This document shows, one piece after another, positions 1 through 64,000 of a DNA stretch of 64,000 bases. The notes below the pieces were generated by a model that worked only from the letters and a program-made list of their open reading frames with translations, was not told the DNA's origin and did no database searches. The DNA is taken from NCBI GenBank assembly GCA_964544935.1, contig CAZJDZ010000001.1, positions 27,018 to 91,017 on the forward strand, written 5' to 3'. The translations under genes were made by a program, and so were the position numbers. How positions within the stretch are numbered: position 1 is the first letter of the stretch; each line of letters starts with the position of its first letter. The DNA comes from an uncultured Candidatus Saccharibacteria bacterium (lineage in GTDB: Bacteria; Patescibacteriota; Minisyncoccia; Phycocordibacterales; UBA5272).

Positions 1-408
1 CTTCCAGATAGGTTTAAGACTAGACATTGATGTCGACCCAGGACCAACATAGAAAGTCTCTTTAGAGTTTTTGTTTGATACAGCGAATTCAAAAGCTTTG
101 ATTTTATCCTTTATGTGCTCATTCTCAAGAATATTATTTTTTAAATATTGAAAACCTAATTTATCCGGCTCAAAGCAGTAACACATCTTAGCAATATTTG
201 CACCATATAAAACAGTTGCTCCTACCCATGCACCAATATCCATGAACCCATGATCTTTATCTAAAAACGTATCAAAAATAGTAAACGTATAATCTTCAAA
301 GTTATTTTGGTATTCATTCCAAAAACTCATCACTCTTGCATCAGTTACTTGGTCAACAGGTTTCTCTGATATACAAATATCAAATGTATTTTTCTTAATT
401 TTTATCAT
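1..408 (-). CDS. FkbM-family SAM methyltransferase, N-terminal part (runs off window start)
   Basis: Own translation of the reverse strand: MIKIKKNTFDI...MDIGAWVGATVLYGANIAKMCYCFEPD...ETFYVGPGSTSMSSLKPIWK. The DIGA-x-GxxxxY glycine-rich SAM motif and the TFYV..S..SSL block are typical of FkbM methyltransferases. Open to position 1. Confidence 0.55.
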   Translation of the reverse strand, partial: MIKIKKNTFDICISEKPVDQVTDARVMSFWNEYQNNFEDYTFTIFDTFLDKDHGFMDIGAWVGATVLYGANIAKMCYCFEPDKLGFQYLKNNILENEHIKDKIKAFEFAVSNKNSKETFYVGPGSTSMSSLKPIWK

Positions 409-660
409 TAATTTTTATTTGAGTGTAGCAAAATTTATATAAATAAACAATTTTAAACAATATAACTTACATTAAATATGCTCCTCTAAAAGAGCTTTTG
501 CTTTTTCAATATACCCAGCAGAAACTAGATGGGCTATCTTAGCAGATTTTTTTAGATTTTCATTATTTGTGTGATTATAACTACCAGCAAACGTCCCTAA
601 ATCATCTATAGCAGAAGTGTACGCAGGCTCCAACTCAACTGGAATAGTTGGTCCCCTCCC

Positions 661-936
661 TTACATTCGAGCTATTTCAATAAATGCAGGCAAAAAGAAA
701 AAATTCATACCCACTGTTTCAGTTTTACTTTCGAGTGCAATCTTTACAATATGTGGGAGGGCTGCATAAGAAGCAGTGTATACATTACCCTGATGACAAA
801 GACTCGACCATACTGTAAACCATGCTACTTCGTTTTGAGGATCTTTATATAATAATCTCAATGCTTCTGGCACACCCTCAGATGAACCATAAGCATTTTG
901 AAGTTCTGACCATTTTAGACTATCAAGTTCAAGCAT
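661..936 (-). CDS. hypothetical protein; reading frame continues in-frame past its TAA stop for 63 further codons (472..660)
   Basis: ORF track 661..1056; the likely start is the internal Met (MLELDSLKWSELQNAYG...). There is no recognisable SD. The frame is open again immediately after the stop. Confidence 0.35.
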   Translation of the reverse strand: MLELDSLKWSELQNAYGSSEGVPEALRLLYKDPQNEVAWFTVWSSLCHQGNVYTASYAALPHIVKIALESKTETVGMNFFFLPAFIEIARM

Positions 937-1054
937 ACTAGAAGTATAGCAACAAAAAAGAAGTCTACATGTACAAACAGATATCATAATTAATTTGAGG
1001 GTATTACTTACTAAGCAAATAAATCCATAAAAATGGTACACTCCTAAAAAGACC

Positions 1055-1453
1055 ATGACTAAAGATATAACTATTCACGCATATAACGCTTTGCAAACAG
1101 CACCTACAAAAGAAATTTGTGATTTTTTAGAGTTAACTATTAATAAACATTTAGTCGGCAGTACTTCAAAAATTTGGCATCGTGGTCCAGTGTGGTTTGT
1201 GGATGAAAATCCAGTTGTTGGATACTGGGTAAGAAAAAATAACGAGGTTCAACTTTTGTTTTGGAGTGGTCAATCATTTGATGAAGAAGATCTACTCCCA
1301 GAAGGCACATTTAAGGCTGCCGAAATTAGATACACAGCTGTACAACAAATAAAAATTAGCAACCTAAAAAGGTGGCTCAAGAAAGCAAAAGATATACAAT
1401 GGGATTATAAAAATATAGTAAAAAGAAAAGGAAAACTAGAAAGACTAGTGTAA
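1055..1453 (+). CDS. small conserved protein, DUF1801/YdhG-like fold suspected
   Basis: 132 aa. The pattern WHRGPVWFVDENPVVGYW..QLLFWSGQSFDEEDL resembles DUF1801 family proteins; this assignment is weak. Confidence 0.4.
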   Translation: MTKDITIHAYNALQTAPTKEICDFLELTINKHLVGSTSKIWHRGPVWFVDENPVVGYWVRKNNEVQLLFWSGQSFDEEDLLPEGTFKAAEIRYTAVQQIKISNLKRWLKKAKDIQWDYKNIVKRKGKLERLV

Positions 1454-1465
1454 TGTACTTATATT

Positions 1466-1813
1466 TTATAGATTTCTCCCGTCAAATGTAGTTACTTGTA
1501 GTGTGCTTAGATCTACTTCATTGAGCGATCTGACATTTATTGCTACAACAGGATTTCCATCTGGACCAGTGCCAAAAGAAAATGATTGTACCCCACAATC
1601 TTTACAGAAAGTATGGTCAATTACGTGTTTGTTAAATTTGTATGTTGTTAAATTTTCTTCACCAGATACTAATGTAAAATTATCTCGCGGAGCAAAACCT
1701 AACCATAAACCCTTTATGGAACAATATGAGCAATTACAGGAAATAATTCCTTCGAGACTCATCTTTACTTCAAACGTTACTTTTTTACAATGACAATTAC
1801 CTGTGTAGTTCAT
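1466..1813 (-). CDS. GFA family protein (glutathione-dependent formaldehyde-activating enzyme/CENP-V-like zinc domain)
   Basis: 115 aa with GNCHCKKVTFEV...CNCSYC...C.DCG cysteine motifs typical of Pfam GFA. Confidence 0.7.
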   Translation of the reverse strand: MNYTGNCHCKKVTFEVKMSLEGIISCNCSYCSIKGLWLGFAPRDNFTLVSGEENLTTYKFNKHVIDHTFCKDCGVQSFSFGTGPDGNPVVAINVRSLNEVDLSTLQVTTFDGRNL

Positions 1814-1934
1814 ATTTTTATATAGTGTATTCGCAAATTATAGCACGCCAGTAGTGATACATGCTTCAAAATAAATAGAATGTATATCTTGCTCAGAAAA
1901 TGAAGCTATAAAACTCTACCTAAAAATAACACAC

Positions 1935-2456
1935 TTAAAACCCGCGAATTGGTTTTGTTTGAAGAATGGTCTCAACTTCTTCGTATCCTACAGGGTAGGC
2001 GAAGTTATACCGCGCAGGAAGTGCAAAAACATACTTTGTGTTGCGGGCAAGCTCGCTTGGATTAATAGGTGCTGCACCTACATGAATCTTGTCTTGTGTA
2101 ATCAAATTCCACTGCAGAAGTGTAAACACCATGACAGGAATATCTTGTCGTGGGGTTGTCTCCGACCAGAGTGGGTGTCGTACAGAGAGAAGTGGGCCTG
2201 TCTCATCAGGAATACTCCCTTGTGGTTTATTTGGAGAATATGCTTTCCATGTATTACTTATACTTGAGTACCCTTTCCATGAAGAAGGGAGTGTGATCAC
2301 AAAGCCGTACTCAGTATTTTTATACTCCACCAATGCAACAGGTGTCTGTGTGGGTTCTTGAACTACAGAATTTTTTGTATGAAGAACGAAGTACCCTGCA
2401 ATACATGCAAGTGTGAGAACAAAAAGAATTATTGGGGTTATATTTTTTTGAGACAT
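1935..2456 (-). CDS. hypothetical membrane-anchored protein
   Basis: 173 aa with a hydrophobic N-terminal segment (IILFVLTLACIAGYFVL) and no recognisable catalytic motif. Confidence 0.5.
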   Translation of the reverse strand: MSQKNITPIILFVLTLACIAGYFVLHTKNSVVQEPTQTPVALVEYKNTEYGFVITLPSSWKGYSSISNTWKAYSPNKPQGSIPDETGPLLSVRHPLWSETTPRQDIPVMVFTLLQWNLITQDKIHVGAAPINPSELARNTKYVFALPARYNFAYPVGYEEVETILQTKPIRGF

Positions 2457-2747
2457 ACAGACTAGTTTTATAGTAGCACTACTGAGCTAGGATAGATAGC
2501 AAAGTTTTAATCATATTCACAACTTACCCAACCTATTTGCATTACCATAAAGCACTATAACTCAACAATATATAGACCTCATACGCTCGCGCGTTGTCTT
2601 GAAAGATTATATAGCGAACGAACGTCATCATATATGCATGTGAGCGAATCAAATGTACTCACCACGTGCTCATCATGAGAAAACTCACGTATGTAGTAGC
2701 TTATAACTAGCTTTACCAAGCTTACAGTTGTAGCAAAAGGAAACACA

Positions 2748-2778
2748 GAAAATCCCAAGACTTAGTCTTGGGATTTTC
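2748..2778 (-). terminator. stem-loop downstream of the 2795..3094 gene
   Basis: Perfect inverted repeat aaaatcccaagac-ttag-tcttgggatttt, followed on the minus strand by a U-rich tract (UCUGUGUUUCCUUUUGC). Confidence 0.4.
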
Positions 2779-2794
2779 TATTAAAAAAAACTTA

Positions 2795-3094
2795 TTATGC
2801 TCTTACTTGTTGGAACCATTCGAGAAGAGCCATGTCTTCATCACTTAACTGCAATAATGCAATACTAGTACTTTTACCTAATTCGTGCCCCTGTTTCATC
2901 AAGTTGTCTGCTTCAAAAATTTTTGGATTTTTATGAGCTAGGTAGTCGGATAACTGTCCCGTGAGGTATATTTTTTGAACGGTTTTATGCAACAGAGAAC
3001 TATAGAAGATTTTGATGGGCACACCTGGGAGATTTTCTATATGGACGTGGAGAAGTTCCCGAAGGAGGGATAGATGCGTGCGAGATTCGGTCAA
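2795..3094 (-). CDS. hypothetical 99-aa protein, downstream partner of the OLD-family gene
   Basis: ORF with a TTG start 30 bp after the OLD gene stop, on the same strand, with a terminator just downstream. No SD and no known motif. Confidence 0.4.
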   Translation of the reverse strand: MTESRTHLSLLRELLHVHIENLPGVPIKIFYSSLLHKTVQKIYLTGQLSDYLAHKNPKIFEADNLMKQGHELGKSTSIALLQLSDEDMALLEWFQQVRA

Positions 3095-3124
3095 ATAAAA
3101 ATCAATGTTGATTTTACTATTTAT

Positions 3125-4477
3125 CTATTCTTCCAAAAATTTCTTTACTTTAGCTAAACCTGGAATTTTATTCAAATATTCCAAATCTTCTTCATTAAAA
3201 ATCTTCACAAGTTTTTTAGCAACGTCTTCTTTGTATTTACATAATTCAAGAGAATTCTTACCAGAAATAGCACTAATCACATCACTTTTTGCCATCCCAG
3301 CTCTGACATATTGATTCTCTGAGAAAATATTCAAAATATCTCCTCCAACTAAGGGATCATTACTCACCTCAGACCAATTATTAGGGAAAAATTTATCAAG
3401 CTTTCCCCTCATTATTTTTTGTTCTTTTATATCATTATTTAATGTATCAACAAGCAGAAAAACTTTTCCAGAATATGGGTAAAAATTATCATTCCCGCGT
3501 AAGTGCACAGAAAGAGACTCTGTAATAATTTTCATGCGAGAAACTTCAACTGAACCATCTCCTATACCTTTTAATTTATTAAGAAAAACTTTACCCGTAT
3601 CTACTCCAGATAATTCAAGATACTTAGATACAATCAGTCGATCAGAGCCTCCTTCAACTATTACTATTTTTTCTGGCAAGAATAAGTCTGCCAAAGAAAA
3701 ACCTAACTTGTCTATAATAATTTTTTTATACAAATCTTCACTGTTAGACATTACTTCAAATTCTGGTTTTCCATTTTTAACATCAACAATAAAATTATTT
3801 TCAGGTGTTTGTCTATTTATGAAATGAGGAGAGTGGGTAGCAATAACAATAAATTGATCTTTTGATTTTTCAAGCAAAACTTCATAAAGAAGTTTTTGAA
3901 CTGATGGTTCGAGTGAAATTTCAGGTTCATCTATAAAAATAACAGGGTAACCCGATGTTAGAGCTGCCATAATATGAAAAGCAGCACGAAGACCTGATCC
4001 ATCAAAAGACGAATTTAAATTTAATTCAGAATTTTTCCATTGTGACTCCTTACTAATATAATTTATTCCAAAAAATCTTTGTATAAGTTCTTTAAATTCT
4101 GGCTTTTGTGCAGTTTCGTTTTCAGTTAATAAAGTTGAAAAAAGATTTCTTGAGTATGCATACCAAACGGATGGTCTGTTGTCATTATTTTGTATATTAG
4201 CTATAGCTGCTGCCGTTGTTTGTAAAAGTGTTTGACCTCCTGTATTTTGACTACTTAAAATATCATCAACCCCTGTTCTTTCGGCGGGGATGTATATTAT
4301 CTTTCTATTTTTATGTGCCGTATGATTCATTTGACCGATCAAACTCTTAAGTACTGATGTTTTTCCTGAACTATTTTTGCCAGTCAAGACAAACAGACCA
4401 TTTTCAGGATATACACCATTAGCAAAAGGGAAATCGTAGCTTGTTAAAACTTTTCCACAAATTTGATTTATTAACAT
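3125..4477 (-). CDS. OLD-family ATP-dependent endonuclease (ABC-type ATPase fused to a TOPRIM domain)
   Basis: Walker A LTGKNSSGKTS; signature-like GSGLRAAFHIMAALT; Walker B VIFIDEPEISL; H-loop VIATHSP; then KIVIVEGGSDRLIV and VFLLVDTLNND, which are TOPRIM-like acidic motifs. Confidence 0.65.
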   Translation of the reverse strand: MLINQICGKVLTSYDFPFANGVYPENGLFVLTGKNSSGKTSVLKSLIGQMNHTAHKNRKIIYIPAERTGVDDILSSQNTGGQTLLQTTAAAIANIQNNDNRPSVWYAYSRNLFSTLLTENETAQKPEFKELIQRFFGINYISKESQWKNSELNLNSSFDGSGLRAAFHIMAALTSGYPVIFIDEPEISLEPSVQKLLYEVLLEKSKDQFIVIATHSPHFINRQTPENNFIVDVKNGKPEFEVMSNSEDLYKKIIIDKLGFSLADLFLPEKIVIVEGGSDRLIVSKYLELSGVDTGKVFLNKLKGIGDGSVEVSRMKIITESLSVHLRGNDNFYPYSGKVFLLVDTLNNDIKEQKIMRGKLDKFFPNNWSEVSNDPLVGGDILNIFSENQYVRAGMAKSDVISAISGKNSLELCKYKEDVAKKLVKIFNEEDLEYLNKIPGLAKVKKFLEE

Positions 4478-4574
4478 ATTTATAATTTAATTTTGCGGAG
4501 GCATATTCATAGTTGCGATTACGCTCCTTGAAATGCACTGCGCAAAATCTGGTCGCGAGTACGCTCGCGATTTT

Positions 4575-4667
4575 GCGGTGATTATGGGTTAAGTACCCAC
4601 AGGTCTTGACCCCATAAGGGTATTTTAGCATCTTTTTCGAGCTCTAAAATATGTATGTGGGTCGCTA
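4575..4667. repeat. copy A of a ~90-bp intergenic repeat family (GGTTAAGTACCCAC ... CCATAAGGGTATTT ... AAAATATGTATGTGGGTCGCTA)
   Basis: Near-identical blocks at 24222..24311 and 24828..24920. Contains a GTGGGT/ACCCAC hairpin. Confidence 0.7.
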
Positions 4668-4845
4668 TCCAAATGCCAATAAATGCCAAAATTCTGAACT
4701 TTTGAAAATATAAGGAATTCAGAGAAAAAGCTTTATTAATAAGGATATTGTGAAGATTTTTAGTAAAAATATGAATTTCATATTTGGCATTTTAACTTTT
4801 TGCCTGAAATTTCTTAACAACACCATAAAATGGTAAAATTTAGAA

Positions 4846-6009
4846 ATGATTAAGGATCTTAATAGTTACCTGACCGACCAAGAGTTCTTCACTTACGTGA
4901 AGTTCTTGGACTTGATCGTTGATAAGAACTATAAAGATCTTGATGATCATGAATTTGGAATACGAGATCTCAGCATTGGAAGTGAAAGCGTCTACCAAAC
5001 TTTTAAAAGAGCATTTGAATTTTTGGATCTCGTTGATCCATCAATAAAAATAGAGAGCTATAATTTGAAGGAAACAGAAGTTCGGTTTGAAATATCAAAT
5101 AGACCAAAAAATGAGCAAATCAATCTCAACAAAATAATAGATAAAATTCTTAAGGATAAATCGATCAAGTTTAGTGATGTTGGTGCCCTCTCTTGGGTAT
5201 GGTACGAAGTCTACAGTGCCGCACGATTTACTCCCGACACTTACACAATACCTCATACTGTTCGTGAAAAAATAGCTGATAACATTAACCAATACTTGGA
5301 TAACCTGATTAACAACAAGCTCGCTATTGTAAAAAAGAACTACTATAAGTTTGAGATTTTAAAACAGACCCTTATTCAAATTATTGAAGAAGACAAAATG
5401 ATTCCGCTTTACGGGACTAATTTCATTATCAAAAAAGGAATCGATGAAAACGGTAACGTAAAAGGCTTACCTGATTTTTGCATCCTTCAAACCGTCTATG
5501 CGCTAGAGAGACTTGGATACTTAAAGGTTGTAAAAGTGTGGGAAGATATTAAATATAAGTCTGAATACATCACATCCGATGAAAAAGATAAGACGCGATT
5601 TATCTGTGTAAATATCATTCTTGAAGACATATTCATTAAAGAGATTTACAATAAGTATAAGAAGGAGAATCCTAAAAATATCATCGAAAGTTTTGATGAG
5701 GCAAAAGGCATTCTTAAATTTGCAGGAGAAACCATAGAATTATCATCTAAAGGAAAAGAGACAGATGCTTCTCTCTTAATGAAAGCGTTGCTTAAAAATG
5801 ACGATGACGAATGGATGCACAACGATGAGATATTCCAAGTCTGGGGTTTCAATGAAAAAGACATCAAGAACGCAGCCAAAAACAAGATCTATTTTGCTGC
5901 ACAGAAAGTAAATAACAATGTTGCGATAAAAACAGGAATCGAAGATTTCCTTGATTTTACAACCACAAAAGCGCGTATCAATCCTCGTTACAAAAAAGTT
6001 GATGAATAA
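4846..6009 (+). CDS. hypothetical protein (387 aa), divergent from the OLD gene
   Basis: Long clean ORF, lysine-rich, with no recognisable motif. Confidence 0.55.
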   Translation: MIKDLNSYLTDQEFFTYVKFLDLIVDKNYKDLDDHEFGIRDLSIGSESVYQTFKRAFEFLDLVDPSIKIESYNLKETEVRFEISNRPKNEQINLNKIIDKILKDKSIKFSDVGALSWVWYEVYSAARFTPDTYTIPHTVREKIADNINQYLDNLINNKLAIVKKNYYKFEILKQTLIQIIEEDKMIPLYGTNFIIKKGIDENGNVKGLPDFCILQTVYALERLGYLKVVKVWEDIKYKSEYITSDEKDKTRFICVNIILEDIFIKEIYNKYKKENPKNIIESFDEAKGILKFAGETIELSSKGKETDASLLMKALLKNDDDEWMHNDEIFQVWGFNEKDIKNAAKNKIYFAAQKVNNNVAIKTGIEDFLDFTTTKARINPRYKKVDE

Positions 6010-6104
6010 TTGATAAACGTTCCGCCAATATTTATCAACACCTCCACCGTATCCTGAAGTCACACCCTTCGGGATGTTTTAATTGTAATAACAAAATAAC
6101 GTAT

Positions 6105-7397
6105 ATGGCTCAAACCATCGTGTGGAAGGAAGTGAAGGTAAAGGTAGCGGATCTCATCCCTGCCGATTACAACCCTAGAAAAATAAGTGCGAAGGAACGT
6201 GCAGAATTAACAACATCCGTAGAACAGTTCGGTCGTGTAGAGCCAGTTATCGTCAACACTGGCAAGCGTAAGAACTGTGTCATTGGTGGACATCAACGGC
6301 TTAAGATCTATGCCGATCTTGGTGTTACAGAAATAGAAGCAAAGGTACCAAGTCGTGAACTCACCGAAGATGAAGAAAAAGAACTCAATTTAAGACTCAA
6401 CAAAAATACTGGTTCATGGGACTTCGATAAGTTAGGAGAGTTTGATATGGATATGCTTCTTAATGTCGGTTTCGATGACGATGAATTGCAAGGCATGTTT
6501 GATGACGTTGATGTATCAGATGATGATTTTGACGTAGAGAAGGCTATTAAGGAAACCACGATGCCGAAAGTGAAGCTCGGCGAGATATGGGAACTTGGCG
6601 AACACAGATTGCTTGTTGGAAGTTCAACAGATGAGACTGCTGTCAGATTATTGATGGATAAGGATATGGCAGACATTGTGTATTGTGACCCACCATATAA
6701 CATCGGCTTGGACTATTCTAAAGGTCTTGGTAAGAATGAGAAGTACGGTGGGAGTTACTCAGGTAAGGATGATTCCAAAAAAGCGAAAGACTATGCGAAA
6801 TTCATGAATGACAGTATCTCTGTTGCTCTACAATTTGCAAAGCAAAGTGCTCACTTTTTCTACTGGTGTGATTCTACGAATATCGGACTCATTCAAGGAT
6901 TCTATGCGGACAACAAGATCATAAGTAGACGAGTGTGTATGTGGATCAAGAATAACCAGAACCCTACACCGAAAATTGCCTTCAACAAGGTGTATGAACC
7001 GTGTGTGTATGGCACGATTGGTACTCCACATCTCAACAAAGGGTTCCAAAATGCTAACGAAGTTCTAAACCAAGAAGTCGGTAGTGGTAACCAACTTCAC
7101 GACGAGATACTTGAAATGATAGACCTATGGATTGTGAAGCGTGATAGCACGAAAGAGTACATGCATCCGACACAGAAGCCTGTGAGCTTAAACGAGAAGC
7201 CATTTAAGCGTTGCTCTGCCCCTGGACAGATAATATTCTCAGGATTCGGTGGTAGTGGCAGTGATTTAATTGCGTGTGAACAACTGCATCGTAAGTGGCG
7301 TGGTGTAGAGCAAGACTTAATCTTCGCAACCATCATTATCGACAGATGGGAGAAATTTACTGGTAAGAAAGCAAAACTCATCTATGGTAGTAAATAA
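6105..7397 (+). CDS. ParB-like nuclease domain fused to an N4/N6 DNA methyltransferase
   Basis: N-terminal ParB/Srx motif (IGGHQRLKIY); methyltransferase motif IV VYCDPPYNIG; C-terminal motif I FSGFGGSGSDLIACEQLHRK (beta-class order). Confidence 0.8.
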   Translation: MAQTIVWKEVKVKVADLIPADYNPRKISAKERAELTTSVEQFGRVEPVIVNTGKRKNCVIGGHQRLKIYADLGVTEIEAKVPSRELTEDEEKELNLRLNKNTGSWDFDKLGEFDMDMLLNVGFDDDELQGMFDDVDVSDDDFDVEKAIKETTMPKVKLGEIWELGEHRLLVGSSTDETAVRLLMDKDMADIVYCDPPYNIGLDYSKGLGKNEKYGGSYSGKDDSKKAKDYAKFMNDSISVALQFAKQSAHFFYWCDSTNIGLIQGFYADNKIISRRVCMWIKNNQNPTPKIAFNKVYEPCVYGTIGTPHLNKGFQNANEVLNQEVGSGNQLHDEILEMIDLWIVKRDSTKEYMHPTQKPVSLNEKPFKRCSAPGQIIFSGFGGSGSDLIACEQLHRKWRGVEQDLIFATIIIDRWEKFTGKKAKLIYGSK

Positions 7398-8139
7398 CGG
7401 AGACATATTTGAGATTGCAGGACATACCATTGCTTGTGGTGACTCGCTTGATAGATTCTTTGTGAGTAAAGTAATAAATGGCAGAAAGATACGAGCAGTG
7501 ATAAGTGATCCACCGTACGGTGTAGCGTACGTAGAGAACAAGAAGGACATTGTAAGTCTTGGTGTCAAAGATGCTAAGGTAATTGTTGGCGACCAGATAC
7601 AGAGTGAATACGAATACGTACAGTTCACCAAGAAGTGGACTGAATGTGTCATTCCTCATTTGGACAAATACAACACCTTCCATATCTTTAACTCAGATAC
7701 GATGTTTCTAGGATTACGTACTGGGATGCAGATGGCTAATATTCATTTCAGTCAGATGCTCATCTGGCTTAAGAATCAACCGGTGATGGGTATGAAGGAT
7801 TACTTGTCTCAGTTTGAAGTCATTGCTTACGGTTGGTATGGGAAGCATAAGATGGAACGATCAAAAGCAAAGAGTGTTATCTATCATCCAAAGCCACGAT
7901 CTTCCAAGCTTCACCCTACACAAAAGCCAGTTGGATTACTGAGGAAAATAATCCCGAACGTTACGGTCATTGGTGATTACGTTTACGACGCCTTCTCAGG
8001 AAGTGGAACGACTGCTATTGCTTGTGAACACTTAGGTCGAAAGTGTATTGGTATAGAGCTTGATCCAGAGTATGTAAAAGTCATACTTTCACGTCTTGAG
8101 AAGCTAACCAAACAAAAAGCAGTCAAACGAATAGACTGA
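7384..8139 (+). CDS. N4/N6 DNA methyltransferase (orphan-type)
   Basis: ISDPPYGVAYV (motif IV) and FSGSGTTAIACEHLGRKCIGIELD (motif I). It overlaps the upstream gene by 14 nt. Confidence 0.8.
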   Translation: MVVNNGDIFEIAGHTIACGDSLDRFFVSKVINGRKIRAVISDPPYGVAYVENKKDIVSLGVKDAKVIVGDQIQSEYEYVQFTKKWTECVIPHLDKYNTFHIFNSDTMFLGLRTGMQMANIHFSQMLIWLKNQPVMGMKDYLSQFEVIAYGWYGKHKMERSKAKSVIYHPKPRSSKLHPTQKPVGLLRKIIPNVTVIGDYVYDAFSGSGTTAIACEHLGRKCIGIELDPEYVKVILSRLEKLTKQKAVKRID

Positions 8140-8519
8140 TGGACGAGCTAACACAAAGAAAAGGTGGAGTATACCGTAAGCAAGATTTTAACTCTTACGT
8201 TCTTTGGAAGTCCCTGCCTTCATTTCTCAAAGGTCAGCCAAAAATCATGCTTGAGAAGTTTGGCATCACTGATGGGCTTGCAGTTGAGCTACTCCAAATC
8301 AAAACACAAGGAGAGTTTGCGACGAAGTTTGGCATCAAAGACCCAGGCACACTCACCGACTGGAACAAACGAATTGAGAAAGAAGGACTACTCACATCCA
8401 TTAACTCATGGGCAAGAAGTCTTACGCCAAACGTGGTGCTTGCTCTCTACAAGAATGCAAGTAAGCATGGTAAAGCCCAAGAAGTGCGTGCATGGTTTGA
8501 AATTATAGAAAACAATTAA
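8139..8519 (+). CDS. hypothetical protein, possible HTH/DNA-binding (terminase-small-subunit-like guess is weak)
   Basis: 126 aa; start overlaps the upstream stop (TGATGG). No firm motif. Confidence 0.45.
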   Translation: MDELTQRKGGVYRKQDFNSYVLWKSLPSFLKGQPKIMLEKFGITDGLAVELLQIKTQGEFATKFGIKDPGTLTDWNKRIEKEGLLTSINSWARSLTPNVVLALYKNASKHGKAQEVRAWFEIIENN

Positions 8520-8524
8520 ACACT

Positions 8525-8734
8525 ATGGAACCCAAGATCAAAAAAGTCCTCACCCTAGAGGAAATCAATGAAATCCTCTCAGACGCACTCATGCGTGTAT
8601 CTGAGAGAAAATTACCCCTTAGACAAGCAACACTTATCTCAAAGCTTGCCCTATCACTCTCTAAGAACATCGTGAACACCGAGCTTAAGAACAGAGTCGA
8701 GTTCTTAGAGCAACAACTTAAACAAAGAAAATAG
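8525..8734 (+). CDS. hypothetical small protein (69 aa)
   Basis: Tightly packed in the same operon, with 6-nt and 3-nt gaps to its neighbours. Confidence 0.4.
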   Translation: MEPKIKKVLTLEEINEILSDALMRVSERKLPLRQATLISKLALSLSKNIVNTELKNRVEFLEQQLKQRK

Positions 8735-8736
8735 CT

Positions 8737-10212
8737 ATGAAAAATATCTCTGATTTACTCCGTACTGGTAACCTTACTCCCAAAGAGAGGATACTCTTCT
8801 GTATACATGATGAAATACAGGAGTTAAAGACTGGTCTAAAGTCACTCACTCCCTCTGATCTCTATGCACTCTCTTCTGGATGGAGACCAAAGGATAGCTA
8901 TGAAGCACAGGAATACAACAAGTACTACAATGCATGGGATGTCATACAACTTCTTAAAATAGATGTGCAGACGACCTACTTAAACACCATTATCGATATA
9001 CGTAGCATGGAACGAGTACTTGCTTACCTTATGTATAGCAAGGAACCGAAGAATCTCTTGGCTGGGAAAGGGTTTGACGATGAGGCACTCCGCGAGATAC
9101 TGAGGAATACTGGACTCGACTACAACCTTCTCCTACATCGACTTACATTTGATGGATTACCACTCAACATACAGAAAGACCTACTTGCACTTGATCCTGA
9201 CGCAGAGACAAGTACTCAATACTTTGACCACGAGAAGAAGTTGTACGAGGTGTTGAATGGTAAAACTTCACTTACCTCTAAAGAGGTCGACACCCTGACA
9301 GACATCGTCATCGACTCCATTCCGTGGGAGTACTTAAGCCTCGTCACAGATAGAGGTCTCAATTTCATGAACATTCTTTTTAATGGATACTTTGCCAGTA
9401 TTCCGCTTGTTGTCTTTGCTGAGAAGTTAGCAAAGAAGCTACACATTGAGTACGAGAATGAAGATGAACTGAAAGCAAAAGTAGCTAAGGTACCAAACAT
9501 ACAGAATGAGCTACGAACACTCATTCATGATGAGATACAAGGTGGACTATTCTTTAGAGATTATGCACCACTCTGTAACAGTACCACCCACGAAACATGT
9601 AGTGATACCGATACCAAGTTACCCCACCACGAACTCATGGAGTTATGGATGAAGGAGAAAGCAAAGCAGGAAAAATTCTTACAAGGGTACATTGATAGCG
9701 GAAAGCTTGTTGTGGAAGATAGACAAAAGGAACTATTCACTATACGTAAATGCTACAAATCCATCACTGGAGAAAGTCTTTACTATTTAGATGAGGACTT
9801 ACCTTTCGTAAACGATTACAAGAAGCAAGTCGAGAAGTTACTGATACTCGGCTGTCTTCTTGCCTTCATCAAGAGGCGACCATTTTTGCAGTACTATGCT
9901 GAACTACTCTACTTCAATGTGTTTCTTGAAAAGGCGTCGAAAATATTTGAGATTGATCTTGCATTCTACGGAGAAAACTATACGAACGTCATCAAAGAAG
10001 AGGTTAATTTACTTAATGAACAGATTCTGATTATCGCTGAAAAAGTGGAGGAAGGATTATACCTAAAAAATGACATACGCTACCACGCAGAAATATATAT
10101 ACATGACATGCAGATATCGGTAGATGACGTTACTCCAGTGACTAATCGTTGCTTAGAACTTGCAGAGAAAAAGATTGACGAATCGTTTAGAGGTTGGTGG
10201 GGGAAGATGTGA
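8737..10212 (+). CDS. hypothetical protein (491 aa)
   Basis: Long ORF that ends the co-directional module 6105..10212. No Walker or nuclease motifs were seen. Confidence 0.55.
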   Translation: MKNISDLLRTGNLTPKERILFCIHDEIQELKTGLKSLTPSDLYALSSGWRPKDSYEAQEYNKYYNAWDVIQLLKIDVQTTYLNTIIDIRSMERVLAYLMYSKEPKNLLAGKGFDDEALREILRNTGLDYNLLLHRLTFDGLPLNIQKDLLALDPDAETSTQYFDHEKKLYEVLNGKTSLTSKEVDTLTDIVIDSIPWEYLSLVTDRGLNFMNILFNGYFASIPLVVFAEKLAKKLHIEYENEDELKAKVAKVPNIQNELRTLIHDEIQGGLFFRDYAPLCNSTTHETCSDTDTKLPHHELMELWMKEKAKQEKFLQGYIDSGKLVVEDRQKELFTIRKCYKSITGESLYYLDEDLPFVNDYKKQVEKLLILGCLLAFIKRRPFLQYYAELLYFNVFLEKASKIFEIDLAFYGENYTNVIKEEVNLLNEQILIIAEKVEEGLYLKNDIRYHAEIYIHDMQISVDDVTPVTNRCLELAEKKIDESFRGWWGKM

Positions 10213-10249
10213 TTTAGTCTGGACACTTTTTTATCTATCATCAATAAAA

Positions 10250-11005
10250 TTATAGTAAATTAATTACTTTGAACTTCTTTATAGAAAAAACTAAAGTATT
10301 ATGAATACTTGCTTCTGCTTCATCTTTTGTTCCCCAATTAAGGGAACTACTTTCAACCAACTCTAAACCACTTCTTGCAAGTCCTTCACCAAGATAAGCT
10401 TCAAGTTCGTGATAAAAATAGTGAAGAGTTGTTCCAAATACACTTACTTCCATAGGAGTTCCTTCTAAAGCTTTCAACCCTTTACTCTCTAACTCTTTTC
10501 TGCAGTAATCTGGATGAGGTAGTGAAATAATGGCGTGACCATCCAACTTTAAGATCCTAGAAAGTTCTCGATATCCCTCTTCAATGTCTTTGATATTATG
10601 AAGTGAAAATCTTGAAACAACTAGATCTACACTATTTGCCTCTAGGTGTGTATTTATCCAATCACCTTCTGTAATAATTACTTTATCTTTGATTTCAGGA
10701 ACAATTCTTTCTTGTAAAAGATTTCTCATATAAGGAGAAGGTTCAACACCTATAATAGTTCCCGCCTGAGAACTCTTTCCCCACAGCTGTAAGTAGCCAG
10801 CATTTGAACCACACCCAATATCGGCTACTGTATTTATCGGACCACTATTTCGTAAGGAGTTTACTCTTGCTATCATTTCAAGAGTTGCCCCATCCTCAAC
10901 CTTTTCTATGTTGAAAAAAGTATCTTGACCAGCTGTGTACTTTAGAGAGGTTTCTCTGTCATATCCAACTTCTTTTATTTGCTGTATTTGTTCCATTTTT
11001 TGCAT
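10250..11005 (-). CDS. class I SAM-dependent methyltransferase
   Basis: Motif I VADIGCGSNAGY and the expected downstream acidic residue. Confidence 0.7.
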   Translation of the reverse strand: MQKMEQIQQIKEVGYDRETSLKYTAGQDTFFNIEKVEDGATLEMIARVNSLRNSGPINTVADIGCGSNAGYLQLWGKSSQAGTIIGVEPSPYMRNLLQERIVPEIKDKVIITEGDWINTHLEANSVDLVVSRFSLHNIKDIEEGYRELSRILKLDGHAIISLPHPDYCRKELESKGLKALEGTPMEVSVFGTTLHYFYHELEAYLGEGLARSGLELVESSSLNWGTKDEAEASIHNTLVFSIKKFKVINLL

Positions 11006-11018
11006 ATTATAATAATTA

Positions 11019-11675
11019 CTAGTTTCCCATTATTGCTTCATATACCGCTTCTTTACTTCTAAAATCTTTAGCATTCAATTCTTCTATCACTTTACCTTTC
11101 TCAAGCACATACCCACGATCAGCAATTTTAAGAAGTGAAATCAAGTTGTGCTCAATGACTAGCACACTTAAGTTTCTTTCTTTTCGTATCTGGTCAATTA
11201 CTCTAAAAATATCTTGAACGAACTTTGGAGAAAGACCGAGTGACGGCTCATCAAGTAGCAACACTTCTGGATTATCAACCAAAGCACGAGCAAGTGCCAC
11301 CATTTGTTGCTCTCCACCAGAAAGGTGTTTTGCAAGAGTGTTTTTCTTCGTATGTAAAATAGGAAAGAGAGCGTAAATATCATCAGGTATTTCTTTCACA
11401 TTTCCACGTACTACAACATTTTCAAATACAGTAAGATTTGGAAACACTCTTTTTCCTTGCGAAACATATGAGATATTTTTACCTTTTGTAATGCGCCCAG
11501 ACTTCTTTTCTATAAGCCCTGCAATTACTTTTAGTATAGTACTTTTACCAGCACCATTCTGACCAAGAAGAGCAACAACTTCACCTTTGTTTATGTGAAG
11601 AGAAACACCAAAGAGCACTTGAAGGTCTTTATACCCAGCATCTATATTTTCTAATGTAAGTATTGTTTCTTTCAT
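11019..11675 (-). CDS. livF: branched-chain amino-acid ABC transporter ATP-binding protein (LivF-like)
   Basis: Walker A GQNGAGKST, LSGGEQQM signature and LLLDEP Walker B; last gene of the liv-type operon. Confidence 0.85.
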   Translation of the reverse strand: MKETILTLENIDAGYKDLQVLFGVSLHINKGEVVALLGQNGAGKSTILKVIAGLIEKKSGRITKGKNISYVSQGKRVFPNLTVFENVVVRGNVKEIPDDIYALFPILHTKKNTLAKHLSGGEQQMVALARALVDNPEVLLLDEPSLGLSPKFVQDIFRVIDQIRKERNLSVLVIEHNLISLLKIADRGYVLEKGKVIEELNAKDFRSKEAVYEAIMGN

Positions 11676-11679
11676 AATG

Positions 11680-12357
11680 TTAATCCCCTAGGTAGGCAGT
11701 TTTTACCGCTTGATCATTGAGCACATCCACAGCCCTACCTTCGGCGATATTTTTTCCACTATCAAGCACATAGACATAATCACAGAGTTCTTTGATGATA
11801 GCCATATCGTGCTCAATGAGGATGATAGCTGTACCTTTTTCTTTCTCTTCAGAAAGAATTTTTTTTATTGTATGTATCACCTCTGGGAACAAACCAGCAA
11901 ATGGCTCATCAAGAAAAAGTATCTTCGTGTCACCTGCTAATGCTCTACCCAACTCAAGAAGTTTTCTTTGACCATATGATAAATGACGAGCTTGTGTGTG
12001 GGTATGATGGTCTAGCCCTATACGTTCTATAACAGCAAGTGCCTCCTTTTGATGCGGTGAAAGCGTAAAAATTGACTGTAGGACACTCCTTGTTTCAAGA
12101 GATAGCAGTATTGTATCAAGCACTGTTAAGTTGCCCCAAAGTCTAGCATCTTGGAATGTTCTTGAGTAGTTTCCTTTCATTATTATCTTACCTCCGTTTT
12201 TAGATAACATATTTGTGAGCACGTTTACAAGCGTACTTTTACCACTTCCATTTGGACCGATAATACCAGTGATACTACCTTGTTTACATTCAATAGACAC
12301 AGATGAAAGTGCCTGTATACCATCAAAGTGTTTTGAAATGTTTGTAGCTTGTAACAT
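11680..12357 (-). CDS. livG: branched-chain amino-acid ABC transporter ATP-binding protein (LivG-like)
   Basis: Walker A GPNGSGKST, LSYGQRKLLEL signature and LFLDEP Walker B. Confidence 0.85.
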   Translation of the reverse strand: MLQATNISKHFDGIQALSSVSIECKQGSITGIIGPNGSGKSTLVNVLTNMLSKNGGKIIMKGNYSRTFQDARLWGNLTVLDTILLSLETRSVLQSIFTLSPHQKEALAVIERIGLDHHTHTQARHLSYGQRKLLELGRALAGDTKILFLDEPFAGLFPEVIHTIKKILSEEKEKGTAIILIEHDMAIIKELCDYVYVLDSGKNIAEGRAVDVLNDQAVKTAYLGD

Positions 12358-12359
12358 AG

Positions 12360-13226
12360 TTATAGAGAGTATTTACCAAATAGTCCTACAGGTCTTTTGT
12401 ACATAAGATAGATGAGAGCAAGTCCATAGAGAATAACTCTTGTTTGAGCCGCTATTTCATTTGGAAGACCGATGAAGCGTAAGACTTCAGGTAGTAGTGT
12501 GAGAATAACAACACCAGCGATTACTCCACGAGTTGAAGCGAGGCCTCCCAAGATAATTACTGTGAGTAAAAAGATGGACTCGTTCAAAGTAAAAGATGAC
12601 GGATCAATAAATGAAATATAACTTGCATATAGTGACCCTGATATTGAAGCAAAGACCGCCCCGATTGCAAACACCATCATTTTGTATTTATGTATATTGT
12701 ATTGAAATAGAGCAAGAGCATCTTCATCTTCACGGATTGCGTGGAGCACTCTACAGAAATGTGTTCGAGTAAGTGTGTGTAGAATAACAACTGATAGACT
12801 TGCTATTACTATTGTAAATAGTAGAAATGAAATTATTGATGTAAACGAATAACCAAAAAGCGAAGGACGCACAATACCAAATATACCAAACGGTCCTTTT
12901 GTTATTCCTTCAAGGTTCATAAACAGCGAATACATAATTACAGAAAGACCAATGGAAGCAAGGGCATAATAGTCACCCTTAACTTTTTTGAGAGAGTATG
13001 AAATAACTGAAGCAACGAGAGCTGAAACAAAAGCGCCTATAATCATAGATGAGAAAAAAGGTACACTATAAAACTTTGTAAGGATAGCAGTTGCATACGC
13101 ACCTAACCCGTAAAAAGCGGCGTGAGTGATTGAAAGAATACCAGAGTGCCCGACGATAAGATTAAGAGAAAGAGCGAATGGTATGTAGAGTGCAATAATG
13201 ATAAGTAAGTGGAGAATGTAGTCCAT
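12360..13226 (-). CDS. livM: ABC transporter permease (LivM-like)
   Basis: Polytopic membrane protein sitting between the LivH-like and LivG-like genes. Confidence 0.8.
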   Translation of the reverse strand: MDYILHLLIIIALYIPFALSLNLIVGHSGILSITHAAFYGLGAYATAILTKFYSVPFFSSMIIGAFVSALVASVISYSLKKVKGDYYALASIGLSVIMYSLFMNLEGITKGPFGIFGIVRPSLFGYSFTSIISFLLFTIVIASLSVVILHTLTRTHFCRVLHAIREDEDALALFQYNIHKYKMMVFAIGAVFASISGSLYASYISFIDPSSFTLNESIFLLTVIILGGLASTRGVIAGVVILTLLPEVLRFIGLPNEIAAQTRVILYGLALIYLMYKRPVGLFGKYSL

Positions 13227-13227
13227 A

Positions 13228-14082
13228 TTATTTCTTAAGTATACCAGTCGGTCTAAAGAGTAGAATTATGACGAGAACAAGAAACGCTATGGCATCTTTC
13301 CATTCCCCTCCAACATACCAGATCGAAAGATTCTCTAATACCGCCAAGATAAATGCCCCAATGAGTCCGTACATAAAATTACCTAAACCACCAAGTATTG
13401 CAACAATGACCCCCTTAAGAAGCAGACTCATTCCAATATATGGATCGAGACTAGTATCCATGGCATATAATATTGCAGAAGTTGTTCCAATTGTTACACC
13501 AATACATGTCGCGATAATTCTTACTTTTTTTATAGGTAATTGAGAAGACATCGCCAGTTCTTCATTATCTGATATTGCACGTAACTGTATACCAAATGTT
13601 GATTTACTAAGAAAAGCATATCCGAGGGCGTAGACCAATAATGCAAAAATAATCATTGCAAGTTGTACATATGTAATAGCTACTCCAAAAAATGTAAGCG
13701 TAGTACTTGAGACACTAAGTGTCTGTACATTTGATGTAAATATAAGTGCAATTAAAGCTTGAATAACCGTTAGAATACCAAGAGATGATATCATCATTAC
13801 CGCACTAGAAGATTTTTTTTTACGAAGGTTTCTGTATAAGAAAATCTCTACAACTAACGAGAATACAATTGTAATAAATACAGAGAAAACAAACGTGATA
13901 ACCATCGGGAGATGAATCTTTGATACGACAAGGTATGCGTATATTCCTACCAGGAAATAAGAAGCGTACGATAAATCAAAAAATTTATTAGCGCTGTAAA
14001 TAAAATTAAAGCCAAGAGCTAAAATTGCGTAGAGAGAGCCGAGTACGAACGTATTTGAAGCAACTTGAAGTAAATATTCCAT
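13228..14082 (-). CDS. livH: ABC transporter permease (LivH-like)
   Basis: Polytopic membrane protein; typical liv operon order. Confidence 0.8.
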   Translation of the reverse strand: MEYLLQVASNTFVLGSLYAILALGFNFIYSANKFFDLSYASYFLVGIYAYLVVSKIHLPMVITFVFSVFITIVFSLVVEIFLYRNLRKKKSSSAVMMISSLGILTVIQALIALIFTSNVQTLSVSSTTLTFFGVAITYVQLAMIIFALLVYALGYAFLSKSTFGIQLRAISDNEELAMSSQLPIKKVRIIATCIGVTIGTTSAILYAMDTSLDPYIGMSLLLKGVIVAILGGLGNFMYGLIGAFILAVLENLSIWYVGGEWKDAIAFLVLVIILLFRPTGILKK

Positions 14083-14158
14083 GGTTATTATTTTATCATG
14101 ATATTTTTATATCATGCATGAAAAAACAGGTCACATCTGACCTGTTTTTCAATTAAGA

Positions 14159-15265
14159 TTAAAGCTTTACAACTTTACCATCCTTTACAACCCAAACCTC
14201 AGTTCCTTGATTTCTTATACCTCTACCGTCAAAAATAACAGTGCCTGAATATCCTTTAAAGTCAGATTTTGATATTTTTTCAACCCATGTAGTCTTATTG
14301 GTATCGTAGTTATTAAGAAGTGTTGTTATTCCATCGTAACCATATTCGGCAAACGGACTTGGGTCAATACCATACATTGCTTTATATTTTGTTTTAAACT
14401 CTGTCAGATCACTAGTAGTAAATTGAAGAGTTACAGCCCCATTAAGTTTCTTCATATCACCAACTTGTTTTTCATATTCTGACCACCCAGTTTGGAGCTG
14501 AGCATCATAATAGAAAGCAACTTTAGTTGGATTTACACCAAGGAAAAGTAGATTCTTTGTAAGCTCAGATCCGATGTATGGCTCTGTGAGAAAAACTACA
14601 CCATCTGCACCAGACTCTTTTATCTTTGCAGCAATTGTTTTTGCGTCGTCTTTTGAATTGATTAAAAGGTCAACTTTATCTTTTGTATAAACACCAGAGA
14701 AAGCGTTGTAAAAGCCAATAGATGCTGGGGCATTTGTTGAATGAACGAGAGCAAGTTTTTTATGTGATGCATTATTTTGTACATATTCAGCAAGCTTCAC
14801 AATTTGACCATTTGCATCTGCTGACATCTGAAAGATATTATCTTTACCAACCCCATCATTTTGAAGTCCAACACAAACAACTGGAATACCATCAGCTATC
14901 ATTTTTTCATGAAGAGCATCAAGCACAGGTGTGGAGACCATGAACAATCCATCAATATGGTCGAGGGACGTCATTTTTGTATAAGCAGTAAAACCAGTCT
15001 TTGCGTCAAATTTATCATCAGCCTGTTCCGTAACAATCTCAATATTTGGATGAGATGCTTTGAAGTCTTTTATTGCCATATCAGCTGCTTTGCCGACACC
15101 TTCCCCAATCGCGCCGTACTGGCTTGTTAGAGGAAGCATAATACCTATTTTAATAGTTTGTTTTTGCTGTGTTGCCACCTCGGCTGTCTTCCTTTGAGAA
15201 AATAAAACAGCTCCTCCAACAACAAGCGCTACAACAAGAATTATTAATGGTAATTTATTTTTCAT
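14159..15265 (-). CDS. periplasmic-binding-protein type 1 substrate-binding protein (Leu/Ile/Val-binding family), lipoprotein/secreted
   Basis: N-terminal signal/TM segment and PBP1 fold features; first gene of the liv-type operon. Confidence 0.8.
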   Translation of the reverse strand: MKNKLPLIILVVALVVGGAVLFSQRKTAEVATQQKQTIKIGIMLPLTSQYGAIGEGVGKAADMAIKDFKASHPNIEIVTEQADDKFDAKTGFTAYTKMTSLDHIDGLFMVSTPVLDALHEKMIADGIPVVCVGLQNDGVGKDNIFQMSADANGQIVKLAEYVQNNASHKKLALVHSTNAPASIGFYNAFSGVYTKDKVDLLINSKDDAKTIAAKIKESGADGVVFLTEPYIGSELTKNLLFLGVNPTKVAFYYDAQLQTGWSEYEKQVGDMKKLNGAVTLQFTTSDLTEFKTKYKAMYGIDPSPFAEYGYDGITTLLNNYDTNKTTWVEKISKSDFKGYSGTVIFDGRGIRNQGTEVWVVKDGKVVKL

Positions 15266-15369
15266 AGTTAATTAGTTTTAATTATTTTAGTATATCTCTA
15301 CAAATCTTTAAACAAAAGCTTAAAAACTTGATAAAGTGGGGATGTAATATTGTCCCCAAGTTTCCACTT

Positions 15370-15474
15370 ACCCTCTTGTGGGCGGAGTTTGTGGTACTGG
15401 CGTCTGCACACTTGTTGTCGTTGGTCGACGAAGAGGTTTTCCTCTTCCGCAAGAACCAGAATTTGCTGTCATGA
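15370..15474 (-). CDS. unlisted 34-aa ORF MTANSGSCGRGKPLRRPTTTSVQTPVPQTPPTRG with a strong Shine-Dalgarno
   Basis: AAGGAG sits 6 nt upstream of the ATG. The ORF is locally GC-rich and is followed by a GGGGA...TCCCC hairpin; it lies between the receiver-like gene and the liv operon promoter. Confidence 0.4.
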
Positions 15475-15499
15475 CTTTCTCCTTAAAGTAGTGGTATTT

Positions 15500-16039
15500 T
15501 CAAACGAACATTGACACCAGCTCGCCAACAGCCCTGTCCCAATCCTTTCGGTCAAGGATGATTGGAATCTTACCTGAAGGATGAACTGGACTCAGCATCT
15601 TTGCTAATAGTGGTACAAAACCAACGTCATGATGATTTGTATCAGAACACATCACAACAGGAAATTTCTTCTCTATGGCTGTTAAGAGCACCTCTATGCC
15701 GTTGGCTTGCATTATTCCTGTTGTCCCCGGAAACATCAGATCGGTCAGAATGCCAGCTTTCGGGAAAACAGTGCCGAACCTATCCATTTGGTCAAAACCA
15801 TTCTTGGCTTCTGTAAGATTCCTTGCCCTCATTATCGTAATAACATTGTCGTTATTCTTATACCCTCTCCAAGAGGGAAGATTGAGTTGTTCCCTCAGGC
15901 TTGCGAGCCCCAAGTACGAACCATCATCTTCCGTTAGAATTCCGAAGTGCTTCTTAATGGCAGTTTCTGCAGTAATCGCTTCGTCGTCCTTGTCTTCGAC
16001 AATCAAGATGATAATGCTTTCCATGGACTTTCTCCTCAA
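15500..16039 (-). CDS. stand-alone receiver(CheY)-like domain protein, atypical
   Basis: IILIVEDKDDE and TDLMFPGTTG resemble receiver motifs, but with a long insertion between them. Confidence 0.4.
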   Translation of the reverse strand: MRRKSMESIIILIVEDKDDEAITAETAIKKHFGILTEDDGSYLGLASLREQLNLPSWRGYKNNDNVITIMRARNLTEAKNGFDQMDRFGTVFPKAGILTDLMFPGTTGIMQANGIEVLLTAIEKKFPVVMCSDTNHHDVGFVPLLAKMLSPVHPSGKIPIILDRKDWDRAVGELVSMFV

Positions 16040-16205
16040 TGATCTCGAAAAGCACTTTGCTTATCGTCTGCAAGTAGTATGCCAGATAAGGCATTGACAG
16101 TAAACAATAAAGTTGTATTAAGGTGATGTTTTCCATAATATCTTTATAAGATAAGCTATTTTTGGATTCTAAAATATCGAATAAACTTTACATAATTAAA
16201 AAAAA

Positions 16206-17009
16206 GTGTATACTTTGTGCATGGAATTACATATTCTCGGGCTCTCATCTAAAGAAGAAAAAGTTTTACTCAGTGTTCAAGAGGGTCACTCAACTGTTGT
16301 TGACATCGCTTCAAACACCAAAGTAACCAGACCCTCTGTTTATGATATTTTAAAGAAACTCAAAAAGAGGGGTCTTGTTATACACAAAACAGAACATGGT
16401 AAAAAAAGATGGTATATGGAGAATGAAAAAAAATTAACAGATAATCTATATTTACTAAAAAAGAAGCTCCTCTCATTTATAGATGGGAAAGAAGAGATCG
16501 AAAGTGTGACGGACGGAACTGTTATTGTACACCGTGGGAATGAGGCTATAAAAAAGGCTATTTGGGATATGTTTAGCTCACGAAAAAATGAGCGCTTCCT
16601 TGGTTATATGGGGTTCGAGCAAACAGTACATGGATGGGAAGACCTTTTTACACTTCAGGAAATAAGTTCTATGAACAAGATACTTAAAGAAAATAAAATT
16701 ATTACAGAGGCAGTTTTCCCTGAAAACTGGGCTGAAAATATGTTTGCAAAATATGGTGAGGCTTGGGCTAAGGACTACGAAGGGAGGACTGCTTCAAACG
16801 TATATGTTGACGCTAAATATTTTCATACAAGCGGTCAACTTTTTGCATTTAAAGACGTTATGTATTTATTAGCACTTAAAGACAAAATGATAATAGAGGT
16901 AAGACATTCAGACATCCAAAAAATGATACTTGGAATGTACTCATTTATGAAAGATAAGGGCGAGGTTGTTGATATTAACAAGAGACTGAGAGATCTAATT
17001 TCTCATTGA
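16206..17009 (+). CDS. TrmB-family winged-helix transcriptional regulator
   Basis: N-terminal LGLSSKEEKVLLSV..TVVDIASNTKVTRPSVYDILKKLKKRGLV wHTH. It is paralogous to the 18251..19114 product. Confidence 0.55.
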   Translation: MYTLCMELHILGLSSKEEKVLLSVQEGHSTVVDIASNTKVTRPSVYDILKKLKKRGLVIHKTEHGKKRWYMENEKKLTDNLYLLKKKLLSFIDGKEEIESVTDGTVIVHRGNEAIKKAIWDMFSSRKNERFLGYMGFEQTVHGWEDLFTLQEISSMNKILKENKIITEAVFPENWAENMFAKYGEAWAKDYEGRTASNVYVDAKYFHTSGQLFAFKDVMYLLALKDKMIIEVRHSDIQKMILGMYSFMKDKGEVVDINKRLRDLISH

Positions 17010-17025
17010 AATATTTAGGTAACAA

Positions 17026-17058
17026 AAAACAAGCATGTTTTTAATGCTTGTTTTTTGT
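17026..17058. terminator. bidirectional hairpin aacaagcat-gtttttaa-tgcttgtt flanked by A/T runs
   Basis: Located between convergent genes 16206..17009 (+) and 17078..18169 (-). Confidence 0.6.
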
Positions 17059-17077
17059 TAGACGGTAAAAAGATTAC

Positions 17078-18169
17078 TTATTTGATAGCAGTAACTGACC
17101 AATATAGATTTGTTATATCTCCCTTCTGATCAAAGACGTAGTTTTTTGCAAACCCTTTTTGTTCTTTTGATACTAGGTAATCGTGAGTATTAGCGCTTCC
17201 TTTCACTAGTTCAGCACGTGCAACAATCATAGTAAGGTCATATGAGGACTCAGCATATTTGTTTGGTGTTTTACCGTATGCCTGCTCATATTTTTTATTG
17301 AACTCATCTGATCTAGCACTTTCAATCATACTCAAGTTATTGTTTTTTACTTCAATTTTCTTTTCATCAACAGCAACCTTTAAGTAGTTAGTTCCGAGAA
17401 CTGGTACATTATAGTTTAGTTCTTGCATCTTCTTAACGAGAGCAATAGCACCAGCTTCAGTTCCTGTCCAAACAATTCCATCAACCTTCTTTGACTTTGC
17501 CTTAACAATAAGAGTTGAAAGTATTGTTGCTTCATCTGTATATGTGAACTGCTCTTTCATTCCTACAACAACACCAGAGTTCTGTGCCGCTTTAGTCCAA
17601 GCGTTTGTGTGTGCAACGCCCCACGTACCATCAACAGTAAGGATAGCGAGGTTGGTAACTTTGTTATCCTTTAGCCACTTTTCAGTAGGTGTTTGGATTT
17701 GATAAATAGGAGAAACACCGTGAATGAGGTGTGTCTTATCTTGATCACTTCCATCTACAACATCAGATGATGTGTCTGCAATTACTGCCGTCATTCCATT
17801 CTGTGCTATCACAGGGAGAGCGGCTGAAATCTGATATGACCAAGTAGGACCAAAAATTGTTTTAACACCTTTGCCGTTCATATAACTTACACCAGTGACA
17901 GTTTTCTTTGGATCTGTAGCATCATCGTAGTATTCAACATTGAGATCAATACCTTCCTTCTTGAGGTCGGCTTTAGCAAGTTCAATACCATCCTTAATGT
18001 TTCCACCATCAATTGCCGCATACCCTGTAAGAGCAAGAACTGCCCCTACGTTCACTGTTTTGTTAGCGGTTACTATTTCGCTTGAAGCATCTTTTCCATT
18101 TAAGAAATATGCCCCAGTAGCGATAACAACAACTGCTAATAATGTAAGTAATATATTTTTAGTTTTCAT
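17078..18169 (-). CDS. orphan PBP1-type substrate-binding protein (Leu/Ile/Val-binding family)
   Basis: Likely start MKTKNILLTLLAVVVIATG (signal peptide); paralogous in fold to the 14159..15265 product. Confidence 0.75.
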   Translation of the reverse strand: MKTKNILLTLLAVVVIATGAYFLNGKDASSEIVTANKTVNVGAVLALTGYAAIDGGNIKDGIELAKADLKKEGIDLNVEYYDDATDPKKTVTGVSYMNGKGVKTIFGPTWSYQISAALPVIAQNGMTAVIADTSSDVVDGSDQDKTHLIHGVSPIYQIQTPTEKWLKDNKVTNLAILTVDGTWGVAHTNAWTKAAQNSGVVVGMKEQFTYTDEATILSTLIVKAKSKKVDGIVWTGTEAGAIALVKKMQELNYNVPVLGTNYLKVAVDEKKIEVKNNNLSMIESARSDEFNKKYEQAYGKTPNKYAESSYDLTMIVARAELVKGSANTHDYLVSKEQKGFAKNYVFDQKGDITNLYWSVTAIK

Positions 18170-18250
18170 AGTGTTTATATAAAGTAAAGTATAGCAAGAT
18201 TTACAATGCATTCTTTACTGATATCAACATAGTATCACAAAAGAGCAAGT

Positions 18251-19114
18251 ATGTCAATTAGAATTGTGTCAGATTATGGTTACTCTTTACATTGTAAAAC
18301 AAAGGTATTATACTTAACTGTAATGAAAAATATGACACCTAAAAATGAACAAGGTTTAGAAAGCGAACAAAAAGCACTTGTTGATAGACTTACAGCATTT
18401 GGCTTTTCGTCTCGTGAAGCGCTTGTATATATTTACTTACTAAAAAAAGGCATAGAAACTGGTGGTTCAAAAATAGCGACTGGGACAGGTCTTCATAGAC
18501 AGTACGTGTACACTGCCCTTCTTAAACTTATAGAAGAAGGTCTTGTTGAGGAAGTTCCTCACGGAAAGCAATCAAAATACAAAGCAATGCCACCTATAGA
18601 AATAGAAAAGATTGGGCGAAGACGTTCAATTATTGCCTCTGATCTTGCGCGTGATCTTAACGTGATCAGCTCAATTGGTAATAACCAAGATTTTGAAGTG
18701 ATACAGGGTGTACGAGCAATTCAACAATATGAAATGAACTACATTGAACAAGCTAGCTCAACTTGGGAGGAATACATTATAGGTGGCGCTTCAGAAAAGT
18801 TCAGTCTTCTTATGGGAGATTACCTAGGAGAATATCTTGCTGAAAAAAATAAAAAGAATATGACGGTACGATATTTAGGAAGCATTAATGAGATAGACCT
18901 CTATAAGAATTATCTTGGGATATATAAAAACCAAGAGTATCGTTTTATGGATGACCTGCCAAGCGGTGTAAGTCATATGGTAATAAGAAACGAGTCAGTT
19001 TCTTTTTATAGTTTCCTAACTCCGCCACTTATGTATGTTGTGAAGTCACCCGTTATAGCAGAAAACTACAAACAGTTCTTTATGATGCTGTGGAATATGG
19101 CACCTAAGCGGTAA
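18251..19114 (+). CDS. TrmB-family transcriptional regulator (second paralog)
   Basis: wHTH EQKALVDRLTAFGFSSREALVYIYLLKKGIETGGSKIATGTGLHRQYVYTALLKLIEEGLV. Confidence 0.55.
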   Translation: MSIRIVSDYGYSLHCKTKVLYLTVMKNMTPKNEQGLESEQKALVDRLTAFGFSSREALVYIYLLKKGIETGGSKIATGTGLHRQYVYTALLKLIEEGLVEEVPHGKQSKYKAMPPIEIEKIGRRRSIIASDLARDLNVISSIGNNQDFEVIQGVRAIQQYEMNYIEQASSTWEEYIIGGASEKFSLLMGDYLGEYLAEKNKKNMTVRYLGSINEIDLYKNYLGIYKNQEYRFMDDLPSGVSHMVIRNESVSFYSFLTPPLMYVVKSPVIAENYKQFFMMLWNMAPKR

Positions 19115-19141
19115 ATATAAAATACCCCTTAAAGAGTAGTC

Positions 19142-19663
19142 TCACACAACCTTGCTTTTATAGTATTCTTCAAACAGATCATAATGGGAACGTGCGTTAA
19201 AACAAAAAGCATATTCATTTTCATCTACCGTATCCGCCTGAGATTTAAGCAGGTCAAAAACAGTCTCCTTGTTGTACCAAAATATTTCTAATTTATTTTT
19301 TTCATCTTCTTGCATAGTGGTCGGTATACCCTTAACACCTAGCACCCTTGCTTCAAAAAAGAAGATTTCGTAATGTTTCATTGATTTGTTTCTGAATTGA
19401 TGAGAAATAGCAAACTCGTTAACATCTTCAATGGTACAACCAAGCTCTTCCATGATTTCTCTTTTTATCGCATCTATTTTATCCTCATTGTTTTCTACAC
19501 CGCCACCTGGAAGTAAATAGTGACCTCTCGTTTTTAAAAGAGCTATGTTATTTTTACTATCAACAACGACTGCTTTTACTGTTGGACGTACAGCATACTC
19601 ACCAACTGCTTTAATGGGATTTTGGAAAATATCCTCATCGTGTATATTTTTAGTGAGTTTCAT
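19142..19663 (-). CDS. NUDIX hydrolase
   Basis: Nudix box GGGVENNEDKIDAIKREIMEELG. Confidence 0.8.
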   Translation of the reverse strand: MKLTKNIHDEDIFQNPIKAVGEYAVRPTVKAVVVDSKNNIALLKTRGHYLLPGGGVENNEDKIDAIKREIMEELGCTIEDVNEFAISHQFRNKSMKHYEIFFFEARVLGVKGIPTTMQEDEKNKLEIFWYNKETVFDLLKSQADTVDENEYAFCFNARSHYDLFEEYYKSKVV

Positions 19664-19775
19664 TAATTGCTATTTTATCACAAAATTAGCTTGTTTTTAA
19701 GGCTAAAAGCTACCAACAATATGCCTTCTAGGACGCTCTTGATACTTCCTTTGATTTGCGTCATCAATAGTATAT

Positions 19776-21101
19776 ATGAAAACAACAGCACCCAAGGGCT
19801 ATGAACTAGCTAAATCACTAACAGAACCAATAAAGACAAGGTATTGCCTCTATGCTCGTAAATCAACAGAATCTGAGGAAAGACAGGTTCTTTCTATAGA
19901 TTCGCAGATAAAGGAGATGCTTGAACTTGCAGATCGAGAAGGATTGGAAATCGTGTGTATGAAGCGTGAGTCTCACTCTGCAAAGGAAACAGGACAACGA
20001 CCGGTATTCAATGAAATAATAGACGAAATACGAGCAAAGAAATTCAATGGGATCCTGACATGGGCACCTGACCGTATCAGTCGTAACGCAGGAGATCTTG
20101 GAAAGATTGTTGACTTGATGGATGCAGGACTACTGCAAGAAATACGAACATACGGGCAGAAATTCTCAAACAACCCTAATGAAAAATTCCTGCTCATGAT
20201 TTTAGGGAGCCAAGCGAAACTTGAGAATGACAATCGTGGAGTAAACGTAAAGCGAGGGTTACGCACACGAGTAGAGATGGGTTTATGGCCTGGGCAAGCA
20301 CCACTTGGGTATCTGAATCAGCGACACTTAGATAAAAAGTGTCAGCTTATCGTTGATCCCGAGCGAGCACCTATCGTAAAGAAAATGTTTGAGAAGGTTG
20401 CGTATGAAAAACTAAGCGGAAGAAAGATATACAATTGGCTTCGTTTTGAAGCCAATTTTTATACTAGAGGAAACAAACCTTTAACGCTCAGTGGTGTCTA
20501 TCGAATCCTTGATAATCAGTTCTATCATGGACTCTTTGAACATCCGAAAGGTAGTGGTAACTGGTATACAGGTAAACACGAGCCACTGATCACTCAAGAA
20601 CTATTTGAGAAAGCTCAGGTACAGCTTAAGCGAGATAACATACAGCGTGAGAACAAGGAGTTCTCATTTACTAAACTGTTCACGTGTGGTTACTGCTCTA
20701 GTGGTATATCAGCTGAAGAAAAGTGGAAGGACCTAAAAGATGGTACTCATGCGAAATACATCTACTATTCTTGTAGTCGAGCACGAGACCGTAACTGTAA
20801 GAATAAATATATTCGTGAGGAAGAACTCATTACCGAACTGCTCAAGATTCTCGATAAGGTGGATATCAACGAGCTTGGCATGCGACAGAAACTTGAAGAC
20901 GAGATTGCGCGTTTTAATATCTTTCAAAGATCGGTACTCGGTAGCACTGATAAAGTAGACAATAGAAAAGATACTGATATTCGAAACTATGCTAAGTACA
21001 TCTTGAAAGAAGGTACTGTTATGGAGAAGCGAGAACTACTAGCGAATCTACGATCAAGAATTATTTATAAAGATAAAGAGCTTACTTTGATTGTTGAATA
21101 A
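19776..21101 (+). CDS. large serine recombinase (resolvase/invertase N-domain, recombinase domain and zinc ribbon)
   Basis: Catalytic region YARKSTESEERQVLSIDSQ; C-terminal CGYCSSG...CSRARDRNC zinc ribbon; 441 aa. Confidence 0.85.
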   Translation: MKTTAPKGYELAKSLTEPIKTRYCLYARKSTESEERQVLSIDSQIKEMLELADREGLEIVCMKRESHSAKETGQRPVFNEIIDEIRAKKFNGILTWAPDRISRNAGDLGKIVDLMDAGLLQEIRTYGQKFSNNPNEKFLLMILGSQAKLENDNRGVNVKRGLRTRVEMGLWPGQAPLGYLNQRHLDKKCQLIVDPERAPIVKKMFEKVAYEKLSGRKIYNWLRFEANFYTRGNKPLTLSGVYRILDNQFYHGLFEHPKGSGNWYTGKHEPLITQELFEKAQVQLKRDNIQRENKEFSFTKLFTCGYCSSGISAEEKWKDLKDGTHAKYIYYSCSRARDRNCKNKYIREEELITELLKILDKVDINELGMRQKLEDEIARFNIFQRSVLGSTDKVDNRKDTDIRNYAKYILKEGTVMEKRELLANLRSRIIYKDKELTLIVE

Positions 21102-21219
21102 AAAAGATTTTACTAATCAAAAAACACACGAGCACATCGTGTGTTTTTAGTTACATTCTAAGCATTCGGGTCGCTTCATTTACCTAAGCAAACGGGTTGA
21201 CTCCGATACTAAAACGTGT

Positions 21220-21309
21220 TGGCGGAGGATGTGAGATTCGAACTCACGGACCTAATAAAAGGTCGACGGTTTAGTAAACCGTTGATTTAAGCCACTCATC
21301 CAATCCTCC
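21220..21309 (-). tRNA. type II tRNA, Ser-like paralog with anticodon loop UUACUAA (anticodon ACU as read)
   Basis: Manual fold: acceptor GGAGGAT/ATCCTCC; discriminator G; encoded CCA; long variable arm GACCT..AGGTC; T-arm GTGAG-TTCGAAT-CTCAC. It differs from tRNA-Ser(GCU) at position 34 (G to A). Confidence 0.6.
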
Positions 21310-21341
21310 AAGTTCTACAATCATACCAAAATATTATACAT

Positions 21342-22001
21342 TTGAGAAATCATGGCATCGGAGTACACTTATTGCTAACTTGTTCTTCTTGCTCTTTAAC
21401 TTCTACCAATACGGAGGCATTTATGGACTTATGCCAGACAGACATGTTCCCTGGAACTATTGTTTTGCAATATATTGACCCTTCTCGACATTTCATTGGT
21501 GTTGTACTTCCAGAAACAGCTTTACGATTTCTCAAAGAAGAAGAAAGAAGGGTTTTTGCGTCTCATCAAGGAAATGGTGATCTCACTGTACACCATATGA
21601 TTTTGGTACTTGGCTGCTTTGATCTAAAAGAAGAGGAGCGGACTCTTTTTGATCACATAGGGCAGCACCCTCACCAGAACTTTCCTTGGTACGTTATCGG
21701 TGAAAAGCGACAAGCTGTAGCTGAACATTTTACAGAAGAGCTTGCTCTTTTTAGAGTGCAACACTTACAACTATCATCTGGTGAAACCCATGCACGGACT
21801 CTACGAAGAAGAAGTTTTTCTTTTAGCCCAAAACATGCGGAAACACTGGGGCTGATTCTTTTTGTGCAAAGATACCTTTCTGGCAAAAGTGATGACGAGC
21901 TTCTCGTTGGAAGATGGGAATTTGGTAGACAAGGAGAGCTTGTTCTTGAAACACTCAAGGTACTCTTTCCTCGCGATAACACATGGAGAGCTTCGTTGTA
22001 A
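21342..22001 (+). CDS. hypothetical protein (likely start at MDLCQTDMF, about 21423), moderately GC-rich
   Basis: The ORF ends directly before a strong bidirectional terminator. Overlapping reverse-frame ORFs look like shadow ORFs. Confidence 0.45.
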   Translation: MRNHGIGVHLLLTCSSCSLTSTNTEAFMDLCQTDMFPGTIVLQYIDPSRHFIGVVLPETALRFLKEEERRVFASHQGNGDLTVHHMILVLGCFDLKEEERTLFDHIGQHPHQNFPWYVIGEKRQAVAEHFTEELALFRVQHLQLSSGETHARTLRRRSFSFSPKHAETLGLILFVQRYLSGKSDDELLVGRWEFGRQGELVLETLKVLFPRDNTWRASL

Positions 22002-22022
22002 TAATTCCAGAGAAAAAAGACT

Positions 22023-22050
22023 AACCCCTGCACTTGGCAGGGGTTTTATC
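22023..22050. terminator. bidirectional hairpin aacccctgcc-aagt-ggcaggggtt
   Basis: Lies between convergent genes; the plus strand continues with ttatctttc. Confidence 0.6.
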
Positions 22051-22074
22051 TTTCTATATAGATGTGCTGTATTT

Positions 22075-22653
22075 TTAGTTATTTCTTCCAAAGAATCTAC
22101 CGATGAAACCACGAATACCTGCAGCTGGTCTATTTTCACCCATAGCATCACCATCACGAGAATTATATTCTCCTGTAGGTTCTCCATTTTGTGCAGGAAC
22201 AGCTGATACCACTGGGGTACCAGGCATCGCATTCCCTCTTCCTGCATCACCTGTAGTAGACCCTGGCTGACCTGCTGGGCGACCAATAGTAATTGTTTTA
22301 TTACCAATAAGAGCTTTTAGTTTGACATCATACTCTGCATTTAATGCTTTTAACTTTGCAATTCGTTCTTCTTGAAGTGCTTTTATCTTTGCATCAAGAG
22401 CTGTGTCCCCTGTTGTAATTGTTGGCATGACAGCCATCATGTTAGCAGGAATAGCTCGAGCAGATGCTGTAGGAGCACTTGCTTTACCATACATTGTATT
22501 AACAACTCCTCCAGTTGGAGCACCTGTTACTTGCATTCTCCCCATTACTGCAGGTTCTCTAGGTGCCACAGAAGAAGCGTCACCAGCATCTTGTGCAAAC
22601 ACTGTTCCTATCGCAACAAACGCAATACTTGTCGAAATAATATATTTTTTCAT
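22075..22653 (-). CDS. secreted Gly/Ala/Pro/Thr-rich protein with signal peptide
   Basis: Start MKKYIISTSIAFVAIGTVFAQ; low-complexity mature part. Confidence 0.55.
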   Translation of the reverse strand: MKKYIISTSIAFVAIGTVFAQDAGDASSVAPREPAVMGRMQVTGAPTGGVVNTMYGKASAPTASARAIPANMMAVMPTITTGDTALDAKIKALQEERIAKLKALNAEYDVKLKALIGNKTITIGRPAGQPGSTTGDAGRGNAMPGTPVVSAVPAQNGEPTGEYNSRDGDAMGENRPAAGIRGFIGRFFGRNN

Positions 22654-22747
22654 ATGCAGTAAGTATAGCAAATGTACAGAGAACGTGTGTGAGTAACTAA
22701 AGAAAAAGATACACCCGCCGAAGCGGGTGCCTCGTGGGTGTATTGTT

Positions 22748-23110
22748 TTAGAAACGTATTTCGGTGGCACGAAAACCAAGTTCTTGTGGCGTCCACTGAG
22801 GGTTACTTTTCAAAATCATAACCTCCAAAAGACTACGCTGAAGATCATTCTTGATAATCTTGGTTATCAATCTCTTAAGTGCAGAGATCTCTTTCTGTTC
22901 AGTGTACTTTTTCTGACAAGCGACAGTAATCATAGAGACAAGAATTCCTTGATCTTTTTCTACTGCCAGCTTGTACAGTGTTATTGCAGCACTATCAGGT
23001 ACACGCAAACCTTGTTCCCAATTCTTGATATTTGCGGCAGGAACCCCAAACAGAATTGAAATCTCTGCCTGAGAAAGATTCAGACCATTACGAATACTTG
23101 CAAAGTTCAT
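22748..23110 (-). CDS. XRE-family HTH transcriptional regulator
   Basis: GLNLSQAEISILFGVPAANIKNWEQG helix-turn-helix; a rho-independent terminator lies downstream (22705..22740). Confidence 0.7.
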   Translation of the reverse strand: MNFASIRNGLNLSQAEISILFGVPAANIKNWEQGLRVPDSAAITLYKLAVEKDQGILVSMITVACQKKYTEQKEISALKRLITKIIKNDLQRSLLEVMILKSNPQWTPQELGFRATEIRF

Positions 23111-23365
23111 TTTTGGCCCTTGTTGTTGAACGAATTTACTCTACATTAAAAGTATTAACGAGTCAATTAAATTATTGACACTTGTAAAATTAGTATTTTT
23201 GAAAACTTTCTCTGTAGAGACGAGAAGCTGCTCGGTCACCACTTTGGTATTATAATTTCATGATTACACTGAAAAAAAACACTCGAGGTACCTGCCTTAG
23301 CACAGATGCAACATTTTAATACAAAAAATAGTGTGAATCTAGGTAATATATTATTGGTATTTAAA

Positions 23366-23674
23366 CTACTTTTTATTATTTACTAAATGTATTAGAATCC
23401 AAATATTTATATAAAAATATAAAAATTGAAATAGTAAAGAAGCAATATTCTCTATAAGTGAGTAGTGACCAGTTTGATTCCCATCTAAACCTATACCTAT
23501 AAATAAAGGTACTCTTATATGCTCTAAAAAAATCCACGGGAAACCAAACACAGCTAAAAATAGTTTACTAAGTGTTAGGCCATCATGTGGTACAATTGTA
23601 AGATTGTATAATAATATTAAAGAGATAGCGAAAGTTAATACTAATATAAATATAGATAATTTATTTAATTTCAT
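23366..23674 (-). CDS. small hydrophobic membrane protein
   Basis: 102 aa, three predicted TM segments. Confidence 0.4.
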   Translation of the reverse strand: MKLNKLSIFILVLTFAISLILLYNLTIVPHDGLTLSKLFLAVFGFPWIFLEHIRVPLFIGIGLDGNQTGHYSLIENIASLLFQFLYFYINIWILIHLVNNKK

Positions 23675-23740
23675 AATTTAATGATACTACATATCCAATT
23701 ATATTATGTAGAATATCCACACTTTTTAACTTAAAGGTAG

Positions 23741-23817
23741 TTTTATTTGCGGAAACGAGAGGATATTCGGTCACAAATCTGCCTCCCGACTCACTGCGTT
23801 CGCTGGAGAGGATCCGG
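23741..23817. repeat. direct repeat copy 1, ~70 bp, starting with tRNA-Ser 3'-end-like sequence GCGGAAACGAGAGGAT
   Basis: Second copy at 23990..24056 (about 95% identical). Both resemble the 3' acceptor/T-stem of tRNA-Ser(GCU) at 25507..25535. Confidence 0.7.
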
Positions 23818-23989
23818 TCACCAAACATATCTTTTTATTTTCGTCTTACAGACTAAATAAAAAGATTGTTTCGCGACCCCGGCTTCGACACTTCAGTTTT
23901 GATTACAAAACTGGCTTCGCAGTGTCTCAGTTCGAACCCTCTTCATTCTCTCGCAAAATATAAATCACCCAAAGCTTTGCTTTGGGTTC

Positions 23990-24056
23990 ATTATTTTGCG
24001 GAGACGAGAGGATATTCGGTCACAAATCTACCTCCCGACTCACTGTGTTCGCTGGA
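23990..24056. repeat. direct repeat copy 2 (tRNA-Ser 3'-end-like)
   Basis: ttattttgcggagacgagaggatattcggtcacaaatctacctcccgactcactgtgttcgctgga. Confidence 0.7.
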
Positions 24057-24221
24057 CTAGAATTTTAACAGATTGATTACAATCTAAAAAATTCGTCGCG
24101 CATGCTCGAAGCAGATTCGCGACCCCTATTCGAATCCTCACGCATGACGCGCAGGCGTCATGCTTCGTCTCCTCAGAATGTAAAAAGCGACATCTTAAGA
24201 TATCGCTTTTTACATTCTGCG

Positions 24222-24311
24222 GGCCGTGTGGGTTAAGTACCCACGTGTTTAGACACCATAAGGGTATTTGATCATCTTTTTCGAGCTCTAAAATATGTAT
24301 GTGGGTCGCTA
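24222..24311. repeat. copy B of the ~90-bp intergenic repeat family
   Basis: Aligned with copies A and C. Confidence 0.7.
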
Positions 24312-24782
24312 GATTTTTATCCTTGAGTAAACTTTATCAAAACCATCAACTTGTTCTTCTTTGTATACTTCTGCATTCATTTTTTGTAAGAAAGAAAACA
24401 TCATCGGAAACTTTTTTGGGAAAGTATTAAGTAAAATATATTCGTAGCCTTTTTCTTTTGCATACGCAACCACATCACTATACATTTTTGACCATACACC
24501 TTTACCTCTTGCTTCAGGATCAACCCCAGCAAGCCATATTTTGAAATCTCCTTCATTTGTGACATCACACACGGTGAACCCTTTGGTAGATTCTCCTTCA
24601 TTAACCACAACAAAATATCCGCCATTATTGATTCTTTTTAACCATTCATCTTTGTTGTTATAGAGCGATTGTTCTTTTTCACCAAAGACTTTATCATGTA
24701 GCTCAATTGCACTCTCAACAAAACGTAAATCAGTAGATACCTCTATTTTTGGTGGTTCAGGGGTGAATTCAGGACTTTTCAT
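24309..24782 (-). CDS. GNAT family N-acetyltransferase
   Basis: Acetyl-CoA-binding region WLAGVDPEARGKGVWSKMYSDVVAYAKEKG. Confidence 0.65.
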   Translation of the reverse strand: MKSPEFTPEPPKIEVSTDLRFVESAIELHDKVFGEKEQSLYNNKDEWLKRINNGGYFVVVNEGESTKGFTVCDVTNEGDFKIWLAGVDPEARGKGVWSKMYSDVVAYAKEKGYEYILLNTFPKKFPMMFSFLQKMNAEVYKEEQVDGFDKVYSRIKI

Positions 24783-24827
24783 ATAGATATTCTAGCATCT
24801 GGGTCACTCCGATACTTTTACATTATG

Positions 24828-24920
24828 GCGGTGATTGTAGGTTAAGTACCCACACGTCTAGACACCATAAGGGTATTTTAACATCTCTTCCAAGCTATAA
24901 AATATGTATGTGGGTCGCTA
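24828..24920. repeat. copy C of the ~90-bp repeat family, preceded by a duplicate of the tRNA-Ser 3' flank (cgatacttttacattatggcgg)
   Basis: Aligned with A and B. The flank at 24812..24835 matches 25488..25511. Confidence 0.7.
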
Positions 24921-25487
24921 AGATATTTGTAACAAATTTTCGCTTTTAGTGAAAAGAATCGTCTGTACTCCGAAACCTTTTGCAGACTCAACATTCATTT
25001 TATTATCATCAATAAAAATAATTTCCTCTTTGCTGCAATCAGAAGACGCAAGGCATTTCTCAAAAAATTGTATATCAGGTTTTCTACATTTCACATCACT
25101 TGAAATAACAATCTCGTCGAAAAGATAGTCCAAGCTATTATCTCTAATAATCTTTCTAAGAAAATCAGAACTCGCATTAGAGCAGAGAATTATTTTATAG
25201 GACTTTTTGAGTTTTTTAAGACAAGAAACAACTTGATTATTTATTTCAATATAAGAATTAAATTCTTCATTTATCTCTTCAACAGGTCTTTGAACCTGTG
25301 CGGATAAATGATTCATTAGTTCTGAATTAGAAATCTCTCCAAGATCTGCGGGTTTAAAATATTTTTCTTTCAGTAAAATAGACTCTTCTTTTGAGAAGTA
25401 TTTCTGAAACCAGAAAGGAGCAACTTCAGAACAAATGACTCCAAAAAAATCTATCCATATTACTTTTATTTTATGATCGCGGGTCAT
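24918..25487 (-). CDS. HAD-superfamily hydrolase
   Basis: Motif I IDFFGVI, motif II CSNAS, motif IV IFIDDN. Confidence 0.65.
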   Translation of the reverse strand: MTRDHKIKVIWIDFFGVICSEVAPFWFQKYFSKEESILLKEKYFKPADLGEISNSELMNHLSAQVQRPVEEINEEFNSYIEINNQVVSCLKKLKKSYKIILCSNASSDFLRKIIRDNSLDYLFDEIVISSDVKCRKPDIQFFEKCLASSDCSKEEIIFIDDNKMNVESAKGFGVQTILFTKSENLLQIS

Positions 25488-25506
25488 GTACGATACTTTT
25501 ACTTTA

Positions 25507-25596
25507 TGGCGGAGACGAGAGGATTCGAACCTCCGAGGGATTTAACTCCCTGCCTCTTTAGCAAAGAGGTACGTTAGACCACTCTGACACGTCTCC
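25507..25596 (-). tRNA. tRNA-Ser(GCU), type II
   Basis: Manual fold: GGAGACG acceptor; anticodon arm CCTCT-TTGCTAA-AGAGG; long variable arm; T-loop TTCGAAT; discriminator G; CCA encoded. Confidence 0.85.
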
Positions 25597-25985
25597 ATCT
25601 TCTTATCAGAACGAGGTTTATTCTAACATATTAGTACCTCTATTTCTATATAGCGTTCTCTTAGTTATGTGCTTGTTGTATATACTAAAACTCGTCACCA
25701 CAGAACCAGAGCAGAGAAGCCTTTGCTGACTTTCCCCAGATGGTTGCTTTACATCTCTTTCAAATTTTATACGTACAGAACACCTAAGTAAAAAAGTATT
25801 TCTACCCCTGTAGATATCTTTAATGCATTTTCATTCACACTATTTTCATAGGTGTATATCATCATCTCGTAACAAGACCCGTACCAAGGTGATGGTATGG
25901 CGTATTGTTTTTCATTTTCTATTCCATCTATCGTCACTAAAGCACGCAGCAAAGTAAAGATCGTCTAACTAGGAGCAATCACAAA

Positions 25986-26981
25986 CTATCTCATAGGAAG
26001 AGATGGGAGAGATAGTTCATTCTTGTGTTCAATGTCTGAAAAAAATAATTCAGTAACCCGCTTAAAGTCTTGAGTAAAAAACGATGTTTCTGGATTTTTA
26101 TTAGCAGGCAAATTTCTCAACCGTTCTTTTATTTGTTCCAATCCTTGCACAGAAAGTAAACCTCTCATTTTTAACGCTTCTTTAAAAATCTCCACTTGTG
26201 ACTGAAATATTGCATCCTGTTCTTTTCTATCAACACTAATTTCCCCCGTAGCATCAAATTCTTGCAGGAAATGAGAAACAGTTTCAGCTATTTTTTCAGG
26301 CATCATCTCTGAACCCTCAATTAATATAAAGCCGGGATTCTGTTCAACAAACTGGGCTTGAACAGCTAGCACTAATAGTGAATCGTCTATAATATCTCCT
26401 TTAGCTTGTTCCAATGTTCTTTCTCCTTGCAAATACCGTATCAAGGGTTTATATATTGAACTCTGTTCTATATTAAAACAGTTTGGGTACCGTTCGTGCA
26501 GATAACGAGCTTCTTCTAAAGCGCCCTCTGAAATAAATTTTTCCACTCGTTTCTCAAAGAGCGCAACAAGGTTTGTACCTCTTTGATAAGAAATATAAAA
26601 CAATGGCGAATATGTAATGCTTTTACCTTCTTGTTTATTGGCATCAAGTAATGCCCGTAAATACCCGCCAGAAAACCCTTCAATAAGAGGTGTGTGGCCG
26701 CGACTGACAATTTCTGGTATGAGTCGTTCTACTTCTTGCAAGTAATGAGAAGGGTTCCAAGTGTTTTCGTTTGGTTCGAGAATTGAATAAAAATGTGCAC
26801 GTTGTGAAACCGCATCTCTTTCGACTAATGGCTTTACATCTCTTCCTGCAGAGCTATTCTTATAAAAGGAAAATCTGTCGCAGTTGATCACTTCTATATC
26901 CGGATTCTCGAGCAATAGAGTAACGGCTTTCGTTTTACCAGTTGTTGATTGTCCAGTAATTATTGCAACATTTTTAAGCAT
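25986..26981 (-). CDS. miaA: tRNA dimethylallyltransferase-like protein (MiaA/IPT family, divergent)
   Basis: P-loop VAIITGQSTTGKTKAV, then INCDRFSFY and GHTPLIEGFSGGYLRALL, resembling MiaA blocks. Confidence 0.55.
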   Translation of the reverse strand: MLKNVAIITGQSTTGKTKAVTLLLENPDIEVINCDRFSFYKNSSAGRDVKPLVERDAVSQRAHFYSILEPNENTWNPSHYLQEVERLIPEIVSRGHTPLIEGFSGGYLRALLDANKQEGKSITYSPLFYISYQRGTNLVALFEKRVEKFISEGALEEARYLHERYPNCFNIEQSSIYKPLIRYLQGERTLEQAKGDIIDDSLLVLAVQAQFVEQNPGFILIEGSEMMPEKIAETVSHFLQEFDATGEISVDRKEQDAIFQSQVEIFKEALKMRGLLSVQGLEQIKERLRNLPANKNPETSFFTQDFKRVTELFFSDIEHKNELSLPSLPMR

Positions 26982-27144
26982 TTATATAGCATATACTATT
27001 GAGACACAGTGTACAACTAAAAGATCTCCAGATGCAGAAGTTAAAAAAGAAAGCAGATAGGCTATTACAAAAGAGTTTGCTCTAGCTCGTAACGCTCTCT
27101 ACCATAATTTGATATACTGTTGGTATACAAGTAATATCATTTAT

Positions 27145-27450
27145 ATGAAAGAATTCATTACATTTATTCGAGAAAAAGGAGTTCTTGGACTCGCAGTTGG
27201 AATCATCGTCGGAGGTTCAATAACAAAATTAGTTGAAAGCATTGTCACCAATCTTATTAACCCACTAGTTGGTGCAGTAACAGGTGCAGCTGGTAGTTTG
27301 AATACGCTTGCTTACACCATGCCAATCACTGGTATTGTTTTTAAGTATGGAGCTTTTATTTCTAGCCTTATTGATTTTGTTGCAGTACTTGCAGTTGTAT
27401 ATTTCATTTTCGTCAAAAGTCCAATCAACAAGATTGATAAAAAAGATTAA
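27145..27450 (+). CDS. mscL: large-conductance mechanosensitive channel MscL
   Basis: MKEFITFIREKGVLGLAVGIIVGGSITKLVESIVTNLINPL matches the MscL N-terminus and TM1; followed by terminator 27468..27500. Confidence 0.85.
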   Translation: MKEFITFIREKGVLGLAVGIIVGGSITKLVESIVTNLINPLVGAVTGAAGSLNTLAYTMPITGIVFKYGAFISSLIDFVAVLAVVYFIFVKSPINKIDKKD

Positions 27451-27467
27451 ACTTACCTGTATTTAAA

Positions 27468-27500
27468 ATAGAAAGCGTCGACCACAACATGTGGTCGACG
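27468..27500 (+). terminator. rho-independent terminator agcgtcgaccac-aaca-tgtggtcgacgct + TTTTTCTT
   Basis: Perfect 12-bp stem followed by a T run. Confidence 0.75.
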
Positions 27501-27521
27501 CTTTTTCTTGCTCTCTGTGCC

Positions 27522-28082
27522 TTATCGGCGATGAGGAGACCTCTTGTCTTTTCTCATCTGTCGAGTATGAGCATGAAAGCTTCTGGAGGGTTCTCGCCCG
27601 CCAGTTCTACCAATTCTTGGCAAGAGCCACTGTGCACGCCCCTTGGGCAACGGGTACAGCTGGGGCCGTCCTCTGTCAAATGACAGCCTGAGTGTCCTGA
27701 CTTCAGTTTGAGAGACAGCTCTCTGAAAGTCAGGCGTGCTTTCCTGTGCAACAGAAACAGCAAGACTCTGCAGCAGCAGTTGAGCATGGGCAACTGTAAG
27801 CATTGAAAGAATTCGCACTTTATCCTCCAGTTGATCTTGGGATTGAACAGGGAAAATAGTTTGCACATGATTATGGAGGTCAGTCTCCGAATCAAGTACA
27901 GTGACTTCAAGATGTGAAAATGTTCTCTGTAATTCTCCAGCAAGGAGGGCTTCTTCTTGCAAAGAGCCACAAAGAACAACCCCCGAAGCATTATACTCCG
28001 GCATTCTCTCAGTAGCCGCCAGCAGGTGCCCAATAAGTTTTTGGGATGTGCCTGACGAAACAATGCAGAATATCGATTTCAT
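27522..28082 (-). CDS. hypothetical protein encoded in a GC-rich (~55%) segment
   Basis: Protein-like N-terminal two-thirds (MKSIFCIVSSGTSQKLIGHLL...). The Arg-rich C-terminal tail is probably over-extension. Confidence 0.4.
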   Translation of the reverse strand: MKSIFCIVSSGTSQKLIGHLLAATERMPEYNASGVVLCGSLQEEALLAGELQRTFSHLEVTVLDSETDLHNHVQTIFPVQSQDQLEDKVRILSMLTVAHAQLLLQSLAVSVAQESTPDFQRAVSQTEVRTLRLSFDRGRPQLYPLPKGRAQWLLPRIGRTGGREPSRSFHAHTRQMRKDKRSPHRR

Positions 28083-28200
28083 TTCAGGTCCCGCTTTCTA
28101 TAATAGTACAATCTAAAAAGAGACTATCATGTTCATACATAAAGTCAAAACAAAAGAGCGACGCCTACGGCGTCGCTCTTTTGTTTTGAAATTCTATTGA

Positions 28201-28740
28201 TTATTCATCTTCACTAATCATATCCATGATAGCGAGCACTTCACCAGTATAAGGAGGTTCTACTGAACCGTTATAGTAGTAAAGCTTCTCTTCTGTAGAC
28301 TTTCCGGCATAGTATCGTGAAGTGTTCTTGTTAGCACCTCCTAGATTTTTACCGAGAGATTCGATAGCTTCTTCATAACTATTGAAGTTATGGCCAAGCT
28401 TACACGATCCCCAGCCAAAGGCATTATACCCACAGGCTTGCTTACCACCAGAAGATTCGCGAACACCGATAGCTGGAAGAAGTCTCCAGTCGAGACCGTA
28501 TTTTTCAGCAACAAGTACGAATGTCATACCTGTTCCTGCAAGAGGCATACTACGCTGTTTGAAGAAATGGTTAATTGCTTCTGCGCGCTCTTTACGGACG
28601 TCTTCAATCGAAACGATTTCCTTTGTTACAGGCTTTGCTTCGAGTGAACCAATATGTGAGGTAACTGAGACACTTGGGATGGCCATGAATGGCACAAACG
28701 CGAGCATCATCTGAGTAACCTTATAGATTTTGTGTGTCAT
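28201..28740 (-). CDS. secreted peptidoglycan-hydrolase-like protein (lytic transglycosylase/glucosaminidase-like core)
   Basis: N-terminal signal/TM segment; AEKYGLDWRLLPAIGVRESSGG resembles SLT-type catalytic Glu-Ser motifs. Confidence 0.45.
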   Translation of the reverse strand: MTHKIYKVTQMMLAFVPFMAIPSVSVTSHIGSLEAKPVTKEIVSIEDVRKERAEAINHFFKQRSMPLAGTGMTFVLVAEKYGLDWRLLPAIGVRESSGGKQACGYNAFGWGSCKLGHNFNSYEEAIESLGKNLGGANKNTSRYYAGKSTEEKLYYYNGSVEPPYTGEVLAIMDMISEDE

Positions 28741-29139
28741 GATTGTAGTGATTACGCTTCACCAACGTGTCGTATCTGGAATTTTTGCGAAAAATAAAAT
28801 ACCTACTCGGTAAATTATTGACTTTCCACTTTATTATTGTGTAATGTAATTATAGCACCTATTGGATCAAAAGTCAAGCATTACACAACAAAATATACTA
28901 TATTGTCAATATGCAGTTCCTAAAAAACCTTATTTTATATAGATAATTTGCAAAATAGAAAAAAACGTGTTATTATCCAATTTACCTAGTTTTCCTTACT
29001 TTTATGCGAAAACTAGTAATTTTATACGGCCTCATCGTCTATCGGTTGGGCGATCAGTAGATCGTGCCGAGAGGCTTAGCAGGTTCCTGTGTCCTGATGT
29101 AAAATACACAGTACACAACGTTTCTTTAATAAAAAATAC

Positions 29140-29211
29140 GGCCTCATCGTCTATCGGTTAGGACACAGGCTTCTCATGCCTGGAAGCGGAGTTCGATTCT
29201 CCGTGAGGTCA
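29140..29211 (+). tRNA. tRNA-Glu(CUC)
   Basis: Manual fold: GGCCTCA acceptor; D-arm GTC..GAC; anticodon arm CAGGC-TTCTCAT-GCCTG; T-arm CGGAG-TTCGATT-CTCCG. Closely resembles E. coli tRNA-Glu. Confidence 0.75.
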
Positions 29212-29367
29212 CATCAACAAAAATACACAGGTAATTCCTGTGTATTTTTGTTGACGGTGATCAATAGAAGCAAAACACCTGCGTGTTTTGCGGGAGAATC
29301 GAATGGGGCTCGCGGGACTTTATCGAGGAGTTCATGACGAGAAGTCCTGTGAGCGATTCTCTGTGAG
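29207..29367. repeat. 161-bp direct repeat R1, 100% identical to R2
   Basis: Starts at the tRNA-Glu 3' end. Contains a terminator hairpin and one copy of the conserved ~70-nt element. Confidence 0.9.
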
Positions 29368-29595
29368 CCAATATGAATTGCTTCTTGTGCGTGGAGAATC
29401 GAATACGGGCGAGTCAGCAGACGAACTAGCAAGTGAGTGTCTTGGATCGAGTGTCCTACGTGATTTCGCGAATCTGCTTCGAGCATAGCGAGGCAGATTT
29501 GTGACCGATTCTCCTTGAAGTCATCAACAAAATTTTAACCTGATTCTATTTAAAGTAAATATCGCCAAGCAGTTTCCTGCTTGGCGATTAGTTTG

Positions 29596-29868
29596 TCAGT
29601 CATGGTAGTTAGAAACGGTCGCTTTCATATTCCACTGATCATTTTCATGATCCCAGCGGAAGACTGCGAGTTCCTCAACCGAGTAACTGAGTTTAGATTT
29701 TGCCAGTTGGATGGCATTGTCCAAGGTGCCTTCAAAGTCAATGGCGCAATCAAACCTGCCACCACTCACTCTGATGTACGAGGTCGGGTAGTACCCAACC
29801 TCGTCGTCGTAATCCATACGACTAATTACATACTTTTGTACATCCGTGTTCTCCGTGGGTGCGGCCAT
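29596..29868 (-). CDS. hypothetical 90-aa protein located between the R1 and R2 repeats
   Basis: Clean ORF with its own terminator hairpin (29552..29580, atcgccaagcag-tttc-ctgcttggcgat). Confidence 0.45.
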   Translation of the reverse strand: MAAPTENTDVQKYVISRMDYDDEVGYYPTSYIRVSGGRFDCAIDFEGTLDNAIQLAKSKLSYSVEELAVFRWDHENDQWNMKATVSNYHD

Positions 29869-30085
29869 GATCAGTCTCCTTGCTTTTCAGCAAGATGACT
29901 AATCAAAGACCTTTGATTAATGAAATCATTCTTGCAATATATAAAAGCAAATATAGTATAACATACTATATCATTTTGTCAAATTATTATGTGATGTAAT
30001 CAGTAGTGAACTAAAAATTAACACATGTTGAAACCCCCTAACCCCCTTACCATCCCACCAACAATTTCCAATTTTGTACCCCTAG

Positions 30086-30246
30086 GGTCACATCAACAAA
30101 AATACACAGGTAATTCCTGTGTATTTTTGTTGACGGTGATCAATAGAAGCAAAACACCTGCGTGTTTTGCGGGAGAATCGAATGGGGCTCGCGGGACTTT
30201 ATCGAGGAGTTCATGACGAGAAGTCCTGTGAGCGATTCTCTGTGAG
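30086..30246. repeat. 161-bp direct repeat R2
   Basis: Identical to 29207..29367. Confidence 0.9.
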
Positions 30247-30344
30247 TTCACAAATACAAAAAGCACTATATATTAATAACATTTTTTGTTTTGACTTGTA
30301 GTACTGCTATTGACAATTATATACTTTACGTGTTATAATAATAA

Positions 30345-30662
30345 TTGGTCATTCATCCATATCTACGGAGAGTAAAAATGCAAATGCGTATTGGCAATAT
30401 TGTCATACTACCTGCTTTAATCTTTGGATTCTTTGATATGCTGTGGCGTGGCAAAGGATTCGCTCAGAGTCTTTCCTTCACAAGAAAAGCTGTTTGCTGT
30501 TTGTTTTGGGATGAAGATACAGAACGACGCATAAAGCGATTTTGTTCGAAGGTAAACTCTGGATGTACAAAGAGTATTGCTTACAGACAAATCCACAAGA
30601 GGCGTGTCGCCTATGCATCTGAGGTGTACGAGCTCCTAGAGCTCCATCTCATGGTCAAATAA
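30345..30662 (+). CDS. hypothetical small protein
   Basis: ORF followed by the terminator CCACCGAA...TTCGGTGG + T-run (30670..30712). Confidence 0.4.
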   Translation: MVIHPYLRRVKMQMRIGNIVILPALIFGFFDMLWRGKGFAQSLSFTRKAVCCLFWDEDTERRIKRFCSKVNSGCTKSIAYRQIHKRRVAYASEVYELLELHLMVK

Positions 30663-30823
30663 CATCATCACCACCGAAAGCCACCGCGCGTTCGGTGGTC
30701 TTTCTTTTTATTATATTGCAGTGCTAATTTTTAACTGCAATTCACTAAACCCCCTTACCACCCCCACCAACGATTTCCAATTCTTTAGCCCTAGGATCAT
30801 AGATTAAATTTGTATATACTTAT

Positions 30824-31117
30824 TTGCATATGTTTGGAGCACCACAACCGCCAAGTCAAGAGAAAGAGGATTTTTCAGTATTAGCAAATAAAATAGAAGC
30901 AATCGCCCAGCAATATAAAGACAGTGTTTTTTTACCAAAACTCATACGAGTACTTCGTGACGGTAATAGATATGGAGCAGAAGTATTTATTAATAATGAA
31001 TCTGATAAATTTAGATCGTTTGGAAATGATCTTATCATACTTCTAATACAGGATTTTTACGGTGGTTCAGGAAGTCCATGGTTCACAACCGAAAGAAAAC
31101 TTAAAGAACAGAAGTAA
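30824..31117 (+). CDS. hypothetical small protein
   Basis: 97-aa ORF preceded by a 50-bp repeat (30747..30795, copy of 30036..30086). Confidence 0.4.
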   Translation: MHMFGAPQPPSQEKEDFSVLANKIEAIAQQYKDSVFLPKLIRVLRDGNRYGAEVFINNESDKFRSFGNDLIILLIQDFYGGSGSPWFTTERKLKEQK

Positions 31118-31288
31118 AACTGTGAAATTCTCTAATATCAGTAATTGTAAATTTGCAATTCATTTGCCCTACGAATGTGGTGACACCTTCGACTGAACTG
31201 TGTACAACACCTGCCGAAGGCCACCGCGCGTTCGGTGGTTTTCTTTTTTACAACCTAACCATCCCCTCATGCTATAATTCATTCTAAT

Positions 31289-31543
31289 ATGATTGACCCA
31301 GAATTAAAAAAACACCTTGAAACAATTGAAGAAGAGCTAATAGTTCTTCGCAAAACTTCAACAGGATTCTCTTCTACATTTATGCGGGGACTTGTCTACG
31401 GAGGAGGATATGTCGTTGGTGCTGTATTTGTGGTGATTATTGTTGGTTGGATTTTAAATATTATTGGAGTTATCCCTGCGCTGAGCAACTATGCTACAGA
31501 ATTCCGTACAGCACTAGAGCGAATAGGCGGACCAGTCAAATAA
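31289..31543 (+). CDS. small membrane protein
   Basis: 84 aa with a C-terminal TM segment GAVFVVIIVGWILNIIGVIPAL. Confidence 0.45.
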   Translation: MIDPELKKHLETIEEELIVLRKTSTGFSSTFMRGLVYGGGYVVGAVFVVIIVGWILNIIGVIPALSNYATEFRTALERIGGPVK

Positions 31544-31879
31544 CTAGAGATTTTTATACTTCAGTTTTCTTTCTTTGGTGTACATATACCAAGGTTTTGC
31601 TGGTGCGCCATTCATAAAATGAATAACAGCAATGTAGGTATCTAAGACACATGGATCCTGCCTCATGCCAGTAATCTTGGAGAGTTTTGTATACAATGTA
31701 AAAGCATTTTTATCTTTCAATTGTAGAGGCTTTGTAATACCAAGCATAGCAAAATCACGAATCATGGCAGGACCAACGTTAGGTATATCTGCTAACTTTT
31801 TTACCTGATCTACTCGAGAGGCTTTCATACTAAAAGTATACCGTGAACAGCTGCCATCGAAAAATGTTATACTATGCAT
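31544..31879 (-). CDS. helix-hairpin-helix domain protein (Cdd1/pathogenicity-locus-like)
   Basis: IPNVGPAMIRDFAMLGITKPLQL...FMNGAPAKPWYMY; the start is probably at MKASRVDQ. Confidence 0.45.
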   Translation of the reverse strand: MHSITFFDGSCSRYTFSMKASRVDQVKKLADIPNVGPAMIRDFAMLGITKPLQLKDKNAFTLYTKLSKITGMRQDPCVLDTYIAVIHFMNGAPAKPWYMYTKERKLKYKNL

Positions 31880-31893
31880 ATAATATTTTGTAT

Positions 31894-32043
31894 ATGAACA
31901 AAGCCGACAAAAAATGTATCGTCTGTAGAATTGACCTCAATACTCAAAAAAGTTTTAAGGAGCGAGAAGACTGGGAAACAGTAAAGTTCTGTAGTAGTAA
32001 ATGTAGAAAAGCTGGCGCAGAAAGACGTGGGAAAAGAAGATAG
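31894..32043 (+). CDS. DUF2256-type zinc-ribbon mini-protein
   Basis: MNKADKKCIVCRIDLNTQKSFKEREDWETVKFCSSKCRKAG matches the C-x2-C...C-x3-C DUF2256 pattern. Confidence 0.55.
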   Translation: MNKADKKCIVCRIDLNTQKSFKEREDWETVKFCSSKCRKAGAERRGKRR

Positions 32044-32129
32044 CTACAAGTCCTTGGTAGACTAACTATATTGAAGTATATTTATATTGTACTGCTACAG
32101 ACTACTAACTATTAGCTAAATGCCAGACA

Positions 32130-33074
32130 TTATTCCACTATTGGTTTAATTTCTTCACCAAATACTTTTGATATCCCTTCTGCATACTGTGCAATATGTT
32201 CCTTAAAAAGTGCAGGGTGTGCTTTTTGGATTTTACCAACTATATAATAAGCAATTGCTATCATCGCTCCGTAACCAGCATCTTCTGGAAGAGGAATATT
32301 CATTCTATTCTCTTCGCTCCCCCATGTTGTATTATCGTATCCAAAACTAAGAAAGAGTTCATGTGAAGGCACAACTGTGGTTGCATGTTTTACATATTCA
32401 GATGTTTCTACATCACGAGCAATAGCACGTCCAAAAAGTTCAATAAATTTGATCTGGATCATGCGAACAACTCCTGAGAACTGTGTTGGAACAATAACAT
32501 AGTACTTGTCATATGACGCTAACTTTGAGAAATCAATCGTATCAATTTTTTCTGTAATGAAATGAGAGATAGTTTGAGGATTTTCATGTGTCGCACCAAG
32601 AATCATTCCAAGATATGTTGATGTGTTGTAGGTATATGGTTCACGATTTTTTGGAAAAATATATTCACTGTCACCGTGAGCAATATCAAGTAAACGAGAT
32701 GCTTCACTATCTTGCGTATTAGTAATGAGCATCACAGATTTTCCGAGCTCTTTAGCACGTCGTGCGATGATCGGAGCATGCTTTGCACCAGAAGCTGAAA
32801 TGAGAACTACTCCATCAATTGCAGGAATATTCTGTAGTTTACTTTCATATGTGCTCTCTGATGCGAAAACAGCATCTGTTTTTTCAAAGAGAATTTTTCC
32901 TGTTGCTTCAGCATTTCCTGAACCAACAACGAGTGGTCGCTTGAACTTAGTAAGATCAACCTGTGGAAGTGTCTGCTTTTCAAAAAGTTCAAGTGCCCCA
33001 AGCACAACAGTATCGAGGTCAGGAATATTTTCAAGAGTAAAAGTATTTAGTGTTTCAAGAGATGATTCGTTCAT
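32130..33074 (-). CDS. SIS (sugar isomerase) domain protein
   Basis: VVGSGNAEATGK ... DGVVLISASGAKHAPIIARRAKELGKSVMLIT is a typical SIS phosphosugar-binding motif. Confidence 0.5.
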   Translation of the reverse strand: MNESSLETLNTFTLENIPDLDTVVLGALELFEKQTLPQVDLTKFKRPLVVGSGNAEATGKILFEKTDAVFASESTYESKLQNIPAIDGVVLISASGAKHAPIIARRAKELGKSVMLITNTQDSEASRLLDIAHGDSEYIFPKNREPYTYNTSTYLGMILGATHENPQTISHFITEKIDTIDFSKLASYDKYYVIVPTQFSGVVRMIQIKFIELFGRAIARDVETSEYVKHATTVVPSHELFLSFGYDNTTWGSEENRMNIPLPEDAGYGAMIAIAYYIVGKIQKAHPALFKEHIAQYAEGISKVFGEEIKPIVE

Positions 33075-33173
33075 ATGTATAACTATAATACTTTTAATAA
33101 TAGCACATTCTAGATATGAAAAGGCCTCCCTTGTGGGGAGGTCTTCTAGAACTTCTGATGTCTCGTGTAGTTC

Positions 33174-33587
33174 TTACGCGAGAGCAGCTTCGGAGTCACC
33201 TTGATGATTGTCTTGGTGGCGACCTTGGGAGGTGAAACCGTCTTGCATCTTCATCCGGTCGAGGAAGTCGTCGGCTTGGCTCCATCCGCGCGCAGGCTTG
33301 TTCCTGTCGTTGTGACGGCACACCTGCCGATCGAGCTTGTCCATCAGTTGATCGATGGCAGCATAGAGATCTTCGTGCGATTGCTCGACGAAGATGTCCT
33401 TGCCCTTGACACGGAAAGTGACTTCAGCCTTCTGGAGGCGGTCCTTCCCCTTCATCTTCTCCACCGACAACAAAACGTCGATGGAGACCGCTTCGAGGTG
33501 GCGAGTCGGGCGCTCCAACTTGTTCAAGACGTACTCGCGAAGTGCCGGGGTCACCTCGAGATGGTGTCCACTAATGCTCAGGTTCAT
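33174..33587 (-). CDS. hpf: ribosome hibernation promoting factor (HPF/RaiA family), encoded in a ~58% GC island
   Basis: [24 protein letters not shown]...[10 protein letters not shown]...[22 protein letters not shown] aligns with E. coli HPF; a terminator hairpin lies at 33118..33150. Confidence 0.8.
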
Positions 33588-33907
33588 TCTTCTGCTCCTG
33601 TTTTCACTGTAGATATTGAAAGGGCAACAACCTGTTTAACTGCTCGGAGTAAACCAAGCCGACTAACAAGTTGATAGAATACTACCACAAACAAACAGTA
33701 ACGTCTACATGAAAGGTGGATAAGTACAGGATGCTGTAGCTCAAGAAGCTTGGCTTCGAAGACATCCGAAGCTAGCAAGCGTAGGATGCTGTAGCTTGTA
33801 GCTGAAATTCTACGGGTGCAAATTAAACACAAATGCGTGACGCCTACGGCGTCACGCATTGTATTGTATGTAAGCTAAAGGCTACAAGCTAACAACTAAA
33901 AACTTCT

Positions 33908-35188
33908 TTACCTCTTCAGCCACTCATCCTCTTGCCTTACAAGAACCGCTCGTGGGTTATGGTTCTTCGCAAGAATCATAGTAATTGCACGCTCCATACG
34001 CATACTCTGAGAACCTTTTACATACACAACATCTCCTGGCTCAAGCATTTTCACAAGTTCTTTACCTGCGTCGATCGACGTATCACACATCATAATGTTC
34101 TCGTCGAGCATTTTTTCATCAAGCGCACCTTCTGCGGTTACTCGAGATCGTATACCAACAGTAAAAAGTCTATGGCAAGCACTAGCTGCTATCTTGCCAA
34201 TTTTATAATGCTCATCACGTGTATGCTCCCCGAGTTCTAGCATGTCTCCTAATACTGCAATCTTACGACCTGTTGTATCAATTTCAGCAAGTGTCTTAAG
34301 TCCATGCTCTGTTGCTTTTGGTGAAGCGTTGTACGAATCGTCAATAATTACCGTCTGATTCATTCCCTGAAGAAGACGCATGCGGCCTTTTGGTTTTATT
34401 TCATCACGTAAAGATGCACAGGCGATAGGAAGTGGTATCGCAAGAAACTGAGCAACCAAGAGCGCAGGAAGAGCACAATATACAGGAGACTTACCAGCAA
34501 CCTCAGGAAGAACAAGATGCTCTGTTGCTCCACGAGAAACAATAGTTGCTTCAGTTCCTTCAAGAGGACGACCGTATAATTTAATAGCAGTTGCTTGCAT
34601 GTCTGCATATTCATGAATACCAAAACTTACCTTTTGCGCTTTTGTTTTTTCTAGAAGCTTCTTAGAGTCGTGATCATCACTATTATAAATAAATAATCCG
34701 TTCTCCTGTAGAGCACTTACCAAATAACCTTTTTCTTCGATCACAGCATCACGGTCTGCAAAAAATTCTATATGCACCGGAACTTGTCCAAACTGTGTCA
34801 CTACTGTGATATTTGGTTTTATCCATGTTGTAATAGACTTAATATCTCCTGGTCTATCTGCCCCTATTTCAAGTACAAGGTGTGTTGGGTATTCTTTAGA
34901 AAAAGCAACAAAAAAACCTCGAATGATAATCATTATCCATTTGAACGGATTATTCCATCCTGATTTTTCTCCAAGAATTGTAAGTGGCACCCCGAATTCG
35001 CTATTCATACTCTTCTCGCTACGACGCACATGCACATGATCCTTCATAACAGCGTAGATTGCATCCTTTGTTGAAGTCTTGCCAAGATTTCCTGTAACAC
35101 CGATGATGAATGGTTTATGTCGAGCAAGAACTGCTTTTGCTTCCCATGTAATTGCGAGTAATGTGATGCGTTTAATAAAGTCTTTCAT
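33908..35188 (-). CDS. murF: UDP-N-acetylmuramoyl-tripeptide--D-alanyl-D-alanine ligase (Mur ligase family)
   Basis: IIGVTGNLGKTSTKDAI P-loop and C-terminal DDSYNASPKATEHGLKTL. Confidence 0.75.
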   Translation of the reverse strand: MKDFIKRITLLAITWEAKAVLARHKPFIIGVTGNLGKTSTKDAIYAVMKDHVHVRRSEKSMNSEFGVPLTILGEKSGWNNPFKWIMIIIRGFFVAFSKEYPTHLVLEIGADRPGDIKSITTWIKPNITVVTQFGQVPVHIEFFADRDAVIEEKGYLVSALQENGLFIYNSDDHDSKKLLEKTKAQKVSFGIHEYADMQATAIKLYGRPLEGTEATIVSRGATEHLVLPEVAGKSPVYCALPALLVAQFLAIPLPIACASLRDEIKPKGRMRLLQGMNQTVIIDDSYNASPKATEHGLKTLAEIDTTGRKIAVLGDMLELGEHTRDEHYKIGKIAASACHRLFTVGIRSRVTAEGALDEKMLDENIMMCDTSIDAGKELVKMLEPGDVVYVKGSQSMRMERAITMILAKNHNPRAVLVRQEDEWLKR

Positions 35189-35199
35189 GAAATAAGTTT

Positions 35200-35480
35200 A
35201 AACTAGTTAATGATACTCTCCAGTTTACCACAAGGAAGGGTCGTGCTAGAATGAAAACCACCAAGGGCACTTGCAGTATTTGTAGAGCGACACTGATCTA
35301 AGTTCTGCAATAAAGGTTCCTGTGGTCAATGATCAGCCTAAGGTCAAGGGTTCCAGTAAGTCGTAGTCGGCAGGAACTTGTACACACTACCTTGACTGGC
35401 TTGGTAAGCCTCCTTAGGAATAGGAAGTGAAAGCAACCAGGGCACGACTCTTGCGAGTCGTGCCCTTTTTTATTTCTGCG
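35200..35480 (+). ncRNA. candidate structured ncRNA ending at an intrinsic terminator (possibly SRP-RNA-like; unverified)
   Basis: Intergenic region of 300 bp that is locally GC-richer. A perfect plus-strand terminator gggcacgactc-ttgc-gagtcgtgccc+TTTTTT sits between two minus-strand genes. The GGAAUAGGAAGUGAAAGCAACCAGGG stretch is loosely like SRP domain IV. Confidence 0.3.
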
Positions 35481-35493
35481 ATCTCAAGAGAAT

Positions 35494-38058
35494 TTAATTT
35501 CTTAAATACTTGTATTCTTCACAATCACACTTCTTTACTTTCTTCCCCCTCCCACATGGGCATGGATCATTACGTCCATACTTTTCACTCCCATGATCTT
35601 GAGTAGGTAATGCGGCAGTAGCTCCCCCAGCGTCTGGAATTACTTGTACAAAATTATTTTGCGCTTGTTGTTGTGCCTGCTGCGCAGCAAAGAAACCATC
35701 TAAGTTTTCAACAAATGAAATCAAATCGTTACGAAGAGAATTCTCAAGTCCTTTAAACATACGAAGACCTTCCTTCTTGTACTCAACAAGTGGATCACGC
35801 TGACCGTACGCACGAAGATTAACACTTGAACGAAGATGTTCCATTGCATCAAGATGTTCCATCCAAAGCGTATCAATAATCTGAAGCATCATAATACGGA
35901 AAATATGATGTACTGCATCACGTCCATACTTTTCTTCTTTTTCTTTAAGCACAGCATCAAACCCTTCTTTTTGTGCTGCAAGCTCTGCAAGCACTTCGTC
36001 AACAAGAGCATCATCTTCAAATAAAATTCGACGGCGCTTTGTATAAATACTTGTACGTTGCTGATTGAGCACATCATCATACTGAAGGGTATGTTTACGA
36101 GTATCAAAATGGAATCCTTCAATCTTCTCCTGAGCCCCTTCAAGTGCACGAGAAACAAGACGTGACTCAATCGGCTCATCTTCTGGAATACCGAAGCGCC
36201 CCATCATGTTCTTGATATTCTGCGATCCAAAGACACGCATAAGATCATCTTCAAGTGACACAAAGAACTGTGTCTCACCAACATCACCTTGTCGCCCTGA
36301 TCGACCTCGTAGCTGATTATCTATACGACGTGCCTCATGACGCTCTGTACCAATCACAAAGAGTCCTCCGAGAGCGAGCACATCTTCTCTTTCTGAGTCA
36401 GTTGCACTTGGCCCACCGAGTTTAATATCCACTCCACGACCTGCCATGTTTGTGGCAATGGTTACCGTCCCTTTCTTGCCAGCTGCTGCAACAATTTCCC
36501 CTTCTTTCTCATGATTCTTTGCGTTAAGAACAGCGTGAGGAATATGCTCTCGTTCGAGGTACTTAGAAATAGCCTCATTCTTCTCAATAGAAATAGTACC
36601 AATGAGCACTGGCTGCCCTTTTTCATGAAGTTCTTTTACTTTCTTTGAGAGCGCTTGCCACTTTCCTTTTTCTGTTTGGAAAATAAAGTCATTATGATCT
36701 GTACGGTGGATTGGATTATGTGTAGGAACAGGAGTAACTACAAGACCGTACACTTTATAGAACTCTTCTTTTGAAGTCTCTGCAGTTCCTGTCATGCCGG
36801 CTAACTTCTCATAAAAACGGAAGTAGTTTTGGAACGTAATAGAAGCGAGTGTTCGTGACTCTTGCTCAATCTTCACTCCTTCCTTTGCTTCTACTGCTTG
36901 ATGAATACCATCTGACCAACGACGTCCTGGCTGCATACGACCAGTGAATTCATCAACAATAATCACTTCACCATCTCGCACTACGTATTCTCGTTCACGA
37001 AGGAAGAGTGCCCTTGCTTTAACAGCAGTTTCGAGATGATGCACATACTTCATTCCTTCTATTGAATAGATATTAGAAATATTAAGCGTGTTTTCTGCTT
37101 TTGTAATACCGTCTTCTGTAAGTGAAATTGCTCGTTGCTTTTCATCAACAGTATAATCCTCTCCTTCAACAAGAGACTCTGCAAGTTGAGCAAACTTCGT
37201 ATACATATCACTTGATTCCTGTGCTGGTGCAGAAATAATAAGCGGCGTACGAGCTTCGTCTATCAAAATAGAGTCGATTTCGTCAACAATTGCATAGTGA
37301 TGAGTATGTTGAGCAATAGCTTCTTTATTGTAACCAATATTATCCCTGAGATAATCAAAACCAAACTCATTATTAGTCCCATACGTAATATCTGCTCTAT
37401 ATGCCTCCTGACGACCACATGGTTTAAGATATTCATGAACAACTTTGTATGACCCAACTTCATCACGTACAGTATCATTTTCCTTATTTTCTTCTGGAGT
37501 GATATGTGTACTATCATACATAAATGAAGACTGGTGGTTGATTACTGAAATAGTAAGACCTAATGCATCATAGACCTGTCCCATCCATACTGAGTCACGA
37601 CGAGAAAGGTAGTCGTTTACCGTCACAATATGTACGCCACGTCCAGTAAGTGCGTTTAAGTATGCAGGAAGTGTAGCAACGAGAGTCTTTCCTTCTCCTG
37701 TTCGCATTTCAGCGATATGACCCATATGAAGAAGAATTCCTCCTATAACCTGCACACGGTAGTGCATCATATGAAGTGTTCTTCGTGAAGCTTCACGTAC
37801 AAGCGCAAACGCTTCAGGCAAAACCTCTTCAAGGACCTTCTTTTCTTTCTGAATAAGCGCTTCGCCTTGCAGACCTTCAAGCTGCTCCATAACATGGGCT
37901 TTTAAGGTAAGACTGCGAGCTTTGAGTTCTTCTGTATCAAGATCTTTGAGAGCATCTTCATACGAAAAAACCTTATCAACCAAAGGAGTAAGCTTCTTAA
38001 TAGTTTTTTTGGATTCGTCTGGGAAAATCGCATTAATCCCCTTGGTAATAAAAGACAT
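35494..38058 (-). CDS. secA: preprotein translocase ATPase SecA
   Basis: DEAD-like motor motifs (MRTGEGKT, IATNMAGRGVDIKLG) and C-terminal zinc finger CPCGRGKKVKKCDC. Confidence 0.95.
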   Translation of the reverse strand: MSFITKGINAIFPDESKKTIKKLTPLVDKVFSYEDALKDLDTEELKARSLTLKAHVMEQLEGLQGEALIQKEKKVLEEVLPEAFALVREASRRTLHMMHYRVQVIGGILLHMGHIAEMRTGEGKTLVATLPAYLNALTGRGVHIVTVNDYLSRRDSVWMGQVYDALGLTISVINHQSSFMYDSTHITPEENKENDTVRDEVGSYKVVHEYLKPCGRQEAYRADITYGTNNEFGFDYLRDNIGYNKEAIAQHTHHYAIVDEIDSILIDEARTPLIISAPAQESSDMYTKFAQLAESLVEGEDYTVDEKQRAISLTEDGITKAENTLNISNIYSIEGMKYVHHLETAVKARALFLREREYVVRDGEVIIVDEFTGRMQPGRRWSDGIHQAVEAKEGVKIEQESRTLASITFQNYFRFYEKLAGMTGTAETSKEEFYKVYGLVVTPVPTHNPIHRTDHNDFIFQTEKGKWQALSKKVKELHEKGQPVLIGTISIEKNEAISKYLEREHIPHAVLNAKNHEKEGEIVAAAGKKGTVTIATNMAGRGVDIKLGGPSATDSEREDVLALGGLFVIGTERHEARRIDNQLRGRSGRQGDVGETQFFVSLEDDLMRVFGSQNIKNMMGRFGIPEDEPIESRLVSRALEGAQEKIEGFHFDTRKHTLQYDDVLNQQRTSIYTKRRRILFEDDALVDEVLAELAAQKEGFDAVLKEKEEKYGRDAVHHIFRIMMLQIIDTLWMEHLDAMEHLRSSVNLRAYGQRDPLVEYKKEGLRMFKGLENSLRNDLISFVENLDGFFAAQQAQQQAQNNFVQVIPDAGGATAALPTQDHGSEKYGRNDPCPCGRGKKVKKCDCEEYKYLRN

Positions 38059-38102
38059 AGTTAGGGAATTATAGCACAAAAGACACTTTGGAGGTAGTTA
38101 CA

Positions 38103-38438
38103 CTACTCCTGCGAATCACTGCTTGTAAAAAACATAATGAAGGCTTCTTGAATCACTGGACGTAGATGAATAGATGTAACAACTCCATACCCACTTGATC
38201 TCCACTCTCCCCAAGAATCATCATCAACAGGAACATGAACATCATGAGGGAGAACTCCTGCACCAATTACCATAATGGCATATTTTTCTTCTTCATCTTT
38301 AAAATAAGCTTCCATAAGGTCCTTGTGGTACATACACTTACCGAAGAGGAGTGTTTCATTCTCAAGAAACACAAATTTAACCTTAGATTCTTCTGTGTCA
38401 CAAATATCAGGTAGTGGAATAATTATAGGCTTCTTCAT
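38103..38438 (-). CDS. hypothetical protein (~111 aa from MKKPIIIPLPD)
   Basis: ORF directly downstream of secA; no motif recognised. Confidence 0.45.
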   Translation of the reverse strand: MKKPIIIPLPDICDTEESKVKFVFLENETLLFGKCMYHKDLMEAYFKDEEEKYAIMVIGAGVLPHDVHVPVDDDSWGEWRSSGYGVVTSIHLRPVIQEAFIMFFTSSDSQE

Positions 38439-38580
38439 ACTACATAGTATATACCTTAACGGATTACAGTAAAATAACAAGACTTCACATATCAAAAGAC
38501 TTTGCTTATTTTGTGTCATATAAAAAACAAAACAGACATCAGTGGGAGCTGATGTCTGTTTCTTGAAGCTATCAAAGCGA

Positions 38581-38700
38581 TTATGCACGCTTTGCTGTCT
38601 TCTTTGCAACCTTCTTCTTTGCAACCTTCTTAACTGCTTTCTTTGCTACTTTCTTAGCAACTTTTTTAACAGCTTTCTTTGCAACTTTTTTTACTGCCAT
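38581..38700 (-). CDS. 39-aa lysine-rich repeat protein MAVKKVAKKAVKKVAKKVAKKAVKKVAKKKVAKKTAKRA (histone-H1/Hc2-like tail)
   Basis: Unlisted small ORF with a perfect terminator hairpin downstream (38530..38572). The KKVAKKA heptad is repeated five times. Confidence 0.45.
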   Translation of the reverse strand: MAVKKVAKKAVKKVAKKVAKKAVKKVAKKKVAKKTAKRA

Positions 38701-39515
38701 AGAATTTTTTTATTATACAAATCTGAGAGCGCTTGTAATTATTTTGATCACGACCATTGATCTCTACTCTCTATACATAAGTATGACACTCATCTACATA
38801 CATACAATAGTATGTGCTACAAAATGTGTGGATAACTTTTTATTTTCATTTTTTGTATTTATGCAAATGCGAATATTTTGCATAAAAGCTTTTAGCTGTT
38901 AGCTTGTAGCTATTAGCATAAATGAAAACAATACTTATTTTTTATTTTTTCTGCTATCCCTCTGCTAAGAAAAAAAATTATTTCCATGTAAAAGTAATCC
39001 GAGATAATTTGTTATATTTTTCCCATTCACTCTTCTTAATATTCTTTTCTCTGTTACTGTTCATACCACTTTATGATATGGAAAATGTATCCACCCAAGA
39101 AAATCAATACCTCGTGTATATGTTTGTATATAACATTTATCAGGCAGAATGACCTACTGGGATAATGCCCTGGCATTCTATACCAAGTGTCTTCATTTTT
39201 GAATCAGCAGACGAATTAGCAAGTTCGCTTTTTGAAAGCACGTCTTGGACGTAAATAAATCTGCACACACACCACTCTACCTTAAACCATGACCTAAGAT
39301 ACTCTCGGTGTATGGCTACTAATTTCGGTAACGAGTAACCGTAATCGCTCACGTATTCACCTACTCTCACTCATAATTGTAGATTACGAAAATATAAAAA
39401 TGAAAAAGTCCCGCACGGAGTACCGTGCGGGACAAGGACTAAGGTCAAAGGGTCCAAGTGCTAATTGAGACCAAAGTAACCGAGGTCTAAGTTCTAACCC
39501 AGTAGGCGATTGTGC

Positions 39516-40025
39516 TCAATCGCTTGCGAGAACAGCAAACGCGAACCCAGCGACATCGTCCCACCTGCAGACAGGGCTGCCGTGGAACGCGTTCAGCCAG
39601 CGACCCTTGTCACCACAATCCGCATAGAGCAAGTTCGGGTCGCCATCGGAGTCCTTGATGGGCTCGTGCATCGTGACGATACCCCAGAGACCCATGTCTT
39701 TGATCTCCTTGTCGGTGAACATGACACGGATGAGACAGGCGACTTCGGGGTTGGGAGCGACGTACTTCCGCTTGGTGGCTTCCGCACGGATGTTTCGTGT
39801 GATGCGTTCGTCATTCGAGAAGAGCGAGCCCTTCATGACGACGATCTCGGTTACGACGCCCTTGGTCGGCTTGAAGTCGGGAGACAGGAGGACTTGCTTG
39901 GCATAGTCGCCAACGTTGTAGCCGGCCTGTTCCAGGCGCTCGATCCAGCCGGAACCTGTGGTGCCGTCGGACGTGACCGTGAAGCGGATGATGACATTTT
40001 CTTCGCGCCAGGAACGGTTGGCCAT
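39516..40025 (-). CDS. hypothetical protein in a ~58% GC island (start MANRSWREENV with GGAAGGAG SD)
   Basis: The minus-frame translation has normal composition, while the plus-frame ORFs over the same DNA are Arg/Ala-rich shadow ORFs. SD is 8 nt upstream. Confidence 0.55.
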   Translation of the reverse strand: MANRSWREENVIIRFTVTSDGTTGSGWIERLEQAGYNVGDYAKQVLLSPDFKPTKGVVTEIVVMKGSLFSNDERITRNIRAEATKRKYVAPNPEVACLIRVMFTDKEIKDMGLWGIVTMHEPIKDSDGDPNLLYADCGDKGRWLNAFHGSPVCRWDDVAGFAFAVLASD

Positions 40026-40385
40026 AAAATGCTCCTTCCGGCTGATAGCCGATTGATTCATGTCTGCTAGACATGAAATCCTCTAATCCGAGGAGGAACC
40101 ATAACCGTATGGTCATAGCGAGAAATGTCCTAGAAATAGGCTACTTTTCGCTATGACTATACGCAAGTCAAAAATATCAAAGAACTACTGATGTAATATC
40201 ACATTTCACTATAAAAGTCAAGGAAATTAGCTTGGTCCGCAAGGGTTTTGTGACTATAACTCATAGTACACATCTGGTAAAAATGAAAAGCGGGGCGACT
40301 GAAGGTCGCCCCGCTTTTCATTTTATCTGTTCATCTATTAACGAAGTCTTATAGTATCCCCTGTCCACTCGTCCACGTCTTACTA

Positions 40386-40937
40386 CTAGCTACTAGCTGC
40401 CACCTTTGCTTTATAACTGTGTTCTTTTGCGATGCATCGACACCCATGCGGAGCAATATATTCATTCACAAATTCTTCTCCATAATCATAGACAATTTCT
40501 TCACCATTCTTGATATCTTTAATTGCCTTGATAAAAACACGCCCTTTTTTGATTTCACTTTCTGCATTCCCTGCTTCTTCACACGCGTGATTACAATATC
40601 GCGCAATATTCCACCTCACTGACCCATCAATAGTCTTATTGCGGTTTACTTCAAAGAGATACTGATTAGTGTTAATCTTTTCTGCTTCTTCTTTATTCAA
40701 AATATTTCCAATATATTCGATAATAAGTTCTCCTTTTTTGATATCCTCTCCCGCAAAGAGTCCAAGTCCTGCGAGACCACGCTTTACTTTTACATTCTTA
40801 AAATGATGATCAGGAAGCTTGGCTTGCTCCTTATGGTTTGTTGCAACTGTCCCTGTAATCTTCTTGGTAACTTTTTTGATTGCTTCGTTAGTTATCTTGC
40901 CACCTTTCTTTAAAATAATTGACTGCTTTTTCTTCAT
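40386..40937 (-). CDS. SET-domain lysine methyltransferase-like protein with lysine-rich N-terminal tail
   Basis: GLGLFAGEDIKKGELIIEYIG ... NIARYCNHACEEAGNAE ... GEEIVYDYG ... CRCIAKEH, i.e. SET core plus a post-SET cysteine. Confidence 0.7.
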   Translation of the reverse strand: MKKKQSIILKKGGKITNEAIKKVTKKITGTVATNHKEQAKLPDHHFKNVKVKRGLAGLGLFAGEDIKKGELIIEYIGNILNKEEAEKINTNQYLFEVNRNKTIDGSVRWNIARYCNHACEEAGNAESEIKKGRVFIKAIKDIKNGEEIVYDYGEEFVNEYIAPHGCRCIAKEHSYKAKVAASS

Positions 40938-41030
40938 AGTATAAGAAGCATACTATAAAGTACTTGTATTACAAAAAAGAAAAGCCTTCTACATGAGGGC
41001 TTTCCTACAAAACACTCGAAACAGCTAGTC

Positions 41031-41306
41031 CTATGTAAGTCTAGCAAAAAGAACATGTGGAAAAGTTGGTTCCCAGGCTTTCATCAAATGTCGAACTTGA
41101 GGATTTTGTATTTCAGCAAGCAAAATCCCTTGCTGAGTATTTGCTCGTATGCAATATATCCCCAATAGTGTCGGCAGATCAAATGCTTGCCATTTAAAAT
41201 ACTGATCGTAAAAACTCATATCCGGAAGTTTGACACATCTGACCTTAGAGCCCAAGATCGCAGTACCCACTGTCAGGTCACCTACTCCTCTAAATCTCAA
41301 TGCCAT
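41031..41306 (-). CDS. hypothetical protein
   Basis: 91 aa from MALRFRGVGDL; no motif recognised. Confidence 0.35.
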   Translation of the reverse strand: MALRFRGVGDLTVGTAILGSKVRCVKLPDMSFYDQYFKWQAFDLPTLLGIYCIRANTQQGILLAEIQNPQVRHLMKAWEPTFPHVLFARLT

Positions 41307-41435
41307 GATGATTCTCCTTCTGATCGTGACCAAAAGAAAACACACAGGTTCCACCTATTATAGTACTATAAAAATACTATGTGCACTATATTTCTTCATA
41401 CACTTCTTTTCCTTGGTATGATAGTATAAAAAGAT

Positions 41436-43571
41436 ATGAAATCAGTTCCAGAAAATCTTACAAAACCTTTTAATGCAGAAGCTGTAGAAGTAAAGCTATA
41501 TAACATGTGGGAGAAGAGTGGTTATTTTAATCCAGATAATTTACCAGGAGAAAGAAAAGAAGCATATACAGTAGTACTTCCTCCACCTAATGTAACAGGC
41601 ACACTTCACACTGGGCACGCTATCATGCTTGCAATTCAAGACACTCTCATTCGTTTTAAACGTATGCGGGGGTATAAAGCTCTCTGGATACCAGGAACTG
41701 ACCATGCGGCCATTGCAACTCAGTCAGTTGTTGAAAAAAAAATTCAAAAAGAAGAAGGAAAGAACCGGCACGATATAGGAAGAGAAGAAATGATGCGCCG
41801 TATTAATGAGTTTGCTCTTGAAAGTCAAAACACAATTCTCACACAAACACGTTCAATGGGAGCGTCACTTGATTGGTCACGTCTTGCTTTTACTTTAGAT
41901 GATACACGCAACCTTGCTGTACGGACGATGTTCAAAAAAATGTATGATGACGGGATTATTTACCAAGGTCACCGTATTGTGAACTGGGACCCAAAGGGGC
42001 AAACCACTATCTCAGATGATGAGCTTGTTTATGTAGAAGAAAAAACAAAATTTTACTACTTCAAGTATGGCCCTTTTGTAATTGGAACTGCTCGTCCAGA
42101 AACAAAATTTGGTGATAAATATGTTGTTATGCATCCAGATGATGAACGATATAAAGAATACACTCATGGACAGAAGCTAACTGTTGAATGGATTAACGGA
42201 CCGATTGAAGCAACTATTATCAAAGATGAATCTGTTGATCCTGCTTTTGGTACAGGAGTAATGACTATCACCCCATGGCACTCCGTAGTTGATTTTGAAC
42301 TTGCACAAAAATACAAGCTTGATTATGAGCAAATTATCGACAAATATGGAAAACTACTTCCTGTTTGTGGAGAGGAGTTCGTTGGAATGAAAATAAAAGA
42401 CGCTCGTGAAAAAATAATTGTAAAACTTGAAAGCAAAGGTCTTGTTTCAAAGATTGAAGACTACACACACAATATTTCAACAGCAGAAAGAACTGGTGGG
42501 ATCATTGAACCTCAAATCATGAAGCAATGGTTCGTGGCAGTAAATAAACCATTTAAACACTTTGGCACAGAAACAACACTTAAAGAACTCATGCGTAAGG
42601 CGGTGGAAAGTAAAGAAACAACAATCGTACCTGATCGATTTGAAAAAGTATATTTCCACTGGATAGAAAATCTTCGTGACTGGTGTATTTCACGACAGAT
42701 TTGGTACGGTCACCGCGTTCCTGTTTGGTATAAAGGTGATGAAATCTTTTGCGGAACTGAAGCACCTTCAGGTGAAGGTTGGGTTCAAGACGAAGACACT
42801 CTAGATACATGGTTCTCATCCGGTATGTGGACTTTCTCTACACTTGGGTGGCCCGAAAAAACAAAAGACATGGAGACATACTATCCAACAGCACTCTTGG
42901 AGACAGGTCATGACATTCTTTTCTTCTGGGTCGCGCGCATGGTGCTCTTCTCTATGTATGCCTTAAATGAAGTACCATTCAAACATGTCTATCTTCATGG
43001 ACTTGTTCGTGATGCACAAGGACGTAAAATGAGTAAGTCCCTAGGTAATGCACTCGACCCCCGAGACCTTTCTTCAAAATATGGGACAGATGCACTTCGT
43101 ATGGCACTCATGGTTGGTAATGGTGCGGGAAATGATCTCAAGCTTGGCGAAGACAAAGTAAAAGCATACAAACTCTTTTCTAACAAAATATGGAATGCGA
43201 CGCGCTTTGTACTTGAAAAAACAATAGACCTAGAAAAAGAAAGTAATCTTACAGATGAAGATCAAGCTGTATATGATGCATGGAGAGAGAAGCATAAGGA
43301 CATTACTCTAGATATCGAAAACTACCGCCTTCACCTCGCATCAGAGAAGATGTATGATTACTTCTGGAAGGTTTTTTGTGATGATATTATTGAAACGCGA
43401 AAGGTAAGAATTCTTGAAAACAAAGACAAAACAAGTGCACAAACACTTCTCCTTATACTTCTTCGTGAACAAATGATTGTAGCTCATCCTTTCATGCCGT
43501 TTATTACTGAAGAAATTTGGAAATACATTAAGAAAGATACTGACAACATGTTAATGGTAACGGCATGGTAA
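41436..43571 (+). CDS. valS: valyl-tRNA synthetase (compact form, 711 aa)
   Basis: PPPNVTGTLHTGHA (HIGH), WIPGTDHAAIATQ, KMSKSLGN. Confidence 0.9.
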   Translation: MKSVPENLTKPFNAEAVEVKLYNMWEKSGYFNPDNLPGERKEAYTVVLPPPNVTGTLHTGHAIMLAIQDTLIRFKRMRGYKALWIPGTDHAAIATQSVVEKKIQKEEGKNRHDIGREEMMRRINEFALESQNTILTQTRSMGASLDWSRLAFTLDDTRNLAVRTMFKKMYDDGIIYQGHRIVNWDPKGQTTISDDELVYVEEKTKFYYFKYGPFVIGTARPETKFGDKYVVMHPDDERYKEYTHGQKLTVEWINGPIEATIIKDESVDPAFGTGVMTITPWHSVVDFELAQKYKLDYEQIIDKYGKLLPVCGEEFVGMKIKDAREKIIVKLESKGLVSKIEDYTHNISTAERTGGIIEPQIMKQWFVAVNKPFKHFGTETTLKELMRKAVESKETTIVPDRFEKVYFHWIENLRDWCISRQIWYGHRVPVWYKGDEIFCGTEAPSGEGWVQDEDTLDTWFSSGMWTFSTLGWPEKTKDMETYYPTALLETGHDILFFWVARMVLFSMYALNEVPFKHVYLHGLVRDAQGRKMSKSLGNALDPRDLSSKYGTDALRMALMVGNGAGNDLKLGEDKVKAYKLFSNKIWNATRFVLEKTIDLEKESNLTDEDQAVYDAWREKHKDITLDIENYRLHLASEKMYDYFWKVFCDDIIETRKVRILENKDKTSAQTLLLILLREQMIVAHPFMPFITEEIWKYIKKDTDNMLMVTAW

Positions 43572-43769
43572 CGAAACTCAGACAATAAGAGTACTTACAG
43601 GTACGAGAACTACTCAACATGAGCGAAGTCTAAAGACTTCGCTCATGTTGTTTATAATCTAAAGCCTACCCGCTACTTTCAATGTTCTAACAACTGTGGA
43701 TAGTAGAACGAATATATTGACTCATATGGTTGTATACTGTATTCATACACAACTAACCGTTTATTAATT

Positions 43770-44327
43770 ATGCTTAAAGAAAAAAAATCATTTTTCGAGC
43801 GTCTTGCTGGCTCGATTAGCGTTGAGGATGAAGATGAGTCAGTGGATTTCGTTGCACCTCAAGTACAAGATGATGAACCTGAAGAGGAAGAAGTTCCTGT
43901 TAAGCATGTAGGAAATAAATCTGCTCTTGCTACTCAAATGGCACGACCTAAACATCATGTTGTAGAAGAAGACCATGACGACGAGGTTGATGTCGAAGAA
44001 GGCGAGCTCTCAGTAGATGTCTACCAGACAGCTTCTGAAATTATTATAGAAGCCATGGTTGCCGGAGTTAAACCTGAAGACCTTCACCTTTCAATTACAC
44101 GAGACATGGTTACCATTAAAGGACGCCGTGATGGAAATACCCAAGTAAATCATGATGACTATTTTTATAAAGAACTATACTGGGGAACTTTTACCCGTAC
44201 GATTCTTCTCCCTCATGAAGTAGAAATAGAAGAAGCAGAAGCGGTAGAAAAGCACGGGCTTCTCATTGTAAGACTTCCAAAGGTAGACAAGGCTCGTCAA
44301 ACAAAACTAAAAGTTAAGTCAATCTAA
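43770..44327 (+). CDS. Hsp20/alpha-crystallin small heat-shock protein with acidic N-terminal extension
   Basis: ACD pattern LSVDVYQTASEIIIEAMVAGVKPEDLHLSI...GTFTRTILLPHEV...GLLIVRLPK. Confidence 0.8.
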   Translation: MLKEKKSFFERLAGSISVEDEDESVDFVAPQVQDDEPEEEEVPVKHVGNKSALATQMARPKHHVVEEDHDDEVDVEEGELSVDVYQTASEIIIEAMVAGVKPEDLHLSITRDMVTIKGRRDGNTQVNHDDYFYKELYWGTFTRTILLPHEVEIEEAEAVEKHGLLIVRLPKVDKARQTKLKVKSI

Positions 44328-44363
44328 TAAAAAACACTGCACAGGTCGTGCAGTGTTTTTTAT

Positions 44364-44921
44364 TTAGATTAAATGTAAAAAGTTATTAAAAATCTCTCTT
44401 CCACATGTTTGTTCTACAAACATTTCAGGATGAAACTGTACACCGTATACAGGAAGACTCTTATGTTTTATAACCTCAACACCATCTTGTGAGCGAGCAA
44501 GCGATACCATCTCATTACCAAGAGAAGCAACTACCCATCTATGGCTTTCAAAAACAGAGAAATTTGTAATTGTTAAAAATAAATCATCTGGCTCTATAAC
44601 CTCTATCTTAATAAGTCCTTTTTCTTTTTCTTTCATTTCCTGTAACTTTGCCCCAAAAACATGAGCAATGAGCTCAAAACCAAAACAAATACCAAGTATT
44701 GGTTTATTACAGTTTCTAATAAATTCTATTTCATTTTCAAGAAGAGACTCATTACCAACTACAGGAAAGCTGTGCCCTCCTGATAAAATAAAGAGATCAA
44801 AATCTTTCTCTTTTTCTATTGAAAGATCTGCAAACGAAATCACTTCAAATTTTTTTTCTGCAAGTAATTGTTTGAGGCTTTCAATATAGCTTGTACCGTT
44901 GTCAACTACGAGAATTTTCAT
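44364..44921 (-). CDS. class I glutamine amidotransferase-like protein
   Basis: PILGICFGFELIAHVFG nucleophile elbow and C-terminal YGVQFHPE. Confidence 0.7.
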   Translation of the reverse strand: MKILVVDNGTSYIESLKQLLAEKKFEVISFADLSIEKEKDFDLFILSGGHSFPVVGNESLLENEIEFIRNCNKPILGICFGFELIAHVFGAKLQEMKEKEKGLIKIEVIEPDDLFLTITNFSVFESHRWVVASLGNEMVSLARSQDGVEVIKHKSLPVYGVQFHPEMFVEQTCGREIFNNFLHLI

Positions 44922-45001
44922 ATGTAATTTTAAGTATACTTTACAACATAAATAAAAAACACTGCACAGGTCGTGCAGTGTTTTTTATTCCTCTTTTTAA
45001 G

Positions 45002-45799
45002 CTAAGGAATAACAGCTACTGTTGTACTAGAGTACCCTGAATATCCCGCAATATTTAGTGCACGCAAACGGTAAGAATATGTTCCTGTAGCAAGTCCTAT
45101 ATCAAAATAAGAAGTTGCGTTAGGTGTAGTACTCGCTATAAGCGAAAAGTTGATCCCATCTGTACTTTTTTCAATAAAATATCCGAACTCATCTGAGTTA
45201 GTGTCATTCCATTGTACAAGTACATTAGTAGAACTAGAGACGGTATTTCGAACATTAGTTGGGGTATTAGGAATTGATGAATACGTAATTATTGTAGCAA
45301 GTCGACTAACACGTGCACCTGCTGTTCCAGAAACCCTAACTACACCTGTTTCTAATGTAGTAGAAGCATTCTTAGTCACAAAAAGACCTGAGTATGTAGT
45401 AGTAGCTAGCGTAACAGGAGTTTTACCAGAAAGTGCGTATGTTGCACTGTTAGCACTATCTGTTCCATTTAAACGATAAAAAACAGAGAGATTTGCTGTT
45501 CCACTGTTAACATCTTTTGATGCACAAGGGATAATTGAAATACCTGTAATCACAGATCCGTTAGGAACACTTGCTACTGAGACTGCAAATGAGTCGCGTC
45601 CACCTATAAGCGATGTAGAGACATAATCGGTTGTACCATTACATGAAGTCTCATCAACAAGCGTGTAATGTGTCGTTCCTGTTGATGGAGTCCATGCAGA
45701 ATATGAACCAACTCCAGAAGGAAGAAGGGTGGATGTTACCGATGCAGATACAAGCAAAACAGAACCGAGTGCGAGCAAACCTAAATATTTTTTATTCAT
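45002..45799 (-). CDS. secreted Ser/Thr-rich protein with C-terminal fibronectin type III domain
   Basis: Signal peptide; FN3-like PTNVRNTVSSSTNVLVQWNDTNSDEFGYFIEKSTDG...YSYRLRALN. Confidence 0.55.
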   Translation of the reverse strand: MNKKYLGLLALGSVLLVSASVTSTLLPSGVGSYSAWTPSTGTTHYTLVDETSCNGTTDYVSTSLIGGRDSFAVSVASVPNGSVITGISIIPCASKDVNSGTANLSVFYRLNGTDSANSATYALSGKTPVTLATTTYSGLFVTKNASTTLETGVVRVSGTAGARVSRLATIITYSSIPNTPTNVRNTVSSSTNVLVQWNDTNSDEFGYFIEKSTDGINFSLIASTTPNATSYFDIGLATGTYSYRLRALNIAGYSGYSSTTVAVIP

Positions 45800-46099
45800 T
45801 AACGTTATTGTTTATTTTAATAATACTTATTAAGTATAGCTTCTTAAAATAAGATTAAGAGCTAAGATGTACACATTTCTTACAGGAATCATGAGTACAC
45901 TTTCGGTCACAAGACTTCTGACTAACCCTATAAAAAATAAGATAACCAACCCTATTTGAATATTTATTTTCTTTTCATATACAGTATTCTTGAATCAGCC
46001 CGAATACGTTTTACTTCCATGGTTGAAAAATCAACTCTCAAGCAAAAGTGACACAGTCACAACTCTCACAATTTTAAATTTTTCTTTGTTAGCAACACT

Positions 46100-46870
46100 C
46101 TACTGATTAATGAATTTAAAACTCTCAAGAATAGTTTTTGCAGTGACATCTTCTTCTGGTAACCAAACCATGAATTTGAGACCGTTATTTTCCATAAAAA
46201 GATAACGATACTTTTTTGATAATGAATATGAAGCATTTTCAGTATGAAACTCGCCAGTCAAGGTAAACTGATACACTACTTTACCACCTATAGTCGTTTG
46301 GGAAATTTGTCCGACTTCTTTATTTACTCCATTTGGGTTTATATATTCTTTATTTTCTCTCCAAATTTCCTGCACAAATTCTTTGAGGGGCAATTTCGTC
46401 ACCTTAATTGCAGCAGGGTCACCCGAATAACCTTGTACCTCAACATTAAAATTAGTTTTATTTCCTGACCAATAAACACTAAAAGCTTCATTCTCGTCAG
46501 TTGTAAATTCATTGCTTTCCACAAAACTAATTTGTGGGTGATTAAAACTGTAACCATACTTCTTATTCGTGAATGTAAGCCATCCCTCTGTGGCCTCGCT
46601 AGTATTTGAAGATGCTTGCTGCGCTGTAGAAGTGGTGGCTACCTGGGCAGTTGTCGAATTAGAAATCTGCACTTCAGAAAGTTCTTGTGGAATACTTTGC
46701 TTGCTTTCTGAACTAAAAGTAGATGATTGATGATCACTATAATACGCAACTAGAACTGCTACAGAAATAAAAACAAAAGCAGCAAGAGCGATTAGTGATT
46801 GTTTCTTATGATTTACTAATTGAATAGGTTGAGTAGCAGAAACTGAAGGTGTTTGATTGTTTATTTCCAT
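46100..46870 (-). CDS. hypothetical membrane-anchored extracellular protein
   Basis: N-terminal TM segment (LIALAAFVFISVAVLVAYY); no catalytic motif. Confidence 0.5.
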   Translation of the reverse strand: MEINNQTPSVSATQPIQLVNHKKQSLIALAAFVFISVAVLVAYYSDHQSSTFSSESKQSIPQELSEVQISNSTTAQVATTSTAQQASSNTSEATEGWLTFTNKKYGYSFNHPQISFVESNEFTTDENEAFSVYWSGNKTNFNVEVQGYSGDPAAIKVTKLPLKEFVQEIWRENKEYINPNGVNKEVGQISQTTIGGKVVYQFTLTGEFHTENASYSLSKKYRYLFMENNGLKFMVWLPEEDVTAKTILESFKFINQ

Positions 46871-47231
46871 AATACTAATTTAGTAAGTATACCTAATAAG
46901 GTGATACATATATATTGTTATCAACAAGAATAGATTATTAATAAGACAAAGGTAATCGGTCACCTCGTCTTACTTCTCTCGAAACAGGAGACTCCGTGGC
47001 CCCTATCTGATTCCTAACAGAGATCAAATAGTTTTATTCATCCCATAAACTAATACACGTTATGCTCTCGACAGGAAACGTGAGTAAACTTTCGGTCACA
47101 GAATCATTTTTAGATTACTAAAATAAAAGATTCTGCGACCCCTATCCGATTCCTGACGAAAAGCACGCAGGTGCTTTTCTCCGAGAGCACAGAATACAAA
47201 AAGTAACATCAAGTGATGTCACTTTTTGTAT

Positions 47232-47307
47232 TCTGTGCTCTCGGCAGGAATCGGACCCACATTAATCCCTTAGGACGGGACTGTTCTATCCATTGAACTA
47301 CGAGAGC
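47232..47307 (-). tRNA. tRNA-Arg(CCU)-like
   Basis: Manual fold: acceptor GCTCTCG/CGAGAGC; D-arm GTTC..GAAC with GG; anticodon loop GUCCUAA; T-arm GTGGG-TCCGATT-CCTGC. Atypical residues at positions 32 and 55. Confidence 0.5.
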
Positions 47308-47371
47308 GTCACGCTTGATTCTAACATATTGTGCTTTTGGTGACACTTTAAAATAGGATATACTGGTCACC

Positions 47372-47695
47372 ATGAATACTAAGAATATGACTAACGAAGA
47401 AAAGCTTGATGCAATATATGAGATGACTCTTCAAAACCATGAGGTCCTTAAAACAATTCGTAGGCAACACTATTTTTCAAGTATACTCCGTATTCTCTAC
47501 TGGTTATTAGTTTTTGGTTTTATTGGAGGAGCGTATTATTTTCTTGGACCTATTATCAATACGTTTACAGGAGGATCATCTTCTGTAGGCAACACACTAC
47601 TACAACTTGATCAACTAAAAAACCAACTCCCTGAAGCAAAAATGCTTAACCAAGTAATTGATGGCCTACAAAAATCAAGCGTGAGTAATCAATAA
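47372..47695 (+). CDS. hypothetical membrane protein
   Basis: 107 aa with one TM segment (ILYWLLVFGFIGGAYYFLGPII). Confidence 0.45.
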   Translation: MNTKNMTNEEKLDAIYEMTLQNHEVLKTIRRQHYFSSILRILYWLLVFGFIGGAYYFLGPIINTFTGGSSSVGNTLLQLDQLKNQLPEAKMLNQVIDGLQKSSVSNQ

Positions 47696-47895
47696 CCTTA
47701 CTACACCACCGCGTTGAAGGCTGTTCCTTTTTATGCTAGAATTGAGAAATCAACAAAAAAGTTGAAGTTGTAGAATATACTGGGATAGCTCGAGAAGCTT
47801 GGCTTCGAAGATATCTGGAACCAGCAGGTGGAAGACGCAAGTTGTTAGATTGTTCAAGTGAAAATAAACAAAGTAGGCAGAAGAAATAAACATAT

Positions 47896-47968
47896 GCTGG
47901 GATAGCTCAGTTGGTAGAGCATTTGCCTGAAGAGCAAAGGGTCCCCAGTTCGAGCCTGGGTCCCAGCA
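47896..47968 (+). tRNA. tRNA-Phe(GAA)
   Basis: GCTGGGA acceptor; D-arm GCTCAGTTGGTAGAGC; anticodon arm TTTGC-CTGAAGA-GCAAA; T-arm GGGTC-CCCAG..; a long palindromic hairpin follows (47970..48022). Confidence 0.9.
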
Positions 47969-48045
47969 CAAAATACAAAAAGCAGTATCTAAAAAGATGC
48001 TGCTTTTTGTATTTTGTGCTGGGACAGTACGACGCCTGCGCGTCG

Positions 48046-48116
48046 TACGTCCAGGTTCGAATAGGGGTCGCGGAACAAACTCGAGGAGCTTGTGACGAGG
48101 AGTTCCGTGACCGAAC
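48046..48116 (+). repeat. copy of the conserved ~70-nt tRNA-flanking element (core TCGAATAGGGGTCGCGGA, nested helices)
   Basis: Outer helix CAGGTTCG/CGAACCTG and inner helix GTCGCGGAAC/GTTCCGTGAC. Homologous copies occur at 29276..29367 (also in R2), 48146..48215, 29386..29510, and inverted at 24100..24135, 46965..46992 and 47136..47160. Confidence 0.6.
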
Positions 48117-48294
48117 CTGATTTCTAAAGTGACCTTCGTCACTTTTGTCCAGGCTCGAATAGGGGTCGCGGAGTAACTTCGATGTCCGAAGTATGGAGGG
48201 TCTCTGTGACTGACTCCCTGATAATTTGACAATATACTTTTAAAGTTGTAGATTTATTTTGTTCTTCACTCAATTAGCAGCAAAGGAGACTTTT

Positions 48295-48498
48295 ATGTCA
48301 GGCAATGTTTTTATGAACCCTTTGGCAGTCTGGATTTTCATTGCGATCATCTTTGCCATTCCGACGATTATCGGTCTGGCTAGTAGCTCATGGTTATTGT
48401 TCTTTATTACTATGTTGATCGAACTTGTCCTTGCTTCTGTGTGCTACAAGATTAACGATAACCGACGTCTCAACAAGGCCTGGCACGACTTATCTTGA
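48295..48498 (+). CDS. small membrane protein (67 aa) with AAGGAG SD
   Basis: MSGNVFMNPLAVWIFIAIIFAIPTIIGLASSSWLLFFITMLIELVLASV; terminator at 48515..48550. Confidence 0.5.
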   Translation: MSGNVFMNPLAVWIFIAIIFAIPTIIGLASSSWLLFFITMLIELVLASVCYKINDNRRLNKAWHDLS

Positions 48499-48561
48499 GA
48501 AACTATTTACCTTTGTTACACAGAAACCCGCTGCATACCAGCGGGTTTTTTATTATCTCCT

Positions 48562-48816
48562 TTATTCCGCAATCTCAAGTATCTTCGCCATCTGTGCTGG
48601 ATTAAATCCAACCATAACATCATCTCCAATTTTGATAACTGGCACACCAAGTTGTCCTGTCATCTCAACCATTTCTTTCCGCTTCTCCATATCCTCCCCA
48701 ACATTATAATCCTCAAACGGAATATTTTTTGTCGCAAGCCATTCCTTTGCCATGTGACAAAAATGACATGTTGGTGTACTAAAAATTTCTACTTTTTTTG
48801 TTGCTTGTGTATCCAT
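48562..48816 (-). CDS. glutaredoxin-like protein (NrdH/Grx family)
   Basis: IFSTPTCHFCHMAKEWL CxxC motif in an 84-aa thioredoxin-fold-sized protein. Confidence 0.75.
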   Translation of the reverse strand: MDTQATKKVEIFSTPTCHFCHMAKEWLATKNIPFEDYNVGEDMEKRKEMVEMTGQLGVPVIKIGDDVMVGFNPAQMAKILEIAE

Positions 48817-48879
48817 ATGAAAGAAAGTATACAGAATTTACTGAGAAAAACAAACGTTCTGTTTTAGGTTGCCTATATG

Positions 48880-49269
48880 CTACTTTTTAAAATAATCTTT
48901 CCACCAAATACTCAACCGTTCCAAAACTGTCATTTCATTACGAACAGGACTGACAGGAACCTTATCGTCATCATAAATAACAATTACCCCTTCTCCACTC
49001 TTCACAACCGGATACGTAGTGCGTATATAACTTTCAAAACCACGCTCTGTACCTATAGCTTCTGTTTGTTTACTTGCTCTATCTACTTTTTTTTGTAACT
49101 CATCCCGCTCTTTTGCTGAATCATTACGAAGTTTTGTCACTTCAATACGTTTATTGTTAAGTTCCATAATTGAACGAAGAAGAAGAACAATAAGTAAGAA
49201 AAGTACTACAAGAGTAACTCGAGAATAGACAAGAGTCCGAATCATATGTTTTTGTTGATATTCTCGCAT
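48880..49269 (-). CDS. septum formation initiator (FtsB/DivIC-like)
   Basis: N-terminal TM segment followed by a coiled coil (ELNNKRIEVTKLRNDSAKERDELQKKV). Confidence 0.5.
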   Translation of the reverse strand: MREYQQKHMIRTLVYSRVTLVVLFLLIVLLLRSIMELNNKRIEVTKLRNDSAKERDELQKKVDRASKQTEAIGTERGFESYIRTTYPVVKSGEGVIVIYDDDKVPVSPVRNEMTVLERLSIWWKDYFKK

Positions 49270-49564
49270 AGCTTTGCTAGTATATAGTTTACCATGGCGC
49301 CCACACTAAAAGTGGCTACCTATAATACAATACCTATGATATTTAATGCAAAAAATAAAAAAACAATACAACGAGTGTGGGCAGTTATCTCGATTCTTGC
49401 AATCGTTGGAATGATTGGATTTTCTTTGATTCCTTTTATTGGATAACGACTACCGATAAAAAATGCACGACGCCTACGGCGTCGTGCATTTTTTATATAT
49501 CAATCTAAACCAGAAAGAGAATCTGTACCAGAGCTACATACTTTAGTGACATATCATACATAGG

Positions 49565-50089
49565 CTATTTTTCGTTACGGTGTATTTCTAAGTATTTCTT
49601 AAATGCTTCTAGATGCGTCCTAACATTAAACTGTGAAGCGTACTCTTCAAATGGAAGAGTCTCTATTTGTTGCTCAAGAATAGCTTGTACTGTATCTTTT
49701 GACTCCCATGTAAGCACACATTCTTGTTCGCTTGCATCAGTAGTTGTCGGAGTCCCTTTTTCCCCTACTACTCCGGCTACAAAAAAATGAATCTCATATT
49801 TTTTTGCAGAAAGATCTCTATATTGATCGTACTGTCCGATGTACTGAATAATAAGAATCTTACAGCCAAGTTCTTCCTGACACTCGCGGATAAGCGCTTC
49901 TTCAAGAGATTCATTTCCTTCCACTCCACCACCCGGAAAAAGACTGTGTCCTCTTACTGAAAGAAGAGCAATATTTCCTTCCTCATCAAATACTATACCT
50001 TTGACAGTTGGTCTCTTTACATAGAACTTTGGTGCAGGACTTGGATTTTCAAAAATATCACTATCTTTAATTGTTGAAATAACTTCCAT
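49565..50089 (-). CDS. NUDIX hydrolase (paralog of 19142..19663)
   Basis: Nudix box PGGGVEGNESLEEALIRECQEELG; collinear similarity to the other Nudix protein. Confidence 0.8.
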   Translation of the reverse strand: MEVISTIKDSDIFENPSPAPKFYVKRPTVKGIVFDEEGNIALLSVRGHSLFPGGGVEGNESLEEALIRECQEELGCKILIIQYIGQYDQYRDLSAKKYEIHFFVAGVVGEKGTPTTTDASEQECVLTWESKDTVQAILEQQIETLPFEEYASQFNVRTHLEAFKKYLEIHRNEK

Positions 50090-50192
50090 ACACCAAAAAG
50101 TATACCACTTATATACTCTTGGAATTATAAAACTTACAAAAGTTTTGTATCTGTCTGCGTAGTTTACTTATAAACTACACTGTCTACGACTA

Positions 50193-51995
50193 TCACTTCT
50201 CCCCCGGTTTCATCATGTTCAAAAATGTATCATGTGAGATATGAACCTTTCCGTCACGTTCCATTCTTTCTTTTCCACGCTTCTGCTTCTCACGAAGTTT
50301 CATCTTTCGTGTAATGTCTCCACCATACATATATCCTGTAACATCTTTCTTCATTGGTGCTATTGAACGCGATGCGATGATACGTCCATGAACATAGGCT
50401 TGGATCTTTACACGGAATAATTCTGTTGGAAGAATCTTTTCAAGTTTCTCTACCACTTCTTCACTTTCTTCTCGTGTTCGGTGCTCAGGAATGACTCGTG
50501 AGAAAGCAGTAACACGCTCTTCTGCAACATATACATCAAGTCTCGTCACATGAGCATCCTTCATTTCCCCTGGTTCATAAACAATAGAAGCATATCCACT
50601 TGATGCAGACTTTACTTCATTAAAGAAATTACGCATAAGTTCACGAAGTGGCATGTTAAGCGTAATCTTAACGCGATTATGACCCCAATCCAAAAGATCA
50701 ATTACCGTAGCCTCATGTGGCGGAAATAGCTGCATAAGAGGACTTACGTAGTCGTGTGGGGTAATGATAGTCAATATAATCCATGGTTCCCTAACAGAAA
50801 TGTATTGTCCATGATCAGGAAAGTGTATTGGGGTATACACCATCTCTACTTCACCATTTTTTAGCGTTACTTCATAGGTAATAGAAGGTGTAGTCACCAC
50901 AAGCTCTTGATTAAATTCACGACGAAGACGCTCAGTAACAATTTCTAAGTGAAGCATTCCAAGGAATCCACAACGAAACCCTCTTCCAAGCGCACCTGAC
51001 GACTCTTCTTCAAAGGTAAGTGACGAGTCAGAGAGTTTAAGTTTAGAAAGAGAACTTCGAAGATCATCAAACTCATCTTGGGATTCTGGATAGATTGAAG
51101 CGAACACAATCGGAACAGGTTCTGCATATCCAGGAAATGCTGGGAGTGGTCGTGACTGTGTTGTTACCGTGTCTCCAACACGCGCAATACCAGGCTCTTT
51201 AATTCCTGTAATGATATATCCAATCTCTCCAGCATTAACACTTTGTGCTTCACGTTTATCTGGTGAAAATCTCCCAACCTCACGAACGATAAACTTATGA
51301 TTTGACTGCACAAAGAGAAGTGTATCCCCTGCTTTCACACTTCCATCAAGCACACGAGTGTAGAGAATAACTCCCATATGATTACTGTACTCGAAGTCAA
51401 AGATAAGGGCGCGGGCTTGTGAAGTGCCTTCAGCCCCAAACTCACTTTTTGGAGCAGGAATTCTTGCAATGATTTCTTCGATAAGCTCCTTCACCCCTTC
51501 ACCTGTTTTACCAGATACTGCCAAGATATCTTTTTCATCACAGTGTAGCAACTCTATGATTTCATCCTTAACATCATCAGGTCGGGCAAGAGGACTATCA
51601 ATTTTAGTCATTACGGGAATAATAGTAAGCCCTGAATTCTTTGCCATCTCAAGCGTGGTAAGAGTCTGTGCTTGTACACCTTGTGTTGAATCAACAAGAA
51701 GTAGCGTACCTTCTACCGCCTGAAGAGCACGAGACACTTCATACGAAAAATCAATATGTCCTGGGGTGTCAATTAAGTTAAGGATATACTCTTTCCCATT
51801 GTTACCTTTCCAGTTCATTCGAACAGGTGTCATCTTGATTGTGATACCTCGTTCACGTTCAAGTTCCATTGAGTCTAAGACTTGCTCTTTCATATGTCTC
51901 TTGTCAACAGTTGCAGTTACTTCAAGAAGTCTGTCTGCCAGAGTCGATTTACCATGGTCAATATGCGCGATAATAGAAAAGTTACGAATTTCCAT
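50193..51995 (-). CDS. lepA: elongation factor 4 (LepA)
   Basis: MEIRNFSIIAHIDHGKSTLADRLL and the characteristic LepA C-terminal domain; 600 aa. Confidence 0.95.
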   Translation of the reverse strand: MEIRNFSIIAHIDHGKSTLADRLLEVTATVDKRHMKEQVLDSMELERERGITIKMTPVRMNWKGNNGKEYILNLIDTPGHIDFSYEVSRALQAVEGTLLLVDSTQGVQAQTLTTLEMAKNSGLTIIPVMTKIDSPLARPDDVKDEIIELLHCDEKDILAVSGKTGEGVKELIEEIIARIPAPKSEFGAEGTSQARALIFDFEYSNHMGVILYTRVLDGSVKAGDTLLFVQSNHKFIVREVGRFSPDKREAQSVNAGEIGYIITGIKEPGIARVGDTVTTQSRPLPAFPGYAEPVPIVFASIYPESQDEFDDLRSSLSKLKLSDSSLTFEEESSGALGRGFRCGFLGMLHLEIVTERLRREFNQELVVTTPSITYEVTLKNGEVEMVYTPIHFPDHGQYISVREPWIILTIITPHDYVSPLMQLFPPHEATVIDLLDWGHNRVKITLNMPLRELMRNFFNEVKSASSGYASIVYEPGEMKDAHVTRLDVYVAEERVTAFSRVIPEHRTREESEEVVEKLEKILPTELFRVKIQAYVHGRIIASRSIAPMKKDVTGYMYGGDITRKMKLREKQKRGKERMERDGKVHISHDTFLNMMKPGEK

Positions 51996-52053
51996 AGATA
52001 TCTTCCTATACTACACGAAAAACACCTATTAGTAAAAAGAAAGCTGACGTATA

Positions 52054-52518
52054 TCAGCTTTCTTGAAGAACAAGCACTTTAATGCGCTCTATTGGCCAAT
52101 CAGACATTTCTACAACATCATCTATGTCTAAGCAAAAAGCAGCAACTGACAACCAGACTCGATGGAACACGTCACTTTCAAAAAAATACTCAATGTGGTA
52201 ATCATACCACTCTTGTGCATTAATATATGAAGCATCATGATACATGCCGAGCAATATTGAAAGAATTAGTTTTACACGAGAATCAATACAGCCATCTCGA
52301 AGACTAGATATTACCTCTTCAAGAAGAACAGCTCTCAGGCTACGCCCTGCAGAAATCCCTCCTGAATCATATCTTTCCCAAAGATTACTCAAACACCTAA
52401 CAGCGATATCAAGAGATGGAGTATCAGTTGCCAAATTTTCTATTACAAATTTGCAGAAAAATTCCTTCTGTTTTTGTGGGATATGCGTATCGTGACACAA
52501 ATGAACAAGTGATTTCAT
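52054..52518 (-). CDS. hypothetical protein
   Basis: 154-aa ORF with no motif. Confidence 0.4.
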   Translation of the reverse strand: MKSLVHLCHDTHIPQKQKEFFCKFVIENLATDTPSLDIAVRCLSNLWERYDSGGISAGRSLRAVLLEEVISSLRDGCIDSRVKLILSILLGMYHDASYINAQEWYDYHIEYFFESDVFHRVWLSVAAFCLDIDDVVEMSDWPIERIKVLVLQES

Positions 52519-52631
52519 GGCAAACCCTCTTATATGTTATAGCAACACTTATCACATACCTCGTTCTACCATAAAGAAAAAATAATGGCAAAAGATTGAT
52601 ACAAGAGGTTTTTTAAATTACTTCAATCATC

Positions 52632-53936
52632 TTATTTATTCCCCATAAAAACCTTTGACTTCTGGAGAAAATGACTCCTTTTATACAAAATTGCATACAA
52701 TACAGAAGACGTAAAAAAGTACACAACTATTCCATATACAAGTGAAAAAATGCCGAGCTCTCTAAAATAAAGACAGGCAGACACACAAGCAATAGACCCA
52801 GCAAGGTTGCCGAAGAACACTTTTTTTGTATCTTTCATAGAATAAAAACCTATTGCCAAATACTGTGAAGCCATAGAAAATGGCAGTGCGATCAAAAATC
52901 CAACTAAAAATGTGGCAATAAGGCCATTTGCATTATTGTGACTATACAAAAGTCCTGTAACTACATGCCGCAATGGATATAAAAAGCAGCTAATACTAAT
53001 TGCTCCAAAAAATAAAAGCGATGTGTACTTATACACAAGAGCTTCATGTTCCTTAATTCTCCCTTCCTCATGCTCACGAGAAAGTATAGGGAGACTCGCA
53101 GTTGTAACACTTTGTGAAATAATCTGTGAAATTGCGTCAGTGATTCGTTGTGCAAATAAAAATGACGAGAGTACGCCTGGGCCAAGGGTTGTTGCAAACG
53201 CAGTAAGAAACATAACACGTAACTGTGAGACTATGTTAGTAAACGATCTTGGAAAAGCAAACATGACGAGTTCCTTCACATACATACTACTAATATTGTG
53301 TTTCTTAATTGAAAACTTGTGCGACTTAAGAGAGATTGATTGAATAAGGAGCGCAGTAACTGCTCCGAGTAATACTCCAAAAATAAGCCCCTTCACTCCA
53401 TGGTCATGATAAAAGAATACAATTCCGAGAATAATTCCAAGAGAATACCCGAGTGGGGCAATTGCATAATACAAGAACTCATTTTTTATTTGAGCAAAAC
53501 AAGAGATAAGCGACGAAATACCAAGCAAGAGTGGCTGGAACATGAGGATTCTCGTTGCAAAAATAAATTCTTGTAACTGTTCATCTGAAAACCCTGGAAC
53601 AATTAATCGTGCGTAAAAATTAATTGTACTCATAACAACAATAATAATTACTGTCATCAATAAACTAAAGAAAAAAAGAAGCGATGTAAATCTTTTTTCT
53701 GCTTCAATAATTCTGCCATTTTTGTTTTCTTTTGTCAGAAAAGGAACTACAGTTCCAGCTGTAATAAATGCCAAAAAAATACCATATGAAAGATCTGGTA
53801 ATCGAAAAGCTGCATTATATACGTCAAGCGTTGGTCCAACCCCTACATATACCGCAAGAAGTCTATCTCGTACTATACCGAGCAAAACAGAAGCAATACT
53901 AAATACAGCTAAAAGTACTGAATTTTTGAAAATCAT
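52632..53936 (-). CDS. murJ: lipid II flippase MurJ/MviN-family membrane protein
   Basis: Polytopic; N-terminal SVLLGIVRDRLLAVYVGVGPTLDVYNAAFRLPD resembles the MurJ signature region. Confidence 0.65.
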   Translation of the reverse strand: MIFKNSVLLAVFSIASVLLGIVRDRLLAVYVGVGPTLDVYNAAFRLPDLSYGIFLAFITAGTVVPFLTKENKNGRIIEAEKRFTSLLFFFSLLMTVIIIVVMSTINFYARLIVPGFSDEQLQEFIFATRILMFQPLLLGISSLISCFAQIKNEFLYYAIAPLGYSLGIILGIVFFYHDHGVKGLIFGVLLGAVTALLIQSISLKSHKFSIKKHNISSMYVKELVMFAFPRSFTNIVSQLRVMFLTAFATTLGPGVLSSFLFAQRITDAISQIISQSVTTASLPILSREHEEGRIKEHEALVYKYTSLLFFGAISISCFLYPLRHVVTGLLYSHNNANGLIATFLVGFLIALPFSMASQYLAIGFYSMKDTKKVFFGNLAGSIACVSACLYFRELGIFSLVYGIVVYFFTSSVLYAILYKRSHFLQKSKVFMGNK

Positions 53937-54014
53937 TATTATTGTATAATATCAAAAAAATGCTGTAATTAGAAGGCAAAAGAGCGGCGCCTATGGCGCC
54001 GCTCTTTTATCTTT

Positions 54015-54491
54015 GTTCTACCTATAAGCCGAATTCTGTCCTTCTCGTTGCCGAGAATGTGTAATCATGTATCTGAGCGGTATGTTACCACACCGCTTTA
54101 GCGACACTTCCGTATTGCTACGGACACGGTCTTGCACACACGTAAGGATTTAGCCGTTTCAATCATGTGTTACCACATGCATCATCCATATTGCTATGGA
54201 GCCTCCAGCTTTCGCTTCGGGCGTCTCTGCTCGCACCTCTATGATTGCTCACGACGGGCGTTACCCGCTACGCTTTCTTGGCTCTTTTTAAAATACTTGA
54301 CAAATCTTTAAATTTAGTATATAATTGTATCTAAGCCGCCTAAGTTTCCTCATTTCATTCTTTTGCTCCGGGCAAAAAATAAGGAAATACTGGGCGGTTT
54401 TTTGTGTTCTAAAAAGAGCCAAGAGATGTGTTCGGACTTTCCTCCCTCATAAGCTACATTTAAAGCCGTAAGAGTAATTACCCAGTAGAAC
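54015..54491 (-). ncRNA. rnpB: RNase P RNA (bacterial type A-like), boundaries approximate
   Basis: On the minus strand: P4 5'-strand GGAGGAAAGTCCGAAC; GGGTAACGCCC; AGCAGAGACGCC; P4 3'-strand ACAGAATTCGGCTTAT; P1 pairing GTTCTAC/GTAGAAC. No ORF occupies this region. Confidence 0.8.
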
Positions 54492-54563
54492 ATGAGTAAC
54501 AATACAACTAAATTATACAAAAAGCAATAGTGTCGCCTGCGGCGACACTATTGCTTTTTGTAA

Positions 54564-55121
54564 TTAATCCGTCATCTTCACTTTTGAACCAAGATACAGG
54601 CCAAATTTTTCTGAGAGACCCGCATTGATTTCAAGCACATAGCTTGCATCTGCTTGATTCATATAAATCTTTTTAGTATTTGTATATGACTCTGGTGTAA
54701 CATTTCTCTCAATAGAAACAACAACACCATTTTCATTAATCCAAATAATATCAAGAGGGAATGCCATATCTTTCATCCAAAAACCATATCTCCCCGGCAC
54801 ATCAAAAGCAAAAAGCATTCCTTCATCGTCATTCATAATGTGACGACCAGAAAGTCCAAGTTCGCGAGAGGCTTTTGTATTAGCTAGCTCAGCAGTGATG
54901 GCACCTTTTGGCATAAGAATAGTCATATCGCTACGAACGAACTTATCAACAACAACAGAATCACATACTTTTGTAGCTAAACACCTAAACCCATACATAC
55001 TCGAAAAGAATAGTCCAACACAAAGAAGCACAAGAAGTGTATTTCGTATCATTGTGCTTTTTTTAGTAGTCACTGATGAAGATGAACTATTCTTATGTTT
55101 TGTGTATGTATTCTTTTTCAT
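54564..55121 (-). CDS. DUF192 domain protein with N-terminal TM/signal
   Basis: GMLFAFDVPGRYGFWMKDMAFPLDIIWINENGVVVSI...YVLEINAG matches the DUF192 pattern. Confidence 0.7.
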   Translation of the reverse strand: MKKNTYTKHKNSSSSSVTTKKSTMIRNTLLVLLCVGLFFSSMYGFRCLATKVCDSVVVDKFVRSDMTILMPKGAITAELANTKASRELGLSGRHIMNDDEGMLFAFDVPGRYGFWMKDMAFPLDIIWINENGVVVSIERNVTPESYTNTKKIYMNQADASYVLEINAGLSEKFGLYLGSKVKMTD

Positions 55122-55163
55122 GATATTTTCTAGTCCCTAATTTCTAGCAACTAGCCCCTATCC

Positions 55164-56951
55164 TTATGATTTTCGACCAGCACGTGAACGCTCAGATTCG
55201 GTAAGAAGCTGCTTTCGCAAACGAACTGATTTTGGTGTTACTTCAAGATATTCATCGGCGTTCATGATTTCAAGACCACGCTCAATACTGATCTCCCAAG
55301 CAGGTACAAGTACGATCGCTTCATCAGCACCAGATGAACGCATGTTAGAAAGCTGCTTACCCTTTGTCGGGTTCACCATCATTTCTTCGCCTTTTGATGT
55401 ATTACCGATAACCATACCTTCGTATACTTCTGTTGTAGGAAGAATGTAGATGACACCTCTATCCTGAAGATTCCAAAGAGAAAATGCAAGTGACTTGCCT
55501 GCTGCCATAGAAGTCATAGATCCAACGAGACGACGAGTGATCTCACCTGCATATGGACCGAATTTAAGGAAACGAGCAGAAAGAATACCGAGACCCTTAG
55601 TGTCGATAACGAATTCTCCACGATACCCAAGAAGTCCACGAGTAGGAATTTCTGCCTTGATACGATTAATGCCATTCTTCTCTGACATATCTGTAATCAT
55701 TGCTTTACGACGACCAAGTTTTTCCATCACAACTCCTGATGACTCAACTGGCACATCAATCACAAGCTCTTCATATGGCTCCTCTTTAACACCGTTATTT
55801 TCATGGAAAATTACCTGTGGTTGTGACACTTGAAGTTCATATCCTTCACGGCGCATAGTTTCAAGGAGTACACCGATGTGAAGTTCTCCACGACCGTACA
55901 CAAGATACTTATCTGTATCAAAATCTACACGAAGACCGACGTTAATTTCGAGCTCCTTCTCGAGACGGTCACGAATCTGACGACCTGTTACGAATTTACC
56001 TTCCTTTCCAGCAAACGGTGAATCATTAACAAGAAAGTTAAGAGCAATTGTCGGCTCATCAATATGAATTGCTTCCATTGCATCTTGAGATTCATTTTTT
56101 ACGAATGTTTCACCAATGAAAATATCAGAAAATCCTGCAATCATCGCAATGTCTCCCGCTTCTGCAGTTGCAGCATCCACTCGTTCGATACCATTGAATG
56201 TATAGATCTTTGTAATCTTTCCTTTACGAGTTTCTCCTGTTGATTTCTTAACAGTAATTTCTTCTCCAACTTTTGCTACACCGTCATAAATACGTGCAAT
56301 AGCCATACGTCCTAGGAAGTTATCGTATGCAAGATTGAATACCTGTGCCTTAAATGGGTTATTGATATCCCCTGTCGCTTTTGGAACTTTTTCAAGAATA
56401 GTTTCAAGAAGTGGTGTAAGGTCTTTTCTCTCATCATCAAGACCTTTCATGGCAACACCTTCACGCCCAATTGCATATACAGTTGTAAAATCAAGTTGCT
56501 CCTCATTTGCACCAAGTTCCATAAAAAGTTCAAAGACTTCATCATGTACTCGTGTAGCATCCGCTGCTGGTTTATCAATCTTATTGATCACAACAATTGG
56601 TTTAATACCAAGTTCAAGTGACTTCTTAAGTACGAAGCGAGTTTGAGGCATAGGACCTTCCTGAGCATCAACAACAAGAAGCACGCAATCAATCGAACGA
56701 AGCACACGCTCCACCTCAGAACCAAAGTCAGCGTGACCTGGAGTATCCAATATATTGATCTTCACACCTTTGTATGGCACTGAAGTGTTCTTCGCAGTGA
56801 TAGTAATACCACGCTCCTTTTCCATAGGATTAGAGTCCATAGTCTGACCCTCTTGACCTACTCCACATTGTTTCATGAGAGCGTCAGTAAGTGTTGTCTT
56901 ACCATGGTCCACGTGAGCGATAATAGCGATGTTACGAATTTCTTGTTGCAT
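55164..56951 (-). CDS. typA: translational GTPase TypA/BipA
   Basis: MQQEIRNIAIIAHVDHGKTTLTDALM and DTPGHADF; 595 aa. Confidence 0.95.
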   Translation of the reverse strand: MQQEIRNIAIIAHVDHGKTTLTDALMKQCGVGQEGQTMDSNPMEKERGITITAKNTSVPYKGVKINILDTPGHADFGSEVERVLRSIDCVLLVVDAQEGPMPQTRFVLKKSLELGIKPIVVINKIDKPAADATRVHDEVFELFMELGANEEQLDFTTVYAIGREGVAMKGLDDERKDLTPLLETILEKVPKATGDINNPFKAQVFNLAYDNFLGRMAIARIYDGVAKVGEEITVKKSTGETRKGKITKIYTFNGIERVDAATAEAGDIAMIAGFSDIFIGETFVKNESQDAMEAIHIDEPTIALNFLVNDSPFAGKEGKFVTGRQIRDRLEKELEINVGLRVDFDTDKYLVYGRGELHIGVLLETMRREGYELQVSQPQVIFHENNGVKEEPYEELVIDVPVESSGVVMEKLGRRKAMITDMSEKNGINRIKAEIPTRGLLGYRGEFVIDTKGLGILSARFLKFGPYAGEITRRLVGSMTSMAAGKSLAFSLWNLQDRGVIYILPTTEVYEGMVIGNTSKGEEMMVNPTKGKQLSNMRSSGADEAIVLVPAWEISIERGLEIMNADEYLEVTPKSVRLRKQLLTESERSRAGRKS

Positions 56952-57095
56952 ATATAAAAATCTTACTTATTTTGCCTATTTCCCTTGTATTCTATAGGAA
57001 GACAAAAGCGGCGTCTGCCTGCGGCAGACGCCGCTTTACTAATACTTGCAAGTATAGCACAACAGCACAAATATTGCCAGTACGTCAACTGCTTT

Positions 57096-57596
57096 TTATA
57101 ATACAGCTCTTTCCTTTACAAAATCAGCAAGGTTATCAAAAATCATTCTAAATATAGAACCTATTTGCTTTATCTGTTCAAGAGTCACTCCGTTTTCTTT
57201 CAAGAAATAAATAACTATTCCGATAGCAACAAGCAAGAAAAAAAATGGAAGTATAGGGACATCTAATTCTACATGTTTAACTGGAGTTGGATTTTTTTTA
57301 AAAGTCTCCCCACCTACTTGAAAAGAAGTTGGTTGTTTATAGAGCGGTTCAGGTGGAATCTTGGTAGCAATCTCTTTCAAGGTTTCAGGACCACCAGAAA
57401 TAGTGTGGTATGAAGGGGTTGCTGTAGGGTCTCCTACTTGAGGAATCTCAGTGGTAAGTGGCGCAGGAGTACTAATCTCACCAATTACTTCTGATAATTG
57501 TTTGTCGAGAAGATTATTTTCTGTGCTATTAATTTCTACACTATCATTACTAGTAACTTCATTTACCACCTCTTCGACTACAACTTTTGGTTCCAT
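57096..57596 (-). CDS. hypothetical protein with C-terminal TM segment
   Basis: Pro/Thr-rich N-terminal part; TM ILPFFFLLVAIGIVIYFL. Confidence 0.45.
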   Translation of the reverse strand: MEPKVVVEEVVNEVTSNDSVEINSTENNLLDKQLSEVIGEISTPAPLTTEIPQVGDPTATPSYHTISGGPETLKEIATKIPPEPLYKQPTSFQVGGETFKKNPTPVKHVELDVPILPFFFLLVAIGIVIYFLKENGVTLEQIKQIGSIFRMIFDNLADFVKERAVL

Positions 57597-57652
57597 AATT
57601 AAAGGTAAGTATATCCTACTTTTTTAATTTGAAAAATAGTTATTTAAGATCT

Positions 57653-57976
57653 TCAACCGCCAATAGAAAACATATTTACATAACATGTTCCAAATCCAAC
57701 CAGTATTGATACTGCAAGGAAAAGTGCTGCAAACTTCATAAGATTCTTTCCTCCTCTATTAAAAGTAATAGCCCCAACTATGAGAAATAAAAAAGGAGAA
57801 AAGATTGCAAGAGGGGCACCAATATACCATAGAAAGACCCCCTGTTCAAAAATAAAGCTAGATAACGACGAAGCAATAAGAATAACCATTGTGGCTATAA
57901 AAATTATTTTTGGGATTTTTAGAGTATCTTTTTCTTTAATTGATTTAACTTCTGCTTGTATTATTTTTTCTTTCAT
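57653..57976 (-). CDS. small membrane protein, paralog 1 of a tandem triplet (C-terminal GxGTC(F/Y)VN motif)
   Basis: LIVGAITFNRGGKNLMKFAALFLAVSILVGFGTCYVNM. Confidence 0.5.
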   Translation of the reverse strand: MKEKIIQAEVKSIKEKDTLKIPKIIFIATMVILIASSLSSFIFEQGVFLWYIGAPLAIFSPFLFLIVGAITFNRGGKNLMKFAALFLAVSILVGFGTCYVNMFSIGG

Positions 57977-58021
57977 GCGTATTTATTTTTTACTAATAAT
58001 AGTATTAATAAAACAAATCGT

Positions 58022-58381
58022 CTATATTCCCCCAATATTTACAAAACAAGTCCCAGCACCAACAAGAGTAGTTACAAGAAAGAAGTGTCCTGCAAATTTT
58101 ATAAGACGACTACCTCCATTTTTATAAGTAATAGCACCTACTATTAAAAAAATAATCGTGAATAAAGTTGAAACCATTAGGGCAATAGCCCAGGAATTCA
58201 CCCCTCCACCTTGCATAAACAGCTGAACTATAACAGAATCAGATCCTAGTTCTAAATGTCGAATTATAAAACCTAACAACGAAGGAATGATAAAGACTGC
58301 TATCGTAATTTTAATCAAAAGTTTCCCAAACTTTTCCATCTTTGTTTCCACTATAGGTTCTTGTGTTGTATTTTCTTGCAT
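58022..58381 (-). CDS. small membrane protein, paralog 2
   Basis: MQENTTQEPIVETKMEKFGKLL... LIVGAITYKNGGSRLIKFAGHFFLVTTLVGAGTCFVNI. Confidence 0.55.
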   Translation of the reverse strand: MQENTTQEPIVETKMEKFGKLLIKITIAVFIIPSLLGFIIRHLELGSDSVIVQLFMQGGGVNSWAIALMVSTLFTIIFLIVGAITYKNGGSRLIKFAGHFFLVTTLVGAGTCFVNIGGI

Positions 58382-58476
58382 AGATATAGTATATCCTAAA
58401 CTTTTTCTTATGCGTATAAGAATTCCTGCTGCAAAGATTTATATATTCTAGAAAATTAGAAAACATATCCCAACCT

Positions 58477-58836
58477 CTAACAAGAAGGACACAAAATATC
58501 TACCGCGGAAATATTTACAAAACATGTTCCAGTTCCAACTACAAGTGTTGTTATAAAAAAAAGACCAGCAAATCTCATAAGACGACCACCTCCTTTTTTA
58601 TAGGTGATAGTCCCTACTATCAAAAATATAACAGAAAAAACAACAGAAACTGCTGCTGTAGTGAGGTAGGTACCAAGAATCAAATAATTCATTAATGATT
58701 GACTTCCAACCCCCATAGCAATCAAACCAATTAGTATTGAGATAACAGACACTGCTACCGTAACTTTTAATAAAAGTTTTGCAAACTTTTCCATCTTTGT
58801 TTCTACTATAGGTTCTTGTGTTATATTTTCTAGCAT
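58477..58836 (-). CDS. small membrane protein, paralog 3
   Basis: MLENITQEPIVETKMEKFAKLL... LIVGTITYKKGGGRLMRFAGLFFITTLVVGTGTCFVNI...CPSC. Confidence 0.55.
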   Translation of the reverse strand: MLENITQEPIVETKMEKFAKLLLKVTVAVSVISILIGLIAMGVGSQSLMNYLILGTYLTTAAVSVVFSVIFLIVGTITYKKGGGRLMRFAGLFFITTLVVGTGTCFVNISAVDILCPSC

Positions 58837-58874
58837 AGATATAAGTATATATCAAAATCTTTACTAAAAAGAAA

Positions 58875-59630
58875 CTATTTCTTAAAAAACTGCATAACTG
58901 TTTCTTTTTGCATATCAAAAAAGCTTTTTTGTTTATACCCCTGTACTCCAAAACCAGCCACATTTACTTTTTCGTTATTAGTATACGTAGAAAATATCCT
59001 GTCCCAAATAGAAAAGACTGCACCGAAATTATGACCCTGACTATATCTATCTTGATAATGATGAATTCTATGATTTCGTGGTGTTATAAGAAAAAGATCA
59101 CACCACTTTGGTAACTGTAAGTATGAAATGTGGCAAAAAAATTGATATGTCAATACAAAAAAATAAGCACTGATAATTGTATACGGAGAAATATGAAGAA
59201 AGACGAGAGGAATAAGCATCAGATAAATAGATGCTTGCCCTATCCAAGGCAGCATAAGTGCAAGAGCTAGATTATATGTAGTTCCAACATGGTGAATTTT
59301 ATGTATTGTAAATAGTTTTTTATTGCCATGATGCGCTCTATGGTAAAAATAGTACAAGATATCGATAAGTACAACTGTTATAATAATTTGACTAGGCACC
59401 TTACTCGGAACATCTCCCCATATGTGTGTATATATTTTTGTTGTTACAAAAAGAAATATAAGAACACTTATTGTTTCTGTAAAAATAAGTACGACTCCGT
59501 TATAAAGAGCGTCTTTTATTTCTGTTGTTGTATATCTATCATCATTTTTAATAATACTGTAGAAATATTCTACAAGTGTATAGACAACTGTTGAAAAAAA
59601 GAAAACAAGGGTCTTACCTAAAAATAACAT
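58875..59630 (-). CDS. fatty acid hydroxylase/sterol desaturase superfamily membrane enzyme
   Basis: His boxes HRAHH, HKIHH and HRIHH in a polytopic protein. Confidence 0.75.
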   Translation of the reverse strand: MLFLGKTLVFFFSTVVYTLVEYFYSIIKNDDRYTTTEIKDALYNGVVLIFTETISVLIFLFVTTKIYTHIWGDVPSKVPSQIIITVVLIDILYYFYHRAHHGNKKLFTIHKIHHVGTTYNLALALMLPWIGQASIYLMLIPLVFLHISPYTIISAYFFVLTYQFFCHISYLQLPKWCDLFLITPRNHRIHHYQDRYSQGHNFGAVFSIWDRIFSTYTNNEKVNVAGFGVQGYKQKSFFDMQKETVMQFFKK

Positions 59631-59742
59631 ATATTTAATTGCATTATAGTATACCTTGTATAGATGGTATTGGCATAAGAAATCCCCGCAAGCAAGCTTG
59701 CGGGGATGTGGCTATAGTAGCCAGAATTCAAACCTTGTTCAT

Positions 59743-61122
59743 TTACTTCGTACCGTAATAGTGACAGAAGCTATCCACCTCCCCCTCTGGCGTAAGCACA
59801 TGGGTACAACAGCTCGCGATACGAGTCCAATCCCATGTACGTACATCCATAAACGGCTTGATGAACACCATCTTGATGTCGGATTTTTTAACGCCAATTG
59901 CTGCAAGTTCAGCTTCCAGATTCACATAGTCACACCCACACGCTGCAAGTGTGTCGTCGACATCAAAATTCATCCGATTGGCGATGAACGGCGCGAACCT
60001 GCTCATGTCCACAAAATTCGACACCGGCATCCACACCCCATCCTTACGAACAAGGAAGCCAACTGAACCACAGTTTGGATCACTGCACGGAAGAGGTGTC
60101 CAAGACTTCATATCCATGACACCGTCGCGTGCAACACTGTGCACAATGTCTGCGACATTGATTGGAATCTCGAGCAACTTCTTCGCGTCATTCCGTCCAG
60201 AGATGAACTCTGGCTGAAAGACAACCCAGCGGATATTGTCATCTGTGAGCGCTCTTGCGACCGCAGTGTGACATTCAAACTTATTGTCATGGGATACCGT
60301 CATCACAAGGGCAACAGGCATGCCGTGCTTGGATGCGCTCAAGATTGCTCTTTCACGAACTTCTCGAAAATCTCCAGCACGTAACTCTTTCTGTCCATTC
60401 TCAACGTCACCATCGAACTGAAGGTAGACACTGAAGCTTCCACGCTTTACTGCCATCTCAAGATTGTGCATGAAAACAGGGTCTCCGAAGCGACTACCGT
60501 TGGTGTTGAGGAGTACATCCTTGATACCCTCCTGATCACGTAGCCAACGAACAATCTCAAACAGATCTGGATGAAGTGTTGGCTCACCACCAGAGAGTTG
60601 AATGATGTCGATAACCCCTCCCTGTTTATCAAGGACCATTTTGATCTGGCTCTTGAAATCTTCCAAAGAAAGGAAAGACTGTGAGCGTCCCGTTTTCGTC
60701 TGAGGACTATCTGCATAACATGTCGGACATGCAAGATTGCAATCATACACAATCTCTACCACCAATGTACAGGTGTGAAGCTGTGAAGCAGTGACAGCAT
60801 TCTCCCCAAGAGAAGACGTGCCGCAACCACTTGGCCCACAACCACACGCTTCACCTTCCTGTTTGAGAAAGTAAAAATTCGCATCACTTGAAAGACGTGA
60901 ACTCGTGCGACCGTGCTCCGGACAATGCTTCACCGCATATATACGAGCAGGTGTATCGTTTGACTTAAAGATCTCCGCACGACACCTTACCCCGCACTCA
61001 TTGCAACGTGACCATGTATCTGCAATACGTGACCCATTTCCACAAAAGTGGTCATATGTGAGCGCATTTGCACAACATGCGCCTTCACTTACCACAACTT
61101 CCTGAGTATACTTTGAACTCAT
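59743..61122 (-). CDS. radical SAM enzyme with Cys-rich N-terminal extension and C-terminal Cys cluster, in a ~52% GC island
   Basis: CNLACPTCY (CxxxCxxC) and SGGEPTLHPD; N-terminal CC..C..C..C..C.H cluster; C-terminal ACGCDY...SCCTH...C. Confidence 0.8.
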   Translation of the reverse strand: MSSKYTQEVVVSEGACCANALTYDHFCGNGSRIADTWSRCNECGVRCRAEIFKSNDTPARIYAVKHCPEHGRTSSRLSSDANFYFLKQEGEACGCGPSGCGTSSLGENAVTASQLHTCTLVVEIVYDCNLACPTCYADSPQTKTGRSQSFLSLEDFKSQIKMVLDKQGGVIDIIQLSGGEPTLHPDLFEIVRWLRDQEGIKDVLLNTNGSRFGDPVFMHNLEMAVKRGSFSVYLQFDGDVENGQKELRAGDFREVRERAILSASKHGMPVALVMTVSHDNKFECHTAVARALTDDNIRWVVFQPEFISGRNDAKKLLEIPINVADIVHSVARDGVMDMKSWTPLPCSDPNCGSVGFLVRKDGVWMPVSNFVDMSRFAPFIANRMNFDVDDTLAACGCDYVNLEAELAAIGVKKSDIKMVFIKPFMDVRTWDWTRIASCCTHVLTPEGEVDSFCHYYGTK

Positions 61123-61142
61123 GACACAACCCCTTTCGTAGG

Positions 61143-61844
61143 TTAGTTTGATTTGTACAATCCGTTTTTAATACTATCAAAGATATAGTAGAACACAAAC
61201 ATAAGACAACAAATCTGAATAGCAGAGAGGGATAGTACTATTGGTTGCGTGTCCTTCAAAAACTCAAAAATGAATCTCATACCAAAATAAATGATGATAA
61301 AAAGCCTAAAAATAAAGCCATTTTGAAATCTCTTATTTTTGACGAAATGATGAGCAAGTGGTAATAGTATTAAAAGTTCTATAATTTCGTACAATGGTAT
61401 TGGGTGACGATTAAAATCATCCCCTTGCTTGAAACACCATACATAATCACAAACACTTCCAATTGTTCCATCTGCTACGCCAGTAAACTGACATCCAATA
61501 CGCCCGATGATAATTGCAATAATGAGTGGCACCACAACCGTATCCCCTGTATTATTTTTGATACCAAGTAACTTCTTTGTAATCTCTGTTCCAAGAATCC
61601 CACCAGCAATACCACCTATGATCGTCTTGTTCAGGTAATAATAAAGCCATGTTGGGGGATGAAGAAAAAGATGAGGATCTTCAAGTGCTGCTAGTAATCG
61701 TGACCCGACAAGTGCTCCGATAAGCGCACCTAAGATATAAAAAATTTTCTTAGTATCATCAAGCTCTGATTTCTTATTCAAAGAATAATAAAGCTGCATC
61801 CCAATAAAGATGGAGAGATAGTCAGTAATGAGATGAACAGACAT
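61143..61844 (-). CDS. lgt: prolipoprotein diacylglyceryl transferase (Lgt)-like membrane protein
   Basis: IIGRIGCQFTGVADGTIG resembles the Lgt GRIGNF signature; polytopic. Confidence 0.55.
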   Translation of the reverse strand: MSVHLITDYLSIFIGMQLYYSLNKKSELDDTKKIFYILGALIGALVGSRLLAALEDPHLFLHPPTWLYYYLNKTIIGGIAGGILGTEITKKLLGIKNNTGDTVVVPLIIAIIIGRIGCQFTGVADGTIGSVCDYVWCFKQGDDFNRHPIPLYEIIELLILLPLAHHFVKNKRFQNGFIFRLFIIIYFGMRFIFEFLKDTQPIVLSLSAIQICCLMFVFYYIFDSIKNGLYKSN

Positions 61845-61858
61845 AGAAGATTACAATA

Positions 61859-63856
61859 CTACTTCCCTATCACTTCCTTCAGAAAGGCTTTTTGATTTGG
61901 TTCACGTCCTAGGAAATTCTTCATGAGTTTGATCTCATCCTCACTACTTCCCTTCTCAAGTACTTCTCTTCGCCACTTCATACCAACCTCAGTGTTTGTC
62001 ATAACATTCTTATTGCCTTTGGTCTTAAAACTTCCAAATGCATCACACGCATACACGAGCGCCCAGAGGTATGAGTAGTATCCAGCATCGTAGCCAACAA
62101 GATGACCAAATCCTGCAGGGAAGAGTGTCTCCTTCTCTGGAAGCTCTACATTGAAATACATCTTATTCATCTTACGATATGCGGCACGAGCATCCTTCAC
62201 TTTTCCTGTATGGAGATCAAGATCGAGTTTCCCTTGGATAAGTTGACGTGTATAAAAGTATGCATTCTGGAATGTCTTACCTTTGATAATTCTCTCAATC
62301 ATCGCATCATCCATCTGCTTTCCTGTCTCATAGTGACATGACAATTTCTTCATCACCTCTTTGTCCCAAACCCAGTTCTCCATAATCTGTGAAGGTGTCT
62401 CTACGAAGTCCCACGCAACATTTGCCCCAGCCTGTGACTCAAGACGTGCTCGTGAAAGCGTCATATGAAGTAGGTGACCAAATTCATGGAAAAGTGTCTC
62501 AACATCTGAAAGAGATAGGAGGGAAGGTACTTTTTTAGTTGGTGTAGGAAAATTACAAATCATACTTGCAAGTGGTGCGATATATTCATCAGTTCTATAC
62601 CCATGTTCATGTGGAACAATCACATCTACCATACATGCATGTCCATACTTCCCTTCTCGTGGGAATAGATCAAGTGTAAAGTAACCAACAAGAGTTCCAT
62701 CTTGATCATTGATCTGATACATCTTTGCATCCTTATGCCAGAGCGGAACAGAGTATTCTGCAATCACAATTCCGAAAAGATTCTCACAAAGAGTAAAGAG
62801 TTCTTTCTTTACATGTTCAAGGGGAAAGTATGCTCGCACTGTTTCAGGATCAAGATCATACAATTTCTTTTTGAGACTAGTCGCAACAAAGCTAATATCA
62901 TAATGTTCCAACTTCTTGATATCAAGAGTCTTAGCATGTGCTTGAAGTATTTTCACATCTTCTTTTGCAAGTGGAGCAAGTGTTTTGAGAAGTGAATTTT
63001 GAAAATCCTCTGCTGCTTTAGCTGTCTTTGCCATACGAGTCTCGACACGGAAATCAGCATGATGCTTGTATCCTAGGATAGTCGCAATCTCATGGCGAAG
63101 CTTTACTAGCTCTTCAATGATCTTAAGGTTTTTTGCACCCCCTTTCTTTAAATTCTTAAGAGATAATTCTTCACGTTTTTTTCTGTTGGTTGCTTCTGCT
63201 AGGAATGGAAAGATATGAGGGTACTGCAAAGAGACGATATATCTTCCATCAGTATGTTTTGGAAGCGTTGCAACAAAACGCGGAGAAAGCCCTGCAAGCT
63301 CTTCTTCTGTACAAAGAATGTAGTCTTGGTAGTCGTTAATATTTTTTCTAAAGGAAATAGAGAGTGTTGATGTTTTTTTAAGGAGAACCTTAAGACGCTT
63401 CTGCTTTTCTGTTGGTAAATCAAATCCCATACGGCGATACTCACGAAGTGTTTCTTCAAGAAGTTTGATATCTTCTTTACGAAGTGTTTTCTTCTCATCT
63501 GCAAAGTTGCCTTCATAGTACTCAACAAGGGAGATGTAGAGGTCGCGATCATACTCGATATCTACAAGTTTACTTGAGAGTTCTGTGGCAATCTCAGTTG
63601 CTGCATCACGCACTTCTTTCTTAGTTGATACTTCAGAAAGGAATCCCATTTTACTGAAGAAACTTTCAAAAGAATCATCACATCGTTCAAGTGCATACAG
63701 TGTATTTAAAAATGTGCGATTCTCAGGAAGAATCTTCTTTATCTCTCCATATACTTTTTTCTTGTGAACGATATACTCGTCAGCTTTTTTCTTCATCTGT
63801 GCCGGTGTCATTTTCACCCATGTAAAATCTTTTGTAGTAAGTGGCAGTGTTTTCAT
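61859..63856 (-). CDS. M3-family zinc oligoendopeptidase (thimet/oligopeptidase A-like)
   Basis: HEFGHLLH zinc-binding motif in a 665-aa protein. Confidence 0.8.
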   Translation of the reverse strand: MKTLPLTTKDFTWVKMTPAQMKKKADEYIVHKKKVYGEIKKILPENRTFLNTLYALERCDDSFESFFSKMGFLSEVSTKKEVRDAATEIATELSSKLVDIEYDRDLYISLVEYYEGNFADEKKTLRKEDIKLLEETLREYRRMGFDLPTEKQKRLKVLLKKTSTLSISFRKNINDYQDYILCTEEELAGLSPRFVATLPKHTDGRYIVSLQYPHIFPFLAEATNRKKREELSLKNLKKGGAKNLKIIEELVKLRHEIATILGYKHHADFRVETRMAKTAKAAEDFQNSLLKTLAPLAKEDVKILQAHAKTLDIKKLEHYDISFVATSLKKKLYDLDPETVRAYFPLEHVKKELFTLCENLFGIVIAEYSVPLWHKDAKMYQINDQDGTLVGYFTLDLFPREGKYGHACMVDVIVPHEHGYRTDEYIAPLASMICNFPTPTKKVPSLLSLSDVETLFHEFGHLLHMTLSRARLESQAGANVAWDFVETPSQIMENWVWDKEVMKKLSCHYETGKQMDDAMIERIIKGKTFQNAYFYTRQLIQGKLDLDLHTGKVKDARAAYRKMNKMYFNVELPEKETLFPAGFGHLVGYDAGYYSYLWALVYACDAFGSFKTKGNKNVMTNTEVGMKWRREVLEKGSSEDEIKLMKNFLGREPNQKAFLKEVIGK

Positions 63857-64000
63857 AGTGAATGTATTTTACCATATATATAAAAAAGAATGACCCCGGC
63901 CGCTTACGCGACCGGGGTCATGATTCAGAAAGATTCACACATCACATGCTTGAGCGTAAACATCTGACCGAATACATCTGGCGAGACGACGCTCGTGTGC

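Follow-up and report, generated by a model that had tools for sequence, protein, structure and literature searches.

Anticodons that begin with A in split codon boxes have been called 'universally missing', phages included (review PMC8007984), and a survey of cultured bacteria, covering 4,047 genomes, found split-box A34 to be sporadic and described its absence as a deep puzzle (bioRxiv 10.64898/2026.05.15.725136). The tRNA-Ser(ACU) gene presented here carries an A34 anticodon of such a box, and its closest natural analogue is the unmodified-A34 tRNA-Thr(AGU) of Mycoplasma capricolum. As cited in PMC11066159, the Mycoplasma tRNA resembles ours in that A34 is encoded in the genome of a reduced, AT-rich bacterium; it works without inosine and performs best with the U-ending codon. 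While tRNA-Thr(AGU) serves a four-fold box in which misreading is silent, tRNA-Ser(ACU) belongs to a box split between AGY for Ser and AGR for Arg, and, unlike the Mycoplasma case, its G34 partner is retained and its lineage is patescibacterial.

A gene-encoded and clade-conserved A34 is also found in tRNA-Arg(ACG) and in the tRNA-Leu(AAG) of Lactobacillales. Both undergo deamination to I34, have taken the place of the G34 isoacceptor and read four-fold boxes (bioRxiv 10.64898/2026.05.15.725136). In contrast, tRNA-Ser(ACU) departs from the TadA-dependent I34 tRNAs in its loop motif (UACU, not UACG), in G34 replacement (the G34 gene is kept) and in the meaning of the A-ending codon (AGA is Arg). 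The same anticodon has been placed on engineered tRNAs in E. coli, where it was unmodified and discriminated AGU from AGC by at least 95:5 (Schmitt et al. 2024, PMC11066159), and where ACU on the native Ser backbone was neutral or beneficial (Raval et al. 2026, bioRxiv 10.64898/2026.05.15.725136). Those tRNAs were laboratory constructs, built because a natural one was held to be absent, whereas the tRNA-Ser(ACU) described here occurs in nature, is conserved and covaries. The sporadic A34 genes of split boxes in GtRNAdb share with it the constant presence of a G34 isoacceptor, but they are scattered over single species with no clade-level retention (bioRxiv 10.64898/2026.05.15.725136). Unlike them, tRNA-Ser(ACU) was recovered from 25 species-level genomes, from two CPR superphyla and as at least 107 metagenomic sequences, with conserved synteny. 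Within the literature searched, coverage of which was incomplete, there was no description of a conserved natural bacterial tRNA-Ser(ACU), and the sole mention found of a tRNA-Ser(ACU) was in a table for chlorovirus ATCV-1. Since MAG annotation pipelines must already label such genes, and since the literature coverage is incomplete, 'undescribed' is a safer word for it than 'undiscovered'.

The window, by which we mean the whole 64-kb stretch of DNA that was analysed, contains five tRNA genes as called by ARAGORN, one of them a minus-strand tRNA-Ser (act). This gene, its flanking signals and its G34 partner are as follows:

21220-21309, minus strand: tRNA-Ser(ACU), 90 nt, type II, with G73 and an encoded CCA (ARAGORN, Rfam RF00005, fold, covariation)
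21273-21275, minus strand: anticodon ACU, with A34 at 21275 (sequence read in the ARAGORN/Infernal register)
21320-21348, minus strand: promoter-like site, -35 TTCTCA, 17-nt spacer, TG-extended -10 TATGAT (consensus scan)
21120-21148, no strand assigned: hairpin ACACACGA-GCACA-TCGTGTGT with A5 and T5 flanks (sequence reading)
25507-25596, minus strand: tRNA-Ser(GCU), the G34 partner, which reads AGC and, by wobble, AGU (ARAGORN, Rfam)

The first-pass annotation had read 21220-21309 as a 90-nt type II tRNA-Ser with G73, a long variable arm, an encoded CCA and the loop UUACUAA with A34, a tRNA of a kind rare in bacteria that would pair perfectly with AGU. Both programs agree with that description. 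ARAGORN called Ser(act) in the standard register, and the RF00005 model, matched end to end (model positions 1-71) at 53.4 bits against a threshold of 29, assigned the canonical anticodon register to ACU. The minus-strand sequence is GGAGGAUUGGAUGAGUGGCUUAAAUCAACGGUUUACUAAACCGUCGACCUUUUAUUAGGUCCGUGAGUUCGAAUCUCACAUCCUCCGCCA; A34 appears as T on the plus strand at 21275, and the anticodon is complementary to the Ser codon AGU. The acceptor, D and T stems are of 7, 3 and 5 bp respectively, the anticodon arm is ACGGU/UUACUAA/ACCGU, the T arm is GUGAG/UUCGAAU/CUCAC, and the variable arm is long and base-paired (GACC-UUUUAUUA-GGUC). The centroid fold contained the acceptor, anticodon, variable and T arms (z = -3.4). 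An allo-tRNA with 8/4 or 9/3 acceptor/T arms was ruled out by the canonical 7-bp acceptor and 5-bp T stem. The Ser identity set of E. coli consists of G73, G1-C72, G2-C71 and A3-U70; in the homolog alignment of tRNA-Ser(ACU), G1 and G2 are invariant, A3 is nearly so and a G follows the acceptor stem. Ser tRNAs with GCU, CGA and UGA anticodons at the same loci share the acceptor start of the ACU gene.

With respect to transcription signals, the promoter-like site ends 11 nt before the 5' end of the tRNA. Its placement fits that of a promoter for tRNA-Ser(ACU), for which it is a candidate, but only a suggestive one: the consensus scan returned 3 sites against 2.2 expected by chance. The hairpin is located in the gap that separates the tRNA 3' end from the stop codon of the integrase gene, 76 nt downstream of the tRNA, and is shaped like a bidirectional terminator, making it a candidate for one; it was absent from the list produced by the automatic terminator scan.

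Split-box A34 genes are merely sporadic in surveys of cultured genomes, as would be the case if the A were a sequencing or assembly error, or if the gene were a copy of tRNA-Ser(GCU) decaying as a pseudogene. The independent Logan assembly L001, from run SRR13208891, was 100% identical over 11.5 kb including the anticodon, and an identical tRNA was present in the GenBank MAG contig JAYWBQ010000001.1 (L003), which disposes of the base-call error that the first-pass annotation had allowed for. One genome per species, 185,579 species in all, was then scanned with the pattern CAACGGTTTRCTAAACCGTCGACC, which fixes the anticodon stem and has R at position 34, so that A or G was accepted. All 25 matches were Patescibacteria MAGs and all 25 carried A34, so that the question of whether relatives share the A34 allele was answered by a search which permitted G34. 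According to the NCBI lineages, the named matches include Nomurabacteria and Paceibacterota, of the Parcubacteria group, as well as Woesebacteria, of the Microgenomates group. The acceptor, D, variable and T stems differed among these tRNAs by paired substitutions, with GGAGGAU/AUCCUCC, GGAGAAU/AUUCUCC, GGAGAGA/UCUCUCC and GGAGGCG/CGCCUCC as examples from the acceptor stem.

Covariation was measured in an alignment of 32 tRNA-Ser(ACU) homologs comprising 26 distinct sequences and 24 stem pairs. Here 99% of stem cells were paired and 15 of the 24 pairs were compensatory; none of 500 shuffles reached this level, and slid 3' partners were paired at 27-57%. All four pairs of the variable-arm stem showed compensatory changes across the homologs. 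A second scan, of metagenomes, in which only the D loop, anticodon loop and T loop were fixed, returned at least 120 loci. Among the matches listed, ARAGORN called Ser(act) in 118 of 120 metagenome loci. These gave at least 107 distinct tRNA-Ser(ACU) sequences, whose anticodon stems came in about 30 variants with 97% of cells paired. The substitution patterns are those of a gene family under selection to fold as a tRNA. A pseudogene or integration remnant was excluded by the full length of the gene and by 99% stem pairing over 26 distinct sequences. Taken with an Rfam score above that of the GCU partner (53.4 against 44.4 bits) and an identity to it of 62%, the shared base in an independent assembly, the uniform A34 where G was allowed and the strong compensatory covariation leave error or decay with a vanishingly small probability.

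Paralogy to the neighbouring GCU tRNA, also proposed in the first-pass annotation, stands, but the two genes are 4.2 kb apart in the window and differ throughout their stems. Their anticodon loops are UUACUAA and UUGCUAA. The identity between ACU and GCU genes was 62% in the window and 61-74% within one genome, whereas ACU genes of different genomes had a mean identity of 89%; on this basis the two are old paralogs, the ACU gene not being a recent point mutant of GCU. Among 24 related genome loci with an ARAGORN call, ACU lay within 15 nt to 2.3 kb of GCU in 15, and tRNA-Glu(CUC) was often found about 4 kb past the pair, which is the order of the window. The ACU/GCU pair was also present in at least 27 metagenome loci among the matches listed.

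Relatives were in addition sampled independently of the tRNA, via a neighbouring protein (window 28201-28740), which gave eight contigs. The GCU gene was in a conserved block in six of the eight. Three of these six relatives had ACU beside GCU (L266, L268, L270), while in the other three (L269, L271, L272) it was absent at the locus, although a copy could be present elsewhere in the genome. As only half of the six relatives sampled without regard to the tRNA have ACU at the locus, the gene is evidently dispensable, and its distribution is widespread but patchy.

The DNA between the two Ser tRNAs of the window, and the integrase gene on the other side of tRNA-Ser(ACU), comprise the following features:

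19776-21101, plus strand: large serine recombinase/integrase (Pfam Resolvase, Recombinase and Zn_ribbon_recom; PHROG 95 'integrase', E = 8e-64)
21310-25506, no strand assigned: variable insert of 4.2 kb between the Ser tRNAs (Pfam, PHROGs, comparison with relatives)
23746-23807 and 23995-24056, no strand assigned: 3' part of tRNA-Ser(GCU) in two degenerate copies, each of 62 nt (repeat families D3, D9)
24309-24782, minus strand: GNAT cassette, after the 25-nt tRNA-end copy at 24810-24834
24810-24834, no strand assigned: 25-nt copy spanning the final 9 nt of tRNA-Ser(GCU) and 16 nt of its downstream flank (repeat family D13)
24918-25487, minus strand: HAD hydrolase cassette, after the 25-nt tRNA-end copy at 25491-25515

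Within the insert are short ORFs that match no family, a gene for an HTH regulator and the GNAT and HAD single-gene cassettes, and in many relatives the two Ser tRNAs are merely 15-900 nt apart. By blastn, 23793-24013 matched the flank directly after the intact GCU gene in L004, L006, L012 and L015. Because this segment is the native GCU downstream flank in relatives, the degenerate GCU 3' copies at 23746-24056 are integration scars. The tRNA-end copies at 24810-24834 and 25491-25515 are 92% identical, and the two cassettes (24227-25515) look like the product of serial insertion at the tRNA 3' end. Behind each cassette there is also an 85-nt repeat (24227-24311 and 24836-24920, 88% identical). 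The distance of 4.2 kb results from insertion of DNA at the GCU 3' end: an old paralog that usually adjoins GCU has here been separated from it by mobile DNA.

The serine integrase, a large one of phage type, is convergent with tRNA-Ser(ACU) and stops 119 nt from the tRNA 3' end. Integrase homologs also accompany this tRNA pair in L017 (40% identity), L160 (70%) and L203 (79%). The flank at 21107-21220 is conserved beside the ACU tRNA in L003, L006, L012 and L015, and the ACU gene together with 110 nt of downstream flank is conserved in relatives without the integrase, making it unlikely that the tRNA is cargo of an integrase element. A NUDIX gene considered as a marker of the ancestral neighbourhood was dropped, as no homology was found. 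Past the ACU gene the window is no longer syntenic with any relative, and the contig breaks at tRNA-Ser(ACU) in two independent assemblies. The arrangement identifies the tRNA pair as the marker of an integration hot spot.

Apart from the loci of CPR-like context, phage-like tRNA arrays containing Ser(ACU) accounted for 45 of 120 metagenome loci among the matches listed. Metagenome arrays of this kind include L150, L154, L161, L172, L177-L179, L184, L187, L196, L200, L202, L210, L212, L215, L241, L242, L244, L246, L254 and L255, and 11 IMG/VR contigs carried Ser(ACU) in dense multi-tRNA arrays typical of phages (L038, L039, L041, L057, L070, L103, L111, L118, L124, L125, L134). The arrays came from freshwater, marine and gut metagenomes. 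In L150 and L154 Ser(ACU) was found together with Arg(ACG), and some ACU tRNAs would therefore operate in TadA-positive hosts. The nearest cultured-phage tRNAs inspected (Aeromonas phage TSW001, Tenacibaculum phage Gundel_1) had GCU, not ACU, and GenBank phage matches to the window tRNA were annotated just as tRNA-Ser, without an anticodon. The presence of Ser(ACU) in phage-like arrays contradicts the published claim that phage tRNA sets go without the same anticodons as bacteria do. Several other unusual tRNAs were seen in these collections. Another split-box A34 tRNA, Asn(AUU), was present in IMG/VR contig L036, while IMG/VR tRNA sets such as L048 and L068 included Leu(AAG), Thr(AGU) and Val(AAC); the IMG/VR contigs with other A34 tRNAs were L036, L048, L068, L056, L030, L035 and L132. 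ARAGORN also reported a tRNA with a four-base anticodon (ggtg) at about 5884 of L215, within a 23-tRNA array, and a CUA tRNA (amber-reading, labelled 'Pyl') at about 7743 of L153, again in an array.

These surroundings bear on whether the main role of the gene is something other than decoding, namely that of an attachment site, or of a spare Ser tRNA which resists anticodon nucleases that target G34. Such a role would accord with the integration hot spot, with the serine integrase adjoining the tRNA both here and in L017, L160 and L203, with the tRNA-end scars and the contig breaks in two independent assemblies, and with the 45 of 120 listed metagenome loci that are phage-like arrays; a nuclease-resistant spare would also explain carriage in such arrays. 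However, the scars copy the GCU gene and not the ACU gene, and no anticodon nuclease was identified nearby. Moreover, all arms covary, and there is conservation of A34, of G73, of the initial GGA and of the long variable arm, the pattern produced by selection on a working, chargeable tRNA, and we consider a non-decoding main role to be very improbable.

The first-pass annotation had further raised the deamination of A34 to inosine, with reading of AGA and AGC and consequent recoding. In most bacteria an A34 tRNA is in fact an I34 tRNA, Ser(ACU) is accompanied by Arg(ACG) in some phage arrays, and A-to-I conversion has been inferred for an engineered split-box Phe-AAA tRNA in E. coli (bioRxiv 10.64898/2026.05.15.725136). 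Conversion of A34 by TadA or a related enzyme would let the tRNA read AGC and, weakly, AGA in addition to AGU, leaving AGA ambiguous or recoded. The meaning of codons was examined by aligning LepA, TypA and SecA with PDB homologs (Thermus, Thermotoga, others). Six of the 12 AGA codons fell at Arg and none at Ser, the Arg rate being the same as that of CGU (45/78) and CGA (14/24); AGU positions aligned with Ser or with small or polar residues of the distant homologs. On these alignments AGA-to-Ser recoding was rejected. AGA is, furthermore, the second most used Arg codon in the window (199 uses), and tRNA-Arg(CCU) is present there.

Nor has the G34 isoacceptor been replaced, as tRNA-Ser(GCU) is found in the window and beside ACU in relatives. 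Its retention argues against inosine, because GCU would be redundant next to an ICU tRNA; where I34 tRNAs are in use, lineages dropped the matching G34 isoacceptor (bioRxiv 10.64898/2026.05.15.725136). CPR bacteria reportedly lack tRNA-Arg(ACG) and inosine wobble, with GCG used instead (Shulgina & Eddy, PMC8629427), and tRNA-Arg(GCG), not ACG, was found on the Ser(ACU) contigs L011, L152 and L192. A tblastn search with an E. coli TadA query gave no match to a TadA-like ORF in the 64-kb window or in about 180 kb of related CPR loci. The substrate loop motif of TadA is U33-A34-C35-G36, whereas position 36 of the UUACUAA loop is U, giving UACU rather than UACG. An orthogonal ACU tRNA in E. coli was left without inosine by the TadA of that host and read AGU at 9.4%, with AGC and AGA below detection (PMC11066159). 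Inosine at position 34 is on this evidence distinctly improbable, and the proposed reading of AGA and AGC did not find support.

Decoding could also extend beyond AGU through another, undescribed modification of A34 or through superwobble in an expressed tRNA. The chemistry of position 34 is unconstrained by sequence, and PMC11066159 cites unmodified A34 reading beyond U in Mycoplasma tRNA-Thr and E. coli tRNA-Gly(ACC), that is, superwobble in some contexts, which here would cause some misreading of AGR. Four-codon reading of AGN would, however, insert Ser where Arg is encoded, whereas both AGA and AGG behave as Arg codons, and the single direct test of an ACU anticodon was highly U-specific (PMC11066159). 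We regard this broadened decoding as unlikely.

The reading that we favour, and hold to be reasonably probable, is that of a functional chromosomal tRNA-Ser isoacceptor whose A34 is most likely unmodified and reads AGU by Watson-Crick pairing. In its host, which would be a Patescibacteria (Parcubacteria/Paceibacteria-like) bacterium, the unmodified A34 would form a full Watson-Crick match with AGU, while tRNA-Ser(GCU) would cover AGC and could wobble on AGU. We infer from the sequences that the tRNA is expressed and serylated and that its reading is specific for AGU, and it may confer some fitness benefit. Two conditions probably account for its tolerance. Firstly, the seryl-tRNA synthetase (SerRS) would ignore the anticodon, and the change from G34 to A34 would carry no cost in charging. 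SerRS does not contact the tRNA anticodon, and for this reason charging should remain intact after G34A; in the other split boxes whose codons end in a pyrimidine (Phe, Tyr, Asn, Asp, Cys), the synthetases use position 34. Secondly, the lineage is apparently without a TadA/inosine system, and A34 would therefore not be converted to an I34 that misreads the Arg codon AGA. When overexpressed in E. coli, Ser-tRNA(ACU) was one of just two split-box A34 tRNAs that improved growth (bioRxiv 10.64898/2026.05.15.725136), a gain which fits the idea that SerRS ignores the anticodon.

For the broader proposition, that many Patescibacteria, and many environmental phages with tRNA arrays, have long and widely relied for decoding on a Ser(ACU) whose A34 is genuine and unmodified, we give equal weight to either outcome. 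If true, it would be the first natural clade-level A34 tRNA of a split codon box and would overturn the rule of universal absence; the real barriers would then be inosine conversion and anticodon-dependent charging, not A34 itself. A supposedly forbidden tRNA that shows compensatory evolution across two CPR superphyla and at least 120 metagenome loci makes these uncultured lineages a natural experiment on why life avoids A34, and suggests two testable conditions of tolerance, the lack of TadA and charging by an aminoacyl-tRNA synthetase to which the anticodon is irrelevant. Annotation of CPR and phage genomes, and models of codon adaptation, should expect Ser(ACU) rather than flag it as an error.

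Codon usage was compared between AGU and AGC, as the first-pass annotation had suggested. AGU outnumbers AGC about 3:1 in the window (253:86), but this ratio equals the general U-over-C bias of the other two-fold boxes. Four core genes had an AGT:AGC ratio of 23:1 against 33% C in other two-fold boxes (p = 0.0015, post hoc), an avoidance of AGC that did not replicate in three relatives, and an analysis by tertiles merely tracked local GC. When the 25 ACU-bearing genome loci were pooled the odds ratio was 0.98, with no AGU excess. Among close syntenic relatives, the AGU odds ratios were 1.36-2.27 at four ACU loci versus 0.49-1.03 at three loci without the gene, a contrast with a one-sided p of 0.029 that comes from few and phylogenetically non-independent genomes. 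SecA, LepA and TypA of the window (35494-38058, 50193-51995 and 55164-56951) contain 17 AGU and 0 AGC codons; their orthologs in three relatives use AGC freely.

The window is chromosomal, with a GC content of about 38%, and encodes SecA, LepA, TypA/BipA, a class I aminoacyl-tRNA synthetase, MurJ and a Mur ligase. An alternative genetic code was rejected, as reading UGA, UAG or UAA as sense did not lengthen the long ORFs, and code 11 was kept. The nearest relatives of LepA carry the labels Nomurabacteria, Paceibacterota or Parcubacteria and share 80-97% identity with it. The region of tRNA-Glu(CUC), at 29024-30246, is probably a second integration site. The gene itself lies at 29140-29212, a 27-nt copy of its own 5' end is found at 29024-29050, and a 161-nt exact direct repeat (29207-29367 and 30086-30246) begins at its 3' end. 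A fragment resembling the Ser(GCU) scar is present in inverted orientation at 29490-29515.

Elsewhere in the window, a block resembling a defence island (3125-10212) includes ORFs of unknown function together with the following genes:

3125-4477: OLD/Gabija/PtuA-like AAA ATPase
6105-7397 and 7384-8139: two type II DNA methyltransferases

In the relative L267 the same methyltransferase module occupies the expected place of the Ser tRNAs (14499-18493) and adjoins two serine recombinase genes. A non-coding sequence of about 100 nt (window ~4480-4670) recurs in the related genomes L003, L013, L024 and L026. Several copies of it are present in L026, some of them matching window 24104-24330, and it is possibly a small mobile repeat of a MITE-like kind.

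Follow-up and report, generated by a model that had tools for sequence, protein, structure and literature searches.

The locus lies in a window of 64,000 nucleotides, that is, the whole stretch of DNA that we analysed, and is organised around a tRNA-Glu(CTC) gene on the + strand (29140..29212, the ARAGORN end being at 29211/2), which was recognised by ARAGORN and also by Rfam RF00005 with a score of 52.3 bits, and in which the CCA is not encoded. Upstream of this gene, a leader element (29024..29135, +; fold z = -3.1) carries a 27-nt copy of the 5' end of tRNA-Glu (29024-29050), a covarying hairpin, and a GAGAGGC segment complementary to the 5' acceptor strand of the tRNA. The original prediction had reported here a duplication of the first 24 nt of the tRNA located 115 bp upstream (29026..29049). 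The duplication does exist, but its coordinates had to be revised, as it is 27 nt long with 26 identical positions (29024-29050 vs 29136-29162; none expected by chance), has a spacing of 112 nt, and spans 4 nt upstream of the gene in addition to the first 23 nt of tRNA-Glu. This duplication is not recent, as it belongs to a leader element that is conserved in relatives with about 80% identity. The leader occurs once in each of the related contigs L069, L002 and L032 and twice in L006, its hairpin shows compensatory changes among them, and an analogous 5' duplication is found upstream of tRNA-Ala in a further contig, L107.

Downstream of the tRNA lie two direct repeats, R1 (29207..29367, +) and R2 (30086..30246, +), which are 100% identical over 161 nt each with a start-to-start distance of 879 nt, and which a repeat search identified as the sole long perfect repeat of the window. 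Both their identity and the location of the R1 start within the 3' end of tRNA-Glu, 5 nt inside the gene, were therefore as predicted. R1 comprises the last 5 nt of tRNA-Glu, a hairpin (hp1), an anti-acceptor segment, a second hairpin (hp2), and a structured module that extends 14 nt into a tRNA 3'-end copy, while in R2 hp1 is found at 30093-30133 and the match of the module to a covariance model built here extends over 30149-30252 (104.7 bits). This copy of the tRNA 3' end is degenerate in both repeats, with 14/19 matches to tRNA-Glu in R1 and 17/19 in R2, where it runs on as GTGAGTTCACA. Overall, the 18-nt tRNA 3'-end motif CGATTCTCCGTGAGGTCA occurs at 29194, 29354, 29506 and 30233, so that direct repeats from the tRNA 3' end are present at both junctions; R1 and R2 each open with GGTCAC, and the 161 identical nt both start and stop at one phase of the tRNA-3'-end repeat (GTGAG|GTCA).

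Between the repeats we found, in agreement with the earlier description, another copy of the element (E2, 29374..29525, +), a bidirectional terminator-like hairpin (29561..29588; fold z = -6.2), and a 90-aa accessory gene, ORF90 (29596..29868, -), whose 3' end is next to the hairpin and whose GC content is 0.476 vs 0.382 for the window. ORF90 has an AAGGAG ribosome-binding site and a promoter-like site on its own strand (29955..29982, TTGACA-16-TATACT with TG, 11/12 positions), and is the only ORF with gene-like signals in the bracketed segment, where no recombinase was found. A homology search with the 90-aa protein returned only three homologues, with 100, 81 and 79% identity; no match was seen in Pfam, PADLOC or NCBIfam, neither ORF90 nor its 179-aa neighbour had a record in exact look-ups, and the AlphaFold2 model (mean pLDDT 61.5) was too weak for a fold search. 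On the other side of ORF90, a cassette-boundary motif, AAACCCCC...CCCACCAACAATTTCCAATTTTGTACCCCTAGGGTCA (30031..30090, +), ends in a pseudo tRNA 3' end and recurs at 30747-30799. The next cassette (30310..30662, +) follows R2, with a perfect TTGACA-18-TATAAT promoter (30310-30339), a 94-aa ORF (30378-30662) and a terminator at 30680-30699.

In the architecture of these elements, the tRNA is followed by a terminator-like hairpin and by a small hairpin whose loop reads CUGC; next come a complement of the T-loop and T-stem of that tRNA, a conserved core, and finally a direct copy of about the last 19 nt of the tRNA. The first hairpin, hp1 (29214..29254, +), is a perfect 18-bp stem with an A-tract, a GC stem and a U-tract, resembling an intrinsic terminator (fold z = -8.6 and -7.3), and is lengthened by GGTGATC (29256-29262) through pairing with GGTCAC of the tRNA 3' end. 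The same design recurs downstream of tRNA-Phe and tRNA-Arg. Structured module 1 follows (29270..29373, +; covariance-model match over R1 101 bits, E = 1e-22, with covariation), and contains hp2 with its CUGC loop (29270-29291, +), the segment IR-L, GGAGAATCGAAT (29293-29304, +), which is the reverse complement of the tRNA T-loop and of the 3' strand of its T-stem, a conserved bulge, a core hairpin, and IR-R (29354-29371, +), the degenerate copy of the tRNA 3' end. E2 is a second module that has an enlarged core and no hp1, with IR-L at 29393-29404 and a tRNA 3'-end copy, CGATTCTCCTTGAAGTCA, at 29506-29523. It is a weaker copy, matched by the covariance model over 29429-29525 at 23.5 bits and by nhmmer at 43.5 bits, with support from its fold, and its 3' part is 91% identical to a module, R', of contig L069.

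When the modules were aligned and tested for covariation, 92.8% of cells were paired, vs 77% in shuffles, and double (compensated) changes were seen in 22 of the 30 pairs, a result matched by none of 500 shuffles, with slid controls at 36-45%. A G-U pair is conserved in 18/19 sequences, which places the structure on the tRNA-sense strand. Isolated modules are predicted to fold as closed three-way junctions, that is, as a Y-shaped RNA, and in these models the terminal helix of a lone folded module is predicted to mimic the acceptor/T-stem stack of its own tRNA; predicted folds of the precursor show an alternative pairing with the 3' half of the tRNA.

A family search performed with nhmmer and with the covariance model built from the modules retrieved seven modules from the window and another 28 from related loci, the latter confined to close relatives (contigs L001-L035, L069 and L107). 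About 20 of the 32 tabulated modules sit 35-65 nt past a tRNA on the same strand, the hosts being Glu CTC/TTC, Ser GCT/ACT/CGA, Phe and Arg, to which L107 adds tRNA-Ala. In at least 11 cases the tail of the module is an exact 16-20-nt copy of the 3' end of its tRNA. IR-L is a 10-13-nt reverse complement of the T-loop and T-stem of the same tRNA, and the T-loop difference between TTCGATT and TTCGACT is mirrored in both IR-L and IR-R. In the window, members of the family are found after tRNA-Phe (47970..48230, +), where hp1 pairs with the whole acceptor 3' strand and two modules are in tandem (48027-48131 and 48132-48230), and after tRNA-Arg(CCT) (47040..47234, -; module 47179-47081). Two further tandem elements (23746..24215, -) are matched to a tRNA-Ser(GCT) that lies 1.3 kb upstream, as genes for a HAD hydrolase and a GNAT protein intervene, and an uninterrupted version of this site is found in L003 (11772-11888). 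These two Ser elements have in common a 62-nt block that is 95% identical, and homogenisation of this kind is also seen in the RtT repeats of E. coli, which are 95% identical. Tandem pairs are thus formed by R1 and E2, by the two Phe modules and by the two Ser elements.

R1 and R2 are therefore copies of a conserved, covarying family of structured RNA elements, which is present after many tRNAs where there is no cassette. Identity is 58-64% between paralogous modules of the window and 66-86% between orthologues, which indicates that the elements are old residents. Because the elements of such arrays elsewhere are only 42-64% identical, the complete identity of R1 and R2 is exceptional, and supports the earlier proposal of a recent event. 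In a limited literature search, we found no earlier description of such elements in Patescibacteria. A viral origin was also considered and rejected, given that 32 pattern matches in IMG/VR were attributable to chance and none of them fit the covariance model or the expected adjacency to a tRNA.

Past tRNA-Glu the DNA is variable: the elements are arranged in arrays, and small cassettes that are complete in themselves insert beside sequences that resemble tRNA 3' ends. The unit made of the terminator, ORF90, its promoter and the upstream motif was found in three different genomic contexts. Four independent JGI contigs of a relative (L069-L072) show the order tRNA-Glu(TTC), R, ORF90 cassette, motif, R' and, further on, R'', with flanking elements that are only 50-64% identical, and the boundary motif is also seen at cassette edges in L069. 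On two other contigs (L073/L074) the motif has a degenerate form, and no R element was found in the flank of about 0.1-0.2 kb on the terminator side of the ORF90 cassette. The junction at the tRNA 3' end is demonstrably a hotspot for insertions, as seen from L001, where this junction carries a 7-nt GGGTCAC repeat and a 7.9-kb island that encodes a large serine recombinase (PF07508/PF00239), from the insertion of the HAD and GNAT genes, and from the absence of the whole 29212-31250 region in L027 and L035. A metagenome scan for a near-identical strain with the exact empty site or a variant junction gave one contig, L107, which represents another tRNA locus. The original prediction of an excisable cassette with att-like ends is partly supported, by the three contexts of the cassette and by the hotspot, but the ends are not simply att sites, as they are complete RNA elements, and no recombinase is encoded between them.

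On balance, we consider it reasonably probable that the locus is to be read jointly, as copies of an RtT-like tRNA trailer element between which a small cassette landed, with an identity that derives from recent local recombination. R1 and R2 would then represent a lineage-specific structured RNA element within the transcription unit of tRNA genes, where hp1 would be a terminator- or processing-type hairpin that starts from the last nucleotides of the tRNA and has a 3' extension complementary to the acceptor 3' strand. The closing helix of the long arm would be formed by the anti-T-loop/T-stem segment paired with the direct copy of the same tRNA sequence, and the remainder of the tRNA 3' end would complete the module, which would therefore end like a tRNA. 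Such a module might be made by read-through from the tRNA and freed by nucleases that act on tRNA ends (RNase P, RNase Z or RNase III), and its anti-tRNA strand could pair with either the real 3' half of the tRNA or the decoy copy. Against a trailer RNA, transcription of the module would depend on read-through of hp1, a good-looking terminator. Furthermore, as neither a tRNA nor an evident + strand promoter was found upstream of R2, at least this copy may be inert. It is also conceivable that the tracking of tRNA sequences could reflect templated correction instead of selection, either by quasi-palindrome template switching or by gene conversion with the adjacent tRNA as donor.

With regard to its history, the ORF90 cassette would be one of the cassettes inserted at tRNA-3'-end-like sequences. 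Because flanking elements have diverged in the same layout of the relative, the identity of R1 and R2 is most likely due to recent local gene conversion or duplication; the likeliest course would be that the tRNA-proximal element converted the element already present past the cassette, duplicative recombination through R being an equivalent alternative. With the 161-bp perfect direct repeat as substrate, RecA could also delete the 879-bp unit or excise it as a circle, in which case the deletion would leave the junction tRNA…R…TTCACAAATAC, and the circle would carry the junction …CCCCTAG|GGTCAC…R…GTGAG|CCAATATG. Gene conversion across the whole element, however, needs flanking homology, and on the left side the common sequence is only GGTCAC, while the shared GTGAG|GTCA phase of the two identity ends would also fit a site-specific event.

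Such an event is the basis of a different explanation, according to which R, E2 and the ORF90 cassette together form an integrative mini-element of 879 bp that enters and leaves the tRNA-Glu 3' end by site-specific recombination, with R1/R2 or the inner GGTCAC core as attL/attR. The position of both identity boundaries, the tRNA 3'-end repeats that flank the segment, the three contexts of the cassette and the L001 island, with its 7-nt repeat at exactly this junction, are all consistent with it. We nonetheless regard integration of this kind as unlikely, since there is no recombinase inside or beside the unit, the repeats are whole structured elements found at many tRNAs that have no cassettes, the flanking elements of L069 are diverged, and in L073/L074 the cassette has no R elements in the short flanks examined. 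Equally improbable, in our opinion, is that R2 arose when a mobile copy of R inserted recently, R-type elements then being mobile, small and non-autonomous, with tRNA-3'-end-like sequences as their targets. To its credit, 161 nt is exactly one period of the arrangement tRNA-end, element, tRNA-end; the boundary motif resembles an unoccupied site in its second copy (30763-30799, …CCCTAGGATCA); the nearest relative of a window module lies in the tRNA-Ala array of another organism (82%); and presence of the elements varies at orthologous tRNAs. However, paralogues in the genome are only 58-64% identical, which argues against a recent burst of R, the inverted repeats follow each tRNA instead of being constant termini, the right flank of R1 does not have the expected rest of the tRNA-end repeat, and to our knowledge there is no transposase for R-type elements. 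An assembly artefact, in which a mis-join induced by the repeat or a strain mixture made two R copies from one, or a longer array collapsed, is very unlikely in spite of the origin of the window and of all its relatives from metagenome-assembled genomes and of a perfect 161-bp repeat, the only one in 64 kb, that is close to read or k-mer length, as all four junctions would have to exist in reads and the order tRNA, R, cassette, motif and R-type element is also seen in the four independently assembled contigs of the relative.

Tentatively, and with more doubt than conviction, it might be proposed that R-type elements and the mirror-image leader elements constitute a widespread, previously unrecognised class of tRNA-like RNAs, each matched to its tRNA, with E. 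coli RtT as an isolated relic, and that these would act as a two-state device in cis (an anti-tRNA strand and a decoy) controlling the maturation or quality of their own tRNA, or would yield a small RNA with the cognate acceptor/T-stem helix to be read by tRNA-specific enzymes. More generally, 'att-like' repeats of tRNA ends need not be scars of mobile DNA, as such repeats can also represent resident RNA elements in metagenome-assembled genomes, and the locus maps a cassette-accumulating hotspot in Patescibacteria.

Several known systems were compared with these elements. Group I/II introns, T-box elements, Y RNA and bridge-RNA-like guides were considered and set aside; a diversity-generating retroelement does not agree with repeats that are 100% identical and non-coding, nor does a MITE with inverted repeats that vary by locus and follow the adjacent tRNA and with a target repeat of about 19 nt. 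As in the attL/attR sites of islands at tRNA 3' ends, direct repeats of the tRNA 3' end bracket the inserted DNA, and the L001 serine-recombinase island uses the same junction, but in our case each repeat is a structured, covarying element of 161 nt in which the target is present in inverted copy, no recombinase accompanies the repeats, and such elements occur also where no genes are inserted. Integron cassette arrays are similar in that short ORFs are separated by hairpin elements that are imperfect and differ in length; their cassettes, however, are promoterless, whereas the ORFs here have their own promoters and terminators and the elements are linked to tRNAs. Integron attC sites were rejected, as no GTTRRRY/RYYYAAC boxes are present in R or E2, the closing inverted repeats are tRNA-derived, and there is no integrase in 26-34 kb.

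That repeats of tRNA 3' ends can follow tRNA genes has been clear ever since sequencing of the E. coli tyrT locus, yet such repeats have been regarded as a curiosity of a single family and have lacked a mechanism. By analogy, the closest known counterpart of our elements is RtT RNA, the 178-bp repeats of the E. coli tyrTV operon (RF00391; rttR), whose function is still unknown (bioRxiv 10.1101/2024.07.17.603846). A search with RF00391 gave no hit at the gathering threshold (45 bits) in the window and none at E<=10 in 28700-31500 or in L069 5600-5740, while the positive control in E. coli scored 133-138 bits; all of Rfam, searched over the window at the gathering threshold and at E<=10 around the locus and in one relative, yielded only tRNAs and noise, and our covariance model gave no match in E. 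coli. The likeness is in design. Both are repeated structured elements in tRNA spacers or trailers, on the tRNA strand and often in tandem; at the family level, about 19 nt of the tRNA 3' end are copied in direct orientation at the end of each unit, and this copy forms the closing helix with a complementary segment inside the unit (GGGGAAGGAU/AUCCUUCCCC in E. coli); near-identical copies occur in both, and so does a short apical motif, UCGAGC..AGCGAG. Unlike RtT, the elements described here add hp1, the anti-acceptor extension and hp2, have a complement that extends into the T-loop, are interleaved with gene cassettes, and are tailored to at least five tRNA identities instead of one. What appears to be an RtT-like design is present in a distant, genome-reduced phylum, the Patescibacteria, which makes many natural variants available for testing the roles of rtT-type RNA. 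Its strong covariation and its individual fit to five or more tRNA identities speak for the importance of the design as such, in which a copy of the tRNA end is combined with its complement.

The two 161-nt direct repeats on which the original prediction was built, R1 (29207-29367) and R2 (30086-30246), proved real by direct reading and by repeat computation: they are 100% identical, lie 879 nt apart, and are the sole long perfect repeat of the 64-kb window. R1 starts 5 nt inside the 3' end (GGTCA) of tRNA-Glu(CTC), located at 29140-29211/2. Slightly degenerate copies of this tRNA's last 18 nt (CGATTCTCCGTGAGGTCA) close both R1 (29354) and R2 (30233), and one more is found at 29506. The segment enclosed by R1 and R2 holds a further structured module (E2), a bidirectional terminator-like hairpin (29561-29588) and, in minus orientation, ORF90 (29596-29868), a 90-aa ORF with an AAGGAG RBS, a TTGACA-16-TATACT promoter, and a GC content of 0.476 vs 0.382 for the window. 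The repeats are not best described as att-like termini of an excisable element; R belongs to a family of tRNA-tied elements, and this family is itself the more interesting result.

Read 5' to 3' on the tRNA strand, the element begins after the tRNA 3' end with hp1, a long near-perfect hairpin (A-tract, GC stem, U-tract) in the style of this genome's protein-gene terminators (e.g. 44326-44364), whose 3' side runs on for 6-10 nt in complement to the acceptor 3' strand of the tRNA. It continues with hp2, a 7-9-bp hairpin with a CUGC loop, and with IR-L, the reverse complement of the T-loop (from C56) and T-stem 3' strand of that same tRNA (GGAGAATCGAA for Glu, GGAGAGTCGAA for the Glu-TTC of L069, GAGATTCGAA for Ser, CCAGGCTCGAA for Phe, and CAGGAATCGGA for Arg). 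A conserved bulge of 7-8 nt, GAAUA(C)GG, is followed by a core made of the helix GGUCGCG/UGUGACC and a variable apical hairpin with CGAG…CGAG, and the element closes with IR-R and a tail, which together repeat the tRNA sequence directly from C56 through the discriminator and 1-2 nt beyond it.

Using the flanking 179-aa protein as a query, we assembled 68 loci from genome assemblies; the close ones are all Patescibacteria (CPR) MAGs, labelled Paceibacteria, Nomurabacteria or "Saccharibacteria", and have in common the gene order 179-aa gene, tRNA-Glu, tRNA-Ser. R-like sequences were found in many of these relatives by BLAST and nhmmer, directly 3' of tRNA-Glu (L005, L012, L016, L022, L033), 3' of tRNA-Ser genes (L001, L003, L005, L011) and, in some cases, kilobases from a tRNA (L001, L006). 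The window itself carries two tandem modules after tRNA-Phe, one copy after tRNA-Arg, and, 1.3 kb downstream of tRNA-Ser(GCT), two tandem copies that match this tRNA. With 19 modules as its input, a covariance model matched 7 times in the window, 26 times in L001-L035 and L069, and twice in L107, a metagenome contig with a tRNA-Ala locus; it found no module in the more distant loci, in 32 viral contigs, where the core 16-mer occurs by chance, or in E. coli. The elements are conserved, form arrays, and keep both a position behind a tRNA and a match to it: about 20 of 32 tabulated modules follow a same-strand tRNA at a distance of 35-65 nt, the others being second members of tandems or having inserted genes between module and matching tRNA. 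In at least 11 of the 32 the tail is an exact 16-20-nt copy of the adjacent tRNA's end, and IR-L matches the same tRNA as the tail over 10-13 nt. Such perfect tracking could be due to templated correction from the adjacent tRNA, instead of selection on the copy.

The module structure is under selection, on the tRNA strand. RNAalifold returned 30 pairs, with compensatory double changes in 22, and an explicit count gave 92.8% paired cells vs 77.1% in column shuffles (none of 500 as high) and 36-45% when registers were slid by 1-3 columns as a control. Of the 19 sequences, 18 have G-U at one pair and 10 at another, which places the structure on the tRNA strand, because on the opposite one these pairs would be mismatches. 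Isolated modules are predicted to fold into closed three-way junctions, with a terminal helix formed by the anti-acceptor segment and the copied acceptor 3' strand, and whole precursors have competing predicted folds. In the minimum-energy fold of the tRNA-Phe precursor, the tRNA's own 3' half would pair with the anti-tRNA strand; in an L005 tRNA-Ser precursor the tRNA 5' strand would pair with the distal copy instead, and the tRNA-Glu precursor is predicted to hold cloverleaf and module side by side. The module is presumably co-transcribed with the tRNA through hp1 read-through and would be freed by tRNA-end nucleases, since its terminal helix copies the acceptor/T-stem stack; the decoy copy would then compete with the tRNA's genuine 3' half in a two-state manner.

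The duplicated 5' end of tRNA-Glu was also correctly recognized, with coordinates that were 2-3 nt off. A 27-nt stretch, made up of 4 nt of leader and tRNA positions 1-23, has its second copy 112 nt upstream (29024-29050); this duplication is not recent, and the copy is the start of a leader element of ~110 nt kept in L069, L002, L032 and L006, the last with two tandem copies. The leader element mirrors the trailer design, with a tRNA 5'-end copy, a hairpin with compensatory changes (GCGATC/GATCGT, GTGATT/AATCAC, GCGATG/CATCGT), and GAGAGGC, complementary to the tRNA 5' acceptor strand. At 270-400 of L107 the same design precedes tRNA-Ala(TGC): the first ~19 nt of the tRNA are copied, and a structured insert and a stretch in complement to the tRNA 5' end (CATATAAGCTAAGAG) follow. 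Separately, a 53-nt repeat of 79% identity (33737-33789 and 47786-47838), one copy of which lies ~60 nt upstream of tRNA-Phe, may be a comparable leader or promoter element.

With regard to the cassette, ORF90 has only three homologues; Pfam, PADLOC and NCBIfam gave no function, and the AlphaFold2 pLDDT was 61.5. Four JGI samples (L069-L072) carry, in this order, a pseudo-5' copy, tRNA-Glu(TTC), R, terminator-ORF90-promoter, a boundary motif, R', a small ORF, a boundary motif and R'', and R-type elements on both sides of the cassette are therefore an old layout; in these loci, however, they are only 50-64% identical to each other. In L073/L074 unrelated genes surround the cassette (84.5% identity over 536 nt), and the short flanks examined (~0.1-0.2 kb, terminator side) contain no R element. 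The cassette is thus a small unit that has moved independently of R, and the cassette part of the original prediction is supported.

The tRNA 3' junction is, in fact, an insertion hotspot, and both cassettes and islands are inserted at tRNA-end sequences. In L001 tRNA-Glu and its R element are separated by a 7.9-kb island (508-8389) with the 7-nt repeat GGGTCAC at its borders. It is probably a defence island and encodes Abi_C, an NB-ARC-like/AAA ATPase, a serine hydrolase, a cytidine-deaminase-like protein and a large serine recombinase (6723-8450) that has Recombinase/Resolvase domains and whose gene overlaps the tRNA end. In L027 and L035 tRNA-Glu is directly followed by homologues of the window's DUF5665 (31289) and DUF2256 (31894) genes, so that 29212-31250 is a variable insert of three small ORFs and elements. 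In L107, tRNA-Ala(TGC) is followed by R, promoter-ORF-terminator, R, and promoter-ORF. In the window, a HAD hydrolase and a GNAT gene separate tRNA-Ser(GCT) from its elements, and L003 has an uninterrupted flank at this site. In nine loci (L003, L011, L015, L019, L023, L026, L030, L036, L038) tRNA-Glu encodes CC or CCA, and a motif recurring just after it (TTCAACAGCTAGCACGAGAAGG, ATTAGTGCTAGCACGAGAAG) looks like an attachment site for some other family of integrated elements.

Other repeats were seen in the window. A family of ~95 nt (87% identity; 4570-4667, 24214-24311, 24823-24920; TAGCGACCCACATACATATTTTAGAGCTCGAAAAAGATG.TAAAATACCCTTATGGTGTCTAGAC.TGTGGGTACTTAACCCACAATCACCGCC, read on the minus strand) had no Rfam match at the gathering threshold; its end looks like a T-arm, acceptor 3' strand and CC(A), and two copies are placed after the HAD and GNAT genes, in the interval that separates tRNA-Ser(GCT) from its trailer element. 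Two identical (100%) 39-nt bidirectional terminator hairpins (AATAAAAAACACTGCACAGGTCGTGCAGTGTTTTTTATT; 44326-44364, 44951-44989) bracket a glutamine amidotransferase gene (44364-44921), and five terminator-like hairpins (28141-28181, 33820-33860, 49450-49490, 53967-54007, 54513-54553) have a common loop region, GACGCCTACGGCGTC, and covarying stems. Three tandem diverged repeats at 57671-58843 (67-86% identity, period ~360-476 nt) span consecutive small ORFs (about 119-121 aa each) that probably form an array of paralogous genes.

Elements within arrays are usually 42-64% identical, paralogous modules in the window 58-64%, and orthologues across genomes 66-86%; the 100% identity of R1 and R2 therefore points to a recent, local event, and the initial suggestion of recency is supported. 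Gene conversion between the two, in either direction, is the simplest reading, since in L069 the R2 position is already occupied by an R-type element; partial homogenisation is seen elsewhere, in a 62-nt block (95%) between two tandem Ser elements, and has a parallel in the E. coli RtT repeats, 95% identical to each other. A circular R-E2-cassette unit integrated by homologous recombination within R would give the same product. A site-specific event is also compatible, as is an R unit having inserted itself into the boundary motif (30031-30090, again at 30747-30799) at the motif's pseudo-tRNA end: both ends of the identity fall at one point of the tRNA-end repeat, between GTGAG and GTCA, and under insertion the other motif copy (…CCCTAGGATCA, 30789-30799) would be an empty site. 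Whether gene conversion or another event produced it, such a perfect 161-bp direct repeat offers RecA a substrate for deleting the 879-bp unit.

The E. coli tyrT locus carries 178-bp repeats, each with the last 19 bp of tRNA-Tyr. In the MG1655 tyrTV region we found four matches to the RtT family RF00391 (133-138 bits): one separates the two tRNAs, and the other three follow tyrV. They are 95% identical and recur with a period of 178 nt; each ends in AAUCCUUCCCCCACCACCA, the tRNA-Tyr 3' end, and in the consensus structure of Rfam its closing helix is GGGGAAGGAU/AUCCUUCCCC. According to a recent preprint, rtT RNA has a part in tyrT transcript processing and probably one in modulating the stringent response, by a mode of action that is unknown (10.1101/2024.07.17.603846). 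Because the RF00391 model had no match in the window at its gathering threshold, nor up to E = 10 at 28700-31500 and in L069 (5600-5740), and our own model none in E. coli, the elements are RtT-like in design, and not RtT. The apical motif of RtT, UCGAGCG.AGCGAGA, resembles the UCGAGC..AGCGAGG of the short-core modules of the window family.

Follow-up and report, generated by a model that had tools for sequence, protein, structure and literature searches.

Direct repeats of the tRNA 3' end lying downstream of the gene are the classical footprint of tRNA-gene integration, and repeats of this kind that begin in the T-loop are the textbook mark of T-loop-class integrases. Integron attC sites and the folded attP(+) of CTXphi are recognised as folded strands, as we propose for the repeats described here. 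We know of no structured intergenic repeat family whose arms are templated by the neighbouring gene. Patescibacteria have tiny genomes and single-copy tRNA genes, and their gene gain and loss are poorly understood; in these bacteria (CPR bacteria) we find a family of folded, tRNA-adjacent repeats that has apparently not been described previously. Tentatively, we favour the reading that its members are small integrative units, non-autonomous and directed at the tRNA 3' end, whose recognised form may be a single folded strand.

Copies at four tRNA loci

A conserved element of about 70 nt had been flagged in a preliminary description of the window, by which we mean the whole 64-kb stretch of DNA analysed. 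The element is real, with nine copies at four tRNA loci and none elsewhere in the window, and it is the constant core of a larger modular repeat of about 100-160 nt on the 3' ends of tRNA genes (the module). The motif WTCGAATAGGGGTCGCGGA has six matches in the window at ≤3 mismatches, against 0.01 expected by chance. The covariance-model search suggested at the outset, run on the window without filters and with a model of 71 relatives, returned only module copies and nothing convincing elsewhere. Adjacency to tRNA genes was always found, and the hairpin with a CCTGCG loop (hp1), first reported as preceding several copies, is a covarying and integral component. The inverted copies reported at 24100-24135, 46965-46992 and 47136-47160 are present but are merely the 5' parts of full minus-strand modules. 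Copy G had been placed beside a tRNA-Ser remnant, which is wrong, as its arms match the intact tRNA-Ser(GCT) at 25507-25596, 1.3 kb upstream. The element matches no family in Rfam 15: the gathering-threshold scan of the window returned five tRNAs and nothing else, and E-value scans over the modules and three related loci gave chance hairpin-type matches only. Neither ARAGORN nor the Rfam tRNA model called a tRNA or tRNA pseudogene overlapping a module. The loci are made up as follows (CM, covariance-model match; z, single-strand fold z-score).

Array 1, tRNA-Glu
29140..29212, + strand: tRNA-Glu(CTC), anchor of the array
29192-29202, + strand: tRNA-Glu T-arm TTCGATTCTCC, template for the closing helix of A
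29214..29254, + strand: AT-rich perfect palindrome, terminator-like, between tRNA-Glu and module A; 18-nt arms, 100% complementary
29270..29291, + strand: hp1 of module A, stem GCAAAACAC/GTGTTTTGC, tip CCTGCG
29293..29367, + strand: module A; z=-5.0; CM 29266-29364, 77.8 bits
29370..29516, + strand: module B, long variant; z=-2.5; CM 29422-29516, weaker at 29.9 bits
29596..29868, - strand: ORF of 90 aa under its own promoter, lying between module B and the repeated unit; no Pfam family; candidate cargo
30086..30246, + strand: second unit copy (last 6 nt of the tRNA, palindrome, hp1, module A'), 100% identical to 29207-29367; CM 30145-30243

Array 2, tRNA-Phe
47896..47969, + strand: tRNA-Phe(GAA), anchor of the array
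47960..48025, + strand: palindrome; 31-nt arms, 97%
48027..48122, + strand: hp1 (48027-48048) and module C, P1 CCAGGTTCG/CGAACCTG; z=-5.7; CM 48023-48122, 75.3 bits
48123..48221, + strand: hp1 (loop CCTTCG) and module D, 3' arm degenerate; z=-1.5; CM 48123-48221, 50.1 bits
48259..48498, + strand: 79-aa membrane-like ORF at the far end of the array

Array 3, tRNA-Arg
47235..47307, - strand: tRNA-Arg(CCT), anchor of the array
47181..47244, - strand: palindrome with the tRNA-Arg 3' end and its reverse complement; 31-nt arms, 97%
47063..47183, - strand: hp1 (47158-47179), module E and a tRNA-Arg 3' end copy; z=-5.1; CM 47084-47183, 70.5 bits
46948..47044, - strand: module F, degenerate second unit; z=0; CM 46948-47044, 21 bits, E=0.009
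45882..45911, - strand: orphan 3' piece of an Arg-type module (TGTGACCGAAAGTGTACTCATGATTCCTGT), 90% identical to 47071-47100

tRNA-Ser locus
25507..25596, - strand: tRNA-Ser(GCT), matched by modules G and H (arms compared by eye)
23997..24222, - strand: palindrome (24171-24222), GGAGACG, hp1 (24142-24163) and long module G; CM 24085-24167, 50.9 bits
23760..23917, - strand: module H, alternative type III core ...CCGGGGTCGCGAAACAATC...TGGTGACCGG; repeat family 95%; CM 23806-23917, 13.7 bits, E=0.43

Array 1 contains an exact 161-nt direct repeat (29207-29367 = 30086-30246) holding A and A', and these two unit copies flank 718 bp containing an ORF. Module A runs from a P1 5' arm (GGAGAATCG) through the bulge AAUGGGG and a variable-tip P2 to the P1 3' arm, ending in a partial copy of the tRNA-Glu 3' end (CGATTCTCTGTGAG), and forms with the tRNA-Glu T-arm an inverted repeat of 11 nt at 100% identity (29192-29202 / 29293-29303). 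Module B has a degenerate hp1 of the ACTGCTT type, an insertion between bulge and P2, and a 3' arm (CGATTCTCCTTGAAGTCA) that copies the tRNA-Glu 3' end. The left arm of the array 2 palindrome consists of the tRNA-Phe 3' end and an A-rich trailer, while the end of its right arm (GTGCTGGGAC) is the reverse complement of the acceptor 3' strand. In array 3, module E is complementary at 47145-47159 to tRNA-Arg at 47241-47255 and is followed at 47063-47078 by a direct copy of the tRNA-Arg 3' end (TTTCCTGTCGAGAGCA); the orphan piece lies past an ORF at 46100-46870. Two inserted genes separate tRNA-Ser(GCT) from modules G and H. The GGAGACG of the G unit copies the tRNA-Ser acceptor, the 3' arm of G is CGAATATCCTCTCGTCTCCGCA, and the core of H is followed by a second copy of the Ser-type 3' arm. 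The sequence immediately upstream of G is part of a different 98-nt repeat.

Module anatomy and folding

Read from its 5' end, a module opens with an AT-rich palindrome. Next come the acceptor 3' strand in reverse complement, hp1 (loop NCUGCK) and tRNA positions 56-64, again in reverse complement; the core follows, and last the tRNA 3' end as a direct copy beginning at C56 of the T-loop. In the constant core, an AAUAGGG bulge precedes the P2 helix (GGUCGCG/UGUGACC), in which one G.U pair is invariant and the tip varies. Its conserved ends are TCGAAUAGGGGUCGCG ... UGUGACCGA, the core end reading ...TTTGTGAC, and the 7-nt bulge of the 5' strand faces a 3' strand with a 2-nt AY bulge in 15 of 77 copies. 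Occurrences of GAAAGUCCGG in type II cores look coincidental, and the GTTACAYRTGTAAC motif is specific to one Saccharibacteria locus, with none in the window. Hammerhead, K-turn and RNase-P-like motifs, sought by eye only, were rejected, there being no CUGAUGA and no tandem G.A.

Of the neighbouring tRNA, a module contains only the last 18-24 nt at the 3' end, in one inverted and one direct copy, and both copies are specific to the module's own tRNA: the 3' flank, as a direct copy, has a mean local score of 13.0 against 5.8 for other tRNAs, and the 5' flank, as a reverse complement, 11.0 against 7.2. In-register arm identity is 96-100% at CGA and ~50% across the acceptor, a decay that fits a displaced, functionless duplicate. 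The gene trailer (CAAAAT...) is present and CCA absent in 33 of 40 arm copies, which makes DNA, not mature tRNA, the source of the arms; the idea of a retro-element or primer-binding site was rejected on these grounds.

Covariation was seen in hp1, P1 and P2; among 71 distinct copies, hp1 shows double changes at 8/8 pairs, and P2, which is 96.5% paired, at 7/12, one further pair being the invariant G.U. With two conserved G.U positions left out (one invariant, one near-invariant), G.U pairs outnumber A.C by 126:43. In the window, modules A, C and E fold with z-scores of -5.0 to -5.7 and B with -2.5, while D and F are not significant. The initial claim of a conserved RNA secondary structure therefore holds for a conserved single-strand fold with real covariation in hp1 and P2, but the strand may be RNA or DNA. 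The helix changes quoted in its support are present in the copies; that in the closing helix (GAGAATCG/CGATTCTC versus CAGGTTCG/CGAACCTG), however, is not independent compensatory evolution, because its arms were copied from the neighbouring tRNA. In this helix the 3' strand repeats the neighbour's T-loop and T-stem directly, the 5' strand repeats them in reverse complement, and closing helices differ between copies because the neighbours differ (tRNA-Glu versus tRNA-Phe). Since the helix is thus templated by a neighbouring gene, naive covariation counts overstate the structural evidence.

The main rival to the integrative reading is that the modules are structured tRNA-trailer RNAs, transcribed with or by read-through from the tRNA, which is possible though we rather doubt it. 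One possibility is a tRNA-shaped molecule, its arms forming the acceptor/T-stem stack and hp1 standing exactly where the D, anticodon and variable arms would be, processed by RNase P and RNase Z; another is a cis-antisense switch, with the 5' arm pairing either with the T-arm and acceptor of the real tRNA or with its own 3' arm. Such an RNA would couple tRNA maturation or stability to a factor binding the bulge, P2 and hp1. The location of hp1 at the exact acceptor/T-stem junction argues for it, as do the strand-specific G.U pairing, the invariant G.U and the conserved unpaired nucleotides. So does the antisense arm: at positions of conflict between the two strands, it follows the real tRNA 24 times and its own partner 5 times. 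In second units, too, the antisense arms track the tRNA and not the neighbouring copy, which the simple integrative-unit model does not predict. Against a trailer RNA stands the acceptor-like outer helix, of which both halves are intact in only ~9/52 first modules in an anchored test, so that a complete tRNA mimic is not conserved; an unanchored test did no better than its control.

We consider it improbable that the modules are REP- or MITE-like palindromes, serving as terminators or insulators of highly transcribed tRNA genes, with arms that are a by-product of DNA mechanics. On that view, quasi-palindrome template switching would convert the sequence past a terminator hairpin into the tRNA-end complement, and arrays would form by unequal crossing-over between repeats. 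The tracking of the tRNA by the antisense arm is compatible with this, and 31-nt near-perfect palindromes indeed take in the tRNA 3' end, such acceptor-strand palindromes occurring also after tRNAs without a module. The loop of the array 3 palindrome is flipped in strain L119 (CT versus AG), a template-switch signature, and at one locus a mirror-image pair of modules surrounds a single palindrome. The base of P2 (GGTCGCG / TGTGACC, with CGA or CGAAY on either side) can be read as an imperfect terminal inverted repeat, and the stems covary as those of a hairpin. Yet template switching should erase the asymmetric hp1, which is kept at its exact position with a conserved loop, and it leaves unexplained both the direct tRNA-end copy past the core and the near-identical 18-nt core common to Saccharibacteria, Paceibacterota and Nomurabacteria MAGs. 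Furthermore, the ORF scans revealed no RAYT or IS200-type gene.

Distribution and strain variation

Low-GC matches with a full module belong to Patescibacteria or to MAGs that are unclassified. Almost every tRNA specificity is represented among the genes that modules follow; the modules stand on the strand of their tRNA, often in tandem arrays, and identical core types occur beside tRNAs of at least 15 specificities. The antisense arm was found downstream of 99 of 157 tRNAs on the sampled contigs and upstream of 5, in a sample biased by the use of the core to retrieve the contigs; the 3' 14-mer of the tRNA recurs as a direct copy downstream of 47/124 tRNAs and upstream of 3. Tandem arrays with interchangeable cores occur in other genomes as in the window, and related genomes show interchangeable cores at one tRNA as well as presence and absence among relatives. 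Contigs end inside modules, these repeats breaking short-read assemblies at tRNA loci.

Part of this distribution is what a trailer RNA would predict: modules are always on the tRNA strand and immediately downstream (≤150 nt in 49/78 and 38/59), those of tRNA-Cys directly abut the tRNA with no palindrome between, and occupancy is high. No promoter-like site was found directly upstream of modules, and terminators often follow them. A terminator scan of the module strand called neither the core nor hp1 nor the AT-rich palindromes (the sole hp1 call was on the opposite strand), so that the modules do not count as intrinsic terminators, which are defined by a GC-rich stem with a U tract after it; as the palindromes fail this standard scan, read-through is plausible. 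On the other hand, some modules are separated by 1.3-3 kb from the tRNA that they still match, and the genes in between have promoters and terminators of their own; these modules cannot be co-transcribed trailers. Degenerate or truncated copies are numerous (for example F, D and the orphan at 45882-45911), and tandem arrays, interchangeable cores and presence/absence would be unusual for a housekeeping RNA.

The two loci that proved informative in a screen for discordant flank and array identity are the tRNA-Phe locus of the window and a tRNA-Leu(taa) locus. The tRNA-Phe array differs sharply between two strains that are 97-99% identical: its palindrome and hp1 are replaced by unrelated versions of the same design, the breakpoint in module D falls within the core, with the sequence differing from GGGGTCG| onward, and the 79-aa ORF at 48259..48498 is missing in the other strain. 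This strain-level evidence comes from one locus, and the neighbouring Arg array is stable between strains, which speaks against the integrative reading; the Phe replacement could also be explained by homologous exchange after DNA uptake. Across the window, L036 and L119, P1 follows one clean C-G > U.G > U-A path with pairing kept, and this preservation of a paired chromosomal configuration likewise counts against integrative units. Exact-protein look-ups with the genes flanking the Glu and Ser arrays returned nothing or contigs ending in repeats. It had been stated in advance that copies restricted to mobile-element ends would undermine a conserved RNA structure, and in part the modules do follow mobile-element logic, with tandem arrays, tRNA 3'-end direct repeats and replacement between strains.

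A Pfam scan of ~50 window ORFs revealed no tyrosine recombinase; the window has one large serine recombinase, 8 kb from array 1. No integrase or recombinase recurs across 57 loci of up to 8 kb, whose 411 ORFs clustered into housekeeping families only, held together by synteny, and none of ~140 modules adjoins an integrase. We saw no autonomous element, excised circle or empty site, and blastn of the core against phage and plasmid collections gave no match. A single IMG/VR match, in a high-GC coding region without a tRNA, was attributed to chance, and a phage or plasmid origin on that basis was rejected. Several enclosed genes are bounded by other sequence (a D2 repeat, bare tRNA-end remnants) and have no bounding module of their own, so that the module is not a universal cassette end; enclosed ORFs have their own promoters, and most units are without a gene.

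These searches also bear on the very improbable alternative that modules are scars of integrase-mediated integration, namely leftover attL/attR arms of one widespread, T-loop-integrating phage or plasmid family of Patescibacteria with interiors deleted. Direct repeats of the tRNA 3' end from the T-loop would fit it, and tRNA 3' ends are clear insertion hot spots with gene blocks bounded by tRNA-end remnants. However, duplex arm-type sites would lack arbitrary covarying stems and a strand-specific G.U preference, a single element family would not match at least 15 tRNAs, and neither an integrase beside any of the ~140 modules nor a phage, plasmid or true IMG/VR match was found.

The integrative reading and known systems

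On the integrative reading, a unit would consist of the tRNA 3'-end copy from C56, the AT-rich palindrome, the antisense copy split by hp1, and the core hairpin. It would spread by recombination with a matching tRNA gene within the shared T-loop-to-3'-end segment, supplying a replacement 3' end and a terminator, and a single-copy tRNA would thereby stay intact; the old 3' end would be displaced downstream and decay there. Repeated insertions would build tandem arrays, at times enclosing genes. In what would be a single-stranded DNA form, the antisense arm and the tRNA-end copy may pair into a duplex of the target's own sequence, and a putative recombinase encoded elsewhere would read the bulge, the G.U-containing base of P2 and the hp1 that flank this target-like duplex. 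A mismatched unit would destroy an essential tRNA, so that survival would be limited to units that match their own. Arm identity, direct repeats, arrays, the 161-nt duplication, the strain replacement and folding argue for this reading, as do the at least 15 tRNA specificities, the 99/157 occupancy and the DNA origin of the arms. Against it stand the lack of a linked recombinase in the loci searched and of any autonomous element, circle or empty site among the sequences seen; high occupancy and an invariant G.U are, moreover, no less typical of a functional RNA.

It is conceivable, if doubtful, that the modules represent a native, integron-like but distributed form of cassette capture in Patescibacteria, in which every tRNA gene would be an insertion platform, the hairpin stem would reproduce the 3' end of the target tRNA, and a putative recombinase acting in trans would read the recognition hairpin. 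Equally unexpected would be a cis-encoded antisense 'mask' RNA on most tRNAs that controls tRNA maturation. The family marks hypervariable arrays right behind most sampled tRNA genes and merits an Rfam covariance model. Were it a recombination system, it would provide a phylum-wide path for gene exchange through a folded site that mimics its target; were it RNA, it would add a new class of regulators or mimics linked to tRNAs.

Among described systems, YrlA/Y RNA, the tRNA-like domain of tmRNA, viral TLS and mascRNA share with the modules an acceptor and T-stem topology with a side hairpin. The modules differ in having no Rfam match, a mostly incomplete acceptor helix and a large hairpin in place of the T-loop, and in that each copy mimics a different tRNA. 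IS110 bridge RNA and the tigRNA of TIGR-Tas resemble them in having one arm complementary to the top strand of a target and the other to the bottom, but the two arms of a module span identical positions and form a helix together. 'Parasitic bacteria' are among the hosts of TIGR systems (PMC12045711); module units measure 100-160 nt, as against the 36-nt units of TIGR arrays, in which 8-12-nt repeats alternate with 9-nt spacers, and no Nop-domain Tas or DEDD recombinase gene lies next to modules in the 57 loci. Both systems were therefore rejected for their layout and the genes that accompany them. Also rejected were the group I tRNA introns of Patescibacteria (PMC13011429), which differ in position (the anticodon loop) and in size. 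REP/BIME/REPIN, Correia and RUP sequences and MITEs are, like the modules, short non-coding multicopy hairpins after genes with degenerate copies and arrays. The module hairpins are real, but in the window their copy number goes with tRNA genes instead of being dispersed (9/9 copies at tRNA loci), the ORFs scanned yielded no RAYT or transposase, and we know of no MITE-type parent transposon.

T-loop-class tRNA att sites share with the modules 3'-end direct repeats, a restored tRNA, a displaced old end and arrays at one tRNA. The modules have the direct repeat and no integrase within the element; they are only ~150 nt long, have in addition a conserved folded core and an inverted tRNA-end copy split by hp1, and use one core for at least 15 tRNA species. 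Compared with integron attC sites, they lack RYYYAAC/GTTRRRY core sites and, across ~50 window ORFs and 57 loci, an IntI gene and an attI/Pc platform; their 'platform' is any of many tRNA genes, and their outer helix is tRNA-specific. Nevertheless, the likeness to attC extends to an imperfect hairpin (in the modules a 7-nt 5' bulge, an AY bulge and a variable P2 tip) with a conserved base, one strand carrying unpaired or extrahelical bases, and a terminal structure that varies and measures 20-100 nt, to an outer helix that shares sequence with the primary insertion site (here the tRNA end), and to strand-specific folding in tandem arrays that can enclose genes.

Modules in the window and their fold

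The preliminary description had reported a conserved, structured element of about 70 nt beside tRNA genes, and the repeated element is real: its core motif WTCGAATAGGGGTCGCGGA is matched six times when up to 3 mismatches are allowed, where chance would give 0.01 matches. The flagged 70 nt make up the interior of a larger module, each copy being read with its upstream tRNA. The module runs from the tRNA 3' end through an AT-rich near-perfect palindrome to the reverse complement of the acceptor 3' strand, then through one linker base, a hairpin (hp1) with the tip CCTGCG or ACTGCTT, and a GT linker to the 5' arm, the reverse complement of tRNA positions 56-64 (ending ...TCG). A constant core follows, composed of an AATAGGG bulge and the helix P2 (GGTCGCG.../...TGTGACC) with a variable tip, and the 3' end is a direct copy of the tRNA 3' end from T-loop C56 (CGA...). 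Besides this type I core there are alternative cores combined with the same arms and hp1 (type II, GAAAGTCCGGAG...; type III, ...CCGGGGTCGCGAAACAATC...TGGTGACCG). A covariance model built from 71 relatives (R1) was run unfiltered on the window and returned the matches listed here, with no further convincing modules in the rest of the window.

Modules matched by the R1 covariance model, with the tRNA of their array
29266-29364, module A, Glu
30145-30243, module A', Glu
29422-29516, module B, Glu
48023-48122, module C, Phe
48123-48221, module D, Phe
47084-47183 (-), module E, Arg
46948-47044 (-), module F, Arg
24085-24167 (-), module G, Ser
23806-23917 (-), module H, Ser, weak match

An exact 161-nt direct repeat contains A and A'. 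Single-strand folding gives z-scores of -5.0 to -5.7 for A, C and E and of -2.5 for B, while D and F are degenerate. Rfam 15 identified five tRNAs and no other family in the window, and E-value scans across the modules produced hairpin noise only, which agrees with the earlier failure to match the element to an RNA family; a full-text literature search likewise found no description of such a tRNA-matched folded element. As far as these searches show, the element is undescribed. Five gene-end hairpins (28141-28181, 33820-33860, 49450-49490, 53967-54007 and 54513-54553) have tips (...CGCCTACGGCG... or ...CGCCTGCGGCG...) resembling the CCTGCG of hp1, a loop that the genome may favour for hairpins in general.

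The fold is conserved and strand-specific. In 71 distinct modules (alignment A2), 89.5% of the cells of hp1, the closing helix P1 and P2 are paired, compared with 74.8% after shuffling of columns (none of 500 shuffles reaches the observed value), and the covariation score of 0.469 exceeds both that of shuffles (0.203) and that obtained by offsetting the partners by 1-3 columns (0.085-0.12). Double changes are found at 8 of 8 pairs in hp1 (95.6% of cells paired) and at 7 of 12 in P2 (96.5% paired), where one G.U is invariant (71/71) and a second occurs in 56 of 71. P1 is 81% paired, and its variation is templated by the tRNA. Outside the two conserved positions G.U exceeds A.C by 126 to 43, indicating a fold of the tRNA-sense strand, in its RNA or its DNA form, and not a symmetric duplex or cruciform. 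The structural claim stands for hp1 and P2, which covary; the change in the closing helix, its most striking evidence, has another cause.

Arms templated by the neighbouring tRNA

The arms are copies of the adjacent tRNA, one inverted and one direct. The two closing-helix pairs originally quoted as changing together are present; they differ because one (GAGAATCG/CGATTCTC) copies the T-arm of tRNA-Glu and the other (CAGGTTCG/CGAACCTG) that of tRNA-Phe. Mean local scores are 13.0 for the 3' flank against its own tRNA 3' end (5.8 against other tRNAs) and 11.0 for the 5' flank against the reverse complement of its own tRNA (7.2 against others). Within the window, 29293-29303 is 100% complementary to tRNA-Glu 29192-29202 (TTCGATTCTCC), 47145-47159 pairs with tRNA-Arg 47241-47255, and tRNA-Ser(GCT), 1.3 kb upstream, is matched by G and H (GGAGACG ... 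GAGGATTCG ... CGAATATCCTCTCGTCTCCGCA); the 3' ends of tRNA-Phe and tRNA-Arg sit within 31-nt palindrome arms. Compared in register, the 3' arm and the tRNA are 96-100% identical at C56-A58, 60-85% (mostly 70-85%) at positions 59-64 and ~50% in the acceptor, and the arm has two extra bases (AY) after CGA in 15 of 77 modules. Among 52 first modules, the 5' arm agrees with the reverse complement of 56-65 at no fewer than 9 of the 10 positions in 35 and at no fewer than 8 in 48; an acceptor-like outer helix with both of its halves occurs in just ~9 of 52. At sites where the 3' arm is substituted relative to the tRNA, the 5' arm is Watson-Crick complementary to the tRNA in 24 cases and to the 3' arm of its own module in 5, and in the second units of arrays the 5' arm likewise tracks the tRNA. 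The arm copies carry the gene trailer (CAAAAT...) without CCA in 33 of 40 cases, which rules out the mature tRNA as their source and shows that they were copied from DNA.

A direct copy of the tRNA 3' 14-mer lies downstream of 47 of 124 tRNAs and upstream of 3. Antisense copies of 56-64 lie within 250 nt downstream of 99 of 157 tRNAs and upstream of 5, in a sample biased by retrieval of contigs through the core; the same bias applies to the cores beside those 99 tRNAs, 68 of type I and ~31 others. This high occupancy, the module orientation, the invariant G.U, the position of hp1 at the acceptor/T-stem junction and an antisense arm that tracks the real tRNA all speak for the main rival to the integrative unit proposed below, a trailer RNA acting as a partial tRNA mimic or as a cis-antisense mask, which we regard as possible but somewhat doubtful.

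Relatives, arrays and strain differences

A scan of 185,579 species genomes (596 Gb) with TCGRATAGGGGTCGCRRA gave at least 117 loci, with chance matches estimated at ~140 in 596 Gb. Among the matches listed, those of high GC lack the rest of the element, and at least 56 low-GC loci have the full module, often several from one genome; their named sources are Candidatus Saccharibacteria, Paceibacterota and Nomurabacteria MAGs, the rest being unclassified 'bacterium' MAGs. The tRNA adjacency noted at the outset extends to these relatives: for 78 modules with both cores (these listed low-GC loci and the window), a same-strand tRNA lies within 150 nt upstream in 49 and within 400 nt in 55, and an independent metagenome scan with a pattern free of tRNA-specific sequence (49 loci, 64 modules, 59 of them assessable) found such a tRNA no more than 400 nt upstream of 45. 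The adjoining tRNAs include Lys, Asp, Met, Pro, Gly, Gln, Cys, Ser, Trp, Val, Arg, Phe, Thr, Leu, Glu and Ile. All full copies found are in Patescibacterial or unclassified low-GC MAGs, which makes the window itself almost certainly Patescibacterial, and one Saccharibacteria MAG locus (L036) has local gene order in common with the window. Phage and plasmid collections contained no copies; a single IMG/VR match was rejected as a chance match.

Some loci are arranged differently. At L135 (~760-960) a single palindrome is common to two mirror-orientation modules that no tRNA separates, and the whole is a large inverted duplication with a terminator-like hairpin at its centre. At convergent tRNA-Gly(GCC)/tRNA-Arg(TCG) loci of Saccharibacteria (L022, L045, L047, L080, L085, L103, L114) the two converging arrays meet at a conserved inverted-repeat motif (CCGTTACAYRTGTAACGG, with ..AGGGGAT.. 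ahead of it) that the window lacks. Modules matching Lys, Glu and Gln at L181, L177 and L165 have no detectable tRNA upstream and share a block in its place (GTGTCACTTTTGTCACTTTTT ... GAGAAGGGTCG ... GACCTTGTGGGGYAAGG), which is an unrecognised RNA gene or else a further type of cassette.

Tandem arrays stand behind single tRNAs in other genomes and in the window (Glu, A-B-[ORF90]-A'; Phe, C-D; Arg, E-F; Ser, G-H). Identical P2-tip variants occur beside different tRNAs in different genomes, and in related genomes the same tRNA has different cores or none. One array is replaced between near-identical strains: a comparison strain (L119, L124, L125) with flanking genes 97-99% identical to the window differs directly behind tRNA-Phe, where palindrome and hp1 are of the same design with unrelated sequences. 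Module C is 93% identical, with a paired change from CCAGGCTCG/CGAGCCTG to CCAGGTTCG/CGAACCTG whose U.G intermediate is seen in L036; module D diverges after GGGGTCG|, and a 79-aa ORF (48259-48498) is found in the window only. The Arg array is unchanged except for a flipped palindrome loop. In this palindrome (47181-47244) the 2-nt centre is reverse-complemented (CT in the window, AG in L119) and the adjacent stem is changed, a signature of template switching within the palindrome; that the modules as a whole are REP-like palindromes shaped by such switching is unlikely.

Surroundings of the tRNA genes and a possible integrative unit

Genes sometimes intervene between a tRNA and its matching module, and those examined are bounded by other sequences, namely by the repeat D2 in the window, and at L023 and L057 by bare remnants of tRNA ends. 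Accordingly, tRNA 3' ends are hot spots of insertion in general here, and the module is not the sole kind of cassette end.

Copies of D2, a 98-nt repeat distinct from the module, after GNAT and HAD stop codons
4570-4667
24214-24311
24823-24920

D2 ends in a T-arm-like hairpin (GTGGGTACTTAACCCAC) and ..CACCGCCA, and its folding is unconvincing (z -0.5 to -3.3). The 21-mer CGCCATAAWGTAAAAGTATCG (24810-24830 and 25491-25511 (-)) directly follows tRNA-Ser(GCT) and recurs after a D2 copy; the arrangement resembles a second cassette system that inserts at the tRNA-Ser CCA end, between that tRNA and its matching module G. One D2 copy adjoins an island-like block (3125-10212) encoding an AbiEii-type AAA ATPase, a ParB-domain DNA methylase, a second N6/N4 methylase and two ORFs without family match. 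Duplicated fragments also occur on the 5' sides of two of these tRNA genes, with partial 5' copies upstream of the intact genes for tRNA-Glu (29024-29050; 27 nt, 96% identical) and tRNA-Phe (47770-47838, tRNA-Phe-like, with a related 53-nt stretch at 33737-33789).

No recombinase recurs near the modules, where 411 ORFs from 57 loci cluster only as synteny-held housekeeping families, and a Pfam scan of ~50 window ORFs contained no tyrosine recombinase; scars of classical integrases are a very improbable origin. The same scan identified a large serine recombinase (19776-21101 (+); Resolvase, Recombinase and Zn_ribbon_recom domains) adjoining a tRNA-Ser with the unusual anticodon ACT (21220-21309 (-)), downstream of which AGTATCGGAGTCAACCC resembles the sequence after tRNA-Ser(GCT); an integrated element may end at this site. 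No promoter-like site was found directly upstream of modules, and the AT-rich palindromes received no terminator call.

We tentatively propose that the module is a non-autonomous integrative unit that recombines with the matching tRNA gene in the segment between T-loop and 3' end. Such a unit would supply a spare tRNA 3' end and a terminator, and the old 3' end would be displaced and then decay. A recombinase acting in trans would read the unit as a folded single strand, the stem of which would reproduce the target duplex. We favour this reading because the direct repeats start in the T-loop, because the displaced copy decays, and because arrays, interchangeable cores and strain replacement all fit. 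Against it, no enzyme, circle or empty site was found, and the strain evidence is a single locus. In its mode of working such a unit would resemble the integron attC or the folded attP of CTXphi, while being a member of neither family.
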